A stretch of 47,159 bases of DNA from a virus. Taxonomy: Duplodnaviria; Caudoviricetes. Position numbers and translations under genes: made by a program. The notes beneath the pieces were generated by a model. That model was not told the origin of the DNA, ran no database searches, and worked only from the letters and a program-made list of their open reading frames with translations. The stretch covers positions 1 to 47,159 of IMG/VR virus record IMGVR_UViG_3300008097_000010; one strand, given 5' to 3'. Shown here piece after piece: positions 1 to 47,159 of this stretch. Position 1 is the stretch's first letter; each line of letters opens with the position of its first letter.

Positions 1-602
1 CTTTGTCCAGACGTAATAGTAGGATAAACAGAGGCAAAGAAGTCGTCAGCAATGTGATTCGGGATGAAAGCGAACTCGTCAAGAAAGATGACATTATAGG
101 ATCCACCTCGGACAGCAGATGAAGAAGTAGAGTTTGCCGATATTTTTGATCCATTTTCTAATTCAAGTGATCCTTTATTCCAAGATATTATACCTTGTTG
201 CATCCATCGAGGCAAATTTTCATATGCAAGTTGCAATCTGCCAAGTAAATCTCTAGCTGTGGATGCTTTGTTTGCCAGAACAGCAATATTGACATTATCA
301 TTGAAAACCGCATAATGTAATAAGTATGATATACAAGTTGTAGATTTACCTGTCTGACGAGGCATCTTACAAATATTGAATCTATTCTTATGGAATCTAT
401 CGATTAACTTCTCTTGGAAGTCGTACATATTAAAAGGTACTAATCCCTCATCAAGAGAAACAATCTTTATATAATTTCTAGTAAAATATATTGGATCTTC
501 TTTACACTTTAAAAATTCTCGAATATTTTCTTCCGAGAATTCTATAGGAGTATTCGCCTTCTTCAGGTTGGGATTACCTAAGTATACCTCTTGCTGACTC
601 AT
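1..602 (-). CDS. gp17: Terminase large subunit, 5' part (runs off the window)
   Basis: Not in the ORF track. Manual translation from ATG at 602: MSQQEVYLGNPNLKKANTPIE...MPRQTGKST (Walker A)...VRGGSYNVIFLDEFAF (Walker B). Lies downstream of gp16. Confidence 0.97.
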   Translation of the reverse strand, partial: MSQQEVYLGNPNLKKANTPIEFSEENIREFLKCKEDPIYFTRNYIKIVSLDEGLVPFNMYDFQEKLIDRFHKNRFNICKMPRQTGKSTTCISYLLHYAVFNDNVNIAVLANKASTARDLLGRLQLAYENLPRWMQQGIISWNKGSLELENGSKISANSTSSSAVRGGSYNVIFLDEFAFIPNHIADDFFASVYPTITSGQ

Positions 603-619
603 AATATAAAATTAAATTA

Positions 620-889
620 TTAGTTTGCGTATCCTACAGATGAACCTAAAACGGAAGCGTTTGCAGCAAAAATTGCTTCAGTTGGTTTTTTCTCTACAAA
701 CTCAACAGTGTTACCTGGCATTGTAAATGTTCCAATTGTAGTAGATCCTCCAACTTCATCAATAACGGTTACTAATCTTGCAGTACCGCCATTATTACAA
801 AGACGAACCACTGTTGCACTACCAAATGTAGAAGCATTTGCAGCGTCAGTACCACATGCTGCTTGAGACCCTTTAATATTAGTGATCAT
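620..889 (-). CDS. Hypothetical protein, probably virion-associated (89 aa, beta-rich)
   Basis: ORF between gp16 and gp17, preceded by a late-promoter-like AATAAATA at 913-920. Confidence 0.75.
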   Translation of the reverse strand: MITNIKGSQAACGTDAANASTFGSATVVRLCNNGGTARLVTVIDEVGGSTTIGTFTMPGNTVEFVEKKPTEAIFAANASVLGSSVGYAN

Positions 890-895
890 GATTTT

Positions 896-1579
896 TTAAT
901 GTCCTGTATTTGTATTTATTAACTCACTTCTCCAATTAGAAGGATCAAGTGGTTTTGTCTTAATTATATCTATAGTTTCTATTTCATTAAACTGTATACC
1001 ATCAGTATAAGTTTCTACGTTTACTCCACCTTGTACTTCTTCAGTTACACCACTTCTTGTATCTCCACCTATTTTTGTTTTTCTCCCTTGGTTCAGTAGT
1101 CTATCAACTGTTGGTGACAAAAACTTTTTCGCCAAATATGGAAGTGCAAGAAGTCCTGCTAATAATCTCTTCTTTCCTTCATCAAGTGTAGTTTCTTCTT
1201 CTATTTTAAATTCAGATCTCCAATCAGAATATTGTTCAGTCTTTAATTTTGTGGTAAGACCTTGTAATGTTTTTACTAAAGCATTCTTACCAGTAGTTTT
1301 TAAAAAATCTGGTAAATTTTTATTATTATTTACTAAACTTTTAATATCAATCTTTCCAGTTTTCCCAAAATCTTCGACAGAGTTTTTAAATTTCTTGACC
1401 TGTTTACTCTTGTTTAATGTATCACCAAATTCACTTGCATTCTTTGTAATTATATCACTATAAGATTTCTTCTTATCTTCTTTAATCAAATCACCATCAG
1501 CAGTAACTTTATGTCCAGCAGGTATAGATTTACACTTACCAGATGTTCTACAGTAGTATTCTCCTTTAGGGCAACTCAT
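896..1579 (-). CDS. Hypothetical protein (227 aa) with Cys-rich N-terminus and two S(D/N)WRSE motifs; possible internal head protein
   Basis: CPKGEYYCRTSGKC N-terminus, YSDWRSEF and PSNWRSEL, Lys-rich middle, CTAAATA upstream at about 1602-1608. Function is inference. Confidence 0.75.
   Translation of the reverse strand: MSCPKGEYYCRTSGKCKSIPAGHKVTADGDLIKEDKKKSYSDIITKNASEFGDTLNKSKQVKKFKNSVEDFGKTGKIDIKSLVNNNKNLPDFLKTTGKNALVKTLQGLTTKLKTEQYSDWRSEFKIEEETTLDEGKKRLLAGLLALPYLAKKFLSPTVDRLLNQGRKTKIGGDTRSGVTEEVQGGVNVETYTDGIQFNEIETIDIIKTKPLDPSNWRSELINTNTGH
913..920 (-). promoter_or_regulatory. T4-type late promoter (AATAAATA)
   Basis: NATAAATA match about 24 nt upstream of the ATG at 889. Confidence 0.55.
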
Positions 1580-1587
1580 AGCAATTA

Positions 1588-2019
1588 CTATTCTTCCTTA
1601 TTATTTAGAATCTCTTGTTTCAGCATCTTTTGAAGTTCTGATGTACTACCAACAAAAACAGCATTATTAGTAACAGTACTTGGACCTTTAGGTTTATCTT
1701 CATCCAAATCTTTCATCTTCTTTTGAAGATCTGCTAATTTATCAGTAATATCTGCAGTTGATTTTAATACTTGTCCAGCAACTTCATATGCTCTTGGACT
1801 CGCACTTTCACCAGCAAGTTCCATAACTCCATTTAAAGTTTCTTGCCCCTTTTCAATTAATGAATATAACTGTGCTCTTGCATACTTATAATCTTGTTCA
1901 GCCTCGTTAGTAACATCAGTTAATTTATCTTTTCTTCGGACACAACCACCTTCATTAACTTGCTGAACTTCTATTTCAGTATTAAATGCATCATTCAAAT
2001 CGTCATAATTATCTTTCAT
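1588..2019 (-). CDS. gp16: Terminase small subunit
   Basis: DYKYARAQLYSLIEKGQE...SPRAYEVAGQ...TNNAVFVGSTSELQKML is typical of T4 gp16; follows gp15. Confidence 0.95.
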   Translation of the reverse strand: MKDNYDDLNDAFNTEIEVQQVNEGGCVRRKDKLTDVTNEAEQDYKYARAQLYSLIEKGQETLNGVMELAGESASPRAYEVAGQVLKSTADITDKLADLQKKMKDLDEDKPKGPSTVTNNAVFVGSTSELQKMLKQEILNNKEE

Positions 2020-2021
2020 GA

Positions 2022-2867
2022 TTAAATATCTATCTTACGAGTTGGACTGAATTCTTTACCGTCACCAAAGAAAGTTGAAGTTTCAGTGAACCCAAAATCA
2101 TCTCCCAATGGAATTAGTGGATCATCTGCTTCATCAATTACTTTATCATCATTATAATCTTTTTTCGCTTTAGCAGCAACGGTATACCTCATTTCACGAG
2201 ATGCTGTTCTTGTATCAGTATCAGTATAGTAATCCAATTGAACCTTACGAATAAGTCCATCTGTAGTATCTGCAATAGGACCAAACATATAAGTCTTAGC
2301 AGTAAAAGTAAGAGTGTAAATTAATGCTCTTCTGGTTTCAAAATTTCCTTCATAATCATCAGTAAATTCTATATTATCAAGAACGATTGGAACATCTCTT
2401 TTTTCACCAATAGATTTTGCTAAATCTATTGATAAAGTAAATCCTGGTTGAAAAAATGGTAATACCTGCTCAATTATTTGTAGCGAATCATCCTGCAATT
2501 TAGTAAGGATATTTAATTCAAATCCCAAATTATATGGGACTGGCATAAAAACTTTCTTATAATTTTTACCATCTTTTGCTTTAAATGTTTGTGTTACACC
2601 AGCCTTTCTACTTGGATCATATGAAATATTATTAACTTCAAAAGACATTCTTGGAAGTTCTATTTGAACTGCCCTATTCAAGTCTGGTTGTTGTTCCAAT
2701 CTTGCTAAAAACTTTTGTCGTGGTCCATATGATATAGGAACCTTTATATCATTAAGATCCTTCCCAGAAGCATCTTGATGTCTAACATGAACATCATTAA
2801 ACAGTGTACCGAAAGCAATAACGGTTTTTCTTATTATCTCGTGATAAAAATAAGTTCCTAACATCAA
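2022..2867 (-). CDS. gp15: Tail sheath stabiliser / tail terminator
   Basis: YFYHEIIRKTVIAFGTLFN, KVPISYGPRQKFLARL, LPRMSFE, PVPYNLGFEL; synteny gp13-14-15-16. Confidence 0.96.
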   Translation of the reverse strand: MMLGTYFYHEIIRKTVIAFGTLFNDVHVRHQDASGKDLNDIKVPISYGPRQKFLARLEQQPDLNRAVQIELPRMSFEVNNISYDPSRKAGVTQTFKAKDGKNYKKVFMPVPYNLGFELNILTKLQDDSLQIIEQVLPFFQPGFTLSIDLAKSIGEKRDVPIVLDNIEFTDDYEGNFETRRALIYTLTFTAKTYMFGPIADTTDGLIRKVQLDYYTDTDTRTASREMRYTVAAKAKKDYNDDKVIDEADDPLIPLGDDFGFTETSTFFGDGKEFSPTRKIDI

Positions 2868-4270
2868 TAATTACCAAATGGATTTGTTTCAGTGAAGTCT
2901 AAAATATCGTCTCCAAGTCCTTCAAACTCATCACCAGTGTTATATTTATCGTCAATATCTTCTTGCTTAAATATAGCAACACTATATTCAGCACCAGATT
3001 CTTTACCAATTATAGATTCTCCTGTACGGAATCCAGCAATAGTCGAACCTATACCAACATTGGAAATCTTAAGTATAAGGGTATCTCTATCCCAAGATTT
3101 AACTATTGCTTGTGTCTTAGAAAGAGAACCTTCAATTGTTTCATTAAATATATAAGTTCCAATACCGACCATAGATTCTGGATCAGCAATTGTTACTGTT
3201 GGTGCTACAGAATATCCAATTCCTGGATTCTCTACGTATATACTTCTAACAATCCTGTCTGATCCAGATAGTCCAAGAGATGTTATTCCAGTTGCTCTGG
3301 TTCCTGCACCTGGAGCCTCTATTGTTACTGTTGGTGCAGTTCCATATCCAACACCACCATCATTAACACTAAATCTTATAGCACCATTATATACAGTTTC
3401 AATAGAACAAGTAGCTGCTGCACCTGCACCACCTCCACCACTAATAGTAATAGATGGTGTCATAGTATAACCAGCACCAGCACTTGTTAGTAAAATCTTC
3501 TCAATTGATGTAATATTTGCTCTAGTTGTCAAAAGTCCAACTGCTCTTGCAGTATCTCCTGTAGGGGATTCTGTAAATGTAATTATTGGATTTGCTGTAA
3601 ATCCATAACCATCATTATTCAAAAATACTTCTCTTACATATCCAATACCTATTGTGGATGTTGCTAATGCAGTTCTACCAACACCAACTAATTGTAATTG
3701 TGTAATATATCCTTCATCTTCAACTTGTGTGTCAATTGCATCAATAGAAGTATCAATAACCTCATCCTCATATTCAAAGAGTTCGCATTTAAGTTGATAG
3801 ACATAATTTTTTCCCAACTGATAGAAAGGATCTTCATGCTCTACAAACTTTATTTCAAATAATCTTTGTCCTAATGGAAAATAAACTAAATCTCCTTCTC
3901 TTGGTCGAGTAGCAAGAGTTATTCCAGTATCACTTCCATCTACCAATCCAGCCATAAATGGAGAAATAAAATCTTCAAATCTTTCTTTTGAAACGGTAAG
4001 AGTAACTTCATCCCTTAAACTCATTCCAAATTTAGTCATTAAATCACCTTGTCCACTATATCCATCATAAGTATTAACATACGCTTCTATAGTAAAGTTA
4101 TCATCAAATTTAGATGATTGAACTTCATTTAATATATTATCAACTTCTACAAATTTTCTGGGTATGTAAGTTACATCAACTCCATAAATTTTTAATTGTT
4201 CATTAATTAATTCTTGAACTAATCTTTGTTCACTAGAAGAACCTTGTAGAAAAAACGGATTTAATGCCAT
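2864..4270 (-). CDS. gp14: Neck protein (head completion), cyanophage long form
   Basis: MALNPFF...EQLKIYGVDVTYIPR...RPREGDLVYFP...EHEDPFYQLGK; C-terminal DFTETNPFG; inserted GxGY..P.(V/I)T repeats. Confidence 0.95.
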   Translation of the reverse strand: MALNPFFLQGSSSEQRLVQELINEQLKIYGVDVTYIPRKFVEVDNILNEVQSSKFDDNFTIEAYVNTYDGYSGQGDLMTKFGMSLRDEVTLTVSKERFEDFISPFMAGLVDGSDTGITLATRPREGDLVYFPLGQRLFEIKFVEHEDPFYQLGKNYVYQLKCELFEYEDEVIDTSIDAIDTQVEDEGYITQLQLVGVGRTALATSTIGIGYVREVFLNNDGYGFTANPIITFTESPTGDTARAVGLLTTRANITSIEKILLTSAGAGYTMTPSITISGGGGAGAAATCSIETVYNGAIRFSVNDGGVGYGTAPTVTIEAPGAGTRATGITSLGLSGSDRIVRSIYVENPGIGYSVAPTVTIADPESMVGIGTYIFNETIEGSLSKTQAIVKSWDRDTLILKISNVGIGSTIAGFRTGESIIGKESGAEYSVAIFKQEDIDDKYNTGDEFEGLGDDILDFTETNPFGNY

Positions 4271-4276
4271 ATCCCA

Positions 4277-5122
4277 TTAACCTACAAAATCATATGGTGG
4301 TAATTCATACTCATTTGCCATTCTTTGCCTAATGCTATCAATTTCTCTTTCAGCATCATCATATATTTCTCTCCCATTCAATTCTATGCCACCTGGAAGT
4401 TTAACTCCTTTAAACTTAATTAGATTTTGACCCCATTGCCTTTTAATCAATGCAGTTAAATATAGTTTCAAGAAACTATCATTATAGACTTGAGTAAATG
4501 AATTTGGATCTAATGCCCTATAACAATCAAGAACCAAATACGTATCAGCACTTTCTGAACCCCAATCAATATCCAAATATAATCTATCCTGTCTCTTATT
4601 AAATCTTACTTGCTTATCAGTTGTTAATAGAAAATCAATATCCTCAAGATATGATTTTACCATAGCATATTGAAGAAGTTCTACTGAATTAAAATTATAA
4701 AGATCATTTAAAAATAACTGATATTTAATACTAAACATACCACCTGAAATGGTATTACTATCAAATCTAAATATCTTTTCTATACCAACTACAGAATCTG
4801 GTACTTGTAAAAAATTAGAAGTCTCATACCAGTTACTTGTGGTAGTTCCATAACCTGATATATTTGTAGAAGTAGCAGTTGTAGTTACAATACCAACTCC
4901 ATCAGTACTTTTTGCTTGCCCTCTATCAAGATCTGCTTGTGTAAGTTTGTACTTCAAGTACATTCTCTCTACACCATCAAAATGACGTTCTTGAAATAAT
5001 TGCAGAGCATCATCAACTAAGTCATCAATTTGATCATCATCAATATTGATTTCTAAAACAGGAGCACCCAGTTTTCTTAAACAGTAATCTACTAATTGTG
5101 TTCTACTTGCTGGTTTTGCCAT
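4277..5122 (-). CDS. gp13: Neck protein (head-tail adaptor)
   Basis: YCLRKLGAPVLEINIDDDQ...KRQWGQNLIKFKGVKLPGG. Confidence 0.96.
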   Translation of the reverse strand: MAKPASRTQLVDYCLRKLGAPVLEINIDDDQIDDLVDDALQLFQERHFDGVERMYLKYKLTQADLDRGQAKSTDGVGIVTTTATSTNISGYGTTTSNWYETSNFLQVPDSVVGIEKIFRFDSNTISGGMFSIKYQLFLNDLYNFNSVELLQYAMVKSYLEDIDFLLTTDKQVRFNKRQDRLYLDIDWGSESADTYLVLDCYRALDPNSFTQVYNDSFLKLYLTALIKRQWGQNLIKFKGVKLPGGIELNGREIYDDAEREIDSIRQRMANEYELPPYDFVG

Positions 5123-5324
5123 CTTTAAGTTTCAGTTTCTGATTTTCTTCTTGTAAAGTAACTATCTCTTGTTGAAGAAGTTTTGTTTCTTCGTCAAAAT
5201 CATTTTTTAAGGTTTGTAACTTTGCTTCTAAAAGTACATTTTGATTTAATGATTGTGCCAATTTACCATTATATAAACTCACAAGAACATTAACATCAAC
5301 GTCACCATTATTTTGTTGTTGCAT
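5103..5324 (-). CDS. Small coiled-coil protein, possibly a fibre assembly chaperone
   Basis: Heptad-rich 73 aa directly after the fibre gene and overlapping the gp13 start. Function inferred from position. Confidence 0.75.
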   Translation of the reverse strand: MQQQNNGDVDVNVLVSLYNGKLAQSLNQNVLLEAKLQTLKNDFDEETKLLQQEIVTLQEENQKLKLKDGKTSK

Positions 5325-5335
5325 AATTTTTAAAG

Positions 5336-6937
5336 TTAGAACGTACCCCCATCAAGTGTTGAAGTCCAATGAGGCTTATTAGTATATATCACAGAAATTG
5401 AATCGGGTACTACAGAAAGATTTTCAACCGAACCATTTTGTCCTTCTCTTCTAATATTGTAAGTATCAGTAAATGTACCTTCAACACCTATCAAAGATAA
5501 TGCTGCTGTACTTCCACCAGACTCAACAATACCATAAGCATTAGTAGTATCTTGTCTAATAATATCTCCAGTAGTTACTGTTACATTACTTGGTAATGCA
5601 AGAGTATTCTTAGTAATGGCAGTCATTACCTGCTTAGATGTTATTACTGGAGATGCTGCTGCATTAGTTGATGTTTGTAAACCATTTTCATCAAAGTATA
5701 CAACACCATGAGTATTATAATCAGGAGTCTGATAATAGATTCCTTTAATATCTAAGAATCCTCTTGTACCAGCTACTGTATTGCTTGCTGTAGTTGCATC
5801 AGGAACATAAGTCCATGATCTTTCTGGTGCATTACTTGCAGGATTTGTATCAGCATCTACATAACCAAAGAAACCAGTTTTATTATTTGCAGTACCAATA
5901 CCAGTATTATAATTAAATGCTATACCACGATCAGTATTAGTATCGTAAGCATGAGTAATTGTTAATTCTGTTGTAGTTGTAATACCTGCACTTGTAGACC
6001 CTTCAATTGTAATAATTTTATTTGTTATATCAATAGCAGTTGTTGTTGTTAATCCACTATTAGGTAAGGAATTACTACCTGTAATTGTATCTCCAGTATT
6101 AATACCTATAACAGAGTCAAGTCTTATAGTAGAAATACCAGTTGCTACTGGAGTCATTACAGTTCTTACACTTGTAACATCACCAATAGTAAATATTGGG
6201 TCATTAACAGTAACAGCAGTTGAATTAACAGCAGTTGTTGTACCATCAACTTGTAAGTTACCTTTAATAATAACATCACCCTGATTACTCAATCCATCGG
6301 GAAATGGGTCAATAAACAGTTTATCACCAGCACCACTTACAGTTGAAATAATATTATCTTCTATTCTAACTTTACCAAAATATGATGCAGTAGATACATT
6401 CAACGGGGTGTTGAACATAACTTCAGCACCAGAAAATGTTAATCTATCATCTCCATCTTCATTATACTCAATCTTAGCATCCTTATCACTACCAAATGAC
6501 ATAAACTGATCATCTGGAATATTAATATGCCCAACACCTGCTGGATCTAAAATGATATCTCCATCAGAATTAGTAGAAGATACTGTATTTCCATCTATTC
6601 TAATATTATCTACATTCCATTGATCAACTTTAAGTGATTCAGCACCACCTAATGCAGAGTTTGCTGACGGTCCCATAACCGCAACAATACCTCTATCAGT
6701 ATTTCTTGAATTTTGAACACCTTCAACCGTACCTGGACTGTGCTCCATCATTGAAGTATAATAATGTCCACCTACTGGGAAAACATTACTACCATCATCA
6801 CCAACAAATATCCTGTCCTTATATTGATTTGTACCACCGTAACTACCTATGCCAGTTACATAGGCCATTTCACCCCAATTTAGACTGGCTGGTTTAGTAG
6901 TTCCAGAGGATCTTTTGATCCTAATTATACTAGCCAT
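5336..6937 (-). CDS. Fibre-like virion protein (533 aa)
   Basis: MASIIRIKRS...L.WGEMAY fibre-type N-terminus; GNLQVDGTTTAVNST and DRGIAF shaft motifs; C-terminal LDGGTF. Confidence 0.85.
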   Translation of the reverse strand: MASIIRIKRSSGTTKPASLNWGEMAYVTGIGSYGGTNQYKDRIFVGDDGSNVFPVGGHYYTSMMEHSPGTVEGVQNSRNTDRGIVAVMGPSANSALGGAESLKVDQWNVDNIRIDGNTVSSTNSDGDIILDPAGVGHINIPDDQFMSFGSDKDAKIEYNEDGDDRLTFSGAEVMFNTPLNVSTASYFGKVRIEDNIISTVSGAGDKLFIDPFPDGLSNQGDVIIKGNLQVDGTTTAVNSTAVTVNDPIFTIGDVTSVRTVMTPVATGISTIRLDSVIGINTGDTITGSNSLPNSGLTTTTAIDITNKIITIEGSTSAGITTTTELTITHAYDTNTDRGIAFNYNTGIGTANNKTGFFGYVDADTNPASNAPERSWTYVPDATTASNTVAGTRGFLDIKGIYYQTPDYNTHGVVYFDENGLQTSTNAAASPVITSKQVMTAITKNTLALPSNVTVTTGDIIRQDTTNAYGIVESGGSTAALSLIGVEGTFTDTYNIRREGQNGSVENLSVVPDSISVIYTNKPHWTSTLDGGTF

Positions 6938-7165
6938 TTAAAAATTTCCCCCATTGATGTCTAAATTCTGCTCCGATCCTGGAGTCAGTGTTAATGTAGC
7001 GTCCCATTTTTGGGTTGCACCGTTATATACCAAAACCATGCCATTTAGTAAGTTCGAGGCGTTGACATCGCTGAGTTCAGCTAAGGAAAGACCTTGGGCT
7101 CCTGCAAGCGAAGAAAGAACTTTAACAGCATTTTGTTGCCCTACTCTGACCTTTATATCTGCCAT
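6938..7165 (-). CDS. Small virion/fibre-associated protein (75 aa)
   Basis: LAELSDVN...GMVLVYNGATQKW...INGGNF motifs typical of fibre-associated repeats; late promoter upstream. Confidence 0.8.
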   Translation of the reverse strand: MADIKVRVGQQNAVKVLSSLAGAQGLSLAELSDVNASNLLNGMVLVYNGATQKWDATLTLTPGSEQNLDINGGNF

Positions 7166-7194
7166 TTATGTAAGCAATTCAGAATCTATATATT

Positions 7195-7202
7195 TATTTA
7201 TA
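7195..7202 (-). promoter_or_regulatory. T4-type late promoter TATAAATA
   Basis: Exact consensus in the intergenic gap about 30 nt upstream of the ATG at 7165. Confidence 0.8.
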
Positions 7203-7204
7203 TT

Positions 7205-7411
7205 TTATGAGATTGGTTTATTATTAGTTAATTGCTTCAAGAGCATTTTTATTTCATCAATATCTTTTTTCATTTCATCCAATTCTAATTTTTGATCAAC
7301 TTTCTTATTTCTTGATGAAATGTAACTATAATATTCTTTATTATCAGTATTTAATATAGCACCTGTTTTTTCATCACGAAACAGGTTTTTATGTCCTTCA
7401 ACTGGTATCAT
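7205..7411 (-). CDS. Conserved T4-like hypothetical protein (68 aa)
   Basis: VEGHKNLFRDEKTGAILN plus a C-terminal coiled coil; this type of gene commonly follows DUF4815-type genes. Confidence 0.85.
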   Translation of the reverse strand: MIPVEGHKNLFRDEKTGAILNTDNKEYYSYISSRNKKVDQKLELDEMKKDIDEIKMLLKQLTNNKPIS

Positions 7412-7545
7412 ATCTGATTAAAAGGATAATGTTTTAATTTTTCTTCAACCGTTCTAAAATCAAAAGGTAAAAAGAATTTAATCAATTTTCCAGATCCAAA
7501 TGGGTCTAAAATAAATTTAACTGGAGGATTAATAGTATTCCTCAC
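7408..7545 (-). CDS. Small unannotated ORF (45 aa)
   Basis: GTG at 7545 overlaps the upstream TGA, and its own TGA overlaps the next ATG: MRNTINPPVKFILDPFGSGKLIKFFLPFDFRTVEEKLKHYPFNQI. Confidence 0.6.
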   Translation of the reverse strand: MRNTINPPVKFILDPFGSGKLIKFFLPFDFRTVEEKLKHYPFNQI

Positions 7546-10500
7546 GCTAAAGCAATTGCTCTAAAGTCTTTCAATCTGACTGGAACAGATTCATTAGTAG
7601 AAGTCATTACTATCTTAATATTAAATCCACTGAATTGTTCCAAATCATTTACCGTAAATTGATATTCTGAGAAACCATCTATATTATTAGATTCAACTTT
7701 AGCATCTGCTCTACCATCATTCTTAGAAGAATCTATAATCTCATCACCAAAACCATCACCATCCAAATCAATTAAATTCGTATATCCTGGGAATGGTCTG
7801 TATGATTGAGAAACCTCTGTAGAATCTGCACTATACAATCTATAGAATACTCTTATATCTGCTTCTGATCTAACATTAGCAGCAACTAACACTCTAATTG
7901 AAGTTGCTGGTTGTGCCAAATTAACTCTCTTAGATATAAACATAGATCCATGAGGATCATCAAGTACAGCATTTGTTCTACTATCTGTATCATAATTATC
8001 AACACCGATAGGATTATTGATCTTATTTCTACCCAATTCAAACATAGCATTCTTAATATCCAATACAGGAGATAAATTCTTATCTGTTGAAGTCATATCA
8101 ACTTTCAAAGTAACTGATTTATGCTTAGGAAGATTTGTCAATCTTTCTGATTCATTTGTCTTAGAACAACATAATCTTGGAGTTGGGAAGAATGTAGTCT
8201 CATTTAATATAGTTGGTTCAAATCCTTGATCAATAAAGGATATTTCATTTCCACCAGCACTTGTACCACTAACAGTTCTTATTGATGCAGAAGCACGAGT
8301 TCCATTTCCAGGTGTAATTACATTAAATTTAGGTGATAAAGAACTAAACTGGTGATTTTGAGATACTTTTACGGAATTTCCACCAACTCCTTTTTCATCA
8401 GTAAAACATAACATAGTTTTACCTGATGATCTTGAACTTGTACCTCTATCAATTTCTAAGAAATAATTGTCAATATTTGAAGCATTTCTTAATGTTGTAT
8501 TAGATGGTAAATTTATTGTGCTATTAATTCCGACTAATGGGAATCCATTTATTTGATAAGGTTGAATAGTTGATCCTTTTGCATGAACTGAAGCAGTTGA
8601 ATCCTCAAGACCTCTGGAAGATAGTGCTAATTTATTCTGATGATCCAATACATATTCGACAATTTCTTGACCAATAAGTGCTTGACCTCTATCAGTAACA
8701 ATACCAGCAAACTGTACAAAACATGAAGTATCAGCAACAGATACTGATGTTGAAGATTCAGTTATTTCTAAAGAAGTTTGAGTTAAAATAGAATCTGGTT
8801 TAATATTTTGTATCTTAACAACATTATTAATCCCATGATGTGCATGATTAGGTTGAGTAATTTCTAATACATTACCTGTATTAATATCACTAAGTACTTG
8901 AGAACCATTAGAACCGATTGTAGTACCAGCAACTTCTGTTCTGGTATCATTAGATGCTCCATAATGAATTAATTGATCTCCATTTGTAAATTCTTGTCCC
9001 TGAACATCTGTTAGATACAATGTATCAAGTGCAGAATTTATTTTAGCAACAGCAAATCTTGCTCCATATCCACTGGTAACAAGAGCACTACTGTTATCAA
9101 TAGTAAGAATGTCTCCTACAACATATCCAGTACCTGATGTAATATTAGTTAAACCATTTGCATCTATAATACCATTAGTAATACTAACAGATACTGTTGC
9201 TCCAGATCCATTACCAGTTACTGCCTTAAGTGGTATTAAATTAGTATTAGTAAATGCATAGTCATTTCCTCTTGCAATAATTTCAAGTTCACTTTCGGCT
9301 GGAGATGCGTTAGTATCTAATCCAGAACCAATTCTTTCAATAATTCCAGTAACACTAGAATCTTCTGGATCTGCTATAGCACCAGTACTTACCTTTCTTC
9401 CTATAGGAAGTGTTGCAGAAGCTGCTGTTCCACTTAAGGAAACTTTAAGTTTTCTTGGATGAGTTCTAATTGGATTATTTGATAATGTTTGAGTATTTTC
9501 ATTACCTGGTTCAATAGGACTATTATAGAAGGTAACAGTACCTGAAGGAACGAATGATGCCTTATAAAGTGTAAAGGTTAAATCTTGATATTGACTTGGA
9601 GTCCAAATAGTTCCGTTTTGTGACTTAAATAAACTACCACCAATATATTGTTTCGTAACAATAGCACTCTCAACATCAGGTAAATTAGCAGTCCTAATAG
9701 TCTTCTGACCCATTGTAGAAACCCACATCTCATATAAGTCTGAAGAAGGAGATAAGAATACAATAGCATATTCTTTACCTGCTTCCAAATAAACAGGAGA
9801 TGGGAATCTAATATTTGTTGCTATAGATGCATCATCTGATACTTGAATATCATCTGGACTTAATGCAACTTGAGCATAATCTTGCACAAGGAAACTTGTT
9901 GGAGTACCTAATTCAACATCTCTAAGTTCTACAAATACTCTGGCATTAGGATCTTTACTTGCAAAATAAACATCAAATGATGTTAAGAATGCTCCACTCT
10001 CATCAACAGCAAATGACTGTGCCAAGGGATCTCTATATGGAGCTTCAACTCTCACAGTATCTGATTCTTGATTTACAGAAACTTGATGTGTTATGGAATT
10101 AGGTTTCTGTGTAGGTGCAGGTGGAACTCTAACTCCAACCGTTGATGTTGCCTGAGTTAAAATACTACCTGTTCCAGTATAAGTTCCAGATGCATCACTT
10201 GCATAAGCAGTGCTTCCTGGTAAAGTAACAGTTCCAGGAGGTGTAGCAGTTATCCTAAAGGTTTTAGTTCCAGTATAGAATAAATTATGTGGCATTGGGG
10301 ACTGGTTAGCATCTCTAAAGAAAAATGTTCCTAATACATCACCCCAATTATCAGAATATAATGAAACATCAGTTACAGTAGCATTAGCACCACTTTGCTC
10401 ACCTACAATATTAGCACCATCAACAACATATCCATAGTAACTTGGACTGTTTGCCAATGCAACTATATCAATATTAAACAGTTTAGAAGTTGCTGAATAT

Positions 10501-13500
10501 GATACAGAAGGTGCTGGTCTTGTTCTATCAAAAGGATCTACTGTATATTTTTCTACCTTTCTACCTGAACTAATTTCTGGTGGAAGTTCATATACGCCTC
10601 CACCTACACCTGCTATAAGACTATCCAGAATATAAGATTGAGGAACAATCTCCCAAGATTCACCAATCTTATGTTCTGGTGCTTTAACTCTTACATATCC
10701 AATCTGTACACCATTTTTCATAATCTTTGCATTTTCACCTATAGTGAAAGATCCAGATTGCATTTCAATTTCAATCAATTTAGGGAATATATCAGGTATT
10801 CCACTATCCAATTTATGATAATGTTTAGTAAATGCCTTTAATCCATTAGCGTTAAATCCAACGTTTCTGGATCTCATAAATGGATCCGTTGCACCACTAA
10901 TCTTAATACTTTCAACATAATCAAATTCTTTAGAAGGACCTTCTAATGTATTAGTGAAACTTGTTTCAATAGTCCTTGTAGTGGTTGTAGTTTTAGTAGT
11001 TGTGGTATCAACATGATTTCCTATCCAATCTCTACTATCATCAGGTTCAACCTCGACAGAAGTTACATCAACATCAGTTTTAGATGCAGTTGTATCAGAC
11101 TCAACATTAGATGATTCTACCCATGTTGCCCCAGTAGATTCTTTTCTCCAATTATCAACATAGATTGTTCTTATCCAGTTATCTGATGCTGGATCAAGTA
11201 TTATACCACCAACATAAACAATAACATTAAATGGATTAATATTTTCAACATTTGATGCTTGAGTATTTTTAATCCAATCAACTTCACTATATGCTAAAGT
11301 TAATAAATCACCTGTTTTTTGGCAATTTTCATCTAATAGTTTATAATTCGCTGAAGTATCTACTATTCTTTCATCAAGACTTGGCATAAGTGCCAATTCA
11401 GCAGGAATTGACCACATATCAACTGCACTAATCAATTCTTTATTAACTACATCAACATCACATCTAGAACCATCTTCAGTTCTCTTTCCAGTAGCATTAA
11501 AATCTATAAAACTTCTATCTTTAAAATCATTTACTACAAACCCACTCTTAAATCTATCAATACCATCAGCATCTGTAACTTGTAATGATTTTGTATCAAG
11601 TTCAAGTGCTGTAAGAGAAGTCATAATCTCAAGATTATCAATTCTTTTTTCAAGTTTACCAATATCTCTCATGGTAAATCTTCTATTATCAAATAATTTA
11701 ATATTAGGATCAGTAATAGGATTATAAAGATAAGGTGGAAGACTTATCTGAGCTACCTCCATAGAATCACCAATTTCTGTTGGTGGTGCTGGTTTGTCAG
11801 CAGAAACTCCTTTAATAAGTTTAACTTGTTCAAATTTATTAATAACAAGTTTATCAATTCTTGGAAGATAATAAGTATATCCCAAAATAGAACTTTCATT
11901 TGGAGTTATTGAATATTTTGTATTCGTTTCAAATGATCTTGATTCAAACGCAAAAGGAGATCTATCTGTAGTTGTAGATGAATCAAAAGGTCTTACCCTT
12001 GGTCTAAAATCTAATATATCAGAGGCTCTATCCCTACCTATTGCTGGTATATCCGAAGTATATCTTTCTTTAGTATATGAATTTACTGTAAATAAATCTC
12101 CATTATTTCCACTTGCTACTTTATAGTAATCAAATATTACTAATAGTCTCTTAGATGGTACAGATCCATTATTTTTTCTAACCAATCTCGAATAATCTGA
12201 ATATTGTTTCTTATGTCCTTTATCAAGACTATAATTACTGGTCTTATCAATATAATTACCTGCAGTATAAGTTTGAAGAACAGATTCAATATTAGATTCT
12301 TTAAAGTTAATTGTCTCACCAACAGTAAAGGTATTTCCATTTAAATATACAAATTCTATATTTTCTCCATCAACTCTATTAACAATTTGTCCTATTGCTC
12401 TACTATCATTTCCAACAATCTTTTCACCTACAATTGAATTTTCATTTAAACTAAGTCCAGATACAAATGTTAATTTATCAAGAGTTGGTGCTACAGTATT
12501 CTTTGATTCATAAACAGCATGAATCTTAACAACGTCAGGAACATTTAATGATATATTATCATCTTCTACTCTCAAACCATAATACTTATTCTGAACCAAC
12601 CCACCATTAGTAGAAACACCAACAGTTTTTGATACTTCTAATTGAGAACTTCTTACATAATCTTTAGATTTACTAGTTAATCCAATTTTCTTTAGAGTTG
12701 TATTTAAAATTACCGCAGTAGAATTATTTAATCCAATAAATTCAATATCATTACCATTATTTTTAACATTGACTTGATTTGAACTTAATTTTTCTATAGC
12801 ACCAGTAGCATACATTAATGAATATTTTTCATCATCATAAGGTTCAAAAAATGCACTTGAAATACCAGTAGAAACATCTAATACATCAGAAGTAGATAGT
12901 TCTAATGTACCACTTGAAGAAGTTAACTTACCAGTAACTTGTTTTGAAATAATAACATTTGAATCTGATGTATCAACAGCAGAAATATTTTTCTTAGGAA
13001 GTTTTGTATATAATCCAGACTTATTAAGATTAATAATAGCAGGTCTTTTAATTCTAAATGTTGATGTAGTTGTTATACCTGCAGGTAAATATTGTGGTTT
13101 TCCTCCACATACACCTTCAACAACTTCAACTGGTTTAAGTGTCAGTTCACTCCCATCTGAACTTATAGCATCTACTATATTATAAGTATCATCACTTGCT
13201 AATCCAGTTGAAAATCCTACAATAGCACCAGTACTTATTCCAACTTTACCTGAAAATCTTCTTCTTGGGCAAGTTGCTTTAGATGTAGAAGAATCTACAC
13301 CTTCAATTGTTAACTGATCAAATCCAGAAAAATTAGGTAATATTTTATCATATAATACTGCATCAGCATTAAAATTAACTGCTAATTGGTTATTTAATGT
13401 AGATGACTTTTGATGAACTGATTTTATATCATCAACAGTATACGATTTTGCTGTAATAACTGTTGATTGTGAAGATGTATTCTGTTCGTTAATTTTTAAC

Positions 13501-15101
13501 GACTCACCTTGAACAAAAGTACCTGTAGTTTGGGATAAAATAAGTTCACTTGGATTATGTCCAGAAACATAACCAACCGCACCACTACTTACACCTCTAA
13601 CTCTACTATGCAAAGGTATTTGAGTTGCTATTGTTCCTGGATTTGATATTTGAAGATATGTATAAGTTTGTACATCAAATAGATATAAATCCCATACAGT
13701 AGAACTACCAGTATATGGAGCATCTGCTAAACCAAACCAATAAACTCTAGCCTGACCTACCTTAACACCAGGACCCTGTGCAGGGTTAGAAGAAGATAAT
13801 CTTCTTTCATTATGCAATGATACAACATTTTCACCACTACCAACTGGATCTCCAATGTTTATATAAGGGAATCCATCAATATTATTAATCTTAAGTAAAC
13901 TTCCCATTTGGAAACCAACTGAAGAAGATTTTATAGTTTTAGTATCTCTTGGTTTGTCAATATCTAAAACAGTTGTTCCTGGTAAATTTACATCAAAACC
14001 TCTAACATATGCTGTACCTGGAGATAACTTAACACACATTGTATCTTCAGAAGGATCATTACCTTCGTCAGTTTTTTCAGTATCAAGATATAATCCAGCA
14101 GAATCAATTTCATTATTCAAAGAATTTTGAATATTTACTCTAAATGGTTTTACAGCATAATTTCCAGATTCTTCATATGTTCTTTTAGCAAAATACTTCT
14201 TAATTTCAGAATAAACTGATGTATCTTGAAGTTTCTTTATTTCACCCTTACGTATTCTTATTAATTCTACAAAATTAGTATCATTAAAATCTAAAAGAGA
14301 TTTTTTGGCTAATTTAACTCTTATTCTAAATCTATCAGCACCTGGTGCAGCATAATTAGTAAATCCTTTTGCATTATCATTTAATGATGGATCATCATTA
14401 GCATTAACAACTTCTTCAATAACATCAAAACCTACTCTATAAGAAGGTTTATTTGAATAAGGTTCAAGAACAATAAGAGACTTTTCAACATCTACAAATG
14501 TTCCTCTTACAAAATAAACACCATTATCAACACCTACAGCAGATCCTATTGAAGTTGCATCTTCTGTTGATAATGTTAATACAGTTTCACCTGCAACCAA
14601 AGTTGTATTTCCGTAAGTAACATTCTCCTCTAATAAAAGTATTTCAGCATTTGGAAAAGAAGTACTTTCTCCAGTTGATCCAGACTCAGTATACTTAATA
14701 AAAATAGTAATATCATCAATACCATCATTAGGTGGTAAGATATAATTCTTGATAGTTCCAACTATTTGAGAATTCTGCCCCTTTACTCTTGTACCTTTAC
14801 CATTATTATTATTAATTAAAGCATCAAGATATACTGTAATATCAATTCCAAGATGATCTGGATTTACTTTAGCTGAAAAATATGTGCTATCATACGTTAC
14901 AGATCCTGGTATAACCATAGATCCTTCTTTAAAAATATGACTTCCAAAAGATTCTAATTGGTTTTGTAATATTGATTGCAGACCTGTTAATTCTCTAGCC
15001 TGAACAGGATGTCCTGGCTTAAATAAAACCTTATAAAAATTATCTGCCTTATCAAAATCATCATAATAAGGACTTATATTTAAGTTAGTCTTTTGTGGCA
15101 T
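7542..15101 (-). CDS. Large virion structural protein, DUF4815/VrlC-like (2519 aa)
   Basis: N-terminal NLNISPYYDDFD...VLFKPG.PVQARELT.LQS, APGADRF, DPLAQSF, C-terminal DFRAIALA; follows gp8. Confidence 0.9.
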   Translation of the reverse strand: MPQKTNLNISPYYDDFDKADNFYKVLFKPGHPVQARELTGLQSILQNQLESFGSHIFKEGSMVIPGSVTYDSTYFSAKVNPDHLGIDITVYLDALINNNNGKGTRVKGQNSQIVGTIKNYILPPNDGIDDITIFIKYTESGSTGESTSFPNAEILLLEENVTYGNTTLVAGETVLTLSTEDATSIGSAVGVDNGVYFVRGTFVDVEKSLIVLEPYSNKPSYRVGFDVIEEVVNANDDPSLNDNAKGFTNYAAPGADRFRIRVKLAKKSLLDFNDTNFVELIRIRKGEIKKLQDTSVYSEIKKYFAKRTYEESGNYAVKPFRVNIQNSLNNEIDSAGLYLDTEKTDEGNDPSEDTMCVKLSPGTAYVRGFDVNLPGTTVLDIDKPRDTKTIKSSSVGFQMGSLLKINNIDGFPYINIGDPVGSGENVVSLHNERRLSSSNPAQGPGVKVGQARVYWFGLADAPYTGSSTVWDLYLFDVQTYTYLQISNPGTIATQIPLHSRVRGVSSGAVGYVSGHNPSELILSQTTGTFVQGESLKINEQNTSSQSTVITAKSYTVDDIKSVHQKSSTLNNQLAVNFNADAVLYDKILPNFSGFDQLTIEGVDSSTSKATCPRRRFSGKVGISTGAIVGFSTGLASDDTYNIVDAISSDGSELTLKPVEVVEGVCGGKPQYLPAGITTTSTFRIKRPAIINLNKSGLYTKLPKKNISAVDTSDSNVIISKQVTGKLTSSSGTLELSTSDVLDVSTGISSAFFEPYDDEKYSLMYATGAIEKLSSNQVNVKNNGNDIEFIGLNNSTAVILNTTLKKIGLTSKSKDYVRSSQLEVSKTVGVSTNGGLVQNKYYGLRVEDDNISLNVPDVVKIHAVYESKNTVAPTLDKLTFVSGLSLNENSIVGEKIVGNDSRAIGQIVNRVDGENIEFVYLNGNTFTVGETINFKESNIESVLQTYTAGNYIDKTSNYSLDKGHKKQYSDYSRLVRKNNGSVPSKRLLVIFDYYKVASGNNGDLFTVNSYTKERYTSDIPAIGRDRASDILDFRPRVRPFDSSTTTDRSPFAFESRSFETNTKYSITPNESSILGYTYYLPRIDKLVINKFEQVKLIKGVSADKPAPPTEIGDSMEVAQISLPPYLYNPITDPNIKLFDNRRFTMRDIGKLEKRIDNLEIMTSLTALELDTKSLQVTDADGIDRFKSGFVVNDFKDRSFIDFNATGKRTEDGSRCDVDVVNKELISAVDMWSIPAELALMPSLDERIVDTSANYKLLDENCQKTGDLLTLAYSEVDWIKNTQASNVENINPFNVIVYVGGIILDPASDNWIRTIYVDNWRKESTGATWVESSNVESDTTASKTDVDVTSVEVEPDDSRDWIGNHVDTTTTKTTTTTRTIETSFTNTLEGPSKEFDYVESIKISGATDPFMRSRNVGFNANGLKAFTKHYHKLDSGIPDIFPKLIEIEMQSGSFTIGENAKIMKNGVQIGYVRVKAPEHKIGESWEIVPQSYILDSLIAGVGGGVYELPPEISSGRKVEKYTVDPFDRTRPAPSVSYSATSKLFNIDIVALANSPSYYGYVVDGANIVGEQSGANATVTDVSLYSDNWGDVLGTFFFRDANQSPMPHNLFYTGTKTFRITATPPGTVTLPGSTAYASDASGTYTGTGSILTQATSTVGVRVPPAPTQKPNSITHQVSVNQESDTVRVEAPYRDPLAQSFAVDESGAFLTSFDVYFASKDPNARVFVELRDVELGTPTSFLVQDYAQVALSPDDIQVSDDASIATNIRFPSPVYLEAGKEYAIVFLSPSSDLYEMWVSTMGQKTIRTANLPDVESAIVTKQYIGGSLFKSQNGTIWTPSQYQDLTFTLYKASFVPSGTVTFYNSPIEPGNENTQTLSNNPIRTHPRKLKVSLSGTAASATLPIGRKVSTGAIADPEDSSVTGIIERIGSGLDTNASPAESELEIIARGNDYAFTNTNLIPLKAVTGNGSGATVSVSITNGIIDANGLTNITSGTGYVVGDILTIDNSSALVTSGYGARFAVAKINSALDTLYLTDVQGQEFTNGDQLIHYGASNDTRTEVAGTTIGSNGSQVLSDINTGNVLEITQPNHAHHGINNVVKIQNIKPDSILTQTSLEITESSTSVSVADTSCFVQFAGIVTDRGQALIGQEIVEYVLDHQNKLALSSRGLEDSTASVHAKGSTIQPYQINGFPLVGINSTINLPSNTTLRNASNIDNYFLEIDRGTSSRSSGKTMLCFTDEKGVGGNSVKVSQNHQFSSLSPKFNVITPGNGTRASASIRTVSGTSAGGNEISFIDQGFEPTILNETTFFPTPRLCCSKTNESERLTNLPKHKSVTLKVDMTSTDKNLSPVLDIKNAMFELGRNKINNPIGVDNYDTDSRTNAVLDDPHGSMFISKRVNLAQPATSIRVLVAANVRSEADIRVFYRLYSADSTEVSQSYRPFPGYTNLIDLDGDGFGDEIIDSSKNDGRADAKVESNNIDGFSEYQFTVNDLEQFSGFNIKIVMTSTNESVPVRLKDFRAIALA

Positions 15102-15107
15102 TTTTCT

Positions 15108-16676
15108 TTAGAATTCCAGGATGATTTTAACGTCTTCTTTTTGTCGCTCATTTCGAGCAATCAATGGTCTATTATCTAAGTAAATAATATCCCCCGATCC
15201 TTTATTTATCTCAGAATCGGATAACCCATTTTTAAATGTAGTTCCTAAATTTATTAACTTAGTTCCAGTTGGGTTTGTACTAATACCACTAAATCCAGTA
15301 TCTATATTTGCAGAGAAATTAGAAACTTCTCCTAATATAACATTAGCAGTTGATTCAAACTCATATATTCTACCAGAAGTTGAAATACCAGCATAATCAG
15401 TTTGATCATTTGTAGTAGTATAATTTAAAGATCTATCTCTAAAATACTTTAGTACTTGAGTCTTTTTATCCCAAGAAGCAATATAACCCTCTGCTATTTG
15501 ATTAGTTTGGGTAGTTTGAACTATTTTCTCACCAATAGTTGGAGTACCAGTAATAGTAGATAGTTTAAGTGCTTGTAATGATGAAAAATCATTAGTAGTA
15601 TAAGTATTTGCTGTTCCAACTGTTGTTGGATTTTTTACTATTCCAATCTGAGAGAATTTAGTATCAGTTGGAAAATCCTTAGTAGAATCATCAAATCTTG
15701 CATAAATTAAAACTTTATCTGTACCTAATTCTTTATAGATATCAGATCCATGTCCAAGAGCTGGTGGGATAATAGGAACAAGTTTAGCTCTATTATTAGC
15801 AGGAACATTATTACTTATCGAACCTAAATCGACAAGTGCATAACTATAACCTTGTCCACCTGAACTTACAGTTACATTAGTTATCGTACCACTAACAACA
15901 TCAACTCTTGCTTTAGCACCAGTACCATCACCTATGATACTGACTTCTTGTCCCAATCCTTCAGCATATCCACCACCACCACTTTCAATATATACATGTT
16001 TAATTTGATTATTATTTACTACTGAATTTCCATTTTCCCTAACAGCTCTTATCTGAGCATCTGCTGTAGTAGTCCAACTATTAGGTACGGTAATATATTC
16101 TGTAGAATCAAATTTAATAATATCACTTGGAGAAACTGTAAAAAGATACTTCCAAATATAACCATCTCCACTATTACCAGCTCTTGATGGTTCTAAATCA
16201 GTGAATGTTGGTTCATCCTGAGAAATATTTCCTTTAGCAGTTTGTGATGTACGATCTCCAGTAGATCCATTAGATATACAAATATAAACTCTATAATCCT
16301 CATTCATTACATAATATTTTGCACCATATAATCTACTTGCACTTTCAATAGGAGATGGATTATCTGAACTATAATCATCTCTATACATTTCATATCTAGA
16401 TCCAGCAGTCCAGTTAACTCTTTTAATAATTCTTCTTATATTTTTAGATGATATCTTTTTACCAAACATCATGGTATCACCAACATGAGCAAGGCGTGAA
16501 AAACTATCAACTGGATCTGGTGTATTTGTTTTCCATGAAGAAGATCTTCCAAATCCTTCAATATCTGGGTTAGGTAGTCCAATGAAAACATAGTATGCAT
16601 TCTCATCAGACTCAACAGAATCTACAAAGTTATTGGCGTTCAGAATTCTAAACTGGTCAGTGACAATTGCCGACAT
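15108..16676 (-). CDS. gp8: Baseplate wedge subunit
   Basis: MSAIVTDQFRILNA, YYVMNEDYRVYICISNG, DGYIWKYLF, C-terminal EDVKIILEF. Confidence 0.93.
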   Translation of the reverse strand: MSAIVTDQFRILNANNFVDSVESDENAYYVFIGLPNPDIEGFGRSSSWKTNTPDPVDSFSRLAHVGDTMMFGKKISSKNIRRIIKRVNWTAGSRYEMYRDDYSSDNPSPIESASRLYGAKYYVMNEDYRVYICISNGSTGDRTSQTAKGNISQDEPTFTDLEPSRAGNSGDGYIWKYLFTVSPSDIIKFDSTEYITVPNSWTTTADAQIRAVRENGNSVVNNNQIKHVYIESGGGGYAEGLGQEVSIIGDGTGAKARVDVVSGTITNVTVSSGGQGYSYALVDLGSISNNVPANNRAKLVPIIPPALGHGSDIYKELGTDKVLIYARFDDSTKDFPTDTKFSQIGIVKNPTTVGTANTYTTNDFSSLQALKLSTITGTPTIGEKIVQTTQTNQIAEGYIASWDKKTQVLKYFRDRSLNYTTTNDQTDYAGISTSGRIYEFESTANVILGEVSNFSANIDTGFSGISTNPTGTKLINLGTTFKNGLSDSEINKGSGDIIYLDNRPLIARNERQKEDVKIILEF

Positions 16677-16702
16677 ATCTATAACATTAAACTTTTTTTC
16701 TT

Positions 16703-16710
16703 TATTTATA
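16703..16710 (-). promoter_or_regulatory. T4-type late promoter TATAAATA
   Basis: Exact consensus in the gp7-gp8 gap, about 27 nt upstream of the gp8 ATG. Confidence 0.8.
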
Positions 16711-16726
16711 GCAGATTATTGGTCAA

Positions 16727-19700
16727 TTAGATTTGTACTCTAATAGCACCAGTATTTCTCAAACCTTGTAATGAATTTAAACCACCATAGTTCCTTCTTT
16801 GTATTGTTGGGAATGTGGTTAATCCAGCATCAACAGTTAATCCAGTTACACCAATAGAAATTGGATTACTTGATCGTTTTCCATTATATATTCTACCCCA
16901 TGATATTCTTCCAAATGAAGTTGTTAATCCAGAATTAGCAGATGAAGTATATCCATCATAATATCCACTTACAGCAAATCCAACAATAGTATCGGTTGTG
17001 CTTAGTATATTACATGTAATCTCTGCTCTTTGATCTTCAACATAAACTGAAGCAACCTTGTAAATATTATCAAGATATGTTGAACCAATACTTACTATTT
17101 CATTATCATTATTATCAACGGAAGTAACTGCTGCTCCACCTTTAGCTGCTGTCCACCTATTGTTGGTTTGTTGGTATGATCCATCATTGAATGGTAAATG
17201 TGCTCCTGTAGTAACAATACCAGATAAATTAAATTCAGTATCTTTTATTAATACAGGATATCCAACTTTCAAATCTGTTGCATTTTTATCTGCATAGAAA
17301 TAGAATTTCAATGCTAAAGGATGACCATTAGTTCCAGTAGTTGTTGATATACCAGTAATAATTCCAGCAAATCCCTGAACATTCTGTATCTCTGTCAATT
17401 GTTCAGTAGTATATTCTACTGATTTTATTAAAACTTGTGGTGGTGCAGAGTGAGTATAACCAGAACCAGGATTAGTAATGGTTGTTCCAGTAACAGATCC
17501 ATTTAATATAGTTGCAGTTGCGGATGCAGTTACACCAGAACCAACAGACGTATGGATACCTGAGAAACTTAATTGGTAGTTATTACCATCAGTATAACCA
17601 GAACCAACATTTGTAATATCTAAAGATCCAATTTGACCAGAATTATTAACAATTGCAGTAAATCCAGCAGAAACTGCATCTTTAGATGGCATCATTAAAG
17701 CATCTACTGATATAATATTAATTCCATACCTATCATCCAATGAAAGATGTAATGGTCCTTCTTCGTAGAAGAATGATTCTGCATCATCAACAAAAATACC
17801 ATCATCAACACCAGCAGTAGTTCCAGTATCTACTTTAACATCACCAATAATTCTTGCAGTTGGATATACTTGTGGTTCAATAGTTTCTCTTGACTTAGAA
17901 ATTAAATCACCCTTAATCCATCTATCAACTTTTTGTTTAGTCCATTCAAGTGGTTTTGGAGTAACTTCATTAATTCCTGGACCATTATAGATGGTAGTTT
18001 CAATAAGATCAGATCCAAGTATTTCTTTAATGATTCTTCCAGTTTCTTGAGTTTCTGTGTATGGATCTACATTTTCATCAAGATATTTTGGATGCTTACG
18101 AATCCTAACTGAATCACCAACTTTAAGTGTTTCCGTTACATTAACTATTTCAATATCAACTCCATCTTGACCCTTATAGAAGAATATATCAACTTTATCA
18201 CTATCCATTGGTGCTTCAGTGAATACAAATGTAGTTCCACCTTGGAATTGATATGATATATTTGGTGTTTGAAGTACACCATTAACAAATATTAGTAGTA
18301 CTGCATTTAAATCTATTTGAGATGATAATTTAGCAGTCTCATCGATTTCAAAACTCAATAATTGTCCGTTGAAGAATAGAGGGAATCTCTTTCTAACACC
18401 ATTTTGTAATGAACCAACACTATCAATAAAATCTAATTCTCCAAACTGCCAAGCAGAGAAGAAATCACTAAATGTTTCAACAACTTCAAGTTCAAATTCT
18501 TGTAGTGGTTTTTGTAATCTCTTATCATGTACTAAACCAATTGGTTTAAATTTATCACCAATCTTAAATGAATGTCCAGGTCTTGCAATTTTGAAATCAG
18601 ATATTTCAAACATACTTCTTGCAGTACCTACTGTAGTTGCTGCTGCTCCAACTGAAAGATTAACAAGTAAATTTTCGCCAGTATCTGCTGTTAATCCAAT
18701 ACCAAGTCTTGAAACACCTACAACTGGTAAATTCTCATATACTGGATCTTCAACTTGAAGTTGTGGATTAACATATCTACCACCAGCATTTTTGATAGTA
18801 AAGTCTAATGCACCACCAGTTCCTGCAGGTGATTTACCAACATTTACTCTAAACCAATCAGTAGAAGACTTACCAACAGGTACTCCAACATTATGAACAG
18901 GATCTGTTGTTCTTGGATAAGTGTGAAGTGTCTGATGCTGATCATGAGCACAAGTTAATGTTATAGATTCAGTAGCAATTCCAATAATCTGATTTGCTTT
19001 GTAAATACATCCATCTACAATATGAGTATATTGATGATCAAACTTATTATCAGAAGGATTTGGATTTACATTAACTTTAAAAGTGTTTATTGTCTTATTT
19101 GTAATGGTCAACCATCTTCCACTTGCATAATCAGTAGGTCTTGGATAATGATGTTTAGTTGTATGATTATCCTTTGAACAAGTGAATGTTAATGAATTAT
19201 CTTCAATTAATATAGAATCACCAACAACAAATCCATGTCCATTCTTAGTAATTGTTAGGACTCCATTGTTCTTATTATACGCAACAGTTGTAGGTGTAAT
19301 AGTACTACATCCAACAAATCCATGAGATGGGCTTGTTACCTGCATCCAACCAGTTGCAGGATCATAATCAACATTATCTGCATTCTTTTCAATAAGTCCA
19401 GTGTATGCTACTCCTGGTAACGCACTAACAAACTTATGCTTATTTGGTGCTATTGTTGCTTCAACAATTCCACCTGTTCCACCACCTCCACCAGATCCAA
19501 CATTAATTGTTATGGTATTATTAGTTACTGATTCAAGACCTAATTTAGCATTAGATGCTGGATCAGTAGTTCTTGGATAAGTATGCTTACCAAGATGATT
19601 ATCTCTTGAACAAGTAAATGTTAATGAATTATCTACAACTGTAACAACGCTGGTTGCCTTTAGAATGCCTCCATCTGCTGAAGATGCAAATAGATGGGTA

Positions 19701-22700
19701 TAATTACCACCAGTCTTCACAGAAGCATTTAAAGCACTCTTAAAGGTGTGTTTGGTAGTGTTTGAAGAAGGTATATTAGTTAATACTTTAAGTGTAATTG
19801 TATTAGTAGTTACAGACTCAATTTTAATAGCAGTATTATGATAAGGATCAGTTGCTCTTGGATAAGCTTTCTCTGAGGTATTGTTATCAACATCACATGT
19901 AAATTTAATAGATTCTTCTAATAATCTAACATGAGTTCCTGGTCTCAAAGTATGAGATCCAATAGTCAATTCCATTAATCCAGTTACAGGATCATAATTA
20001 GCATCTGTTGGTGTAAATGTAACTTCTGGTGAAGTTCCTACATCTAAATCAAAAGTATTAGTTTGCTTATTTGAAACTTGTATCCACTTACCACTAATTG
20101 GATCTGATTCTCTTGGGTATGAATGAGTAGAAGTATCATTATCCATTCCACAAGTGAATACTATAGAATGATCTTTGACTTTAACCCAATCATTATTATT
20201 AAAAGTATGTCCAGCCATAGTGACTGTCAATTTTCCAGTTGTTGGATTATATGATGCAGTGTCTGCTTTATGTGCAGTTGCTGCAGTTAAATTATGATTA
20301 CCAACAGTCAATATCAAATTACCTGAGAATGACTCATAAATTGCATCTGTTGGAGTTAGATTTCCAGCACCGTCAATATTAATACTATTATTTGTAGATT
20401 CTATAAACTTATGGTCATATTCTATGTCAGTAACACCTATTGCAACAGGTGATCTATATCCAGATCCAGTTGTTAAATCTGCATAATATTCGTAGGCATA
20501 AGCAGATGGACTTTCTTGGAATTCATGATGAATAGTAGTAATACCTGCATTAACTTCAAATGATCTTTCAGAAACTATTCCAACGACAAATAATGGACGT
20601 TCGTGATCTTGGAAAATAGATGTTGTAACACCAACATAATTAAGTGTTTGAACAGCATCAGGAGATGCTAATAAGAAGGTATGAGTATCAGTATTAGTTG
20701 GTGTTGTACTCAATAAAACATTAACTTTAAATGTGTCTGGAGTTACTGTATTAATATAAAGATACTTATCATAAGCAGGATCCGTTTCTCTAGGATATGT
20801 TTTTGCTACATTACCACTAACAGCACCAACATTAGCAGTAATACTACCACTAGATTGATCTACAGCAACAATTGCAATAGCAGTATTATATGCAGGGTCT
20901 GTTGAGCGAGGATAAGTCTTAACAGAAGTACCACCATCAGCAGTACAAGTAAATGATAACTTACCAGCACCTATTGTTACTGTATCACTGGTTGTAAAGG
21001 TGTGTGTTCCAATATTCATCACACAAAGACCAGTAGCAGGATCATATGCAGCAGATGTTACATCTTTCTGAACACTACCATTAATTGTTACTGCATTAGT
21101 TGCTGTTCCACCAGACCATGTATGTGCTGAATTTACACCATACTGACACTTAAATGATAAAGATTCTTTCTTAAACTTAATAGCATCTCCATCCTGAAGA
21201 CCATGATTGACAATTTTTATCGTTAAATCTCCAGTTGATGGATCATATGATGTTCCAGTAACAGGTTGCCCAACAGTCTTAGTTGGACATGTAAATTCCA
21301 ATCCCTTCAACTTAACAGTAGTTGGAAGATCTCCAGAGAAACCATGAACATCATTAGTTGTAACTGTTATAATTCCAGTTCTATAATTGTAAGCAGCAGT
21401 TTGAATTCCAAGGTTCTTTCCAGATGATGTTCCTACGCCAACAATACCATTAAGAGAACCAGCAGTAAATAAATTTGAATTATCCTTCAAATCAACTTTT
21501 ACATTACCACCAACAAGAGGAGCATAACCAAGACCTGGTGTTGATCCCATAGAAACAATCAGACCACCTCTTGGTAATTGGTTTTGATTAATATCAAATA
21601 CTGATTGTATTTTTTGTCCATTTTCTGAAGAAATTCCAGTAAATATTACACTTGAAATACCAGCAACAGTATCATTATTAAATTCATAGTTATTTCCAGA
21701 GTTATTAATTGTTAATGGTGTTTGGAATACTCCATTAATGAATAATATTCCATTACCAATACCAACACCTGTAGTTGTATTAGCACCACCTACAGTCATT
21801 GTATAAGTTCTACCAATTCCCGTAAACACATCAGATATATCATCAAATACCATATTGGTATCATAATTACTTCTCAAGAATGTTCTACCACTAAATTCTG
21901 CTCTTACATATGGTAAATTTGTAATACTTCTACGTTCTCTTGTATTTCCTTTAGGTGGATCTAAGAACCATACAGTACTATCCACAATATTAAAGGATCC
22001 TCTATGAACTCTTACTTCAGAATCAGCATTATGATCAGCAGCAGATATACCAAGAGAACCTCTAGCGACTCTAACAACTGGTAATGTACAAATACCAAGA
22101 GCAACATCTTTGGAATCGTTTATAGTTCCAAGACCAACACTTGCAAATCCTACCTGCTCAACCTTCATATATTCATTATCAATTTTAAGAACATCTCTTG
22201 GTTGAACTGAACTAATTCCACTCAAAACAAATTGTGATGTTCCAGCACCAATATTATTCTCAAGATTATGTTTAATTGATGTAAATGTAATTGGTTGTTG
22301 AACTATTCCATCAAGACCAATTACAGTCTTACTCAATTTTTTCTTCATTCCAATTTTATGGGCATTACCTTCACCTACACCAGTAAATGTAATTCCAACA
22401 CCAGAACTAATATATTCTAATCTACTGTATAATTTAAATTTATTTTCATCAATAACATTAACAAAAACTGTTGTTGGTAAAATATCTGTTGTCAATCCAG
22501 CATTAGTAGTTGTTTGACCTATTGATACTCCAGTAGCACCAACTCCAACAAATGTTGATGCTGGTTCATATTCTAATTCTTCATTTGTATTAAAGAAATG
22601 ATTTGGAATAGTAAAGATACCAGTTACTTTATCTAACTGCGTAGTATCTGCAGGATTGAAAGTTTTACTGTAAATTGGAACATTTTCATGTTCAAGATCA

Positions 22701-25700
22701 AAATTAATCTTATTTGCTCTACTTCCATTAACACCATCATAAGCTGATAGGAATACACTTCTTTCAACTGAACCATATTGTAATGGTAATGGCTCATTTT
22801 TAAAATCATTTTCAGTATTTACAATCTCAAGATGAGATTGTACTTCTACAACAGAAGAATTCCATTCTACATCTGGATAGAAATTAAATACTATATCATT
22901 TCCAGTAGTAACAGTACCAAATGTTCCAATACCACTCATAGAATCAATAGCAGTAAATGGATACTGAACAGTAATAGCATCACCATTAACATCCTGTATT
23001 ACTGTAACTTGATGAACTGCTGATATATCTTCAGAAGAAACCCTAATAATACCCTTAATACTACTGTCAATTAAATTGTTAATAGTAGTAATTGTTATTG
23101 GTGAGGATCCAGAATGTCTGCTATTATATGTTGTTTCTATTCTTGCAGTTCTTTCTGCACCTTCAGGTTGTCCTGGAGTGGTAAACCTATGTGTTCCAAT
23201 ACCAGACTCTCCTGCTGATGTAGCACCAAATCCAACAATACTTGCATTAACCGAAAGTTTTTGTATCTTATCATTTTCACAATCAAGATATACTTTTCCT
23301 GAATCATATCTTGCAGTAATAACACCTACTTTAGTTGCACTATAACTAACATCCAAACTATCTGTATAAATTTCAGATATATGTGTTTGAGTTCCATCAA
23401 AATCAACAATAACTTCACTATAATTAATCTTCTTAGTTACATCATTTTGAACAAAAAGACTTGCATGTAAAGAATTAAAATCAGTTGCATCAAATTCTGC
23501 AATTGTAGTAGTTGTAAAACCAACAGTGGTAGTTCCTATACCAACATTTTTTCCAACTAAATCTATAGAACCGATTTGTTTTGTTCCTTCAATAATAGAA
23601 TCTGTATTAAAATATGTTTTAAGAACTTTAATATCATGATCCTTATCATACTTATCAGTTGGAACAAATTGTAATGTTTTTCTTCCAAAGGAATCGGCTT
23701 CTGCAGTAAAATCACCCAATCTCATATTTGTAAAATCAGATGCTTTATCAACCAAGAATGCATCATTGGTAGTAGTTAATACTGCTATTTCAGAAACTTG
23801 AGTATCAAAAGTATCTGGATCTGTTATTTGTATTAAATATTTGGAGAATTTACTGGTTATTTCTTCAACCTCAGTAAATAAATCTTGAATACCTTTACTT
23901 GAGAACCTTGGACTAATATCATCATGTAATAAAACTCTATTTGTCTTACACTTAGTATAATCAGTTAATTTTAAGTTTTCAAACTGTATAAATTTGGATT
24001 TCGTCTCTCTTGAATCATAATCAGTAACAAAATCAATATTATTAATAGTATCAACTCTTCTTTCACCAACTACATCCAAAATAACAAGAGGATCAGAAGA
24101 TTGTGTACCAATAATATCAGTTTGAACACTTGAAGTTATACCAACATCAGCAAAATTTTTCAATCCAGAAGGATGAACTAATCTATTAACTGGATCAACA
24201 AATTGATCCCAAGTAATATCACTCTTAACAGAGTATGATAAATTTTGATAATAATCATTATTTTCAATAACTTGGAAATCTTCACTTATTTTTCCAATAT
24301 CATCAACCCAACCATAATCTTGACGATTTGAATAATCTACACCAAATTTTGCTTTATTTTCAATTATAGAAACTACAGTAGCACTAACATTACTATTAGT
24401 CCCACTAATACGATCACCAACCTTTAATTCAAAAGTACCATCAACTTTAACAAAATCATCTCTTGAATCTACAATACTAACATCTCTTTGAGTAAATTTA
24501 CCATTAGCACCAAGAACAAATAATCTCTCATTAGTTTCAAAAGATCCTCTTTCCTGAATACTTTCAAGTACTGGATAATTTGATCTATTAATTATATTTG
24601 CGTATCCAGACTGGAATGTTTTTGCAATACCAGGATTAGTCGATAATCCAATCAAATTATATTTTAATACAGCTGGATTTGAATTTACAAAATCATCAAC
24701 TTTAAAGAATCTATACTGATAATCTGATGAGTTATATCCATCACCACCAGTAGCAACACCAACAGAAGATGATGTTTGTGTACCTATTCCAGATTCACCA
24801 AATAATTCTATACCTTCAACGAAAATTTCATCTCCAATCGCAAATGGTGGAGTAGTAAATCCATTAATTGGTGTACTTAAAATACAAGTAACAATACCTG
24901 ATCCACCTCCAGTCATGGAATTAATTCCAACACCATTAGAATTATTAACTGCAATTACTCTATGATTAACAGAATTTAATCCTTGAACTGGTGCTATTAC
25001 TTCAATTTCTGAAACAGATTGATGAGGTGTATGTGCTATTAATGATGTTTCATCAACAACTTTATTATTTTGTGGGTCATATACAATTAAATCAGGAGAA
25101 CTTAAATATTCAGATCCACCATTAATAATATTAACTGATTTAAGACTGTCTAAATTATCAATCCTAATTATAGGAGGTACATATGCTTCTGGACTTAATG
25201 TTTTATCAGAACTATATTCATAACCAATATCAAGAATTCTAACATCCTTAATTCTTCCAATAGAAGTTGATAATGCTACAATATTAGCATTTTTACCATC
25301 ATCACTTACAATTGATTTAAATTTTGGAAGAGATTTGTAATTATATCCACTTGATAATAATTTTATTTCTTTAATTGCACCAGTTACATTCTTAGATTCT
25401 GTTGAATATTCAAGTTTTTCACATTGATCATCGTTATAATGTAAAGATTCTGGGATAGATCTTGGAGAAATCTTATAAGTGTCAGAAGTTATACCAAATA
25501 CTTTATAGTCTCCACTATAAAGACTATCAACAAAATTTATTTGAGAATAATCTGGAACACCTACATCACAAGTACTAATGAACCCATTTCTAGTTAATCC
25601 ATAATATAATTTTAATGGTGCTGACTCTGAATAAGATAATTGTACTGTTGTTGCACCAACACTAACATTAAATAAATTACTATCTTGAGAACTATTAAAT

Positions 25701-28700
25701 TCATTTTTAAATTCTTTATCATAAAATACCTTAAGTTCATAATTCTCTAAAGAACTGTCAATTGTACTAAATGTTAATTTAGAATTTTTTGGTACATTTA
25801 TTGGAGGATTAACTAAAGCAACACTATGATCAGAACCACCTGTAGAAGTAAGATCAATGGTTAATGATGGATCAACTTGAACATCTTTTAATGTTTGAGC
25901 AAATCTAACTTTACTTGAATCAACCTTAGAGATATAATAACATTGACGACTTAATCCCCCTACTGGTTGATCACTATCATAAAAAACTTTTTCACCTGTT
26001 TTATATCCATGATTCTCAATAGTAATAGTATTATTGATAGTGTCAACATCAGTATCATTAAATCTAACTCTATTAATTAATAATTTCTGGAATTCTTCAT
26101 TATAAGATAGTGTTAATGGTGCAGTACTACCTAACCCTACGACACTATTAGGAACTACATCTAAACTAATAATATCACCATTAGATAATCCATGATCAGA
26201 TGTATTTGCAGCACCAATTTTAACCTCAACAGTAGAAATAATTTTACTAATATTACCAGTTACCTGATTATGATTAGATTCTAAAACATATTCAAAATCA
26301 TTAGAACCATTGCCGTGGAAAAATAGACCATCACCAGCAGTGTTTGCTATACCTACTTGAGTTGCAAGTCCAATATAATTTTGCCCCTTATTAATTGCAT
26401 ATACAGTCTCTATATCAGTAGTTACATTAGGTATATTAAACAAATTAGTTGGATGTTGAGTATCACCTACAATGAATGATGTTGCTGTTCCTTTTTTCCT
26501 AAGAGTTAATTTTTGTCCAGTCTTAAATGGATGATTTGGTAGATATATTGTTCTTGTTGGGATAGGTACAGTTTTTGTAACCTCTCCAATAGTATAATCA
26601 ACACTTATACCACCACCAACAGTTGTTCCAAGACCAACTGATTGATGACCATTAAAATAAATTAGATCATTTACCTTAGATTTAAATTCTTTAGTTTTAA
26701 CAGGAATAGTAACACTACGATTTAATACATCTATCTTTGAACTATAAGTATGAGCAGCACCTACTCCATACCTCTTAACTCTTAAGATAGATCCCATATC
26801 ATATATGTTCAATACCTTAACAGTCTCAATGTCATTAATTTTAAGTGATGATCCAATTGATACTGTATTTGGTATGATATTAACATAAATGTCCTCAACA
26901 ACTCCATTAACAAGAGAATTAACAGACATTGTTTTTGCTAATCCAATAACATTAGTACTAATACCAACTTTAAACGAATCTGTTAAATGTACAATAGAAC
27001 TACTTAAACCAGAAATTGATACTGTATCTTGATCATTTAATTCTATAAATGGGGTATAATCTGCAATTACTGTATTTTCAGAATCCCATAAGAATACTGC
27101 ATTTTCAGAAGTTTCTAATTGTGTATCAATACTAGAAACACCAATACCTGCTATTGAATGAACTTCTCCCCTAACTCCCATTCCATTAGTTTTTTCATTA
27201 TCAAATACTGTATAATCACCAACTTTATAACCATCACCACCATCTAATACCTGTAAAAAGTCTACTACACCAGAAGTTACTGATTCTACTTTCGTAAGTT
27301 GTCTAACAGTTTCATTAGATTCTACAATATAATCATTATTAGCAAATTCATCACCAACTTTATATGGGAATGTATTTCTAACTATATCTGTATTATTAAA
27401 ATCAAAATCATGAGTTAACGTTGTATCCGTAGAAATGAACTCTGATCTATAAGTATTTCCAACAAAATATGGATATGATGAATCTATTGCACCTGTAGAA
27501 GCATTTGTTGATATTCCAGCAAAATATGCATATGTTCCATTAGGAAATTCTGGTGTTTTACAGAATCTTCCATTATGAGAATCCAAATCACCAATATCTT
27601 CATATTGATAATCTTCTATAAAGAATCCTTCGGGGAAAATATCAACATTATTTGGATATTTAAATGAAGGTCTATTAAAAACTTTACTTGAATCTAATAA
27701 ATATCCAGAAGTTACAATACCTACAGAAGATGTATTATCTGGATTAGCATATCCATAAGGTCCATATATTGGATTCCCATCATATGCCCATCCTATTATT
27801 GGAGAATGCTTAGTTCCATCGTCATCGAATGCATCCGATATATTTTGATTATACCCTATTAAACTCAAATATACTGAATCAGATCCCTCAGAATTCAAAG
27901 AATATTCACTTTCCTTCTTCTTCGTATCTACTGTAAGTCTTCTAACTCTTGATTCAAATAAAGCATTAAGTCCTCTTGATTCTGAATATACATTAACAGA
28001 ACCTGAAGTATATCCAATACCACTATTAACAATAACTACATCAATTAACTTTCCATCACTAATAACAGGTCTAATAACAGCACCATTTCCAAACACACCA
28101 GTTGTTGTAATTCCTGTAGTTTCTATAACAATTTTTGGTGAAGAATAATATTCTGATCCCTTATTTAATACTTGGACATCTACTATTTTTCCATCAACAA
28201 CAGATGGTTTTAATTCAGCACCTTTTCCATTCTCTATTGTTACAATTGGATTCTTCTCAAGATTAAGAATACTTGATCCATATCCAACTCCATTATCATA
28301 AAGATAAGTATCAATAATACTACCAGTAACAACTGGAGTTAATATATTTTCATATGAACCAGTTATGGTTGATGCATATGCAACATCTATATGAACTTTA
28401 ATATCAGGATATTTAAATGTCTGATATCCTGTACCAGTAGATCCTAAACCAACATAATCACCACGATCATAATTATCCTTTCCATCTGCAATTCTAAAGG
28501 AATTGCTATCCAATTTCATAATATAATATGAATTATTGGCAGTCAAACCATCAATTGCTTTTGGATATGTACTTCCAATACCAACTGTTGGTGAATATTC
28601 AACGATATCACCATTATTAAATCCATGATTCGTAAAGTTTATACTATCAAATGTAGTTGATATTCCTGAAGGATTTACATTTAATTTTCTATATTGATAA

Positions 28701-31618
28701 TCAGAACCAGATTCAATAACTTTAATTGATTTTAATACATTCTTAGAATTTGTTCTAAACTTATGAATACCACTAGCAGTAGTTGCAGTAGAAATACCAA
28801 TAGTATTAATACCACTCATAGCATCACTATAATTTTTATATAATGTTATTGTTTTTGAATTAACAACTCTAACATTATATGGTGCTCCATTAGATAAAGT
28901 TCCAGTAGGTGTATTAGTAACATCATATGCAGGACCAACACCTATTTCAGCATTACCATTACTATTATAATAAATTGCCTCACCATTAGTTAAATAATGA
29001 TCTTTTTTAAATGTTATAGTTTCATTTTCTTTTGATATTCCACCTGCAAAAAATACATCTCTACTATCAAAATCTAATTCTCTAAATCTCTGTCCAACAA
29101 TAGGTTCTAATCTACATCCAGATCCATTACCACCAGTTAATGATAATGAAACAACTCTATCAATATCAAAATCATGTGGATCAACAAAAACTTCCTTAAC
29201 AGATCCACTAACTATTGGTTCAATATATGCTGTAGAACCACTACCAACAGGAGATTCAATTGTTAATCTTGGTGGATTAATAATATCATATTCATCACCA
29301 CTATTAAATGTATCAACAGATGTTAATGGACCATAATAAACATAATTATTGGAAATTGGTGATCTTATTTGAACACCATCAATTAATACACCAACATTAT
29401 TAAGAGGTATATTATTTTCACCACTATTAACTGGTTCATGATCTAATCTAAATCTTCTTAAAATTTGATTAGGTGCAAGTTTTTTACCAAATCCTGTTGT
29501 TTTATCATAATGGTCTGATAAAATAAATTCATGAGGACCTGTAGCAACTGAATCTGTACCTAATCCTATAGATTGTGTTTTATTTCCAACTTGTCCCCTT
29601 GATCGGTATAATCTAATTTCAGCATCAGTTTCTGTTGATGAAAGAACTTCAACATAATAATTTTCACCAGAGGTCAATCCATCTAAATCTGTTCCATGAG
29701 ATCTATAAATTATAGAGTCTCCAGTTAAGAATTTAATAGGATTATCAATCTTAATTGTATGATATGTACCGTCAACTTCGTGCTTCTCTACAATTATTTC
29801 ATACGAACCATTAGGAATTGTTGAAGAATTTATATTAATATTGTTTAAAGTATAACTTGGTAAAGAGTTTGATGCAACATAACCTTCTTTGTCACCATCA
29901 ACATATACGTTTAAAACATCAGAAATAATATTATTATTTCCATGAATTAATTCAATATCATTACTTGATGCCTTTCTTATATTTCTTCTAATATCATATT
30001 CTGTTGTTAATGGTGAGGAAGAACTTGGCAACCCACTACCAGCTAAAGTGATAGAATTTTCATCAACAATACTATCAACAACTGCATTTGCTACTACAGT
30101 GTTGCTATTTCTTTTTAAAACATCTACATTATCATTTAATTTTAAACTTGATTTATCAATAGAACTTCCTAAAGTAAAGGTACTTCCATTAATTGAATTA
30201 ATTTGATATCTTGATTTTGTATTATAAATCCAAGAGTTTGCAAATATTTCCTTATATGTTGCATCAGTATCAATAAATGTATATGGATACTTTGATATAC
30301 TTTTTATAGATTCTCCAACATTTTTAACATATATTCTTTCATCTTCTTGTATTAGTGAAACATCAGATACAATTTTAAAATCTGATAAAACACCAGTAAT
30401 TCTTAACTCAACTTTTTCTTCTATATTACCATCAGCATATCCATAAATTACTTCATCAGATCTCAAATCAGATGATATTCCTACAATATTATTAACTCCA
30501 CTACAACCAAAGAATTGATTTATACTTTTTGATGTGTATGTAATTATATTTTTACTACCATTAGTCCCCTCATTTATTAATATACCAGACTTGGCAAACC
30601 CAACAGTAGAATCAACCGAAATAATAGAAGATCCAACAGGAACTTGATCTAAAGATTTTGTTTTACCTGGAATTGTAAATGTTCCTTCTATTAAATCTCT
30701 ATCATCAAATCCAACAAATAATGAAAGTTTATAATAAGGTTTATTATCTCTTGTAAGAATTTCAACCTCAGAAACTGAAGCATATGTTAAAGGATCTGTT
30801 GATTTGTATATCGTTTGCCCAACTAATTTGGATGGATCAAGATCAAGAGTTAATAAATCTGCAATAATTACTTCTCTACGAATAAATTCTGATGATGATG
30901 GTTTAATTAAACGATCTTCTAAATCTACTATTGTAGCATCAACACCATATAGAAGTTTAAATAAAATTCTAATTGATTCCTGAATACCTTTTGATTGATA
31001 GAAAGATCTTGCATGTTTTATAAAATTACCAACATCAATACTTTCATGAAAATCATTATCTTCTAATCCAGGTAAGAATGTCTTCTTTAACTTTCTATAA
31101 AATTCCTGTAGAAATAATACACTTAAATTAGTAACAACACCATCGGAAATATGAGTATCTGCTTTTGTACTCTCAAATATTAATGTATCTTTATTAATAT
31201 TATTGAAAAAAGATGAAATTCCTACATTATATCCAGTTACTCCACTAAAACCACGAATACAACCAGTAAAAGTAGTATCTGTTTTTCCAGTATATGTTAT
31301 TATTTCATCATCAATTTTTAATAATCCATATGTATCTGGATATCCTTTTGTAGATAAAACATTAATAGTTGTATCTGATAAAGAAACTGAAGAAGTTAAA
31401 GTCGTTTTTCCAAATATAACTTCAGGAACTAAATTATCAACTTTAAGATATTGATCAAAATTAGAGATTAAATCAATACTACCACCTTGAAATTCCTGAG
31501 ACAGATAATACTGTTTAAAAAAGTCTGTTGCAATAGGAAAATCATCAACCAAAAAACTTGGAAGTTGATTTTCTATTATCTCATTTAATTTTATTCTTCT
31601 ATCAATACCTACAACCAT
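16727..31618 (-). CDS. gp7: Giant baseplate wedge initiator-like protein (4963 aa)
   Basis: Lies between gp6 and gp8. QLPSFL..DFP...F..YY and FYQSKG...S..ILFKLLYG N-terminus, DYYQNLSYSVKS...LVHPSG, a YHYH-type segment, and many HG..GD and GxGY repeats. Confidence 0.88.
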   Translation of the reverse strand: MVVGIDRRIKLNEIIENQLPSFLVDDFPIATDFFKQYYLSQEFQGGSIDLISNFDQYLKVDNLVPEVIFGKTTLTSSVSLSDTTINVLSTKGYPDTYGLLKIDDEIITYTGKTDTTFTGCIRGFSGVTGYNVGISSFFNNINKDTLIFESTKADTHISDGVVTNLSVLFLQEFYRKLKKTFLPGLEDNDFHESIDVGNFIKHARSFYQSKGIQESIRILFKLLYGVDATIVDLEDRLIKPSSSEFIRREVIIADLLTLDLDPSKLVGQTIYKSTDPLTYASVSEVEILTRDNKPYYKLSLFVGFDDRDLIEGTFTIPGKTKSLDQVPVGSSIISVDSTVGFAKSGILINEGTNGSKNIITYTSKSINQFFGCSGVNNIVGISSDLRSDEVIYGYADGNIEEKVELRITGVLSDFKIVSDVSLIQEDERIYVKNVGESIKSISKYPYTFIDTDATYKEIFANSWIYNTKSRYQINSINGSTFTLGSSIDKSSLKLNDNVDVLKRNSNTVVANAVVDSIVDENSITLAGSGLPSSSSPLTTEYDIRRNIRKASSNDIELIHGNNNIISDVLNVYVDGDKEGYVASNSLPSYTLNNININSSTIPNGSYEIIVEKHEVDGTYHTIKIDNPIKFLTGDSIIYRSHGTDLDGLTSGENYYVEVLSSTETDAEIRLYRSRGQVGNKTQSIGLGTDSVATGPHEFILSDHYDKTTGFGKKLAPNQILRRFRLDHEPVNSGENNIPLNNVGVLIDGVQIRSPISNNYVYYGPLTSVDTFNSGDEYDIINPPRLTIESPVGSGSTAYIEPIVSGSVKEVFVDPHDFDIDRVVSLSLTGGNGSGCRLEPIVGQRFRELDFDSRDVFFAGGISKENETITFKKDHYLTNGEAIYYNSNGNAEIGVGPAYDVTNTPTGTLSNGAPYNVRVVNSKTITLYKNYSDAMSGINTIGISTATTASGIHKFRTNSKNVLKSIKVIESGSDYQYRKLNVNPSGISTTFDSINFTNHGFNNGDIVEYSPTVGIGSTYPKAIDGLTANNSYYIMKLDSNSFRIADGKDNYDRGDYVGLGSTGTGYQTFKYPDIKVHIDVAYASTITGSYENILTPVVTGSIIDTYLYDNGVGYGSSILNLEKNPIVTIENGKGAELKPSVVDGKIVDVQVLNKGSEYYSSPKIVIETTGITTTGVFGNGAVIRPVISDGKLIDVVIVNSGIGYTSGSVNVYSESRGLNALFESRVRRLTVDTKKKESEYSLNSEGSDSVYLSLIGYNQNISDAFDDDGTKHSPIIGWAYDGNPIYGPYGYANPDNTSSVGIVTSGYLLDSSKVFNRPSFKYPNNVDIFPEGFFIEDYQYEDIGDLDSHNGRFCKTPEFPNGTYAYFAGISTNASTGAIDSSYPYFVGNTYRSEFISTDTTLTHDFDFNNTDIVRNTFPYKVGDEFANNDYIVESNETVRQLTKVESVTSGVVDFLQVLDGGDGYKVGDYTVFDNEKTNGMGVRGEVHSIAGIGVSSIDTQLETSENAVFLWDSENTVIADYTPFIELNDQDTVSISGLSSSIVHLTDSFKVGISTNVIGLAKTMSVNSLVNGVVEDIYVNIIPNTVSIGSSLKINDIETVKVLNIYDMGSILRVKRYGVGAAHTYSSKIDVLNRSVTIPVKTKEFKSKVNDLIYFNGHQSVGLGTTVGGGISVDYTIGEVTKTVPIPTRTIYLPNHPFKTGQKLTLRKKGTATSFIVGDTQHPTNLFNIPNVTTDIETVYAINKGQNYIGLATQVGIANTAGDGLFFHGNGSNDFEYVLESNHNQVTGNISKIISTVEVKIGAANTSDHGLSNGDIISLDVVPNSVVGLGSTAPLTLSYNEEFQKLLINRVRFNDTDVDTINNTITIENHGYKTGEKVFYDSDQPVGGLSRQCYYISKVDSSKVRFAQTLKDVQVDPSLTIDLTSTGGSDHSVALVNPPINVPKNSKLTFSTIDSSLENYELKVFYDKEFKNEFNSSQDSNLFNVSVGATTVQLSYSESAPLKLYYGLTRNGFISTCDVGVPDYSQINFVDSLYSGDYKVFGITSDTYKISPRSIPESLHYNDDQCEKLEYSTESKNVTGAIKEIKLLSSGYNYKSLPKFKSIVSDDGKNANIVALSTSIGRIKDVRILDIGYEYSSDKTLSPEAYVPPIIRIDNLDSLKSVNIINGGSEYLSSPDLIVYDPQNNKVVDETSLIAHTPHQSVSEIEVIAPVQGLNSVNHRVIAVNNSNGVGINSMTGGGSGIVTCILSTPINGFTTPPFAIGDEIFVEGIELFGESGIGTQTSSSVGVATGGDGYNSSDYQYRFFKVDDFVNSNPAVLKYNLIGLSTNPGIAKTFQSGYANIINRSNYPVLESIQERGSFETNERLFVLGANGKFTQRDVSIVDSRDDFVKVDGTFELKVGDRISGTNSNVSATVVSIIENKAKFGVDYSNRQDYGWVDDIGKISEDFQVIENNDYYQNLSYSVKSDITWDQFVDPVNRLVHPSGLKNFADVGITSSVQTDIIGTQSSDPLVILDVVGERRVDTINNIDFVTDYDSRETKSKFIQFENLKLTDYTKCKTNRVLLHDDISPRFSSKGIQDLFTEVEEITSKFSKYLIQITDPDTFDTQVSEIAVLTTTNDAFLVDKASDFTNMRLGDFTAEADSFGRKTLQFVPTDKYDKDHDIKVLKTYFNTDSIIEGTKQIGSIDLVGKNVGIGTTTVGFTTTTIAEFDATDFNSLHASLFVQNDVTKKINYSEVIVDFDGTQTHISEIYTDSLDVSYSATKVGVITARYDSGKVYLDCENDKIQKLSVNASIVGFGATSAGESGIGTHRFTTPGQPEGAERTARIETTYNSRHSGSSPITITTINNLIDSSIKGIIRVSSEDISAVHQVTVIQDVNGDAITVQYPFTAIDSMSGIGTFGTVTTGNDIVFNFYPDVEWNSSVVEVQSHLEIVNTENDFKNEPLPLQYGSVERSVFLSAYDGVNGSRANKINFDLEHENVPIYSKTFNPADTTQLDKVTGIFTIPNHFFNTNEELEYEPASTFVGVGATGVSIGQTTTNAGLTTDILPTTVFVNVIDENKFKLYSRLEYISSGVGITFTGVGEGNAHKIGMKKKLSKTVIGLDGIVQQPITFTSIKHNLENNIGAGTSQFVLSGISSVQPRDVLKIDNEYMKVEQVGFASVGLGTINDSKDVALGICTLPVVRVARGSLGISAADHNADSEVRVHRGSFNIVDSTVWFLDPPKGNTRERRSITNLPYVRAEFSGRTFLRSNYDTNMVFDDISDVFTGIGRTYTMTVGGANTTTGVGIGNGILFINGVFQTPLTINNSGNNYEFNNDTVAGISSVIFTGISSENGQKIQSVFDINQNQLPRGGLIVSMGSTPGLGYAPLVGGNVKVDLKDNSNLFTAGSLNGIVGVGTSSGKNLGIQTAAYNYRTGIITVTTNDVHGFSGDLPTTVKLKGLEFTCPTKTVGQPVTGTSYDPSTGDLTIKIVNHGLQDGDAIKFKKESLSFKCQYGVNSAHTWSGGTATNAVTINGSVQKDVTSAAYDPATGLCVMNIGTHTFTTSDTVTIGAGKLSFTCTADGGTSVKTYPRSTDPAYNTAIAIVAVDQSSGSITANVGAVSGNVAKTYPRETDPAYDKYLYINTVTPDTFKVNVLLSTTPTNTDTHTFLLASPDAVQTLNYVGVTTSIFQDHERPLFVVGIVSERSFEVNAGITTIHHEFQESPSAYAYEYYADLTTGSGYRSPVAIGVTDIEYDHKFIESTNNSINIDGAGNLTPTDAIYESFSGNLILTVGNHNLTAATAHKADTASYNPTTGKLTVTMAGHTFNNNDWVKVKDHSIVFTCGMDNDTSTHSYPRESDPISGKWIQVSNKQTNTFDLDVGTSPEVTFTPTDANYDPVTGLMELTIGSHTLRPGTHVRLLEESIKFTCDVDNNTSEKAYPRATDPYHNTAIKIESVTTNTITLKVLTNIPSSNTTKHTFKSALNASVKTGGNYTHLFASSADGGILKATSVVTVVDNSLTFTCSRDNHLGKHTYPRTTDPASNAKLGLESVTNNTITINVGSGGGGGTGGIVEATIAPNKHKFVSALPGVAYTGLIEKNADNVDYDPATGWMQVTSPSHGFVGCSTITPTTVAYNKNNGVLTITKNGHGFVVGDSILIEDNSLTFTCSKDNHTTKHHYPRPTDYASGRWLTITNKTINTFKVNVNPNPSDNKFDHQYTHIVDGCIYKANQIIGIATESITLTCAHDQHQTLHTYPRTTDPVHNVGVPVGKSSTDWFRVNVGKSPAGTGGALDFTIKNAGGRYVNPQLQVEDPVYENLPVVGVSRLGIGLTADTGENLLVNLSVGAAATTVGTARSMFEISDFKIARPGHSFKIGDKFKPIGLVHDKRLQKPLQEFELEVVETFSDFFSAWQFGELDFIDSVGSLQNGVRKRFPLFFNGQLLSFEIDETAKLSSQIDLNAVLLIFVNGVLQTPNISYQFQGGTTFVFTEAPMDSDKVDIFFYKGQDGVDIEIVNVTETLKVGDSVRIRKHPKYLDENVDPYTETQETGRIIKEILGSDLIETTIYNGPGINEVTPKPLEWTKQKVDRWIKGDLISKSRETIEPQVYPTARIIGDVKVDTGTTAGVDDGIFVDDAESFFYEEGPLHLSLDDRYGINIISVDALMMPSKDAVSAGFTAIVNNSGQIGSLDITNVGSGYTDGNNYQLSFSGIHTSVGSGVTASATATILNGSVTGTTITNPGSGYTHSAPPQVLIKSVEYTTEQLTEIQNVQGFAGIITGISTTTGTNGHPLALKFYFYADKNATDLKVGYPVLIKDTEFNLSGIVTTGAHLPFNDGSYQQTNNRWTAAKGGAAVTSVDNNDNEIVSIGSTYLDNIYKVASVYVEDQRAEITCNILSTTDTIVGFAVSGYYDGYTSSANSGLTTSFGRISWGRIYNGKRSSNPISIGVTGLTVDAGLTTFPTIQRRNYGGLNSLQGLRNTGAIRVQI
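18830..21400 (-). repeat. Eight protein-level repeat units (Y(D/N)PxTG...H...FTC...YPRxTDP) inside gp7
   Basis: The translation shows eight N-terminal motifs, eight FTC-type motifs and seven YPRx(T/S)D motifs. Confidence 0.85.
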
Positions 31619-31621
31619 TCT

Positions 31622-33649
31622 TTACTTCCTCTCCAATTCTCCATTTGAGTAGCTTGATGTGTAATAATCTCTTGAGAAGACAACACCTGAAACATCTTCA
31701 CCAGATGCAATTACGTCTTTGATGGTATTTATCTTACTATTCGTAACGTCAAAACTAAGATAAAGATCCTTTAATCCAACAACATCATTTGAATCAGGGA
31801 ATGCTTGAATTTCAATTACATTATTTGAAGAAATAGTTGATGTTATATTAATAGTATTAATAAGAATTTCACCTTTAACATAATCTACTGTTCCTACAGA
31901 TTTAACTACAACTCTATTTTCATTCTTCTCATTTTTAGTTATTATACTTAAAGTACCTTTTCCACTGCCATCTAAAGCACCATTAGCATCTTTATTTGGT
32001 ACATCGGTCAAATATACTACTGAAGATTCTCCAGATACTGTAAATCCTGTACTCTTTATATTAAATCCTTCAGGATTAATATAAAATCTATTACCAAAAC
32101 ATAATTCATATTGTGCAAATTGATTAGTTAATACTTTTAAATCTCTTCTAATTTTAACTTTAGTAATATTTGAGGTAATAGCATCATCTACTCTATCAAT
32201 TAATTGTAAGACTTTACTATATTTGAATCTACCTCCAAATTTATTAATGTCAACGTTTTTAGAATATGAAACAAGAGAATCTGTTATTTTTGATTTTAAA
32301 TCAGTTGAACTAGTAATTTGTGAGGAATTATAATAAATTGATGAGTCAATTTCAACATATAATATTTTAAGATCAATAATACTTGAATCTATTCCAGCAA
32401 TAGAATAATTTTTTAATTTATTCTTAATTTGCATCTTATCAAAGTCAGAAATATAAGTTCCATTTTTAGGTTTTATACTAATCTGAACTTTACCAAATTG
32501 AGGTGGATCTAATTCTTCTCCACCAACAACAGCAATTGATTCCGTTCTTGGATATATTGATTGTATAATTGCTTCGTAATCTCTTGGAGTAACCGCCCTG
32601 TATTGTGCCGAATACAGTCTTGGACCGTAGTATTTAATAGATGAAAGGTTTTCCATCTCAGAACCGTTTGAGGCACTCTGAACGGTGTTTATCGATACAT
32701 TACCATATGGTATAACTGTCTTAGATCCTGGTTCATTTGGATCTTGATCTGTAAAGACTCCTTGGAATTCAAATACAGCAGCACCATTACCAGATTCACC
32801 ATCAGTAATAATATATCTGGTGGTTACAACATCATTTGTATCCAATTTTCTACCAAATATATTGTCACCAAATAATAACTCATATCTTTCATCTTGGATT
32901 TCTTGAGTAAAGAATATCTCCGAAGTTGGATCAAGATTTAAAATATTATCAATCATTTTCCATTGTCTACCAATCTTACCATATCCAATAGTTGCTTCAT
33001 AATTAGCAGCAATTTGAACGTAAGTTGTAATAGTAGAACTGTCAATATTTGGAGTATCTAATATAAACCTTTGATCTTTTAATCCTTTAGCAACAAACCT
33101 TGATTCTGATAAAGTACCTTGAAATACTTCTATAGGATCTACAGGTGTACCAAAAACTGCTTCATATATTTTATTTCCAGATCCATCAGGATTAGTGGTT
33201 CTTCCAGTGTATTTTAAAGTTCCAGGTATTGGTTCAGTAATAGAAAATCTATATGTAGTGTTATTTGTAGCACCAACACATACCAAACCTGGTTTTAAAT
33301 ACAGTTTAGACAACTTCTGAGTGCTTGAAGTTACGTCTTCCCCCTCATACTCTACCGTGAAGGTAACCATCGCCTTTGAAGCGGTTTTAGAGCGTGGTAT
33401 ATAACCAATATTACGTGCTAAAGATACTACATTTTCCCTAATAGATGCAGAATCTAAGAATGATTCATTTGCTACTAAGTTTGCATTAAAGGCATTAATG
33501 TAAGTATTATACGCTAAAGTATCAATTAAAATGGAGAAGTTAGATCCTTCAAAATCAAAATCAGAAAAATTTGAATTGGTGCGAAGATAATCCCTTATCT
33601 GGGCTTTGATTTCATCAAAATCTAAACTAGTAAACTGTGTAAATGGCAT
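31622..33649 (-). CDS. gp6: Baseplate wedge subunit
   Basis: LDFDEIK...FSDFDFEGSN...LAYNTYINAFNAN..NESFLDSA..RENVVSLARNIGY; QYRAVT..DY. Confidence 0.96.
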   Translation of the reverse strand: MPFTQFTSLDFDEIKAQIRDYLRTNSNFSDFDFEGSNFSILIDTLAYNTYINAFNANLVANESFLDSASIRENVVSLARNIGYIPRSKTASKAMVTFTVEYEGEDVTSSTQKLSKLYLKPGLVCVGATNNTTYRFSITEPIPGTLKYTGRTTNPDGSGNKIYEAVFGTPVDPIEVFQGTLSESRFVAKGLKDQRFILDTPNIDSSTITTYVQIAANYEATIGYGKIGRQWKMIDNILNLDPTSEIFFTQEIQDERYELLFGDNIFGRKLDTNDVVTTRYIITDGESGNGAAVFEFQGVFTDQDPNEPGSKTVIPYGNVSINTVQSASNGSEMENLSSIKYYGPRLYSAQYRAVTPRDYEAIIQSIYPRTESIAVVGGEELDPPQFGKVQISIKPKNGTYISDFDKMQIKNKLKNYSIAGIDSSIIDLKILYVEIDSSIYYNSSQITSSTDLKSKITDSLVSYSKNVDINKFGGRFKYSKVLQLIDRVDDAITSNITKVKIRRDLKVLTNQFAQYELCFGNRFYINPEGFNIKSTGFTVSGESSVVYLTDVPNKDANGALDGSGKGTLSIITKNEKNENRVVVKSVGTVDYVKGEILINTINITSTISSNNVIEIQAFPDSNDVVGLKDLYLSFDVTNSKINTIKDVIASGEDVSGVVFSRDYYTSSYSNGELERK

Positions 33650-33653
33650 ATTA

Positions 33654-34055
33654 TTATCTGGTTGATTCTAACAGGAAATTAAATGATTGTGTTGGTACTG
33701 ATAATCCTACAACATCAAAGAATACAGTGACATTAAGAGCATTACGTTCAGGTCGTCCATCAACATTAACGTGAATATTATCAACTCTTGGTTCAAAGTT
33801 ATTTACTGTTTGTATAATTTGATCTTCAATAACAGCAACTAATGTAGGACTCATATTTTCAAATAAACTTGCACGTACACTTGAACCTATTAATGGGTTA
33901 AAAAAGCGTTCAGTAGGAATAGTTTCCACTAAATTTCTTACTGACCTCACAATAGCACGTTCATTGGTCAATACTGGCAAATCTTTTGTTATTGGATGAG
34001 GTGCAAAAGAAAAACTTATGTCTTTAAACCCTCTTGATACACGAGTACCTGCCAT
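33654..34055 (-). CDS. gp25: Baseplate wedge subunit / sheath initiator
   Basis: FKDISFSF..HP.T.DL...NERAI.RSVRNLV.T...ERFFNP.IGS...NFEPRV. Confidence 0.95.
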   Translation of the reverse strand: MAGTRVSRGFKDISFSFAPHPITKDLPVLTNERAIVRSVRNLVETIPTERFFNPLIGSSVRASLFENMSPTLVAVIEDQIIQTVNNFEPRVDNIHVNVDGRPERNALNVTVFFDVVGLSVPTQSFNFLLESTR

Positions 34056-34085
34056 TAAATGAATCTTAATACTTTTTTCTTTGTT

Positions 34086-34093
34086 TATTTATG
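34086..34093 (-). promoter_or_regulatory. Late promoter CATAAATA heading the baseplate operon
   Basis: NATAAATA about 30 nt upstream of gp25 and just downstream of a terminator. Confidence 0.75.
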
Positions 34094-34123
34094 CAAGAAA
34101 TTTAATATTTTATATCTATGCAT

Positions 34124-34144
34124 AAAAAAACGCCCTTTCGGGCG
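34124..34144 (-). terminator. Rho-independent terminator
   Basis: Minus strand CGCCC-GAAA-GGGCG-TTTTTTT directly after the stop at 34152. Confidence 0.9.
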
Positions 34145-34151
34145 AATTTTC

Positions 34152-34304
34152 TTATTTTCCTTGACCTCTATACCTCTTTTTTGCTTTATTTCGAGAAGTT
34201 GCGGAGTATTTTGTATGTTTTCCCCTACCTTGATAGGTTTTTTTGGGTATTGTCTCTACGAAAACCGAAGTTCCCCATGCTCCTGATTTAGTTTTTACTG
34301 CCAT
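34152..34304 (-). CDS. Small basic protein (50 aa) ending KRYRGQGK
   Basis: Manual translation MAVKTKSGAWGTSVFVETIPKKTYQGRGKHTKYSATSRNKAKKRYRGQGK; followed by a terminator. Confidence 0.85.
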   Translation of the reverse strand: MAVKTKSGAWGTSVFVETIPKKTYQGRGKHTKYSATSRNKAKKRYRGQGK

Positions 34305-34313
34305 GATTAAAAT

Positions 34314-34481
34314 TTAAAGTTCTTGTGGTTCTACTTTGATAGATTTTGGGTCTACTACTCCTTCTTCTTCCGAATTGAAGTAGTATTCCCTTGCATAATC
34401 TTCCATTAAGTCAAAAAGTTCCTTTTCAGACACTTTTTCATGTGTTAATTCACCATTGATGAACACATTATAGACTTCCAT
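34314..34481 (-). CDS. Small acidic hypothetical protein (55 aa)
   Basis: Manual translation MEVYNVFINGELTHEKVSEKELFDLMEDYAREYYFNSEEEGVVDPKSIKVEPQEL; ATG abuts the upstream stop. Confidence 0.8.
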   Translation of the reverse strand: MEVYNVFINGELTHEKVSEKELFDLMEDYAREYYFNSEEEGVVDPKSIKVEPQEL

Positions 34482-35237
34482 TTAAATAGTCCTTGTTTTT
34501 TCGTGTCCTACACGTATTCTTGGATCGCACCAGATCTCAAAACCTGCTTCTTTTGCATCTAAACAGAAAGAAACGTCTTCTCCACACATATCTTGAACCT
34601 CACCAGACTCAAATACCTGCATTTTAGGAGCAAACCAAGGATATTTCATCTCTTCATGTTCCCAAACACCTTTTTTGATTAACAACCAGCCAAATCCAGT
34701 ATAATCAACGGTAAATGGTTTCTTTCTTTTCGAGATGCTTTCGAGGGTTTCGTGGTTCATTACTCCACCATTAGTTCTGAAGTCATCTTCTTCTAACCAG
34801 TGTGCAACCGAGGTGGTTTTGCCGTCCTCTGTGCAGTACCAACCACCAGCAATTTCCTTATCCATAAGGACTACTTGCCAGAATTTCTCTGAATTGAATA
34901 CAATATCGCTATCGATCCATAATTGGTAGTCATATTGGAGTTGACCATCCCAAGGAATCTGATCAGGTCCACGAAGTACATTAGCACCTAAGCACTTGCA
35001 TCGTGCAAAGTTGACCATTGATGAGTAATCCTGAGAAATTTGGATACTTGCTCCACTCTGTACCAGATCGAAGCATAGCTGTACAAATGCTTTTAAAAAT
35101 GTATATGAAACAGTCCTACCAGGCAAACAAAATACTACTGTTTTACCTTTTACCATTTCTTTTGCTTTCTCGAAGTCCCACTCTGGTGCTTTATTGACCA
35201 TCGGAGACTTTGCCTTTACGGTAAATCCTTTCGCCAT
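34482..35237 (-). CDS. Glycosyltransferase-like protein (GT-A fold, GT2-like)
   Basis: ARC..LG, DYQLWIDSDIVF (DxD), GFGWLLIKKGVW, GEDVSFC...GFEIWCDP...VGH. Confidence 0.8.
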   Translation of the reverse strand: MAKGFTVKAKSPMVNKAPEWDFEKAKEMVKGKTVVFCLPGRTVSYTFLKAFVQLCFDLVQSGASIQISQDYSSMVNFARCKCLGANVLRGPDQIPWDGQLQYDYQLWIDSDIVFNSEKFWQVVLMDKEIAGGWYCTEDGKTTSVAHWLEEDDFRTNGGVMNHETLESISKRKKPFTVDYTGFGWLLIKKGVWEHEEMKYPWFAPKMQVFESGEVQDMCGEDVSFCLDAKEAGFEIWCDPRIRVGHEKTRTI

Positions 35238-35259
35238 AATCTATTGTAATTACGAATAT

Positions 35260-35288
35260 ATCATACTCGATTATATAGCAATTGTCAA
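35260..35288 (-). promoter_or_regulatory. Sigma70-type promoter
   Basis: TTGACA-N17-TATGAT upstream of the GT-like gene. Confidence 0.8.
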
Positions 35289-35307
35289 TAGTTTTTAGTG
35301 TATTCGG

Positions 35308-36174
35308 TTAACCATCCATTTTTGCAAAGGTATTCTTATTTTCTGGTGTCCATACTTTTATACCAACTGCAGGTGACAACCAACCAGTAATAATATACTT
35401 TACACCTGATAATGGAGGATTACCACGGTGGAGATGTGTATATGAAGAAGGCCATACAACACCCATATTTCTTTTTGGTTTAATTCTTAATTTCTGATAT
35501 AAAAACTCAGTCTCACCACCTTCTTCGACATCATTTAAGTAAACCGACCATGCCATAACTCTAAGATTATGATCCCATGCTATGTTTTCATTATGAAACG
35601 AATGATAACCTTGAGTTGGTAATGTTCTTTGGAGAGAAGTTACACTACTCATCCATTGCATATTCTGTAAACATGGGAAATCATTTACATATGGTTCAAA
35701 ACATGATTCGAGCAAAGCCGCTCCTATATCTTTACCAATATCAGTATGAAAAGGTTCAATAGGTATTGCTGTATCTGTAAGATGAAGACCAGCAGCATTA
35801 TTTCTTTGCCTTGGTTCTAATACTTGTTGTTTACCTCCAAGATCCAATAAGAAATTAACTAAGTGTTCAGGTAGAGCATTATCATAAGTTCTTATAAAAT
35901 TCTCTTCTGCTTGTTGAGGTTGCTGAGTATCGGGAGTCCATACTGGTTCTTCTGGTGCAGTAACAGTTATAAAGTCTTCCAATACTGGTTTTTTATCTTC
36001 TTCACCAGGTCCACGTATATTAGCCTTGCTTCTAATATCATCTTGAATCCTTTCATTATTAGTAACATATGTTGGTGTTATTCCAGTATCTCCACCAAAC
36101 TTAGGTTCTATTCTTTTAATTTTTCTTTCTGAACCTTTTATAGGACCACAATACTTATTACTTTTCTTTGACAT
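35308..36174 (-). CDS. 2OG-Fe(II) oxygenase with N-terminal extension
   Basis: GYHSFHNE (HxE), YLNDVEEGGETEF, THLHRGNPPLSGVKYIITGW. Confidence 0.92.
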   Translation of the reverse strand: MSKKSNKYCGPIKGSERKIKRIEPKFGGDTGITPTYVTNNERIQDDIRSKANIRGPGEEDKKPVLEDFITVTAPEEPVWTPDTQQPQQAEENFIRTYDNALPEHLVNFLLDLGGKQQVLEPRQRNNAAGLHLTDTAIPIEPFHTDIGKDIGAALLESCFEPYVNDFPCLQNMQWMSSVTSLQRTLPTQGYHSFHNENIAWDHNLRVMAWSVYLNDVEEGGETEFLYQKLRIKPKRNMGVVWPSSYTHLHRGNPPLSGVKYIITGWLSPAVGIKVWTPENKNTFAKMDG

Positions 36175-36194
36175 CGGATTCTGTTTTATTTGTT

Positions 36195-36223
36195 ATTATA
36201 CTACCATTGTGTTGATGCGTCAA
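36195..36223 (-). promoter_or_regulatory. Sigma70-type promoter
   Basis: TTGACG-N17-TATAAT overlapping the end of the upstream gene. Confidence 0.7.
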
Positions 36224-36800
36224 TATGCTCTTCTACTGGTGGTGGAAATGTTTCTTGCCCATACCTACCTTTATTTGCAATAACTTCACCATCAATATAA
36301 TTACAAGATAATATAACCCTTCTCTTTTGATTTGTAGTTGTTGTACTATTATGACTTTCAGAACCATCAAAGATTAATGCTCTATTTTCTATACTTTCAA
36401 CCTTAGTACCATCTGGAAACTCTGTACCACCATCACAAGTATTAATATACAAAATTAATGCTTTATTTGTATACGGCATATCAGTATGTGGATCATGATG
36501 AATCATTTTACCTACATTAGTATACATGATACATCTTGACCTAATTAAGGATACTGCTTTACAATACTCATTCAACATTACTCCCATCATTTGAAATAAT
36601 TGTGGATCATGTATTTGTAGATTATGATATACATCATGTATAAAATAAAAATCCGTTAAATCATTATTGTATATACCTTGATCATCTTTTTTAACGTATG
36701 CAACACCTGGTGAAAACTGCCAAGTATTACGAATATCCATTATATAAGTCTTTATTGCTTCAAAATAATCAGCAGGTAAAAAATCATCAATTACTTTCAT
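36201..36800 (-). CDS. 2OG-Fe(II) oxygenase
   Basis: MKVIDDFLP, HTD facial motif, LYINTCDGGT.F, ENRALIFDG..HNS....RVILSCNY. Confidence 0.88.
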   Translation of the reverse strand: MKVIDDFLPADYFEAIKTYIMDIRNTWQFSPGVAYVKKDDQGIYNNDLTDFYFIHDVYHNLQIHDPQLFQMMGVMLNEYCKAVSLIRSRCIMYTNVGKMIHHDPHTDMPYTNKALILYINTCDGGTEFPDGTKVESIENRALIFDGSESHNSTTTTNQKRRVILSCNYIDGEVIANKGRYGQETFPPPVEEHIDASTQW

Positions 36801-37384
36801 TTTATTAAAAAATTAGTTAAACAGTATCTACCATAATGTTGATTACGATATTCTTCTTCCATATGTATAGGAGATACTTCATGTTTTAAACAACTTGGTA
36901 TAACAACTAATCTATTATTCATACACTCTATAGTTTGATTGAAGTCAGTTAATGTTAGATCACCACCTGTAAACTTCTTTGGTTCTTTAAAAAACCATGT
37001 AAGCATCGTAACCTCTGCACCATCAGTATGAGAATCATAGTAATCTTCATTCTCATAGTATGATAACATTATATCATCATTACGGACATTATGCATAACA
37101 TTAGACCAAAACCAACTTTCTCTTGCTATTTTACTAAACATCCATGATAGATGAGGAAAACATTGTTTTGATATATCAGTTATTCTTGGTGGTAATATAT
37201 GTGTTCTTTTACAGTTAACTAAAAACTTACCATCCCTTATAGCACCACTTGTTTCATTAGCAGTAAGTAATTTATTATTATAGTATACATCATCAAGATC
37301 TTCCCATATAACTCTCAATTCTTCTTTATTATACCAATCATCAAAAATAAAATATTCTGGATAATCTACAAATTCATATTTCAT
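36797..37384 (-). CDS. 2OG-Fe(II) oxygenase (prolyl-4-hydroxylase-like)
   Basis: YYDSHTD, FTGGDL, NNRLVVIPS..KHEVSPI...GRYCLTNF. Confidence 0.9.
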   Translation of the reverse strand: MKYEFVDYPEYFIFDDWYNKEELRVIWEDLDDVYYNNKLLTANETSGAIRDGKFLVNCKRTHILPPRITDISKQCFPHLSWMFSKIARESWFWSNVMHNVRNDDIMLSYYENEDYYDSHTDGAEVTMLTWFFKEPKKFTGGDLTLTDFNQTIECMNNRLVVIPSCLKHEVSPIHMEEEYRNQHYGRYCLTNFLIK

Positions 37385-37554
37385 TAATAAGAGGCATCTG
37401 CCATTATACTACTATCAAACACGATTGATTCAAAACTTAGTTCGTCTTTATAATATGAATGATATAATCTACCCCATATAAGATCAAATTCATTTTGATC
37501 CAAATCTTTAAAAAGTACTTCTCCTCTTAAGTATATGTGGTAAGTATTAGGCAT
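37384..37554 (-). CDS. Small hypothetical protein (56 aa)
   Basis: Likely start MPNTYHIYLRGEVLFKDL at 37554, overlapping the upstream stop; the track's start at 37581 lies inside another ORF. Confidence 0.75.
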   Translation of the reverse strand: MPNTYHIYLRGEVLFKDLDQNEFDLIWGRLYHSYYKDELSFESIVFDSSIMADASY

Positions 37555-37717
37555 TTTCTGTAATAATAAGTTCATCACCATCAGTTTTAAAATTTACTTC
37601 GGTATCTTCAAACCATCCTTGATCATTTACTACCCATTCAGGTATTCGTACAAAATACTCTCCAGATACTGTATCAACTTCTATGGGGCGTATATCTTCA
37701 GGGTTATTTTTTAGCAT
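37547..37717 (-). CDS. AbrB/MazE/SpoVT-like small DNA-binding protein (56 aa)
   Basis: Manual translation MLKNNPEDIRPIEVDTVSGEYFVRIPEWVVNDQGWFEDTEVNFKTDGDELIITENA; V.IP......GW....V......LII pattern; has its own promoter. Confidence 0.75.
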   Translation of the reverse strand: MLKNNPEDIRPIEVDTVSGEYFVRIPEWVVNDQGWFEDTEVNFKTDGDELIITENA

Positions 37718-37738
37718 TCTGTATTATTCTATTTTTCC

Positions 37739-37767
37739 ATTATATATCAATTGCGAATCTTTTGCAA
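37739..37767 (-). promoter_or_regulatory. Sigma70-type promoter
   Basis: TTGCAA-N17-TATAAT about 22 nt upstream of the ATG at 37717. Confidence 0.8.
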
Positions 37768-37862
37768 GTGCGACCCTGTGGGCGTTTTTTAACAGCGAAA
37801 AAAAATTTGAAGTTGGGTGGAATATTGTTCTCGCTTTCGTAACACTTTGTAGGTTAGGGTAG

Positions 37863-37995
37863 TTAGTCGTTTTTAAACGGGGGCGAACGGGGACGGGGGG
37901 ACGGACGGGCAACTGGCATATCACGAACCCACTGTGCCACCTCACCAACTGGCATACGTCTACTTTTATGAGACGTATGCCTAACGAACGACTAA
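37863..37995. other. GC-rich structured non-coding element
   Basis: Closing inverted repeat TTAGTCGTT/AACGACTAA, four G-runs at 37879-37909, a palindrome copy at 37933-37956 and an 11-bp hairpin at 37951-37981. Confidence 0.6.
37933..37956. repeat. 24-bp palindrome, copy A (no adjacent -10 box)
   Basis: TGTGCCACCT-CACC-AACTGGCATA, with an extra half-site at 37911-37920. Confidence 0.75.
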
Positions 37996-38585
37996 TAGTT
38001 GTCGGCATATATTCTGCCACTATCTAACAGGGTGTAGTCGTCCTCATAGATATCCGCTACTTGTTCCCAGAAGTTAGAGCGATCAAGGCAGTTTTGAAAC
38101 CATGACGGCATAGTTTTAAACACTTCATAATAAGCGTCACGAGTCATCTCTTCGGCAAATTCTTCCATTGTCTGACCAATACCTGCAAGGCGTTCGGTCA
38201 TCTCTGTGACTGCCTCGACTCCATAATGACAGGCAAATTCTCTGGTTTCTTCTTCTCCTTCTTCTTCTGCTATGATGTCATAGTCTTCCTTATCTGCTAA
38301 TTCAATAAAACTAAAGTCTGACCAATCATCACACCATTCTACAACGTCCTCCCGTGTGTAGAGTCCTTCTGTAAGGTCGTCCGATGCCTTAGCGATTGCT
38401 TGATGAATTTTTCTACGTCTCCAATCGTATACGCTCTCAGGATCTTTCATGAAATCATCAGGAGCGAAATTTAAAAGAAACAACTGATGACCGATTTGCT
38501 CACGCTTTCCTGGAAACTTCTTATCGAAATAGTATGATTCTTTGACTTGATCATACAATTTTTGTGCTGTTGCTTGGTGGTTCAT
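37992..38585 (-). CDS. Acidic hypothetical early protein (197 aa)
   Basis: Long ORF with a palindrome-linked promoter and a TTCCCCAAATG start context. Confidence 0.85.
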   Translation of the reverse strand: MNHQATAQKLYDQVKESYYFDKKFPGKREQIGHQLFLLNFAPDDFMKDPESVYDWRRRKIHQAIAKASDDLTEGLYTREDVVEWCDDWSDFSFIELADKEDYDIIAEEEGEEETREFACHYGVEAVTEMTERLAGIGQTMEEFAEEMTRDAYYEVFKTMPSWFQNCLDRSNFWEQVADIYEDDYTLLDSGRIYADNY

Positions 38586-38610
38586 TTGGGGAATTGTTTG
38601 AACTGATTTA

Positions 38611-38669
38611 ATAATAAAGGATAATAGGAGGAAATCTATTTACCTTGTGCCAGTTTATCAAGTGGCACA
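38611..38669 (-). promoter_or_regulatory. Palindrome-linked early promoter (copy B)
   Basis: Palindrome at 38646-38669, 29 nt, then TATTAT at 38611-38616. Confidence 0.8.
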
Positions 38670-38672
38670 CAT

Positions 38673-38706
38673 AAAAAAATGATGAGTAAATTAATACTCA
38701 TCATTT
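38673..38706 (-). terminator. Rho-independent terminator
   Basis: AAATGATGAGTA/TACTCATCATTT stem followed by a T-run on the minus strand, at the stop of the ORF ending 38691. Confidence 0.75.
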
Positions 38707-38861
38707 AAAATCCGTTGCAAGTCGTCCGACTGTCCGACTCCCCAACCGTGAGAAGGACGGTTGCAACGCTGTTGTTCTCTTTGCTCATCAAGTGCAATCA
38801 TACGTTTAGCGAATGATTCCATATTAGGGGAACAAAGATACCCTTGACCTTTAATTAACAT
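38691..38861 (-). CDS. Small hypothetical protein (56 aa)
   Basis: Manual translation MLIKGQGYLCSPNMESFAKRMIALDEQREQQRCNRPSHGWGVGQSDDLQRILNDEY; its stop lies inside the terminator. Confidence 0.6.
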   Translation of the reverse strand: MLIKGQGYLCSPNMESFAKRMIALDEQREQQRCNRPSHGWGVGQSDDLQRILNDEY

Positions 38862-38866
38862 TTGAG

Positions 38867-38899
38867 AAAAAAGGGAAGTGTGTGAGGTTTCCTTCCCTT
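38867..38899 (-). terminator. Terminator-like hairpin
   Basis: AAGGGAAG-loop-CTTCCCTT-TTTT on the minus strand after ORF 38908; the loop is large. Confidence 0.5.
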
Positions 38900-38907
38900 A
38901 CTTTCTA

Positions 38908-39132
38908 TTATGCCTCAATCTGGGTCAATGTCTCATCTTTGAAACATTTGTTAATAAAGCGACCAACTGACTCAGTTTCTCTTAACTGTGCTGTAAAGTT
39001 GTCAAGGTTAGAAGTCTTATATGTGTAAGACCGTGTGCTGTCGTCTTTAGCATTGCGAAATGCGACTGTAACCTCATTGGATAGGTCAGACCAGTTAACC
39101 GATGAAACTGCTGTTGACTTAGGAAAATCCAT
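38908..39132 (-). CDS. KTSC-domain-like protein (74 aa)
   Basis: STAVSSVNW......V.VAF.....YTY.....F...L....SVGRFINK matches the KTSC pattern. Confidence 0.75.
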   Translation of the reverse strand: MDFPKSTAVSSVNWSDLSNEVTVAFRNAKDDSTRSYTYKTSNLDNFTAQLRETESVGRFINKCFKDETLTQIEA

Positions 39133-39158
39133 TTAAAGTTGTTTGTTTAACTGAATCT

Positions 39159-39253
39159 ATTATAAGGGTATTTTTATGGGTATTGCGTTCACAATGTGCC
39201 AGTTCATAAAGTGGCACAAGATCGGTAGATTTCGGTGTTGGTAGGATTATAAT
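39159..39253. promoter_or_regulatory. Bidirectional palindrome-linked promoter (copy C)
   Basis: Palindrome at 39195-39218; minus-strand TATAAT at 39159-39164 (30 nt away) and plus-strand TATAAT at 39248-39253 (29 nt away). Confidence 0.8.
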
Positions 39254-39259
39254 AAGAAT

Positions 39260-39325
39260 AACAAAACAAAGAGGTGAGGGGTATCACCGAAGACAAAAAT
39301 CTTCGACACTCCCCCTGCCCTTTTA
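39260..39325 (+). ncRNA. Candidate small structured RNA, copy 1
   Basis: No ORF; downstream of a plus-strand -10; hairpins GGTGA/TCACC and GAAGA/TCTTC; homologous to 40932-40995. Confidence 0.55.
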
Positions 39326-39342
39326 TAAAAAAAGGGTATAAG

Positions 39343-39371
39343 AAAAAAACGTCTACCGAAAGGTAGACGTT
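39343..39371 (-). terminator. Rho-independent terminator, possibly bidirectional
   Basis: AACGTCTACC-GAAA-GGTAGACGTT with a minus-strand T-run, after ORF 39380. Confidence 0.88.
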
Positions 39372-39379
39372 ATTCAGGT

Positions 39380-39667
39380 TTATCTAAAAAACCTGTTGTA
39401 AAGAGATTGGATTCTCTCACGCTTTGTAAGTCTGTTAGAAATGTAAAGAAACCCTTTGTTGCCTCCCTGTGGAACTGCGGTTACTTTACCAGTTTTAACA
39501 AGTGCTTCAAGGATCAACGCTCTATGTCCCTGCTTGCCATACTTGATATAATCATAAGATGGATGTGTCTCCCTTATGATCTCTGTGAGAGTCAAACCCT
39601 TAGAAGGTGTATGTACCCTTCTTTCAATCGCTTTGTGGATTTGGTTCGCTGTAGGAAAGTTTTTCAT
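39380..39667 (-). CDS. Basic hypothetical protein (95 aa), possible winged-helix
   Basis: Likely start MKNFPTAN at 39667 (TTCCCCAAATG context). GLTLTEII...ILEALVKTGKV resembles a wHTH (inference). Confidence 0.75.
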   Translation of the reverse strand: MKNFPTANQIHKAIERRVHTPSKGLTLTEIIRETHPSYDYIKYGKQGHRALILEALVKTGKVTAVPQGGNKGFLYISNRLTKRERIQSLYNRFFR

Positions 39668-39831
39668 TTGGGGAATTAGTTGTTTAACTATTAATATGAT
39701 GCCATGAATTAATAGACCTGTCAAGCAATTCATTCAAATATATTCATTTCAACATTGTATAAAATGTACATAGACATATTTTTAATTATGCTTTAGACTG
39801 AAGGTAGACCCTAAAATAATTGAGGTTGTAT

Positions 39832-39860
39832 AAAAAAACGCCTACCTTAGAGGTAGACGT
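39832..39860 (-). terminator. Rho-independent terminator, near-duplicate of 39343-39371
   Basis: AAAAAAACGCCTACCT-TAG-AGGTAGACGT on the plus strand. Confidence 0.75.
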
Positions 39861-39920
39861 AATTTTTGTCATGCCTCCAACGTGTAGGTGTTGGAGGTGG
39901 TGTTGTCTCTTTTGGAGTAG

Positions 39921-40073
39921 TCATGCTGGAACATTAGCGAAGAACTTTTGCTGTAATGAGTCGTATGCCTCCTGATCCATGTGGTCAGGGATTCCAACGT
40001 CATCAAAGAAATTAAACATATCTAACAATGCTTGATCCTCATCACAGGTAAAAGAATAGTTGTAACGATCCAT
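39921..40073 (-). CDS. Small acidic hypothetical protein (50 aa)
   Basis: Manual translation MDRYNYSFTCDEDQALLDMFNFFDDVGIPDHMDQEAYDSLQQKFFANVPA. Confidence 0.75.
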   Translation of the reverse strand: MDRYNYSFTCDEDQALLDMFNFFDDVGIPDHMDQEAYDSLQQKFFANVPA

Positions 40074-40074
40074 T

Positions 40075-40200
40075 TTAGCACCTGTTAATCATTTTTTGAG
40101 TTTCAGGGTCTATTTGCTCATAGTAACCCGACTCCATATTGTCGGGTTCTTTGTAGTCTCCTGAGTAGTCAAAATCTGGTGTGTAGTCTTCTGGGTTCAT
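40075..40200 (-). CDS. Small acidic hypothetical protein (41 aa)
   Basis: Manual translation MNPEDYTPDFDYSGDYKEPDNMESGYYEQIDPETQKMINRC; TTCCCCAAAAATG context; its stop abuts the next ATG. Confidence 0.7.
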   Translation of the reverse strand: MNPEDYTPDFDYSGDYKEPDNMESGYYEQIDPETQKMINRC

Positions 40201-40226
40201 TTTGGGGAACTGGTAAAGGTTTATAA

Positions 40227-40348
40227 AAGGGGCAACTCAGTTTGGCAGTCTGAGATTAAATCCTATCGGATCGCCTTGCCCCTTATGTGTTGTTGAGAGG
40301 GTTTACGCTCTGACCATTCAGGCACTCGCCATGTTATCCCTCTCAACA
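40227..40348 (-). ncRNA. Candidate two-domain structured RNA or 5' leader
   Basis: Begins at the predicted TSS of the TATAAT at 40354-40359; two 58-nt domains closed by 11-bp and 9-bp stems. Confidence 0.6.
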
Positions 40349-40353
40349 TTTTT

Positions 40354-40389
40354 ATTATAAAGGATAATAGATCGTTTTCTATTATCCTT
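40354..40389 (-). promoter_or_regulatory. -10 box TATAAT abutting an 11-bp stem-loop
   Basis: AAGGATAATAG-N8-CTATTATCCTT at 40360-40389 immediately upstream of TATAAT. Confidence 0.65.
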
Positions 40390-40398
40390 AACATTCTT

Positions 40399-40809
40399 TT
40401 AATATCCTAAAGCGATGCCAGAATAAAAAGGTATTCTATTCTTTGCATCTTCAGTAAGTTGAACGAACCACTTCCAATTATGTTGGTAAACTTTTTGTCC
40501 TGAGTTACCAAAGCAGTCAAGTAATGCGTTCAACTTCCTTTTTGTTGTGGTAGTATAGAAACCGTCAAAATTATCTAATTCTACTCCTCTTGTATTAATG
40601 CCTTTGGTGTTGTAGTCTCCGCTAATCGTTTGCCTACCGTCAAAGAGTGTTATATGAGTAGGAAACTTTACCGCAATTAAGTTATTATGATAATAAACTT
40701 TTGCGTTCTGACCTTCCATAACAACTGATGTTGTACCCTCTGACCAATCATAACCGCCAAAAACAGCGTCAATCATGTTCTGGTCAATTTGTCTATGTTG
40801 TGAATACAT
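40399..40809 (-). CDS. Conserved phage early hypothetical protein (136 aa)
   Basis: Likely start MYSQHRQID at 40809 (TTCCCCATG); VYYHNNLIA, T.TTKRKLNALL, VYQHNWKWFV. Confidence 0.85.
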   Translation of the reverse strand: MYSQHRQIDQNMIDAVFGGYDWSEGTTSVVMEGQNAKVYYHNNLIAVKFPTHITLFDGRQTISGDYNTKGINTRGVELDNFDGFYTTTTKRKLNALLDCFGNSGQKVYQHNWKWFVQLTEDAKNRIPFYSGIALGY

Positions 40810-40830
40810 GGGGAAAATTGCTGATGTCCC

Positions 40831-40925
40831 ATTATTGCCTATTTTTCCAGACATGACCATAAGCAATGTGACAGTTAAAAAAGTGGCACAAGGAGCGTTG
40901 TTTTAGGTTTCAAATGGTTTATAAT
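40831..40925. promoter_or_regulatory. Bidirectional palindrome-linked promoter (copy D)
   Basis: Palindrome at 40867-40890; minus AATAAT at 40831-40836 (30 nt) and plus TATAAT at 40920-40925 (29 nt). Confidence 0.78.
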
Positions 40926-40931
40926 ATGTGT

Positions 40932-40995
40932 AACAAGCAAAGACGGGAGCAGGGTCGCTCTACTGAACAAATCTTCGCCACCGCCCCTGCCATAA
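40932..40995 (+). ncRNA. Candidate small structured RNA, copy 2
   Basis: Shares AACAA.CAAAGA, an AGGG loop and AAATCTTCG.CAC..CCCCTGCC with copy 1; the first stem is GAGC/GCTC instead of GGTGA/TCACC. Confidence 0.55.
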
Positions 40996-41026
40996 AATAA
41001 TATTAGTAATATTCTGTAACAATTAT

Positions 41027-41122
41027 ATTATACCACAAAAATCTCATTTGTCAAGTCGCCTTGTGCCAGTTCATAAAGTGTCACAAGGTCTATTGACTTT
41101 AAGCATAAGGGTGTGCTATAAT
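41027..41122. promoter_or_regulatory. Bidirectional palindrome-linked promoter (copy E)
   Basis: Palindrome at 41062-41085; minus TTGACA-N16-TATAAT (41054-41027) and plus TTGACT-N18-TATAAT (41093-41122), both with an extended TG. Confidence 0.8.
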
Positions 41123-41140
41123 ATAAAAAAGAGCGACATG

Positions 41141-41223
41141 GTGGACAGTTTGTCAACTGTCACTATGCCACTTTATATACTGGCACACATGTGCTTGCAT
41201 TATACATGCGTGTGTGTTATAAT
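41141..41223 (+). promoter_or_regulatory. Tandem palindromes (copies F and G) with a plus-strand promoter
   Basis: 41141-41164 and 41164-41187, then TTGCAT-N17-TATAAT at 41195-41223 (-10 is 30 nt from copy G). Confidence 0.75.
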
Positions 41224-41224
41224 A

Positions 41225-41365
41225 TTATGCGTAATGCTTATATGCGAGTGATTCGTATGTAACATCATTGCGTCCATACTCGTCTTCATCATATAATGAA
41301 TCTCGATATGATGATGAATGATTCTCGATTAAATCTCGATCAAAATATGTGTCTTCATGTTCCAT
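41225..41365 (-). CDS. Small acidic Tyr-rich peptide (46 aa)
   Basis: Manual translation MEHEDTYFDRDLIENHSSSYRDSLYDEDEYGRNDVTYESLAYKHYA; two consensus promoters upstream; CCAATG context. Confidence 0.7.
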   Translation of the reverse strand: MEHEDTYFDRDLIENHSSSYRDSLYDEDEYGRNDVTYESLAYKHYA

Positions 41366-41398
41366 TGGATCTCGAACAGATTTGCTGATGTTATAATG

Positions 41399-41427
41399 AT
41401 TATAGCAGATCTCGAACAGTTTGTCAA
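41399..41427 (-). promoter_or_regulatory. Perfect sigma70 consensus promoter
   Basis: TTGACA-AACTGTTCGAGATCTGC-TATAAT (17-nt spacer, extended TG). Confidence 0.9.
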
Positions 41428-41473
41428 CACGAAGATCTCGAAGAGATTAGTACGAACGAACTATCATATTTAT

Positions 41474-41502
41474 ATTATAGCAGATCTCGAAGAGATTGTC
41501 AA
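41474..41502 (-). promoter_or_regulatory. Perfect sigma70 consensus promoter (tandem copy)
   Basis: TTGACA-ATCTCTTCGAGATCTGC-TATAAT. Confidence 0.9.
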
Positions 41503-41568
41503 CCCATAAAACACGAAGATCTCGAAGAGATTTTATGTCTGGGTTTCACGAAAAAATCGCCCCGTGGG

Positions 41569-41597
41569 TTGACAGATCGCTCGCTCCATGCTACGCT
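41569..41597 (+). promoter_or_regulatory. Plus-strand sigma70-type promoter
   Basis: TTGACA-N17-TACGCT with an extended TG; no clear gene downstream. Confidence 0.6.
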
Positions 41598-41803
41598 CGC
41601 TAAACTTGCATAAGATCTCACCATTTATCAACCTTTTATGAGTCTTTCCACCCCATTATGTCTACTATTAATAGACGTATTTGCCCCTTCAAGATACACA
41701 GAGATACTCAAGGATACTATCCTTATACAAAACAGTTTTATATTTATAAAGGTATTTAAAACCTTTTTTTAATTAAATAGTGTATCAATTAATACAGAAT
41801 ACA

Positions 41804-42226
41804 CTAAGACCAAGGTAATTTGTCTCCCATCCTAATAACCTTTGTATCACTCACATTATACTCACTCTTATCAGGTGCTAAACTATCCTCAAGTCTACTA
41901 ACTTCCGTACTTCCCAACCCTGCTTTTACCCATCCTATCACAGTATTTTCAGTCAAATCAGCATACGCAATTTCAGGTGTTGTAATAGCAAACTTTATAA
42001 CATTTGTATATGCTTTACTATTCTTAATATGTGTATAGGTAGTCGTACCAATACCAGCAACAGGTGTCATAGAACTATTGCCTACTCCTATCTTACTTGC
42101 ATCAAAATATTGCCCCTCAACTTCTTCTGTTTCGTTTACCCTTACAAGATATTTGACTTCATCAACAAATCCATTTGCTGTAAGAACTCCCAAATTTTGT
42201 ACTGACCAACTTGTACTAATCGTCAT
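41804..42226 (-). CDS. Small tail/fibre-associated-type protein (140 aa)
   Basis: W.VQNL N-terminus, YADLTENTVIGWVKAGLG..EV..LE, C-terminal LPW; contains GIGTT. Confidence 0.8.
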   Translation of the reverse strand: MTISTSWSVQNLGVLTANGFVDEVKYLVRVNETEEVEGQYFDASKIGVGNSSMTPVAGIGTTTYTHIKNSKAYTNVIKFAITTPEIAYADLTENTVIGWVKAGLGSTEVSRLEDSLAPDKSEYNVSDTKVIRMGDKLPWS

Positions 42227-42350
42227 TACTTCCTCAACATCCTTGATTACTATTATTTACTCATAGTATGTCTCTACACACTATATTACCCATCACAATA
42301 TTTTGTATATCAATAAGATTAATGCTATGATATACAGAGTTACTCTCAGT

Positions 42351-42737
42351 TTATTGAACATCAAGATACCGATTACTCTGAGACTTATACATTTTTACGC
42401 CTACATTATCGTTGTTATAATCGGGCGTTGCCTCGCTCGTACCCTCGATAATGTCTCTCCTATTCTTGACGTATTCAAGTTCTCCCCAGTTCTCTCTATT
42501 ACACAATAATAATATATGAATATTCTTGTGCCTCATTGGTTTTCCAGAGGTGTAAACACAACTACTTTTGGGTCTTACTCCTGTCTCTATAGTAATATAC
42601 TGACTAAGAGGATTCCACCCATCTTTAACACGTTTTTCATTGTCTACTGGGTCACCTTTAAAATATACCCACCCTTCATGGACTTGTCCCAATTTATTAG
42701 TCCATCTAACATAATCATCTACTTGTGGTTCATACAT
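42351..42737 (-). CDS. Conserved cyanophage hypothetical protein (128 aa)
   Basis: YEPQVDDYVRW...EGWVYFK...YITIETGVRPK; start overlaps the upstream ORF. Confidence 0.85.
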   Translation of the reverse strand: MYEPQVDDYVRWTNKLGQVHEGWVYFKGDPVDNEKRVKDGWNPLSQYITIETGVRPKSSCVYTSGKPMRHKNIHILLLCNRENWGELEYVKNRRDIIEGTSEATPDYNNDNVGVKMYKSQSNRYLDVQ

Positions 42738-42900
42738 TTCTATCTGGGATTGCTCTTAGATCGTTAGGGTTTACACCATCACTAATTACATTTTCCAGTA
42801 CAATTTTTGCTTGATCTTTTGTTAGTTTGACTGCCTTTTCATCAACCAAATCCCATCCTGTAGTTCCTAATTGTTCTACTCTGTAAAGTTTTTCTGACAT
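42730..42900 (-). CDS. Small hypothetical protein (56 aa)
   Basis: Manual translation MSEKLYRVEQLGTTGWDLVDEKAVKLTKDQAKIVLENVISDGVNPNDLRAIPDRNV; fills the gap in the operon. Confidence 0.8.
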   Translation of the reverse strand: MSEKLYRVEQLGTTGWDLVDEKAVKLTKDQAKIVLENVISDGVNPNDLRAIPDRNV

Positions 42901-42908
42901 AATCTTAA

Positions 42909-43139
42909 TTAAGTTGTAAATGCGTCTATAATAGCAGATTCATAATCATCCGCTAATGGTAATTTTTGTGCCTTAACCACATTGGGCATTATGTTATTCA
43001 CATAGGTTTGGTCAAATCCATCTTCAGCAGAACATAAATCAAATGCCTCAGTATCATCTTTAGCAATTAATGTAACTACACCCCCATATTCTGATTGAGG
43101 AAATGGAACCCAATAATCAATGATGTAAATATACTTCAT
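42909..43139 (-). CDS. Hypothetical protein (76 aa)
   Basis: YIIDYWVPFPQSEYGG; operon packing. Confidence 0.85.
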   Translation of the reverse strand: MKYIYIIDYWVPFPQSEYGGVVTLIAKDDTEAFDLCSAEDGFDQTYVNNIMPNVVKAQKLPLADDYESAIIDAFTT

Positions 43140-43143
43140 TTAT

Positions 43144-43341
43144 CTATGTTGGTTTCTTTCTTGTCATTCTACCATCTTTTCTATCAAATTGCAACTTATC
43201 TAACTGCCTATCAAGTATCATATTAATATCTCTCAAGGATGCCGTAATCAATGCACCATCAGCATTATCTTTTAACAAATCGTCTACATGAGATAGATGT
43301 TCTTGTGCAAACATCAACTTAGTTTGTTCATTCATTCTCAT
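43144..43341 (-). CDS. Hypothetical protein (65 aa)
   Basis: ATGA overlap with the upstream ORF. Confidence 0.75.
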   Translation of the reverse strand: MRMNEQTKLMFAQEHLSHVDDLLKDNADGALITASLRDINMILDRQLDKLQFDRKDGRMTRKKPT

Positions 43342-43523
43342 ACTAAAAATTCACTCAAATAATAATCATAATTGACATTCATTTCTTTTGCCCTACGCTT
43401 ATAATATGTCTCATTACATTTTCGGGTTGTTTCCCTACGCATATAAGCAAGTTCTTCTACTGACGCATGATCCATAAAGGATTTAAACGTCTTAATAAAT
43501 TCTTCTATCTCAGCATCACTCAT
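43338..43523 (-). CDS. Hypothetical protein (61 aa)
   Basis: ATGA overlaps; C-terminal V.YDYYLSEF. Confidence 0.8.
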   Translation of the reverse strand: MSDAEIEEFIKTFKSFMDHASVEELAYMRRETTRKCNETYYKRRAKEMNVNYDYYLSEFLV

Positions 43524-43765
43524 GCCGTTAATCCTAAACTACTACCATCAGCAAAACATTCTTCAGCAGTTAAATCAGGATTAAACCTTTTCATTGATCT
43601 AAGTGCTTCAACTGTTAATGTTTCTGCTCTTATAGCAGCATCGTGGTCATTTACATGAAAAAACTCATCTTCCATTATTTCATCTAAATGATCTTGCAAC
43701 AAATTAAATACTAAATTATACTCAGGTTCAGTAAACGTGACTGATTTTAATACAGAATCGGACAT
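43520..43765 (-). CDS. Hypothetical acidic protein (81 aa)
   Basis: First gene after the promoter at 43792-43820; FTEPEY motif. Confidence 0.8.
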   Translation of the reverse strand: MSDSVLKSVTFTEPEYNLVFNLLQDHLDEIMEDEFFHVNDHDAAIRAETLTVEALRSMKRFNPDLTAEECFADGSSLGLTA

Positions 43766-43791
43766 TGGACTTGAAGGTGGTGGTAATACTA

Positions 43792-43820
43792 ATTATAACA
43801 CTTTTATACAAATGTTTCAA
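43792..43820 (-). promoter_or_regulatory. Sigma70-type promoter
   Basis: TTGAAA-N17-TATAAT with an extended TG. Confidence 0.8.
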
Positions 43821-43830
43821 CCCCTTAACA

Positions 43831-44046
43831 TTACTGCATTAATTTACCTATACCTATTACAATTAAAAATGATAACATAACAACAACATCCCATCCTTTT
43901 GTTCTTATGAAATATGGAATACTTAAAAAGTTACTAACCAAATACATTGCAGCACCCACAGTTGTAGATACATGTAATACAATGAAATAGGATATAACAA
44001 TCAATACTGATCCGATTACCCTACTTAATGAATCAAGTTTAATCAT
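43831..44046 (-). CDS. Small membrane protein (71 aa, about 3 TM segments)
   Basis: Three hydrophobic stretches. Confidence 0.8.
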   Translation of the reverse strand: MIKLDSLSRVIGSVLIVISYFIVLHVSTTVGAAMYLVSNFLSIPYFIRTKGWDVVVMLSFLIVIGIGKLMQ

Positions 44047-44666
44047 TAACCAATATACTTCTTAGTTAACTCTTCAGTTAACCAATACTTTTCGTAATCA
44101 CTATTCTCTTCCAAATATAAGTGACCTCCCATCCAATCTGCTTTTGATAAACATTCTTTTCTACTATCTGCATCTAATAAGTTATATTTTGCATACTTAG
44201 TATATGGTGCTTTAGAAGAATATGATAATGATTTGTAAACATCTCCAGTTTTAATATCAACAAAGCAGTTCACATCCGCTAACCTATATTCATTCTCACC
44301 TCTACAATATGATGAACCTTTTTTATATTCAGTTATCCTGAAATACTTTCTACCTTTAGTAACAACAAACTTAGTATGAGGTTCCCATGTACCATTCTCT
44401 ATCTCATCTAAGTGCTTCTTTGCACCTATACCAAATGATCTTTCCGCACCAAAGGTTGATAAATTTTTATTATAATGTTTTATATTATATTCTTTATGAT
44501 CTTCCTCTAATCTATCTGCTAATTGATTAACATAACCTTCAAGTTTTGTTGTTTGAATAACTCTCACTTGGCGGTTGATTTCCCATAGTTTTAAGTCGTA
44601 AATACCATCCTTTAATGATAAATCACCTGTAATTTGAGTTTTTGTACCTTCATTTAATGTAATCAT
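44046..44666 (-). CDS. Conserved phage early hypothetical protein (206 aa)
   Basis: KGRKYFRI...FVDIKTGDVYKS...KYNLLD...ADWMGGHLY. Confidence 0.85.
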   Translation of the reverse strand: MITLNEGTKTQITGDLSLKDGIYDLKLWEINRQVRVIQTTKLEGYVNQLADRLEEDHKEYNIKHYNKNLSTFGAERSFGIGAKKHLDEIENGTWEPHTKFVVTKGRKYFRITEYKKGSSYCRGENEYRLADVNCFVDIKTGDVYKSLSYSSKAPYTKYAKYNLLDADSRKECLSKADWMGGHLYLEENSDYEKYWLTEELTKKYIG

Positions 44667-44668
44667 AA

Positions 44669-44860
44669 TTAATCGTGGAAATTGGGAATAAAGGTTTCAA
44701 GCACTTCATAATGAGCATCAACCGCACCTTCAAGTTCTTCAAAAATGCGTTCAATTTCATCAGTAGTGCCTTGTCTATGTGCTACTACCTGAAGGTGATG
44801 TAGTATTGTGCTAATTTCACCTTCAGTTAATGCACAGATTAGTTTAGTTTCATTGTCCAT
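44669..44860 (-). CDS. Hypothetical protein (63 aa)
   Basis: Operon packing; LTEGE motif. Confidence 0.8.
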   Translation of the reverse strand: MDNETKLICALTEGEISTILHHLQVVAHRQGTTDEIERIFEELEGAVDAHYEVLETFIPNFHD

Positions 44861-44862
44861 TT

Positions 44863-45117
44863 TTACATGTAAGAAGTAAGTGGATGTAAAGTGTTAGTGG
44901 TATAATTAATATCCTTTATTAACCACCCCATTGTATCAGATATTTTTTTAGTTAAATGCTCACCATCAATAGCATACCATAAACCAATAGCATCCTGAGT
45001 AAGATCTTCTCTCTCACCTTTAGAGATATGTTCTTCATCAAAATCAAAGTCAATGTAAGTAACCAAATACATTGTCTCTTTAATTGCTTTTGAATACTTT
45101 AGTGAAGGGTTGGACAT
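44863..45117 (-). CDS. Hypothetical protein (84 aa)
   Basis: Likely start MSNPSLKY at 45117 (TTCCCAATG), downstream of a promoter; GLWYA......ISDTMGWLIK. Confidence 0.8.
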   Translation of the reverse strand: MSNPSLKYSKAIKETMYLVTYIDFDFDEEHISKGEREDLTQDAIGLWYAIDGEHLTKKISDTMGWLIKDINYTTNTLHPLTSYM

Positions 45118-45142
45118 TGGGAACCTTTTGGGTGATGTACCT

Positions 45143-45201
45143 ATTATAATGGAAGTAAGGGGTGTTGCCACCCCCTATGTGCCAGTTTATCAACTGTTTG
45201 T
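45143..45201 (-). promoter_or_regulatory. Palindrome-linked promoter (copy H) with an internal stem-loop
   Basis: Degenerate palindrome at 45178-45201, GGGGTG/CACCCC hairpin, TATAAT at 45143-45148 (29 nt). Confidence 0.78.
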
Positions 45202-45438
45202 TTTGGCATAAGAGATTGAAGGGAACATTTCAAACATAATGTCTCTTACTCTCTCACGATCTAAACTGTCACCATAACCCCAAGTCAATACAGTTGGATA
45301 CTTTTCTATCTGTTTCCAGTATTCGTGAATTGCATCCTTGATTTTAGTCTTAGTGCATCCATATACAGGATAGATACCATCTACTACGTTGTAGAATGAA
45401 TAAACATAATCAATAAACTCTTGAAGTGAACTGCACAT
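45190..45438 (-). CDS. Hypothetical protein (82 aa)
   Basis: FIDYVYSFY...GIYP...WGYGDSLDRERVRDIM; has its own promoter. Confidence 0.85.
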   Translation of the reverse strand: MCSSLQEFIDYVYSFYNVVDGIYPVYGCTKTKIKDAIHEYWKQIEKYPTVLTWGYGDSLDRERVRDIMFEMFPSISYAKTNS

Positions 45439-45465
45439 TGGGGAAACTCCGTTGGTGATGTACCT

Positions 45466-45524
45466 ATTATAATGGTCAAAGGGACTGATAACAGTCCCAA
45501 TGTGCCAGTTTAATAAGTGGCATA
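45466..45524 (-). promoter_or_regulatory. Palindrome-linked promoter (copy I) with an internal stem-loop
   Basis: Palindrome at 45501-45524, GGGACTG/CAGTCCC hairpin at 45481-45498, TATAAT at 45466-45471 (29 nt). Confidence 0.82.
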
Positions 45525-45689
45525 CAGTAAACTCATTAACTCAAGATTTTCTGCTTCACTATATGCTCTATCATAAGGTATAAAGTCCTGAAAGTCTTCA
45601 GTTCCTTCAGTCCTGTATGATAGTTGACCATCTTCAACATAGTAATCAATTACTAATTGGTCAATGGATGATACAAATTGTTTAATCAT
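45510..45689 (-). CDS. Small acidic hypothetical protein (59 aa)
   Basis: Manual translation MIKQFVSSIDQLVIDYYVEDGQLSYRTEGTEDFQDFIPYDRAYSEAENLELMSLLYATY; TAATG overlap. Confidence 0.8.
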   Translation of the reverse strand: MIKQFVSSIDQLVIDYYVEDGQLSYRTEGTEDFQDFIPYDRAYSEAENLELMSLLYATY

Positions 45690-45916
45690 TAGACTACATC
45701 CAAATTTAGTGAATTGTTGTGCATGTTCTTATTAATTACACATGCTTGATGAATGTTAAAGAGTTTTTCATAATTAACTCCCTCCCAATCTGACCACTCA
45801 GAAACATAATCCCAATGCTCAAGATCGGCAGTTCCATCTATATTTGTGGGGCATGATTTGAAATCATCTTCATCATCAACCCAAAAGTGCCGTCCAAAGT
45901 GAAGTGACATTAGCAT
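45689..45916 (-). CDS. Hypothetical protein (75 aa)
   Basis: FGRHFWVD...SCPTNIDGTAD...DYV; has its own promoter. Confidence 0.82.
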   Translation of the reverse strand: MLMSLHFGRHFWVDDEDDFKSCPTNIDGTADLEHWDYVSEWSDWEGVNYEKLFNIHQACVINKNMHNNSLNLDVV

Positions 45917-45945
45917 TTGAGTTACCCCCAGTTGTTGATGTACTC

Positions 45946-46004
45946 ATTATAGAAAGAAAGATCAACATTTAACTCTCCAGTATGCCAGTTTCTTAACTGG
46001 CACT
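45946..46004 (-). promoter_or_regulatory. Palindrome-linked promoter (copy J)
   Basis: Palindrome at 45981-46004, TATAAT at 45946-45951 (29 nt). Confidence 0.8.
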
Positions 46005-46047
46005 CTTTAAAGTCAATGTAACTTAGTATGTCAAATGTTATAATCAT

Positions 46048-46248
46048 TTAACTATACCAGTTAGAGTTGTAGTTGATCTCCTCATCTGTAGGAGAATAGT
46101 CTACAATGTCATGTAGGATCTCAAGCACTTCATCAAGTTGACTCATGTGAGTACCCATGATGTTTTGATCCATTTCATGCTTTGCCTCTTCAGCAAGGAA
46201 CTTCTCTTTAAGTTCTGAGAAGATTTTTTCAATGTCAGTATATGTCAT
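46048..46248 (-). CDS. Hypothetical acidic protein (66 aa)
   Basis: Operon packing. Confidence 0.78.
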   Translation of the reverse strand: MTYTDIEKIFSELKEKFLAEEAKHEMDQNIMGTHMSQLDEVLEILHDIVDYSPTDEEINYNSNWYS

Positions 46249-46250
46249 TG

Positions 46251-46439
46251 TTAGGGGAAAATTAAATTGTGAACTTGATCTATCACAGTATCATTGATCT
46301 CAATGTCCTGTGACTCTAAGTAATCAATACACATCTCAAAGTCAATAACAGGCATATCTTCATCAGATGTAACAACATAAGTGAGAAATGAATTAAGATC
46401 CATCAACTCGTCTTCTGTAAGTCCTGTAGTTGTGTTCAT
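46251..46439 (-). CDS. Hypothetical acidic protein (62 aa)
   Basis: Follows promoter copy K; LTEDE motif. Confidence 0.78.
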   Translation of the reverse strand: MNTTTGLTEDELMDLNSFLTYVVTSDEDMPVIDFEMCIDYLESQDIEINDTVIDQVHNLIFP

Positions 46440-46461
46440 GGTGTGAATTGCTTACATTGTT

Positions 46462-46520
46462 ATTATAGAGAGTCTAAGTCTCTTTTTACATGTTGATGTG
46501 ACACTTCTGGAACTGGCACA
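46462..46520 (-). promoter_or_regulatory. Palindrome-linked promoter (copy K) embedded in coding sequence
   Basis: TGTGACACTT-CTGG-AACTGGCACA at 46497-46520, TATAAT at 46462-46467 (29 nt). Confidence 0.78.
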
Positions 46521-46651
46521 AACTCTGTCATTTTTTTGAGTTTTGTGATAGCATTGTGGGCATCCTGTTCAGATTGTGGGTCAAAATCTAACCACATCTG
46601 TTCTAATGACCATACTACAAGATCATACTCATTTTCAGTTAATTTCATCAT
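46463..46651 (-). CDS. Hypothetical protein (62 aa)
   Basis: ATGA overlap; LTENE motif. Confidence 0.75.
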   Translation of the reverse strand: MMKLTENEYDLVVWSLEQMWLDFDPQSEQDAHNAITKLKKMTEFVPVPEVSHQHVKRDLDSL

Positions 46652-46905
46652 GGAATTAGATTACCCTCCTCATCATACCACTCATCAGTCACATTTTCAA
46701 GTTCTACTGGAGACTTCATTGTTGCTACCATACGATCAACACAGTCTTTGTAATCATTACCATCAATGATACATTGCTCTACTGCTACTGCATCCTCATC
46801 TACTATCTCAAAGTCAATAGCAAACTCAGTCACATTGTCCTGATACTCTGTGATCTTAATCGGACATTGATTTAACCACTCTTGAAACTCTTCATACTTG
46901 CTCAT
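46648..46905 (-). CDS. Hypothetical acidic protein (85 aa)
   Basis: FQEWLNQCP; ATGA overlaps. Confidence 0.8.
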   Translation of the reverse strand: MSKYEEFQEWLNQCPIKITEYQDNVTEFAIDFEIVDEDAVAVEQCIIDGNDYKDCVDRMVATMKSPVELENVTDEWYDEEGNLIP

Positions 46906-47048
46906 GCTGTTACCTCTTGCTCTTGGATTTTTTCAAATGATGTTTGGACTCTAAGATGACAGTCATCAATCATATCAATGTCTCTCAAGTGGTCATAGAG
47001 TTTAACCATGTGATAGACTTCATCGTTGGTTAGGTGAATTAATGGCAT
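46902..47048 (-). CDS. Small hypothetical protein (48 aa)
   Basis: Manual translation MPLIHLTNDEVYHMVKLYDHLRDIDMIDDCHLRVQTSFEKIQEQEVTA; coupled at both ends. Confidence 0.75.
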   Translation of the reverse strand: MPLIHLTNDEVYHMVKLYDHLRDIDMIDDCHLRVQTSFEKIQEQEVTA

Positions 47049-47159
47049 TAGAATCCTCCACTCATTCTAATCATTTGCTGATAGATCTTATGTGCTTCAT
47101 AATCTTCAATCTTCTCCTCTATTTCATTACCATCTTTATCATAATAACTGGTCAAATCA
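47048..47159 (-). CDS. 3' end of a hypothetical protein (partial)
   Basis: Open frame ...DLTSYYDKDGNEIEEKIEDYEAHKIYQQMIRMSGGF*, with TAATG overlap. Confidence 0.65.
   Translation of the reverse strand, partial: DLTSYYDKDGNEIEEKIEDYEAHKIYQQMIRMSGGF

Follow-up and report, generated by a model that had tools for sequence, protein, structure and literature searches.

The window analyzed here, 47,159 nucleotides of a Caudoviricetes virus (IMG/VR record IMGVR_UViG_3300008097_000010), carries two similar short elements, each placed behind a promoter that faces away from the genes, and this arrangement raises the question of what their transcripts would do. A sequence-only reading had proposed that the two belong to an undescribed family of phage small RNAs. 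Indeed, both elements are real. In each, the TATAAT box lies exactly 29 nt from a palindrome, the seventh base after the box is position 39260 or 40932, and no ORF of at least 45 amino acids overlaps either copy, a GTG-started frame of 30 codons from 39274 being present in copy 1 only. The pattern AAATCTTCGNCACNNCCCCTGCC matches twice in the window at up to three mismatches and never in 100 shuffles. As had been claimed, the stems differ in sequence and still pair (GGTGA/TCACC in copy 1; GGAGC/GCTCT in copy 2, five basepairs with an outer G-T), and a convergent promoter with an extended TG faces copy 2 (Table 1). The 24-bp palindrome with its −10 box is presumably the regulatory element of early genes known from T4-like cyanophages (Doron et al. 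2016).

Table 1. Features of the two copies and of the region that adjoins them, in window positions.
Feature	Position	Strand	Remark
Early-promoter palindrome, copy 1, 24 bp	39195..39218	.	serves both directions
−10 box of divergent early gene 38908-39132	39159..39164	-	30 nt from palindrome
−10 box TATAAT, copy 1	39248..39253	+	29 nt from palindrome
Predicted transcript core, copy 1	39260..39329	+	start inferred from −10 box
Hairpin 39273-39288, loop GGGGTA, flanks GA and GAA-GA	39271..39293	+	kink-turn signature (rule from the part of PMC4382518 consulted)
Unpaired conserved motif TCGHCAC-N4-CCTGC, copy 1	39303..39318	+
Terminator-like hairpin ending upstream early gene 39380-39733	39348..39371	-
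Early-promoter palindrome, copy 2, 24 bp	40867..40890	.
−10 box TATAAT, copy 2	40920..40925	+	29 nt from palindrome
Predicted transcript core, copy 2	40932..41001	+	predicted start
Hairpin, loop AGGGTC, copy 2	40946..40961	+
Unpaired conserved motif TCGHCAC-N4-CCTGC, copy 2	40975..40990	+
AT-rich tract after motif, candidate unwinding element	40991..41026	.
Convergent sigma70-type promoter, 12/12 match	41027..41054	-	−10 box 29 nt from next palindrome
Cluster of three further palindromes (41062, 41141, 41164)	41062..41187	.
Seven ATCT(C/A)G(A/T) repeats, iteron-like, sole such cluster in window	41300..41525	.

The search of cyanophage sequences that the earlier reading had called for recovered 164 distinct cores from T4-like cyanophages, including P-SSM2, S-SRM01, S-SSM7, and MED4-213, with one to three copies per contig. 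The constant parts are the palindrome, the −10 box, a 5-bp hairpin with the loop NRNGUM, the motif UCGHCAC-N4-(CCUGC or GCAGC), and the AT-rich tract; the two motif flavors can share one contig. A search against Rfam 15 gave no match at the gathering threshold and none in the window, only subthreshold chance matches across 38600-41800, and no match at E≤0.5 in six homologous loci. A description of the unit was not found in our literature search, and the portions of PMC9964418, PMC5780444, PMC11726456, PMC7368042, and PMC5082946 that were consulted hold nothing bearing on it. Judged by these shared features, the unit is a gene-free promoter-hairpin element of many marine and lake cyanobacterial viruses that lies outside Rfam. 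The proposal of an undescribed family therefore stands as to the missing Rfam match, the wide distribution, the plus-strand hairpin, and the promoter of its own, and falls as to a pseudoknot and a conserved leader. The leader AACAA.CAAAGA, once taken as part of the RNA motif, occurs in 6 of 164 cores, and similar A-rich starts are seen behind promoters of the window that do face genes.

The unit is missing from 8 of 12 named complete phage records. The RNA model had no match in Syn9 or P-TIM40, a point of difference from the early-gene element of T4-like cyanophages, and weak matches in Syn9, ACG-2014f, S-SSM7, and G001 (E 0.04–0.9) proved on inspection to lack the architecture; Mic1 also gave a weak match (E 0.04). 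An exact-pattern scan of GTDB genomes returned nine stretches, none of them labeled cyanobacterial. Neighboring genes are highly variable, with 35 families among 54 left neighbors and 37 among 53 right neighbors, and the absence of a conserved neighbor among the flanking genes speaks against a partner gene such as that of a toxin-antitoxin pair.

Several observations support a hairpin that acts as a plus-strand RNA structure. Compensatory changes occur at all five pairs across the family, and when the units are read on the plus strand there are 104 G-U wobbles versus no A-C mismatches. The loop and the motif are conserved, and the stem is free in sequence; of 100 distinct viral matches to the 3′ motif alone, 95 carry the hexaloop hairpin. 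A conserved promoter belonging to the unit is likewise supported by the spacing of its −10 box, which lies 28 to 31 nt from the palindrome in 99 of 104 units versus 15 of 416 shifted controls. Early transcription by the host RNA polymerase is likely, judging from this arrangement, and the hairpin would begin 13 to 14 nt past the predicted start. Four RNA runs cover 0.05 to 0.17 of the region, but because these are assembled contigs that are blind to strand, ends, and level, with some pieces over the element running on into promoter DNA, they are evidence neither for nor against a transcript. An intrinsic terminator follows the unit on the plus strand in only 19 of 158 cases.

The four intervening motif positions take 36 different words in 140 cores, and motif positions 12 and 14 switch jointly to their complements (C..U versus G..A). 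The distance from the helix base to the boundary between UC and G in the motif is 10 to 12 nt in 37 of the 76 units without GA flanks, and 15 to 17 nt in 87 of the 88 units with them, which equals 10 to 12 nt past the 5-nt kink core. A spacing of 10 to 12 nt is that of the hairpin-stabilized transcriptional pause. That the 3′ motif pairs with the promoter spacer was rejected for the CCUGC class (cognate −9.32 versus noncognate −9.37 kcal/mol, n=176), and one GCAGC subclade has such a pairing of 9 to 12 bp. Hammerhead, pistol, HDV-like, glutamine and preQ1 riboswitch, ops/JUMPstart, and 5S rRNA identities were considered and dropped on misfits at fixed positions; none of those that Rfam holds was found in its search.

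A pseudoknot between the AGGG(G) loop segment and a 3′ CCCCT had also been suggested. The complementarity is present in both window copies and is not a feature of the family, since the GGG/CCCCU register is possible in 88 of 140 CCUGC-type cores and in none of 23 GCAGC-type cores, and two-sided change occurs in none of four pairs. No loop-tail covariation appears among the top mutual-information pairs. This H-type pseudoknot was rejected for its lack of compensatory support and its impossibility in GCAGC-type members. An alternative register, pairing loop G3-G4-U5 with A-C-Y, fits 106 of 140 and 21 of 23 cores, yet two of its three pairs are invariant.

The flanks of the hairpin in copy 1 and in 88 of 164 cores carry a kink-turn signature, comprising a C helix, a 3-nt bulge, and the 1b.1n G.A and 2b.2n A.G pairs; it is missing in the other 76 cores, copy 2 among them. 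A 3b=C or a non-Watson–Crick 3n=G is found in 58 of the 88, a class that, according to the part of PMC4382518 consulted, folds in Mg2+ alone. By the standard set out in that same part, the predicted noncanonical arm differs in lacking a closing Watson–Crick helix. Beyond the G.A pairs the duplex is not continued, positions 4 to 7 being mostly G.A, A.A, A.G, and A.C in the 88 cores, and A-U pairs occur in 39 of them at position 8 and in 41 at position 9. The signature would suit a folded RNA ligand no less well than it suits the origin transcript considered below.

The sequence-only reading had missed the repeat array downstream of copy 2 and its polar link to the units, and the orientation of the unit toward this ATCT(C/A)G array is new here. 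Within 1.2 kb an array lies downstream of 34 of 72 units and upstream of 7 of 72, counts to which related phages do not contribute independently. Within 2.4 kb the figures are 44 of 63 and 11 of 67, with no array in that range for 19 of 63 units, and GCAGC-type units have a downstream array in 11 of 27 cases and an upstream one in none of 27. Among 87 units, 42 stand 14 to 426 nt ahead of an array and 18 stand 1.0 to 2.6 kb ahead, often as the upstream member of two tandem units, the arrangement found in the window. In six of eight long stretches it is the unit that immediately precedes the array, out of several palindrome promoters per early region. The array pattern in P-SSM2 clusters at one place in 252 kb, adjoining the unit, which maps to 66482-66550 on the minus strand of AY939844.2, and seven of seven cyanomyophages without the unit are also without the array, having scattered background matches only; S-SSM7 and MED4-213 have the unit without this array downstream. 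By these counts the link is polar, and it may reflect shared descent. The tract that follows the motif averages 77% AT across the family versus a locus mean of 56% (n=85). DnaA-type boxes lie near 7 of 34 modules versus 1 of 30 control stretches and not near the array of the window. The flanks of the arrays hold no recognizable or conserved initiator protein gene.

Given this polar link, a role in cis at an origin-like site is no less likely than a free decoy small RNA, and we tentatively favor a transcript that works in cis to open or prime an origin, in the manner of those of T4 oriE and oriF. Comparison of the units shows directly how the promoter is laid out, that the hairpin belongs to the plus strand, that the motif and the AT-rich tract are shared, and that the unit tends to face the array. 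From these we infer that host RNA polymerase would transcribe the unit early from its palindrome promoter, that a protein or the polymerase itself would recognize the loop and motif, and that the RNA would stall, or stay hybridized as an R-loop, at the AT-rich tract. The hybrid would then open or prime a putative replication origin at the neighboring array, and the upstream copy, whose promoter has the same orientation, would serve as a second or reserve unit.

The precedent is described in the consulted portion of PMC3016281. Minimal T4 origins of about 100 bp consist of a promoter and an AT-rich unwinding element where an R-loop is maintained, there are at least five origins per genome, and oriE has an early promoter and 12-nt iterons. 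By its sequence the unit is, like oriF, oriG, and oriE, short, promoter-led, and followed by an AT-rich tract, and it may be present several times per genome; like oriE, it has an early promoter of the kind read without phage factors and a repeat array nearby. Unlike these origins, this putative one lacks a MotA-type promoter and has a conserved hairpin, loop, and two-part motif. As the same portion states that T4 R-loops require no specific sequence and that no role of the iterons in oriE activity has been established, the T4 precedent leaves the conserved loop and motif unexplained. Strand bias switches at T4 oriE, oriF, and oriG (not at oriA or oriC), whereas the GC skew in the window is flat at 38.4–41.6 kb and negative on both sides. 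Because the unit is missing from most of the named complete records, it is not a universal origin. We are more doubtful of a stronger version of the origin reading, wherein a kinked, structured priming RNA that halts at a conserved signal defines where early replication starts in a large clade of T4-like cyanophages from marine and fresh waters. If the origin reading is true, it would give the replication start for these phages, which are major killers of Prochlorococcus and Synechococcus, and a T4-type primer RNA with conserved structure.

A close rival to the origin reading is a trans-acting, protein-binding early small RNA of about 50 to 70 nt that would act as ligand or decoy for a protein, of host or phage, which reads the G4-U5 loop and the motif. 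We consider this possible, though on balance doubtful, and the same guarded estimate covers the further proposal that the kink-turn would fold this RNA without L7Ae. A trans-acting RNA would account for the wobble polarity, for a conserved loop and motif on a freely varying stem, for the hexaloop hairpin beside nearly all motif matches, for the kink-turn signature with its large Mg2+-only class, and for copies of both flavors on one contig. It leaves the polar link to the array unexplained, its 3′ end would mostly have no terminator or hairpin to guard it, and the noncanonical arm of the kink-turn has no Watson–Crick closure beyond the two A-U pairs, each present in less than half. If it is true, the partner of this new early RNA would reveal a host target.

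It is improbable that the unit is a roadblock in cis, at which backward-fired polymerase stalls on the motif and so insulates or tunes neighboring early promoters in a host without Rho. The unit does have a minus-strand terminator or promoter on one side and the following early promoter on the other, and the spacing from helix to motif is pause-like. The pause consensus is G-rich at the upstream edge of the hybrid, however, and this edge is A-rich in the unit; moreover, most palindrome promoters have no unit, and the array link is again unexplained. The part of 10.1101/2025.11.10.687660 consulted, which reports that cyanobacteria have no Rho and lack intrinsic terminators at most 3′ ends, favors such a roadblock.

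We give similarly little credence to a small RNA that base-pairs with host RNA through its pyrimidine-rich 3′ part, the two flavors having two targets. Its C-rich 3′ segment is unpaired, the joint switch at positions 12 and 14 would suit a change of target, and the host RNAs Yfr1 and Yfr10 act through a single-stranded, C-rich motif (consulted part of PMC6778093). But the conserved bases are broken by one free and four highly variable positions, unlike a seed, and neither the window nor P-SSM2 contains a second match. As far as the consulted parts of PMC6191309 and PMC6778093 go, Yfr1, Yfr10, and Yfr2 with the CGRE1/PlmA element resemble the unit in a palindromic upstream site and a C-rich single-stranded segment. 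The unit differs from CGRE1 (21–22 nt, starting at −55 to −57, with GTTG/GTTA flanks) in having a 24-nt palindrome that begins near −65, and from these RNAs in its interrupted, variable motif and lack of an Rfam match.

A minus-strand terminator or a PeSL-type cassette that merely marks recombination joints of swapped early genes is very improbable despite the variable neighbors, the terminator-like minus-strand score of the copy 1 hairpin, and the PeSL precedent (PMC2839356), since the wobble pairs favor the plus strand, a minus-strand U-tract (at least 6 in 8) occurs in only 6 of 164 cores, and the fixed-loop hairpin follows a promoter that points away from the genes. As described in the consulted part of PMC2839356, the PeSLs of T4-type phages resemble the unit in that they occur among variable ORFans in hyperplastic early regions and pair a stem-loop with an early promoter of the sigma70 type. 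Their promoters face genes, and their stems are located at the start site or upstream of it; the hairpin of the unit is instead inside the predicted transcript, with plus-strand polarity, a fixed loop, a 3′ motif, and no U-tract. Cultured, tractable phages that carry the unit are P-SSM2, S-SRM01, S-SSM7, and P-HM1.

Both elements were found in the window where the sequence-only reading had placed them, each with a TATAAT exactly 29 nt beyond its palindrome. The pattern common to both copies occurs twice in the window and never in 100 shuffles, and a homologue-built model scores the copies at 70.6 and 65.1 bits, with no third match in the window above 13 bits. The window, 47 kb of T4-like cyanophage DNA, has baseplate, neck, and terminase genes on its left side and small early-type ORFs on its right, on the minus strand nearly throughout; of the ORFs close to the elements, two have matches to DUF7936 and Kyano_Gp96. 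The family was unrecognized in the earlier reading, and an Rfam search yields no match. Our literature search found no description of the predicted hairpin RNA unit, which might nevertheless correspond to an unnamed model among the 10,006 of PMC10690425.

Positions of the features of the two elements and of the neighboring repeat array in the window
Feature	Position	Remark
Palindrome, copy 1	39195-39218	
Palindrome, copy 2	40867-40890	
Hairpin, copy 1	39273-39288	
Hairpin, copy 2	40946-40961	
Shared 3′ motif, copy 1	39303-39318	
Shared 3′ motif, copy 2	40975-40990	
Repeat array	41300-41525	309 nt past copy 2; only such cluster in 47 kb

Members were sought by pattern scans over viral and metagenome contigs, which mix true members with chance matches; two such scans returned hairpin and motif together at 63 of 124 and 28 of 119 loci. 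The cleanest test of the hairpin-motif association is a scan with the 3′ motif alone, in which a hexaloop hairpin of the same type, although not required, lies upstream in 95 of 100 distinct viral matches. Deduplication left 155 cores (two probably chance matches), or 164 once the second flavor of the motif was added. Of 12 named complete phage records, four contain the unit according to the model: P-SSM2 and S-SSM7 with one copy each, S-SRM01 with two, and MED4-213 with one that is divergent. No convincing match was obtained in S-PM2, P-RSM4, Syn9, ACG-2014f, P-TIM40, S-SSM4, metaG-MbCM1, or Mic1; BLAST added P-SSM5, S-SSM6a, and P-HM1 as carriers. The MED4-213 unit (L540:1500-1560; 75866-75921) is of the GCAGC type and co-oriented with its flanking genes, whereas most members are not. 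A GTDB scan gave nine stretches, with real members in six rows on contigs of 1-15 kb. These six (L400-L402, L404-L406) lie in bins labeled Bacteroidota or Nanopelagicaceae, none labeled cyanobacterial, and are probably misbinned cyanophage DNA. As a separate matter, S-PM2 (AJ630128.1; L387:3809-5728) has nine annotated tRNA features, eight named and one pseudo, none of which ARAGORN finds at those coordinates.

Of 104 units whose upstream palindrome is clear, 99 have a TA...T box 28-31 nt from it, versus 15 of 416 shifted windows. On the opposite face, only 53 of 103 carry a −10 box, and therefore conservation is stronger for the RNA-facing promoter. In an alignment preselected for at least four pairs, all five hairpin pairs show two-sided changes. 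Under scoring neutral between G-U and A-C, 772 of 775 pair cells form pairs, in which G-U occurs 104 times and A-C never, establishing the plus strand as the folded one. The loop consensus is NRNGUM, mostly GGGGUA, AGGGUA, AGGGUC, or GAGGUA and more rarely GAUGUA, GAAGUA, or UGGGUC. The 3′ motif reads UCG-H-CAC-N4-CCUGC or -GCAGC, with a U placed 8 nt past it. Part of this conservation was imposed by the search patterns, from which H (never G, 0/155), N4 (36 forms among 140 cores), and the flavor switch are free; both flavors follow the same hairpins and occur together on one contig. The leader AACAA.CAAAGA, previously read as shared, is present in only 6 of 164 cores, and ACAA near the predicted start in 99 of 164. 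In one GCAGC subclade (L676, L666, L771, and relatives), the motif region is a 9-12 bp reverse complement of a promoter spacer stretch ~23 nt before the −10 box, a complementarity not seen in the CCUGC class.

A kink-turn signature, GA-stem-NNN-GA, is present in 88 of 164 cores, including copy 1, with G at L1 in 83. By the rule set out in PMC4382518, in which the 3b.3n identity decides folding in Mg2+ alone, 58 of the 88 are of the class that does so. In the kink-turn arm, the only Watson-Crick closure is by two A-U pairs, themselves found in under half. The pseudoknot between the loop and CCCCU proposed earlier did not hold up. Its helix is possible in 88 of 140 CCUGC cores and 0 of 23 GCAGC cores, whose loops stay G-rich without any CCC, and it displays neither two-sided change nor a covariation signal; by sequence comparison, it is not a family feature. 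An alternative register of 3 bp, in which GGU of the loop would pair with ACY, is compatible with 127 of 163 cores but rests on invariant bases.

Neighboring genes are highly varied (35 families among 54 left neighbors, 37 among 53 right), and the sole constant neighbor across these flanks is an array of ATCT(C/A)G(A/T) repeats. Among 87 units with long flanks, which derive from related phages and are not independent counts, a range of 1.2 kb on either side takes in the array downstream for 34 of 72 and upstream for 7 of 72; at 2.4 kb, the respective counts are 44 of 63 and 11 of 67. GCAGC units keep this polarity (downstream 11/27, upstream 0/27). The distance is bimodal: 42 units lie 14-426 nt before the array and 18 lie 1.0-2.6 kb before it, the more distant group often consisting of the first member of a tandem pair, oriented alike and spaced by 1.4-2.3 kb; the two copies in the window, 1672 nt apart, have this same tandem layout. 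The unit directly precedes the array in six of eight long stretches, in which several other palindrome promoters lack a unit. P-SSM2 has a single repeat cluster in 252 kb (66029-66170), adjoining its unit, and none is present in seven cyanomyophages lacking the unit. In S-SSM7 and MED4-213, the unit occurs with no such array; in S-SSM7, another 8-mer, repeated four times ~0.9 kb downstream (L781:4875-5040), perhaps stands in for it. Inside the window's array, two perfect minus-strand TTGACA-17-TATAAT promoters with extended TG (41399-41427 and 41474-41502) are aimed back at copy 2.

We tentatively favor a role in cis, in which the unit would open or prime an origin next to the array. Transcription by the host polymerase would start on the reverse face of the early palindrome, and the short transcript would fold its own hairpin and then stall or stay hybridized at an AT-rich tract, opening or priming the origin. 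The 35 nt past the motif are 77% AT versus 56%, and a plus-strand intrinsic terminator follows 19 of 158 units. The helix base and UC|G are separated by 10-12 nt in 37 of 76 non-GA units; for GA units (those with the kink-turn signature), subtraction of the 5-nt kink core gives the same range in 87 of 88. This is the spacing of a hairpin pause. According to PMC3016281, T4 origins are ~100 bp comprising a promoter and an unwinding element with a persistent R-loop, several per genome, and oriE has an early promoter and iterons. The layout is alike, whereas the conserved RNA structure has no counterpart in a T4 promoter-primed origin, and the unit does not qualify as a member of that class. Several observations weigh against a cis-acting origin: the transcript is only predicted, 19 of 63 units have no array within 2.4 kb downstream, the unit is missing from 8 of the 12 named phages, the window shows no switch of skew, and the counts come from related, nonindependent phages. 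Neither an initiator gene beside the arrays nor a local DnaA-type box was found, and PMC3016281 states that no particular sequence is required for T4 R-loops and that T4 iterons are without a proven role. Four marine RNA runs cover small shares of the region as assembled contigs, which carry no strand, end, or level information.

A free protein-binding sRNA, which we consider only somewhat less likely, would better account for the loop, motif, and kink-turn than an origin acting in cis, but leaves the polarity toward the array unexplained. A roadblock role and a base-pairing sRNA are both unlikely, each fitting less well than these two readings, and a minus-strand terminator or PeSL (promoter/stem-loop) cassette, again a poorer fit than either, is very improbable.

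The 24-bp palindrome occurs eleven times in the window (37933-46520), always in the early region, and one or both of its faces bear a −10 box 28-31 nt away. BLAST placed 15-20 similar matches in Microcystis phage Mic1, where no convincing RNA unit was seen. In gene-free DNA, an 11-bp stem (40291-40301 with 40338-40348) encloses 36 nt and is possibly another structured RNA; in RNA run X1, summed contig depth is highest in the bins at and adjoining it. A 197-aa minus-strand ORF (37992-38585) has no Pfam match and weakly matches a PHROG annotated as anti-restriction protein (E 4.5e-5). Among the baseplate genes are very long minus-strand ORFs of 4963 aa (16727-31618) and 2519 aa (7542-15101).

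Follow-up and report, generated by a model that had tools for sequence, protein, structure and literature searches.

The element considered here lies in a single 47,159-base virus contig, referred to below as the window, which encodes T4-type neck, tail and baseplate proteins. Prochlorococcus phage P-SSM2 is the closest cultured-phage relative of its gp14 (72%), and the window is a P-SSM2-like cyanomyovirus contig. The element is located in a run of small minus-strand ORFans interspersed with sigma-70-type promoters and terminators, a layout that points to a hypervariable early region. Reading along the minus strand, an upstream early gene of unknown function (40399..40866; phrog_554, PHROGs E 9.6e-23), whose relatives span 319 phage records, cyanophages nearly throughout, is followed by a predicted sigma-70-type early promoter at 40354..40381 (-35 TAGAAA, weak, 10/12; -10 TATAAT ending at 40354). 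Transcription is predicted to start at approximately 40349-40347, and a first folded unit of 58 nt, D1 (40291..40348), begins 5 nt past the TATAAT box. An A/C-rich linker of 6 nt (40285..40290), resembling the inter-module linkers of related arrays, separates D1 from a second 58-nt unit, D2 (40227..40284). Beyond D2 lie an acidic ORFan of 41 aa (40075..40200; 11 D+E, 3 K+R), not tied to D2 and with only two close relatives, an acidic ORF of 50 aa (39921..40073; phrog_15219), and a predicted intrinsic-terminator-like hairpin with a T-run (39838..39860), the likely end of the transcript.

Several other features of this region deserve mention. A 12-bp inverted repeat (40360..40389) spans the promoter's -35 box and spacer; it is listed as terminator-like on the plus strand, resembles the promoter stem-loops (PeSLs) of T4-type phages, and may attenuate read-through. 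The palindrome GTGCCAC..GTG(G/T)CAC recurs upstream of early promoters at 40889, 39217 and 38668 (minus strand), with a similar one near 41075, and is present in nearly all related loci too; the promoter driving D1 is without it and has the 12-bp hairpin in its place. Two perfect TTGACA-17-TATAAT promoters, 75 nt apart, occupy 41399-41530 (minus strand) within repeated TTCGAGATCT units, possibly operator sites. At 37992-38585 (minus strand), 1.6 kb downstream of the element, lies the gene for an acidic protein of 197 aa that weakly matches an anti-restriction family (phrog_36653, E 4.5e-5).

An earlier note on this DNA had proposed a two-domain structured RNA at 40227..40348 that starts at the promoter, and the two units are indeed found at these positions, the start itself being a prediction. 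The leader is as unusually long as that note held: 153 nt separate the -10 box from the next start codon (40200), and for the promoters near 39163 and 38630 this distance is 25-26 nt. The D1+D2 region, at 49% GC against 33% GC in the window, folds with -45.2 kcal/mol (z -4.5; none of 200 shuffles equals it), and the single units reach z -3.7 (D1) and -3.0 (D2). Among 122-nt segments across 37.5-47 kb, however, 6 of 156 reach z <= -4.8 (12 shuffles each). As such values are unexceptional locally, fold energy by itself proves little, and the reality of D2 has to rest on covariation. ARAGORN finds no tRNA or tmRNA gene in the element, as anticipated.

D2 was drawn as a three-way junction, and comparison of its relatives bears out all three stems: P1 of 9 bp, P2 of 4 bp and P3 of 4-5 bp. 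The comparison draws on 30 distinct gap-free sequences, collected by pattern scans of viral and metagenome contigs followed by a fixed-length regular expression, which would also discard variants of differing length. True D2 copies made up 10 of 118 loci matched in one scan and 12 of 20 in another, the remainder, mostly chance matches, being discarded by that expression, and neither the patterns nor the inclusion expression demanded pairing in P2 or P3. Two-sided changes occur in 11 of 22 pairs (four in P1, three in P2, four in P3). Counted over alignment cells, they number 49; shuffles give 15 (0/500 reach 49) and slid registers no more than 7, all such counts being uncorrected for phylogeny and drawn from contexts that include close relatives. 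Across the 30 sequences, P2 and the first four P3 pairs are intact in every cell, and RNAalifold recovers the same three stems. The P2 loop is GNNA in 29 of the 30 sequences, the loop of one variant (L185) is swapped to UUCG, and all G-U pairs fall on the strand of the promoter. On this comparative evidence, D2 is a real RNA family whose three stems are kept by compensatory changes.

The core of D2 is also strongly conserved. Its 58 columns include 26 that are invariant, in part dictated by the search patterns. GGCG and TGCC are nevertheless retained in 14 of 14 matches even with a pattern leaving them free, and TTAA in 12 of 12 true matches when it was likewise left free. A 4-bp pseudoknot reaching the P3 loop is predicted, in line with the earlier suggestion that GGCG could pair with TGCC. 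Since the bases concerned never vary, this pseudoknot is compatible with the alignment but unproven by it, and a second register serves equally well. In register A, GGCG pairs with the loop; in register B, GGCA pairs with the loop and GGCG with the 3' strand, which exchanges the two GGCR and two UGCC runs of D2 and scores alike.

These observations bear on whether the cassettes work as RNA at all. GNNA loops are stable in DNA as well, and the cassettes could conceivably act as DNA or as simple attenuators, providing recombination joints and punctuation between early genes in the manner of PeSLs. In the available portion of the report on phages RB49 and phi1, PeSL cassettes combine a sigma-70-like promoter with a stem-loop, lie in hyperplastic early regions and are sites where neighbours have been exchanged (PMC2839356). 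The hairpin at 40360-40389 fits that description, as a stem-loop overlapping a sigma-70-like early promoter, so that the promoter itself carries a PeSL-like structure; the early region is hypervariable, and neighbours are swapped at the cassette edges. D1 and D2 are different. PeSL hairpins occur within the promoter or next to it, in repeated copies, and act as terminators, mini-circle formation being a further trait of these cassettes (PMC2839356, same portion), whereas both units follow the predicted start and D2 has no conserved T-run after it. Unlike the PeSLs, repeated many times per genome, D2 is multi-stem and single-copy, with one copy in the window and one in each of four of five contigs, all of them fragments of 8-41% completeness; what is swapped in this case is the RNA units. 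Together with three covarying stems, strand-specific G-U pairs and the UUCG swap, this makes a role at the DNA level quite improbable.

Less is to be learned from the relatives of D1, which is a rare unit and also occurs without D2. Its 11-bp closing stem stands as drawn in the earlier note, while the two mini-hairpins placed inside it, GGC/GCC and TGA/TCA, do not: RNAfold predicts neither of them and instead gives one irregular hairpin within the closing stem. The element is present as contigs in four marine RNA runs (X1 to X4), and two contigs of run X1 carry a D1 variant, read from a contig loose end at 40320, in which a clean 5-bp hairpin extends from UGCC onward and the TGA/TCA pairing is lost. 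This variant with one hairpin favours the single-hairpin fold, and the interior of D1 is probably a single irregular hairpin. Four viral scans for D1 homologues gave only one further locus (L146) and near-identical copies. In L146:762-845, the purine-rich 5' stem arm of D1 is duplicated by an insertion of 20 nt, and contigs in runs X2-X4 share this inserted form, followed by D2. Other matches to the D1 pattern were set aside as chance, namely those in L303, L324 and L325 and 75 in bacterial genomes, none of which has the D1 flanking bases and none of which is cyanobacterial by title. Also set aside was a 43-aa frame over D1 (40263-40394), which starts upstream of the promoter and in which the 20-nt insertion of L146 falls.

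The sequence of D1 does offer one coding possibility. A Shine-Dalgarno-like purine run, an AUG at 40332 and two back-to-back 4-codon frames are directly visible in it, and both the AUG and an in-frame final stop persist in the X1 variant, as might be expected of a mini-gene that occupies ribosomes. Against this, the 11-bp stem sequesters the purine run and the X1 variant lacks the internal stop; a mini-gene is hardly credible.

It had also been pointed out that D1 and D2 are both 58 nt long and both contain GGCGA and TGCC. Length and motifs are as described, but kinship does not follow from them: the D2 model, tried on D1 as a possible relative, finds no D1 (E <= 5 in the window; E <= 1 in L146), and as far as sequence comparison can tell the two units are unrelated. 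In one locus (L135), a D2 core sits inside a closing stem closely like that of D1.

Whatever their origin, the two units are found separately, and they are hence two independent cassettes rather than one two-domain leader. For instance, one phage (G001, locus L123) has only D2 and another (G002, locus L146) only D1, with the promoter and the upstream gene (75% over 75 aa) shared between the two. The peptides downstream of this D2 and this D1 are not linked by blastp, though the genes start alike, and the case for a swap therefore rests on the upstream gene and promoter. RNA-run contigs from three studies (X2, X3, X4) carry D1 followed by D2, with two differences and L146-type flanks. Furthermore, one X1 contig represents the window's own locus with D2 missing (joint 40212-40301) and the peptide gene present.

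The surroundings of D2 were compared across 38 distinct contexts, which include close relatives and so do not represent independent genomes. D2 begins 4-12 nt past a -10-like hexamer in 15 of them. What comes after it varies: a gene starts 19-35 nt further on in 16 contexts, the products falling into 11 unrelated protein groups by blastp, and the early-promoter palindrome, recognized by a regular expression drawn up in this analysis from the window's repeats, appears within 11-72 nt in 20. The remaining two are one contig end and one longer non-coding run. Apparent first ORFs in four promoter-followed loci (L139, L191, L240, L248) start before the promoter motif and cross it, and are read as spurious. 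A hairpin with a T-run follows D2 in L150, L258 and L311. Many contexts are arrays in which A/C-rich linkers lie between several folded modules and D2 comes last; how many other modules there are, and of which kinds, differs from phage to phage.

This distribution is difficult to reconcile with a riboswitch or attenuator controlling the two acidic peptides, the function first proposed for the leader. It is true that the element sits between the predicted start and the first gene, that its fold is aptamer-like, and that D2 has the conserved, covarying fold with an invariant core expected of a riboswitch. Yet just 2 of the 38 contexts, both near-identical to the window phage, have the first peptide of the window after D2, 20 of the 38 lead to a promoter motif instead, and the X1 contig described above keeps the peptide gene without D2. 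A relative of the 50-aa ORF in L122 has no D1 or D2 within 600 nt upstream. Across the 38 contexts, D2 holds no consistent position before functionally related genes, nor does it possess an expression platform. It is not called as a terminator, a U-tract (at least 5 T in the next 8 nt) follows it in 6 of 38 contexts and in 4 those 8 nt contain no T, so that this feature is not conserved, and start codons 19-35 nt past the stem are not masked by it. With no gene link and no expression platform, a gene-specific riboswitch or attenuator fails and is by now very improbable, being largely refuted; the alternative of a stand-alone noncoding RNA, which the earlier note had also offered, is supported.

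The contrast with RNA motifs already described from these phages is instructive. The manA, wcaG and PhotoRC-II motifs (RF01745, RF01761, RF01717) are RNAs of T4-like cyanophages proposed to be cis regulators, according to the available text of PMC2864571. As described there, they resemble D2 in being covarying noncoding RNAs of marine T4-like cyanophages, found by comparison and with a putative function, but the genes that follow them are related and belong to metabolism or photosynthesis. D2 is tied to no gene, occurs in mix-and-match arrays at early promoters and has no Rfam match. Indeed, the Rfam search that had been suggested gives no assignment to a known family: Rfam 15 has no match in the window at the gathering threshold, with manA, wcaG, glnA, PhotoRC-II, riboswitches and ribozymes all included. 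At E <= 10, the interval 39700-40900 gives 11 matches, none at gathering, of which only a snoRNA match (E 8.4) overlaps the element. In the related loci, two weak sub-gathering matches fall outside D2 in one set of 8 loci and there are none in another set of 13, and the array modules in the loci scanned match no Rfam family.

Small self-cleaving ribozymes such as twister, pistol, twister-sister, hatchet and the HDV-like family are compact pseudoknotted folds with invariant junction bases and no gene link. D2 is like them in size, in its predicted pseudoknot within a compact three-way junction, in its invariant junction bases and in its indifference to neighbouring genes, and it is conceivable that D2, perhaps together with D1, is an undescribed ribozyme cutting early transcripts into units. 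Unlike those families, D2 has no Rfam match even at E 10. A cut at the start of a transcript or just before its terminator would free little, and the literature on cyanophage self-cleaving ribozymes shows no such RNA in its titles and abstracts. Self-cleavage thus appears improbable.

Comparison with cultured phages by blastn yields no D1 or D2 match beyond chance, and the D2 model, run without a positive control, finds D2 in none of 10 phage records (P-SSM2, P-TIM68, S-SKS1, S-SM2, S-SRM01, ACG-2014f, P-RSM6 and three single-cell viruses), a negative of little weight. No paper describing the D1 or D2 RNA was found among titles and abstracts, and the available portions of PMC5737381, PMC7368042 and PMC9964418 hold no description of it. 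D2 may figure without a name in supplement files 1 or 2 of an IMG/VR screen for candidate structured viral RNAs (Fremin et al. 2023; PMC10690425); the exact motif has no match in the 7 of its supplement files compared. The exact motif is also absent from 8 supplement files of PMC2864571, in which gapped alignments can hide one. Within the literature and supplements compared, D2 is an undescribed RNA family in a modular cassette layout.

Which function would account for a specific core that is kept, a position at early promoters, independence of the neighbouring genes and exchange between phages? We read this combination as a sign of decoys or aptamers that serve host takeover or counter-defence, and put the chance that the cassettes are early stand-alone structured RNAs of this type at a little under one half (roughly 0.45). 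Under this decoy or aptamer reading, host RNA polymerase would start transcription at D1, and each cassette would fold alone, with a GC-rich closing stem and an A/C-rich linker to the next. Nucleases could then trim the transcript down to the stable units. The invariant junction and loop bases of D2 would form a pseudoknotted pocket or surface, through which the RNAs may bind a protein or small molecule of the host during the opening minutes of infection. As a first guess, the partner would be a protein of host defence or RNA decay. Recombination among early-promoter cassettes would shuffle the RNA units like small early genes. The setting is suited to such a role, with a hypervariable early region, acidic ORFans and the weak phrog_36653 anti-restriction match. 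Phages are known to employ RNA decoys, including the pseudo-ToxI of PhiTE (PMC3475682) and the Racr RNA anti-CRISPRs (PMC10651486), which in the available parts of these reports are small noncoding RNAs binding a host protein and provide a model for the putative action of D1 and D2. Those RNAs mimic a known host RNA (ToxI and the CRISPR repeat, respectively, in the same parts), whereas no likeness of the element to a host RNA was found through Rfam.

The principal competitor is a role in cis, in which the cassettes stabilize or process early transcripts at their 5' or 3' ends, whatever the gene, by blocking nucleases or marking a cut. Such a role needs no gene link, and cassettes located right at either end of a transcript suit it just as well: the counts of D2 placed first after a -10 box (15 of 38) and before the next promoter motif (20 of 38) are in keeping with it. 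Protection from RNase E matters in phage-infected Prochlorococcus, according to the available part of PMC3113571. A plain hairpin would suffice for this purpose, yet nearly half of the D2 columns are invariant, even if partly set by the patterns; neighbouring early genes manage with leaders of ~20 nt; and no obvious object of protection is seen in L248, where D2 is flanked by a -10 box and the following promoter. We consider end protection unlikely, though it deserves more weight than the other alternatives discussed above.

The decoy or aptamer reading can be extended to the arrays as a whole. P-SSM2-like cyanophages may carry an arsenal of shuffled folded RNAs, aptamers or decoys each directed against a different host protein or signal, a tentative proposal that we regard as rather unlikely in this full form. 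If it were true, the arrays would be an RNA counterpart to the anti-defence protein repertoire, and if the cassettes are decoys or aptamers at all, a layer of RNA effectors has gone unnoticed in phage early regions. Should D2 self-cleave or block nucleases instead, it would be a new ribozyme or stabilizing fold. In either case, D2 is a new and well-supported RNA family of ~58 nt from viruses that infect the most abundant phototrophs in the ocean, one that is small enough for direct probing, cleavage and pull-down work. The larger point is the layout, in which folded RNA units come, go and replace one another behind early promoters much as small genes do.

Run X1 offers a weak hint that the element is abundant as RNA. 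Of 30 bins, that at 40255-40371 ranks first in summed contig depth (793), and the flanking coding bins at 39904-40137 and 40372-40839 have depths of 0.9-8, these values being contig-based, including sums from other phages and possibly DNA. Bins with the repeated promoter palindrome are high too (330, 162 and 107).

Other folded modules were encountered in the related loci. A second conserved module, with 13 distinct versions, lies 30-120 nt upstream of D2 in 15 loci (L129, L133, L136, L139, L156, L168, L171, L179, L191, L206, L212, L217, L221, L244, L258). It contains a stem of 3-4 bp with four kinds of concerted change between its arms, as well as a possible pseudoknot and a terminal hairpin. 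Nine loci (L129, L136, L150, L179, L191, L221, L258, L311, L316) share a scaffold of 35-103 nt in total with a GGGCA-like opening, a TAAG(T/A)CCC close and varied inserts, a pattern that suggests a common bulged helix with exchangeable domains; it was not found in the early region of this window. Further unrelated folded modules occur before and after D2 behind an early promoter, in L316:700-1000 and, downstream of D2, in L135. Finally, a conserved hairpin resembling a tRNA T-arm, beside a second stem, was met by chance through the D1 pattern in unrelated phages (L413, L423, L428-L430 and related contigs).
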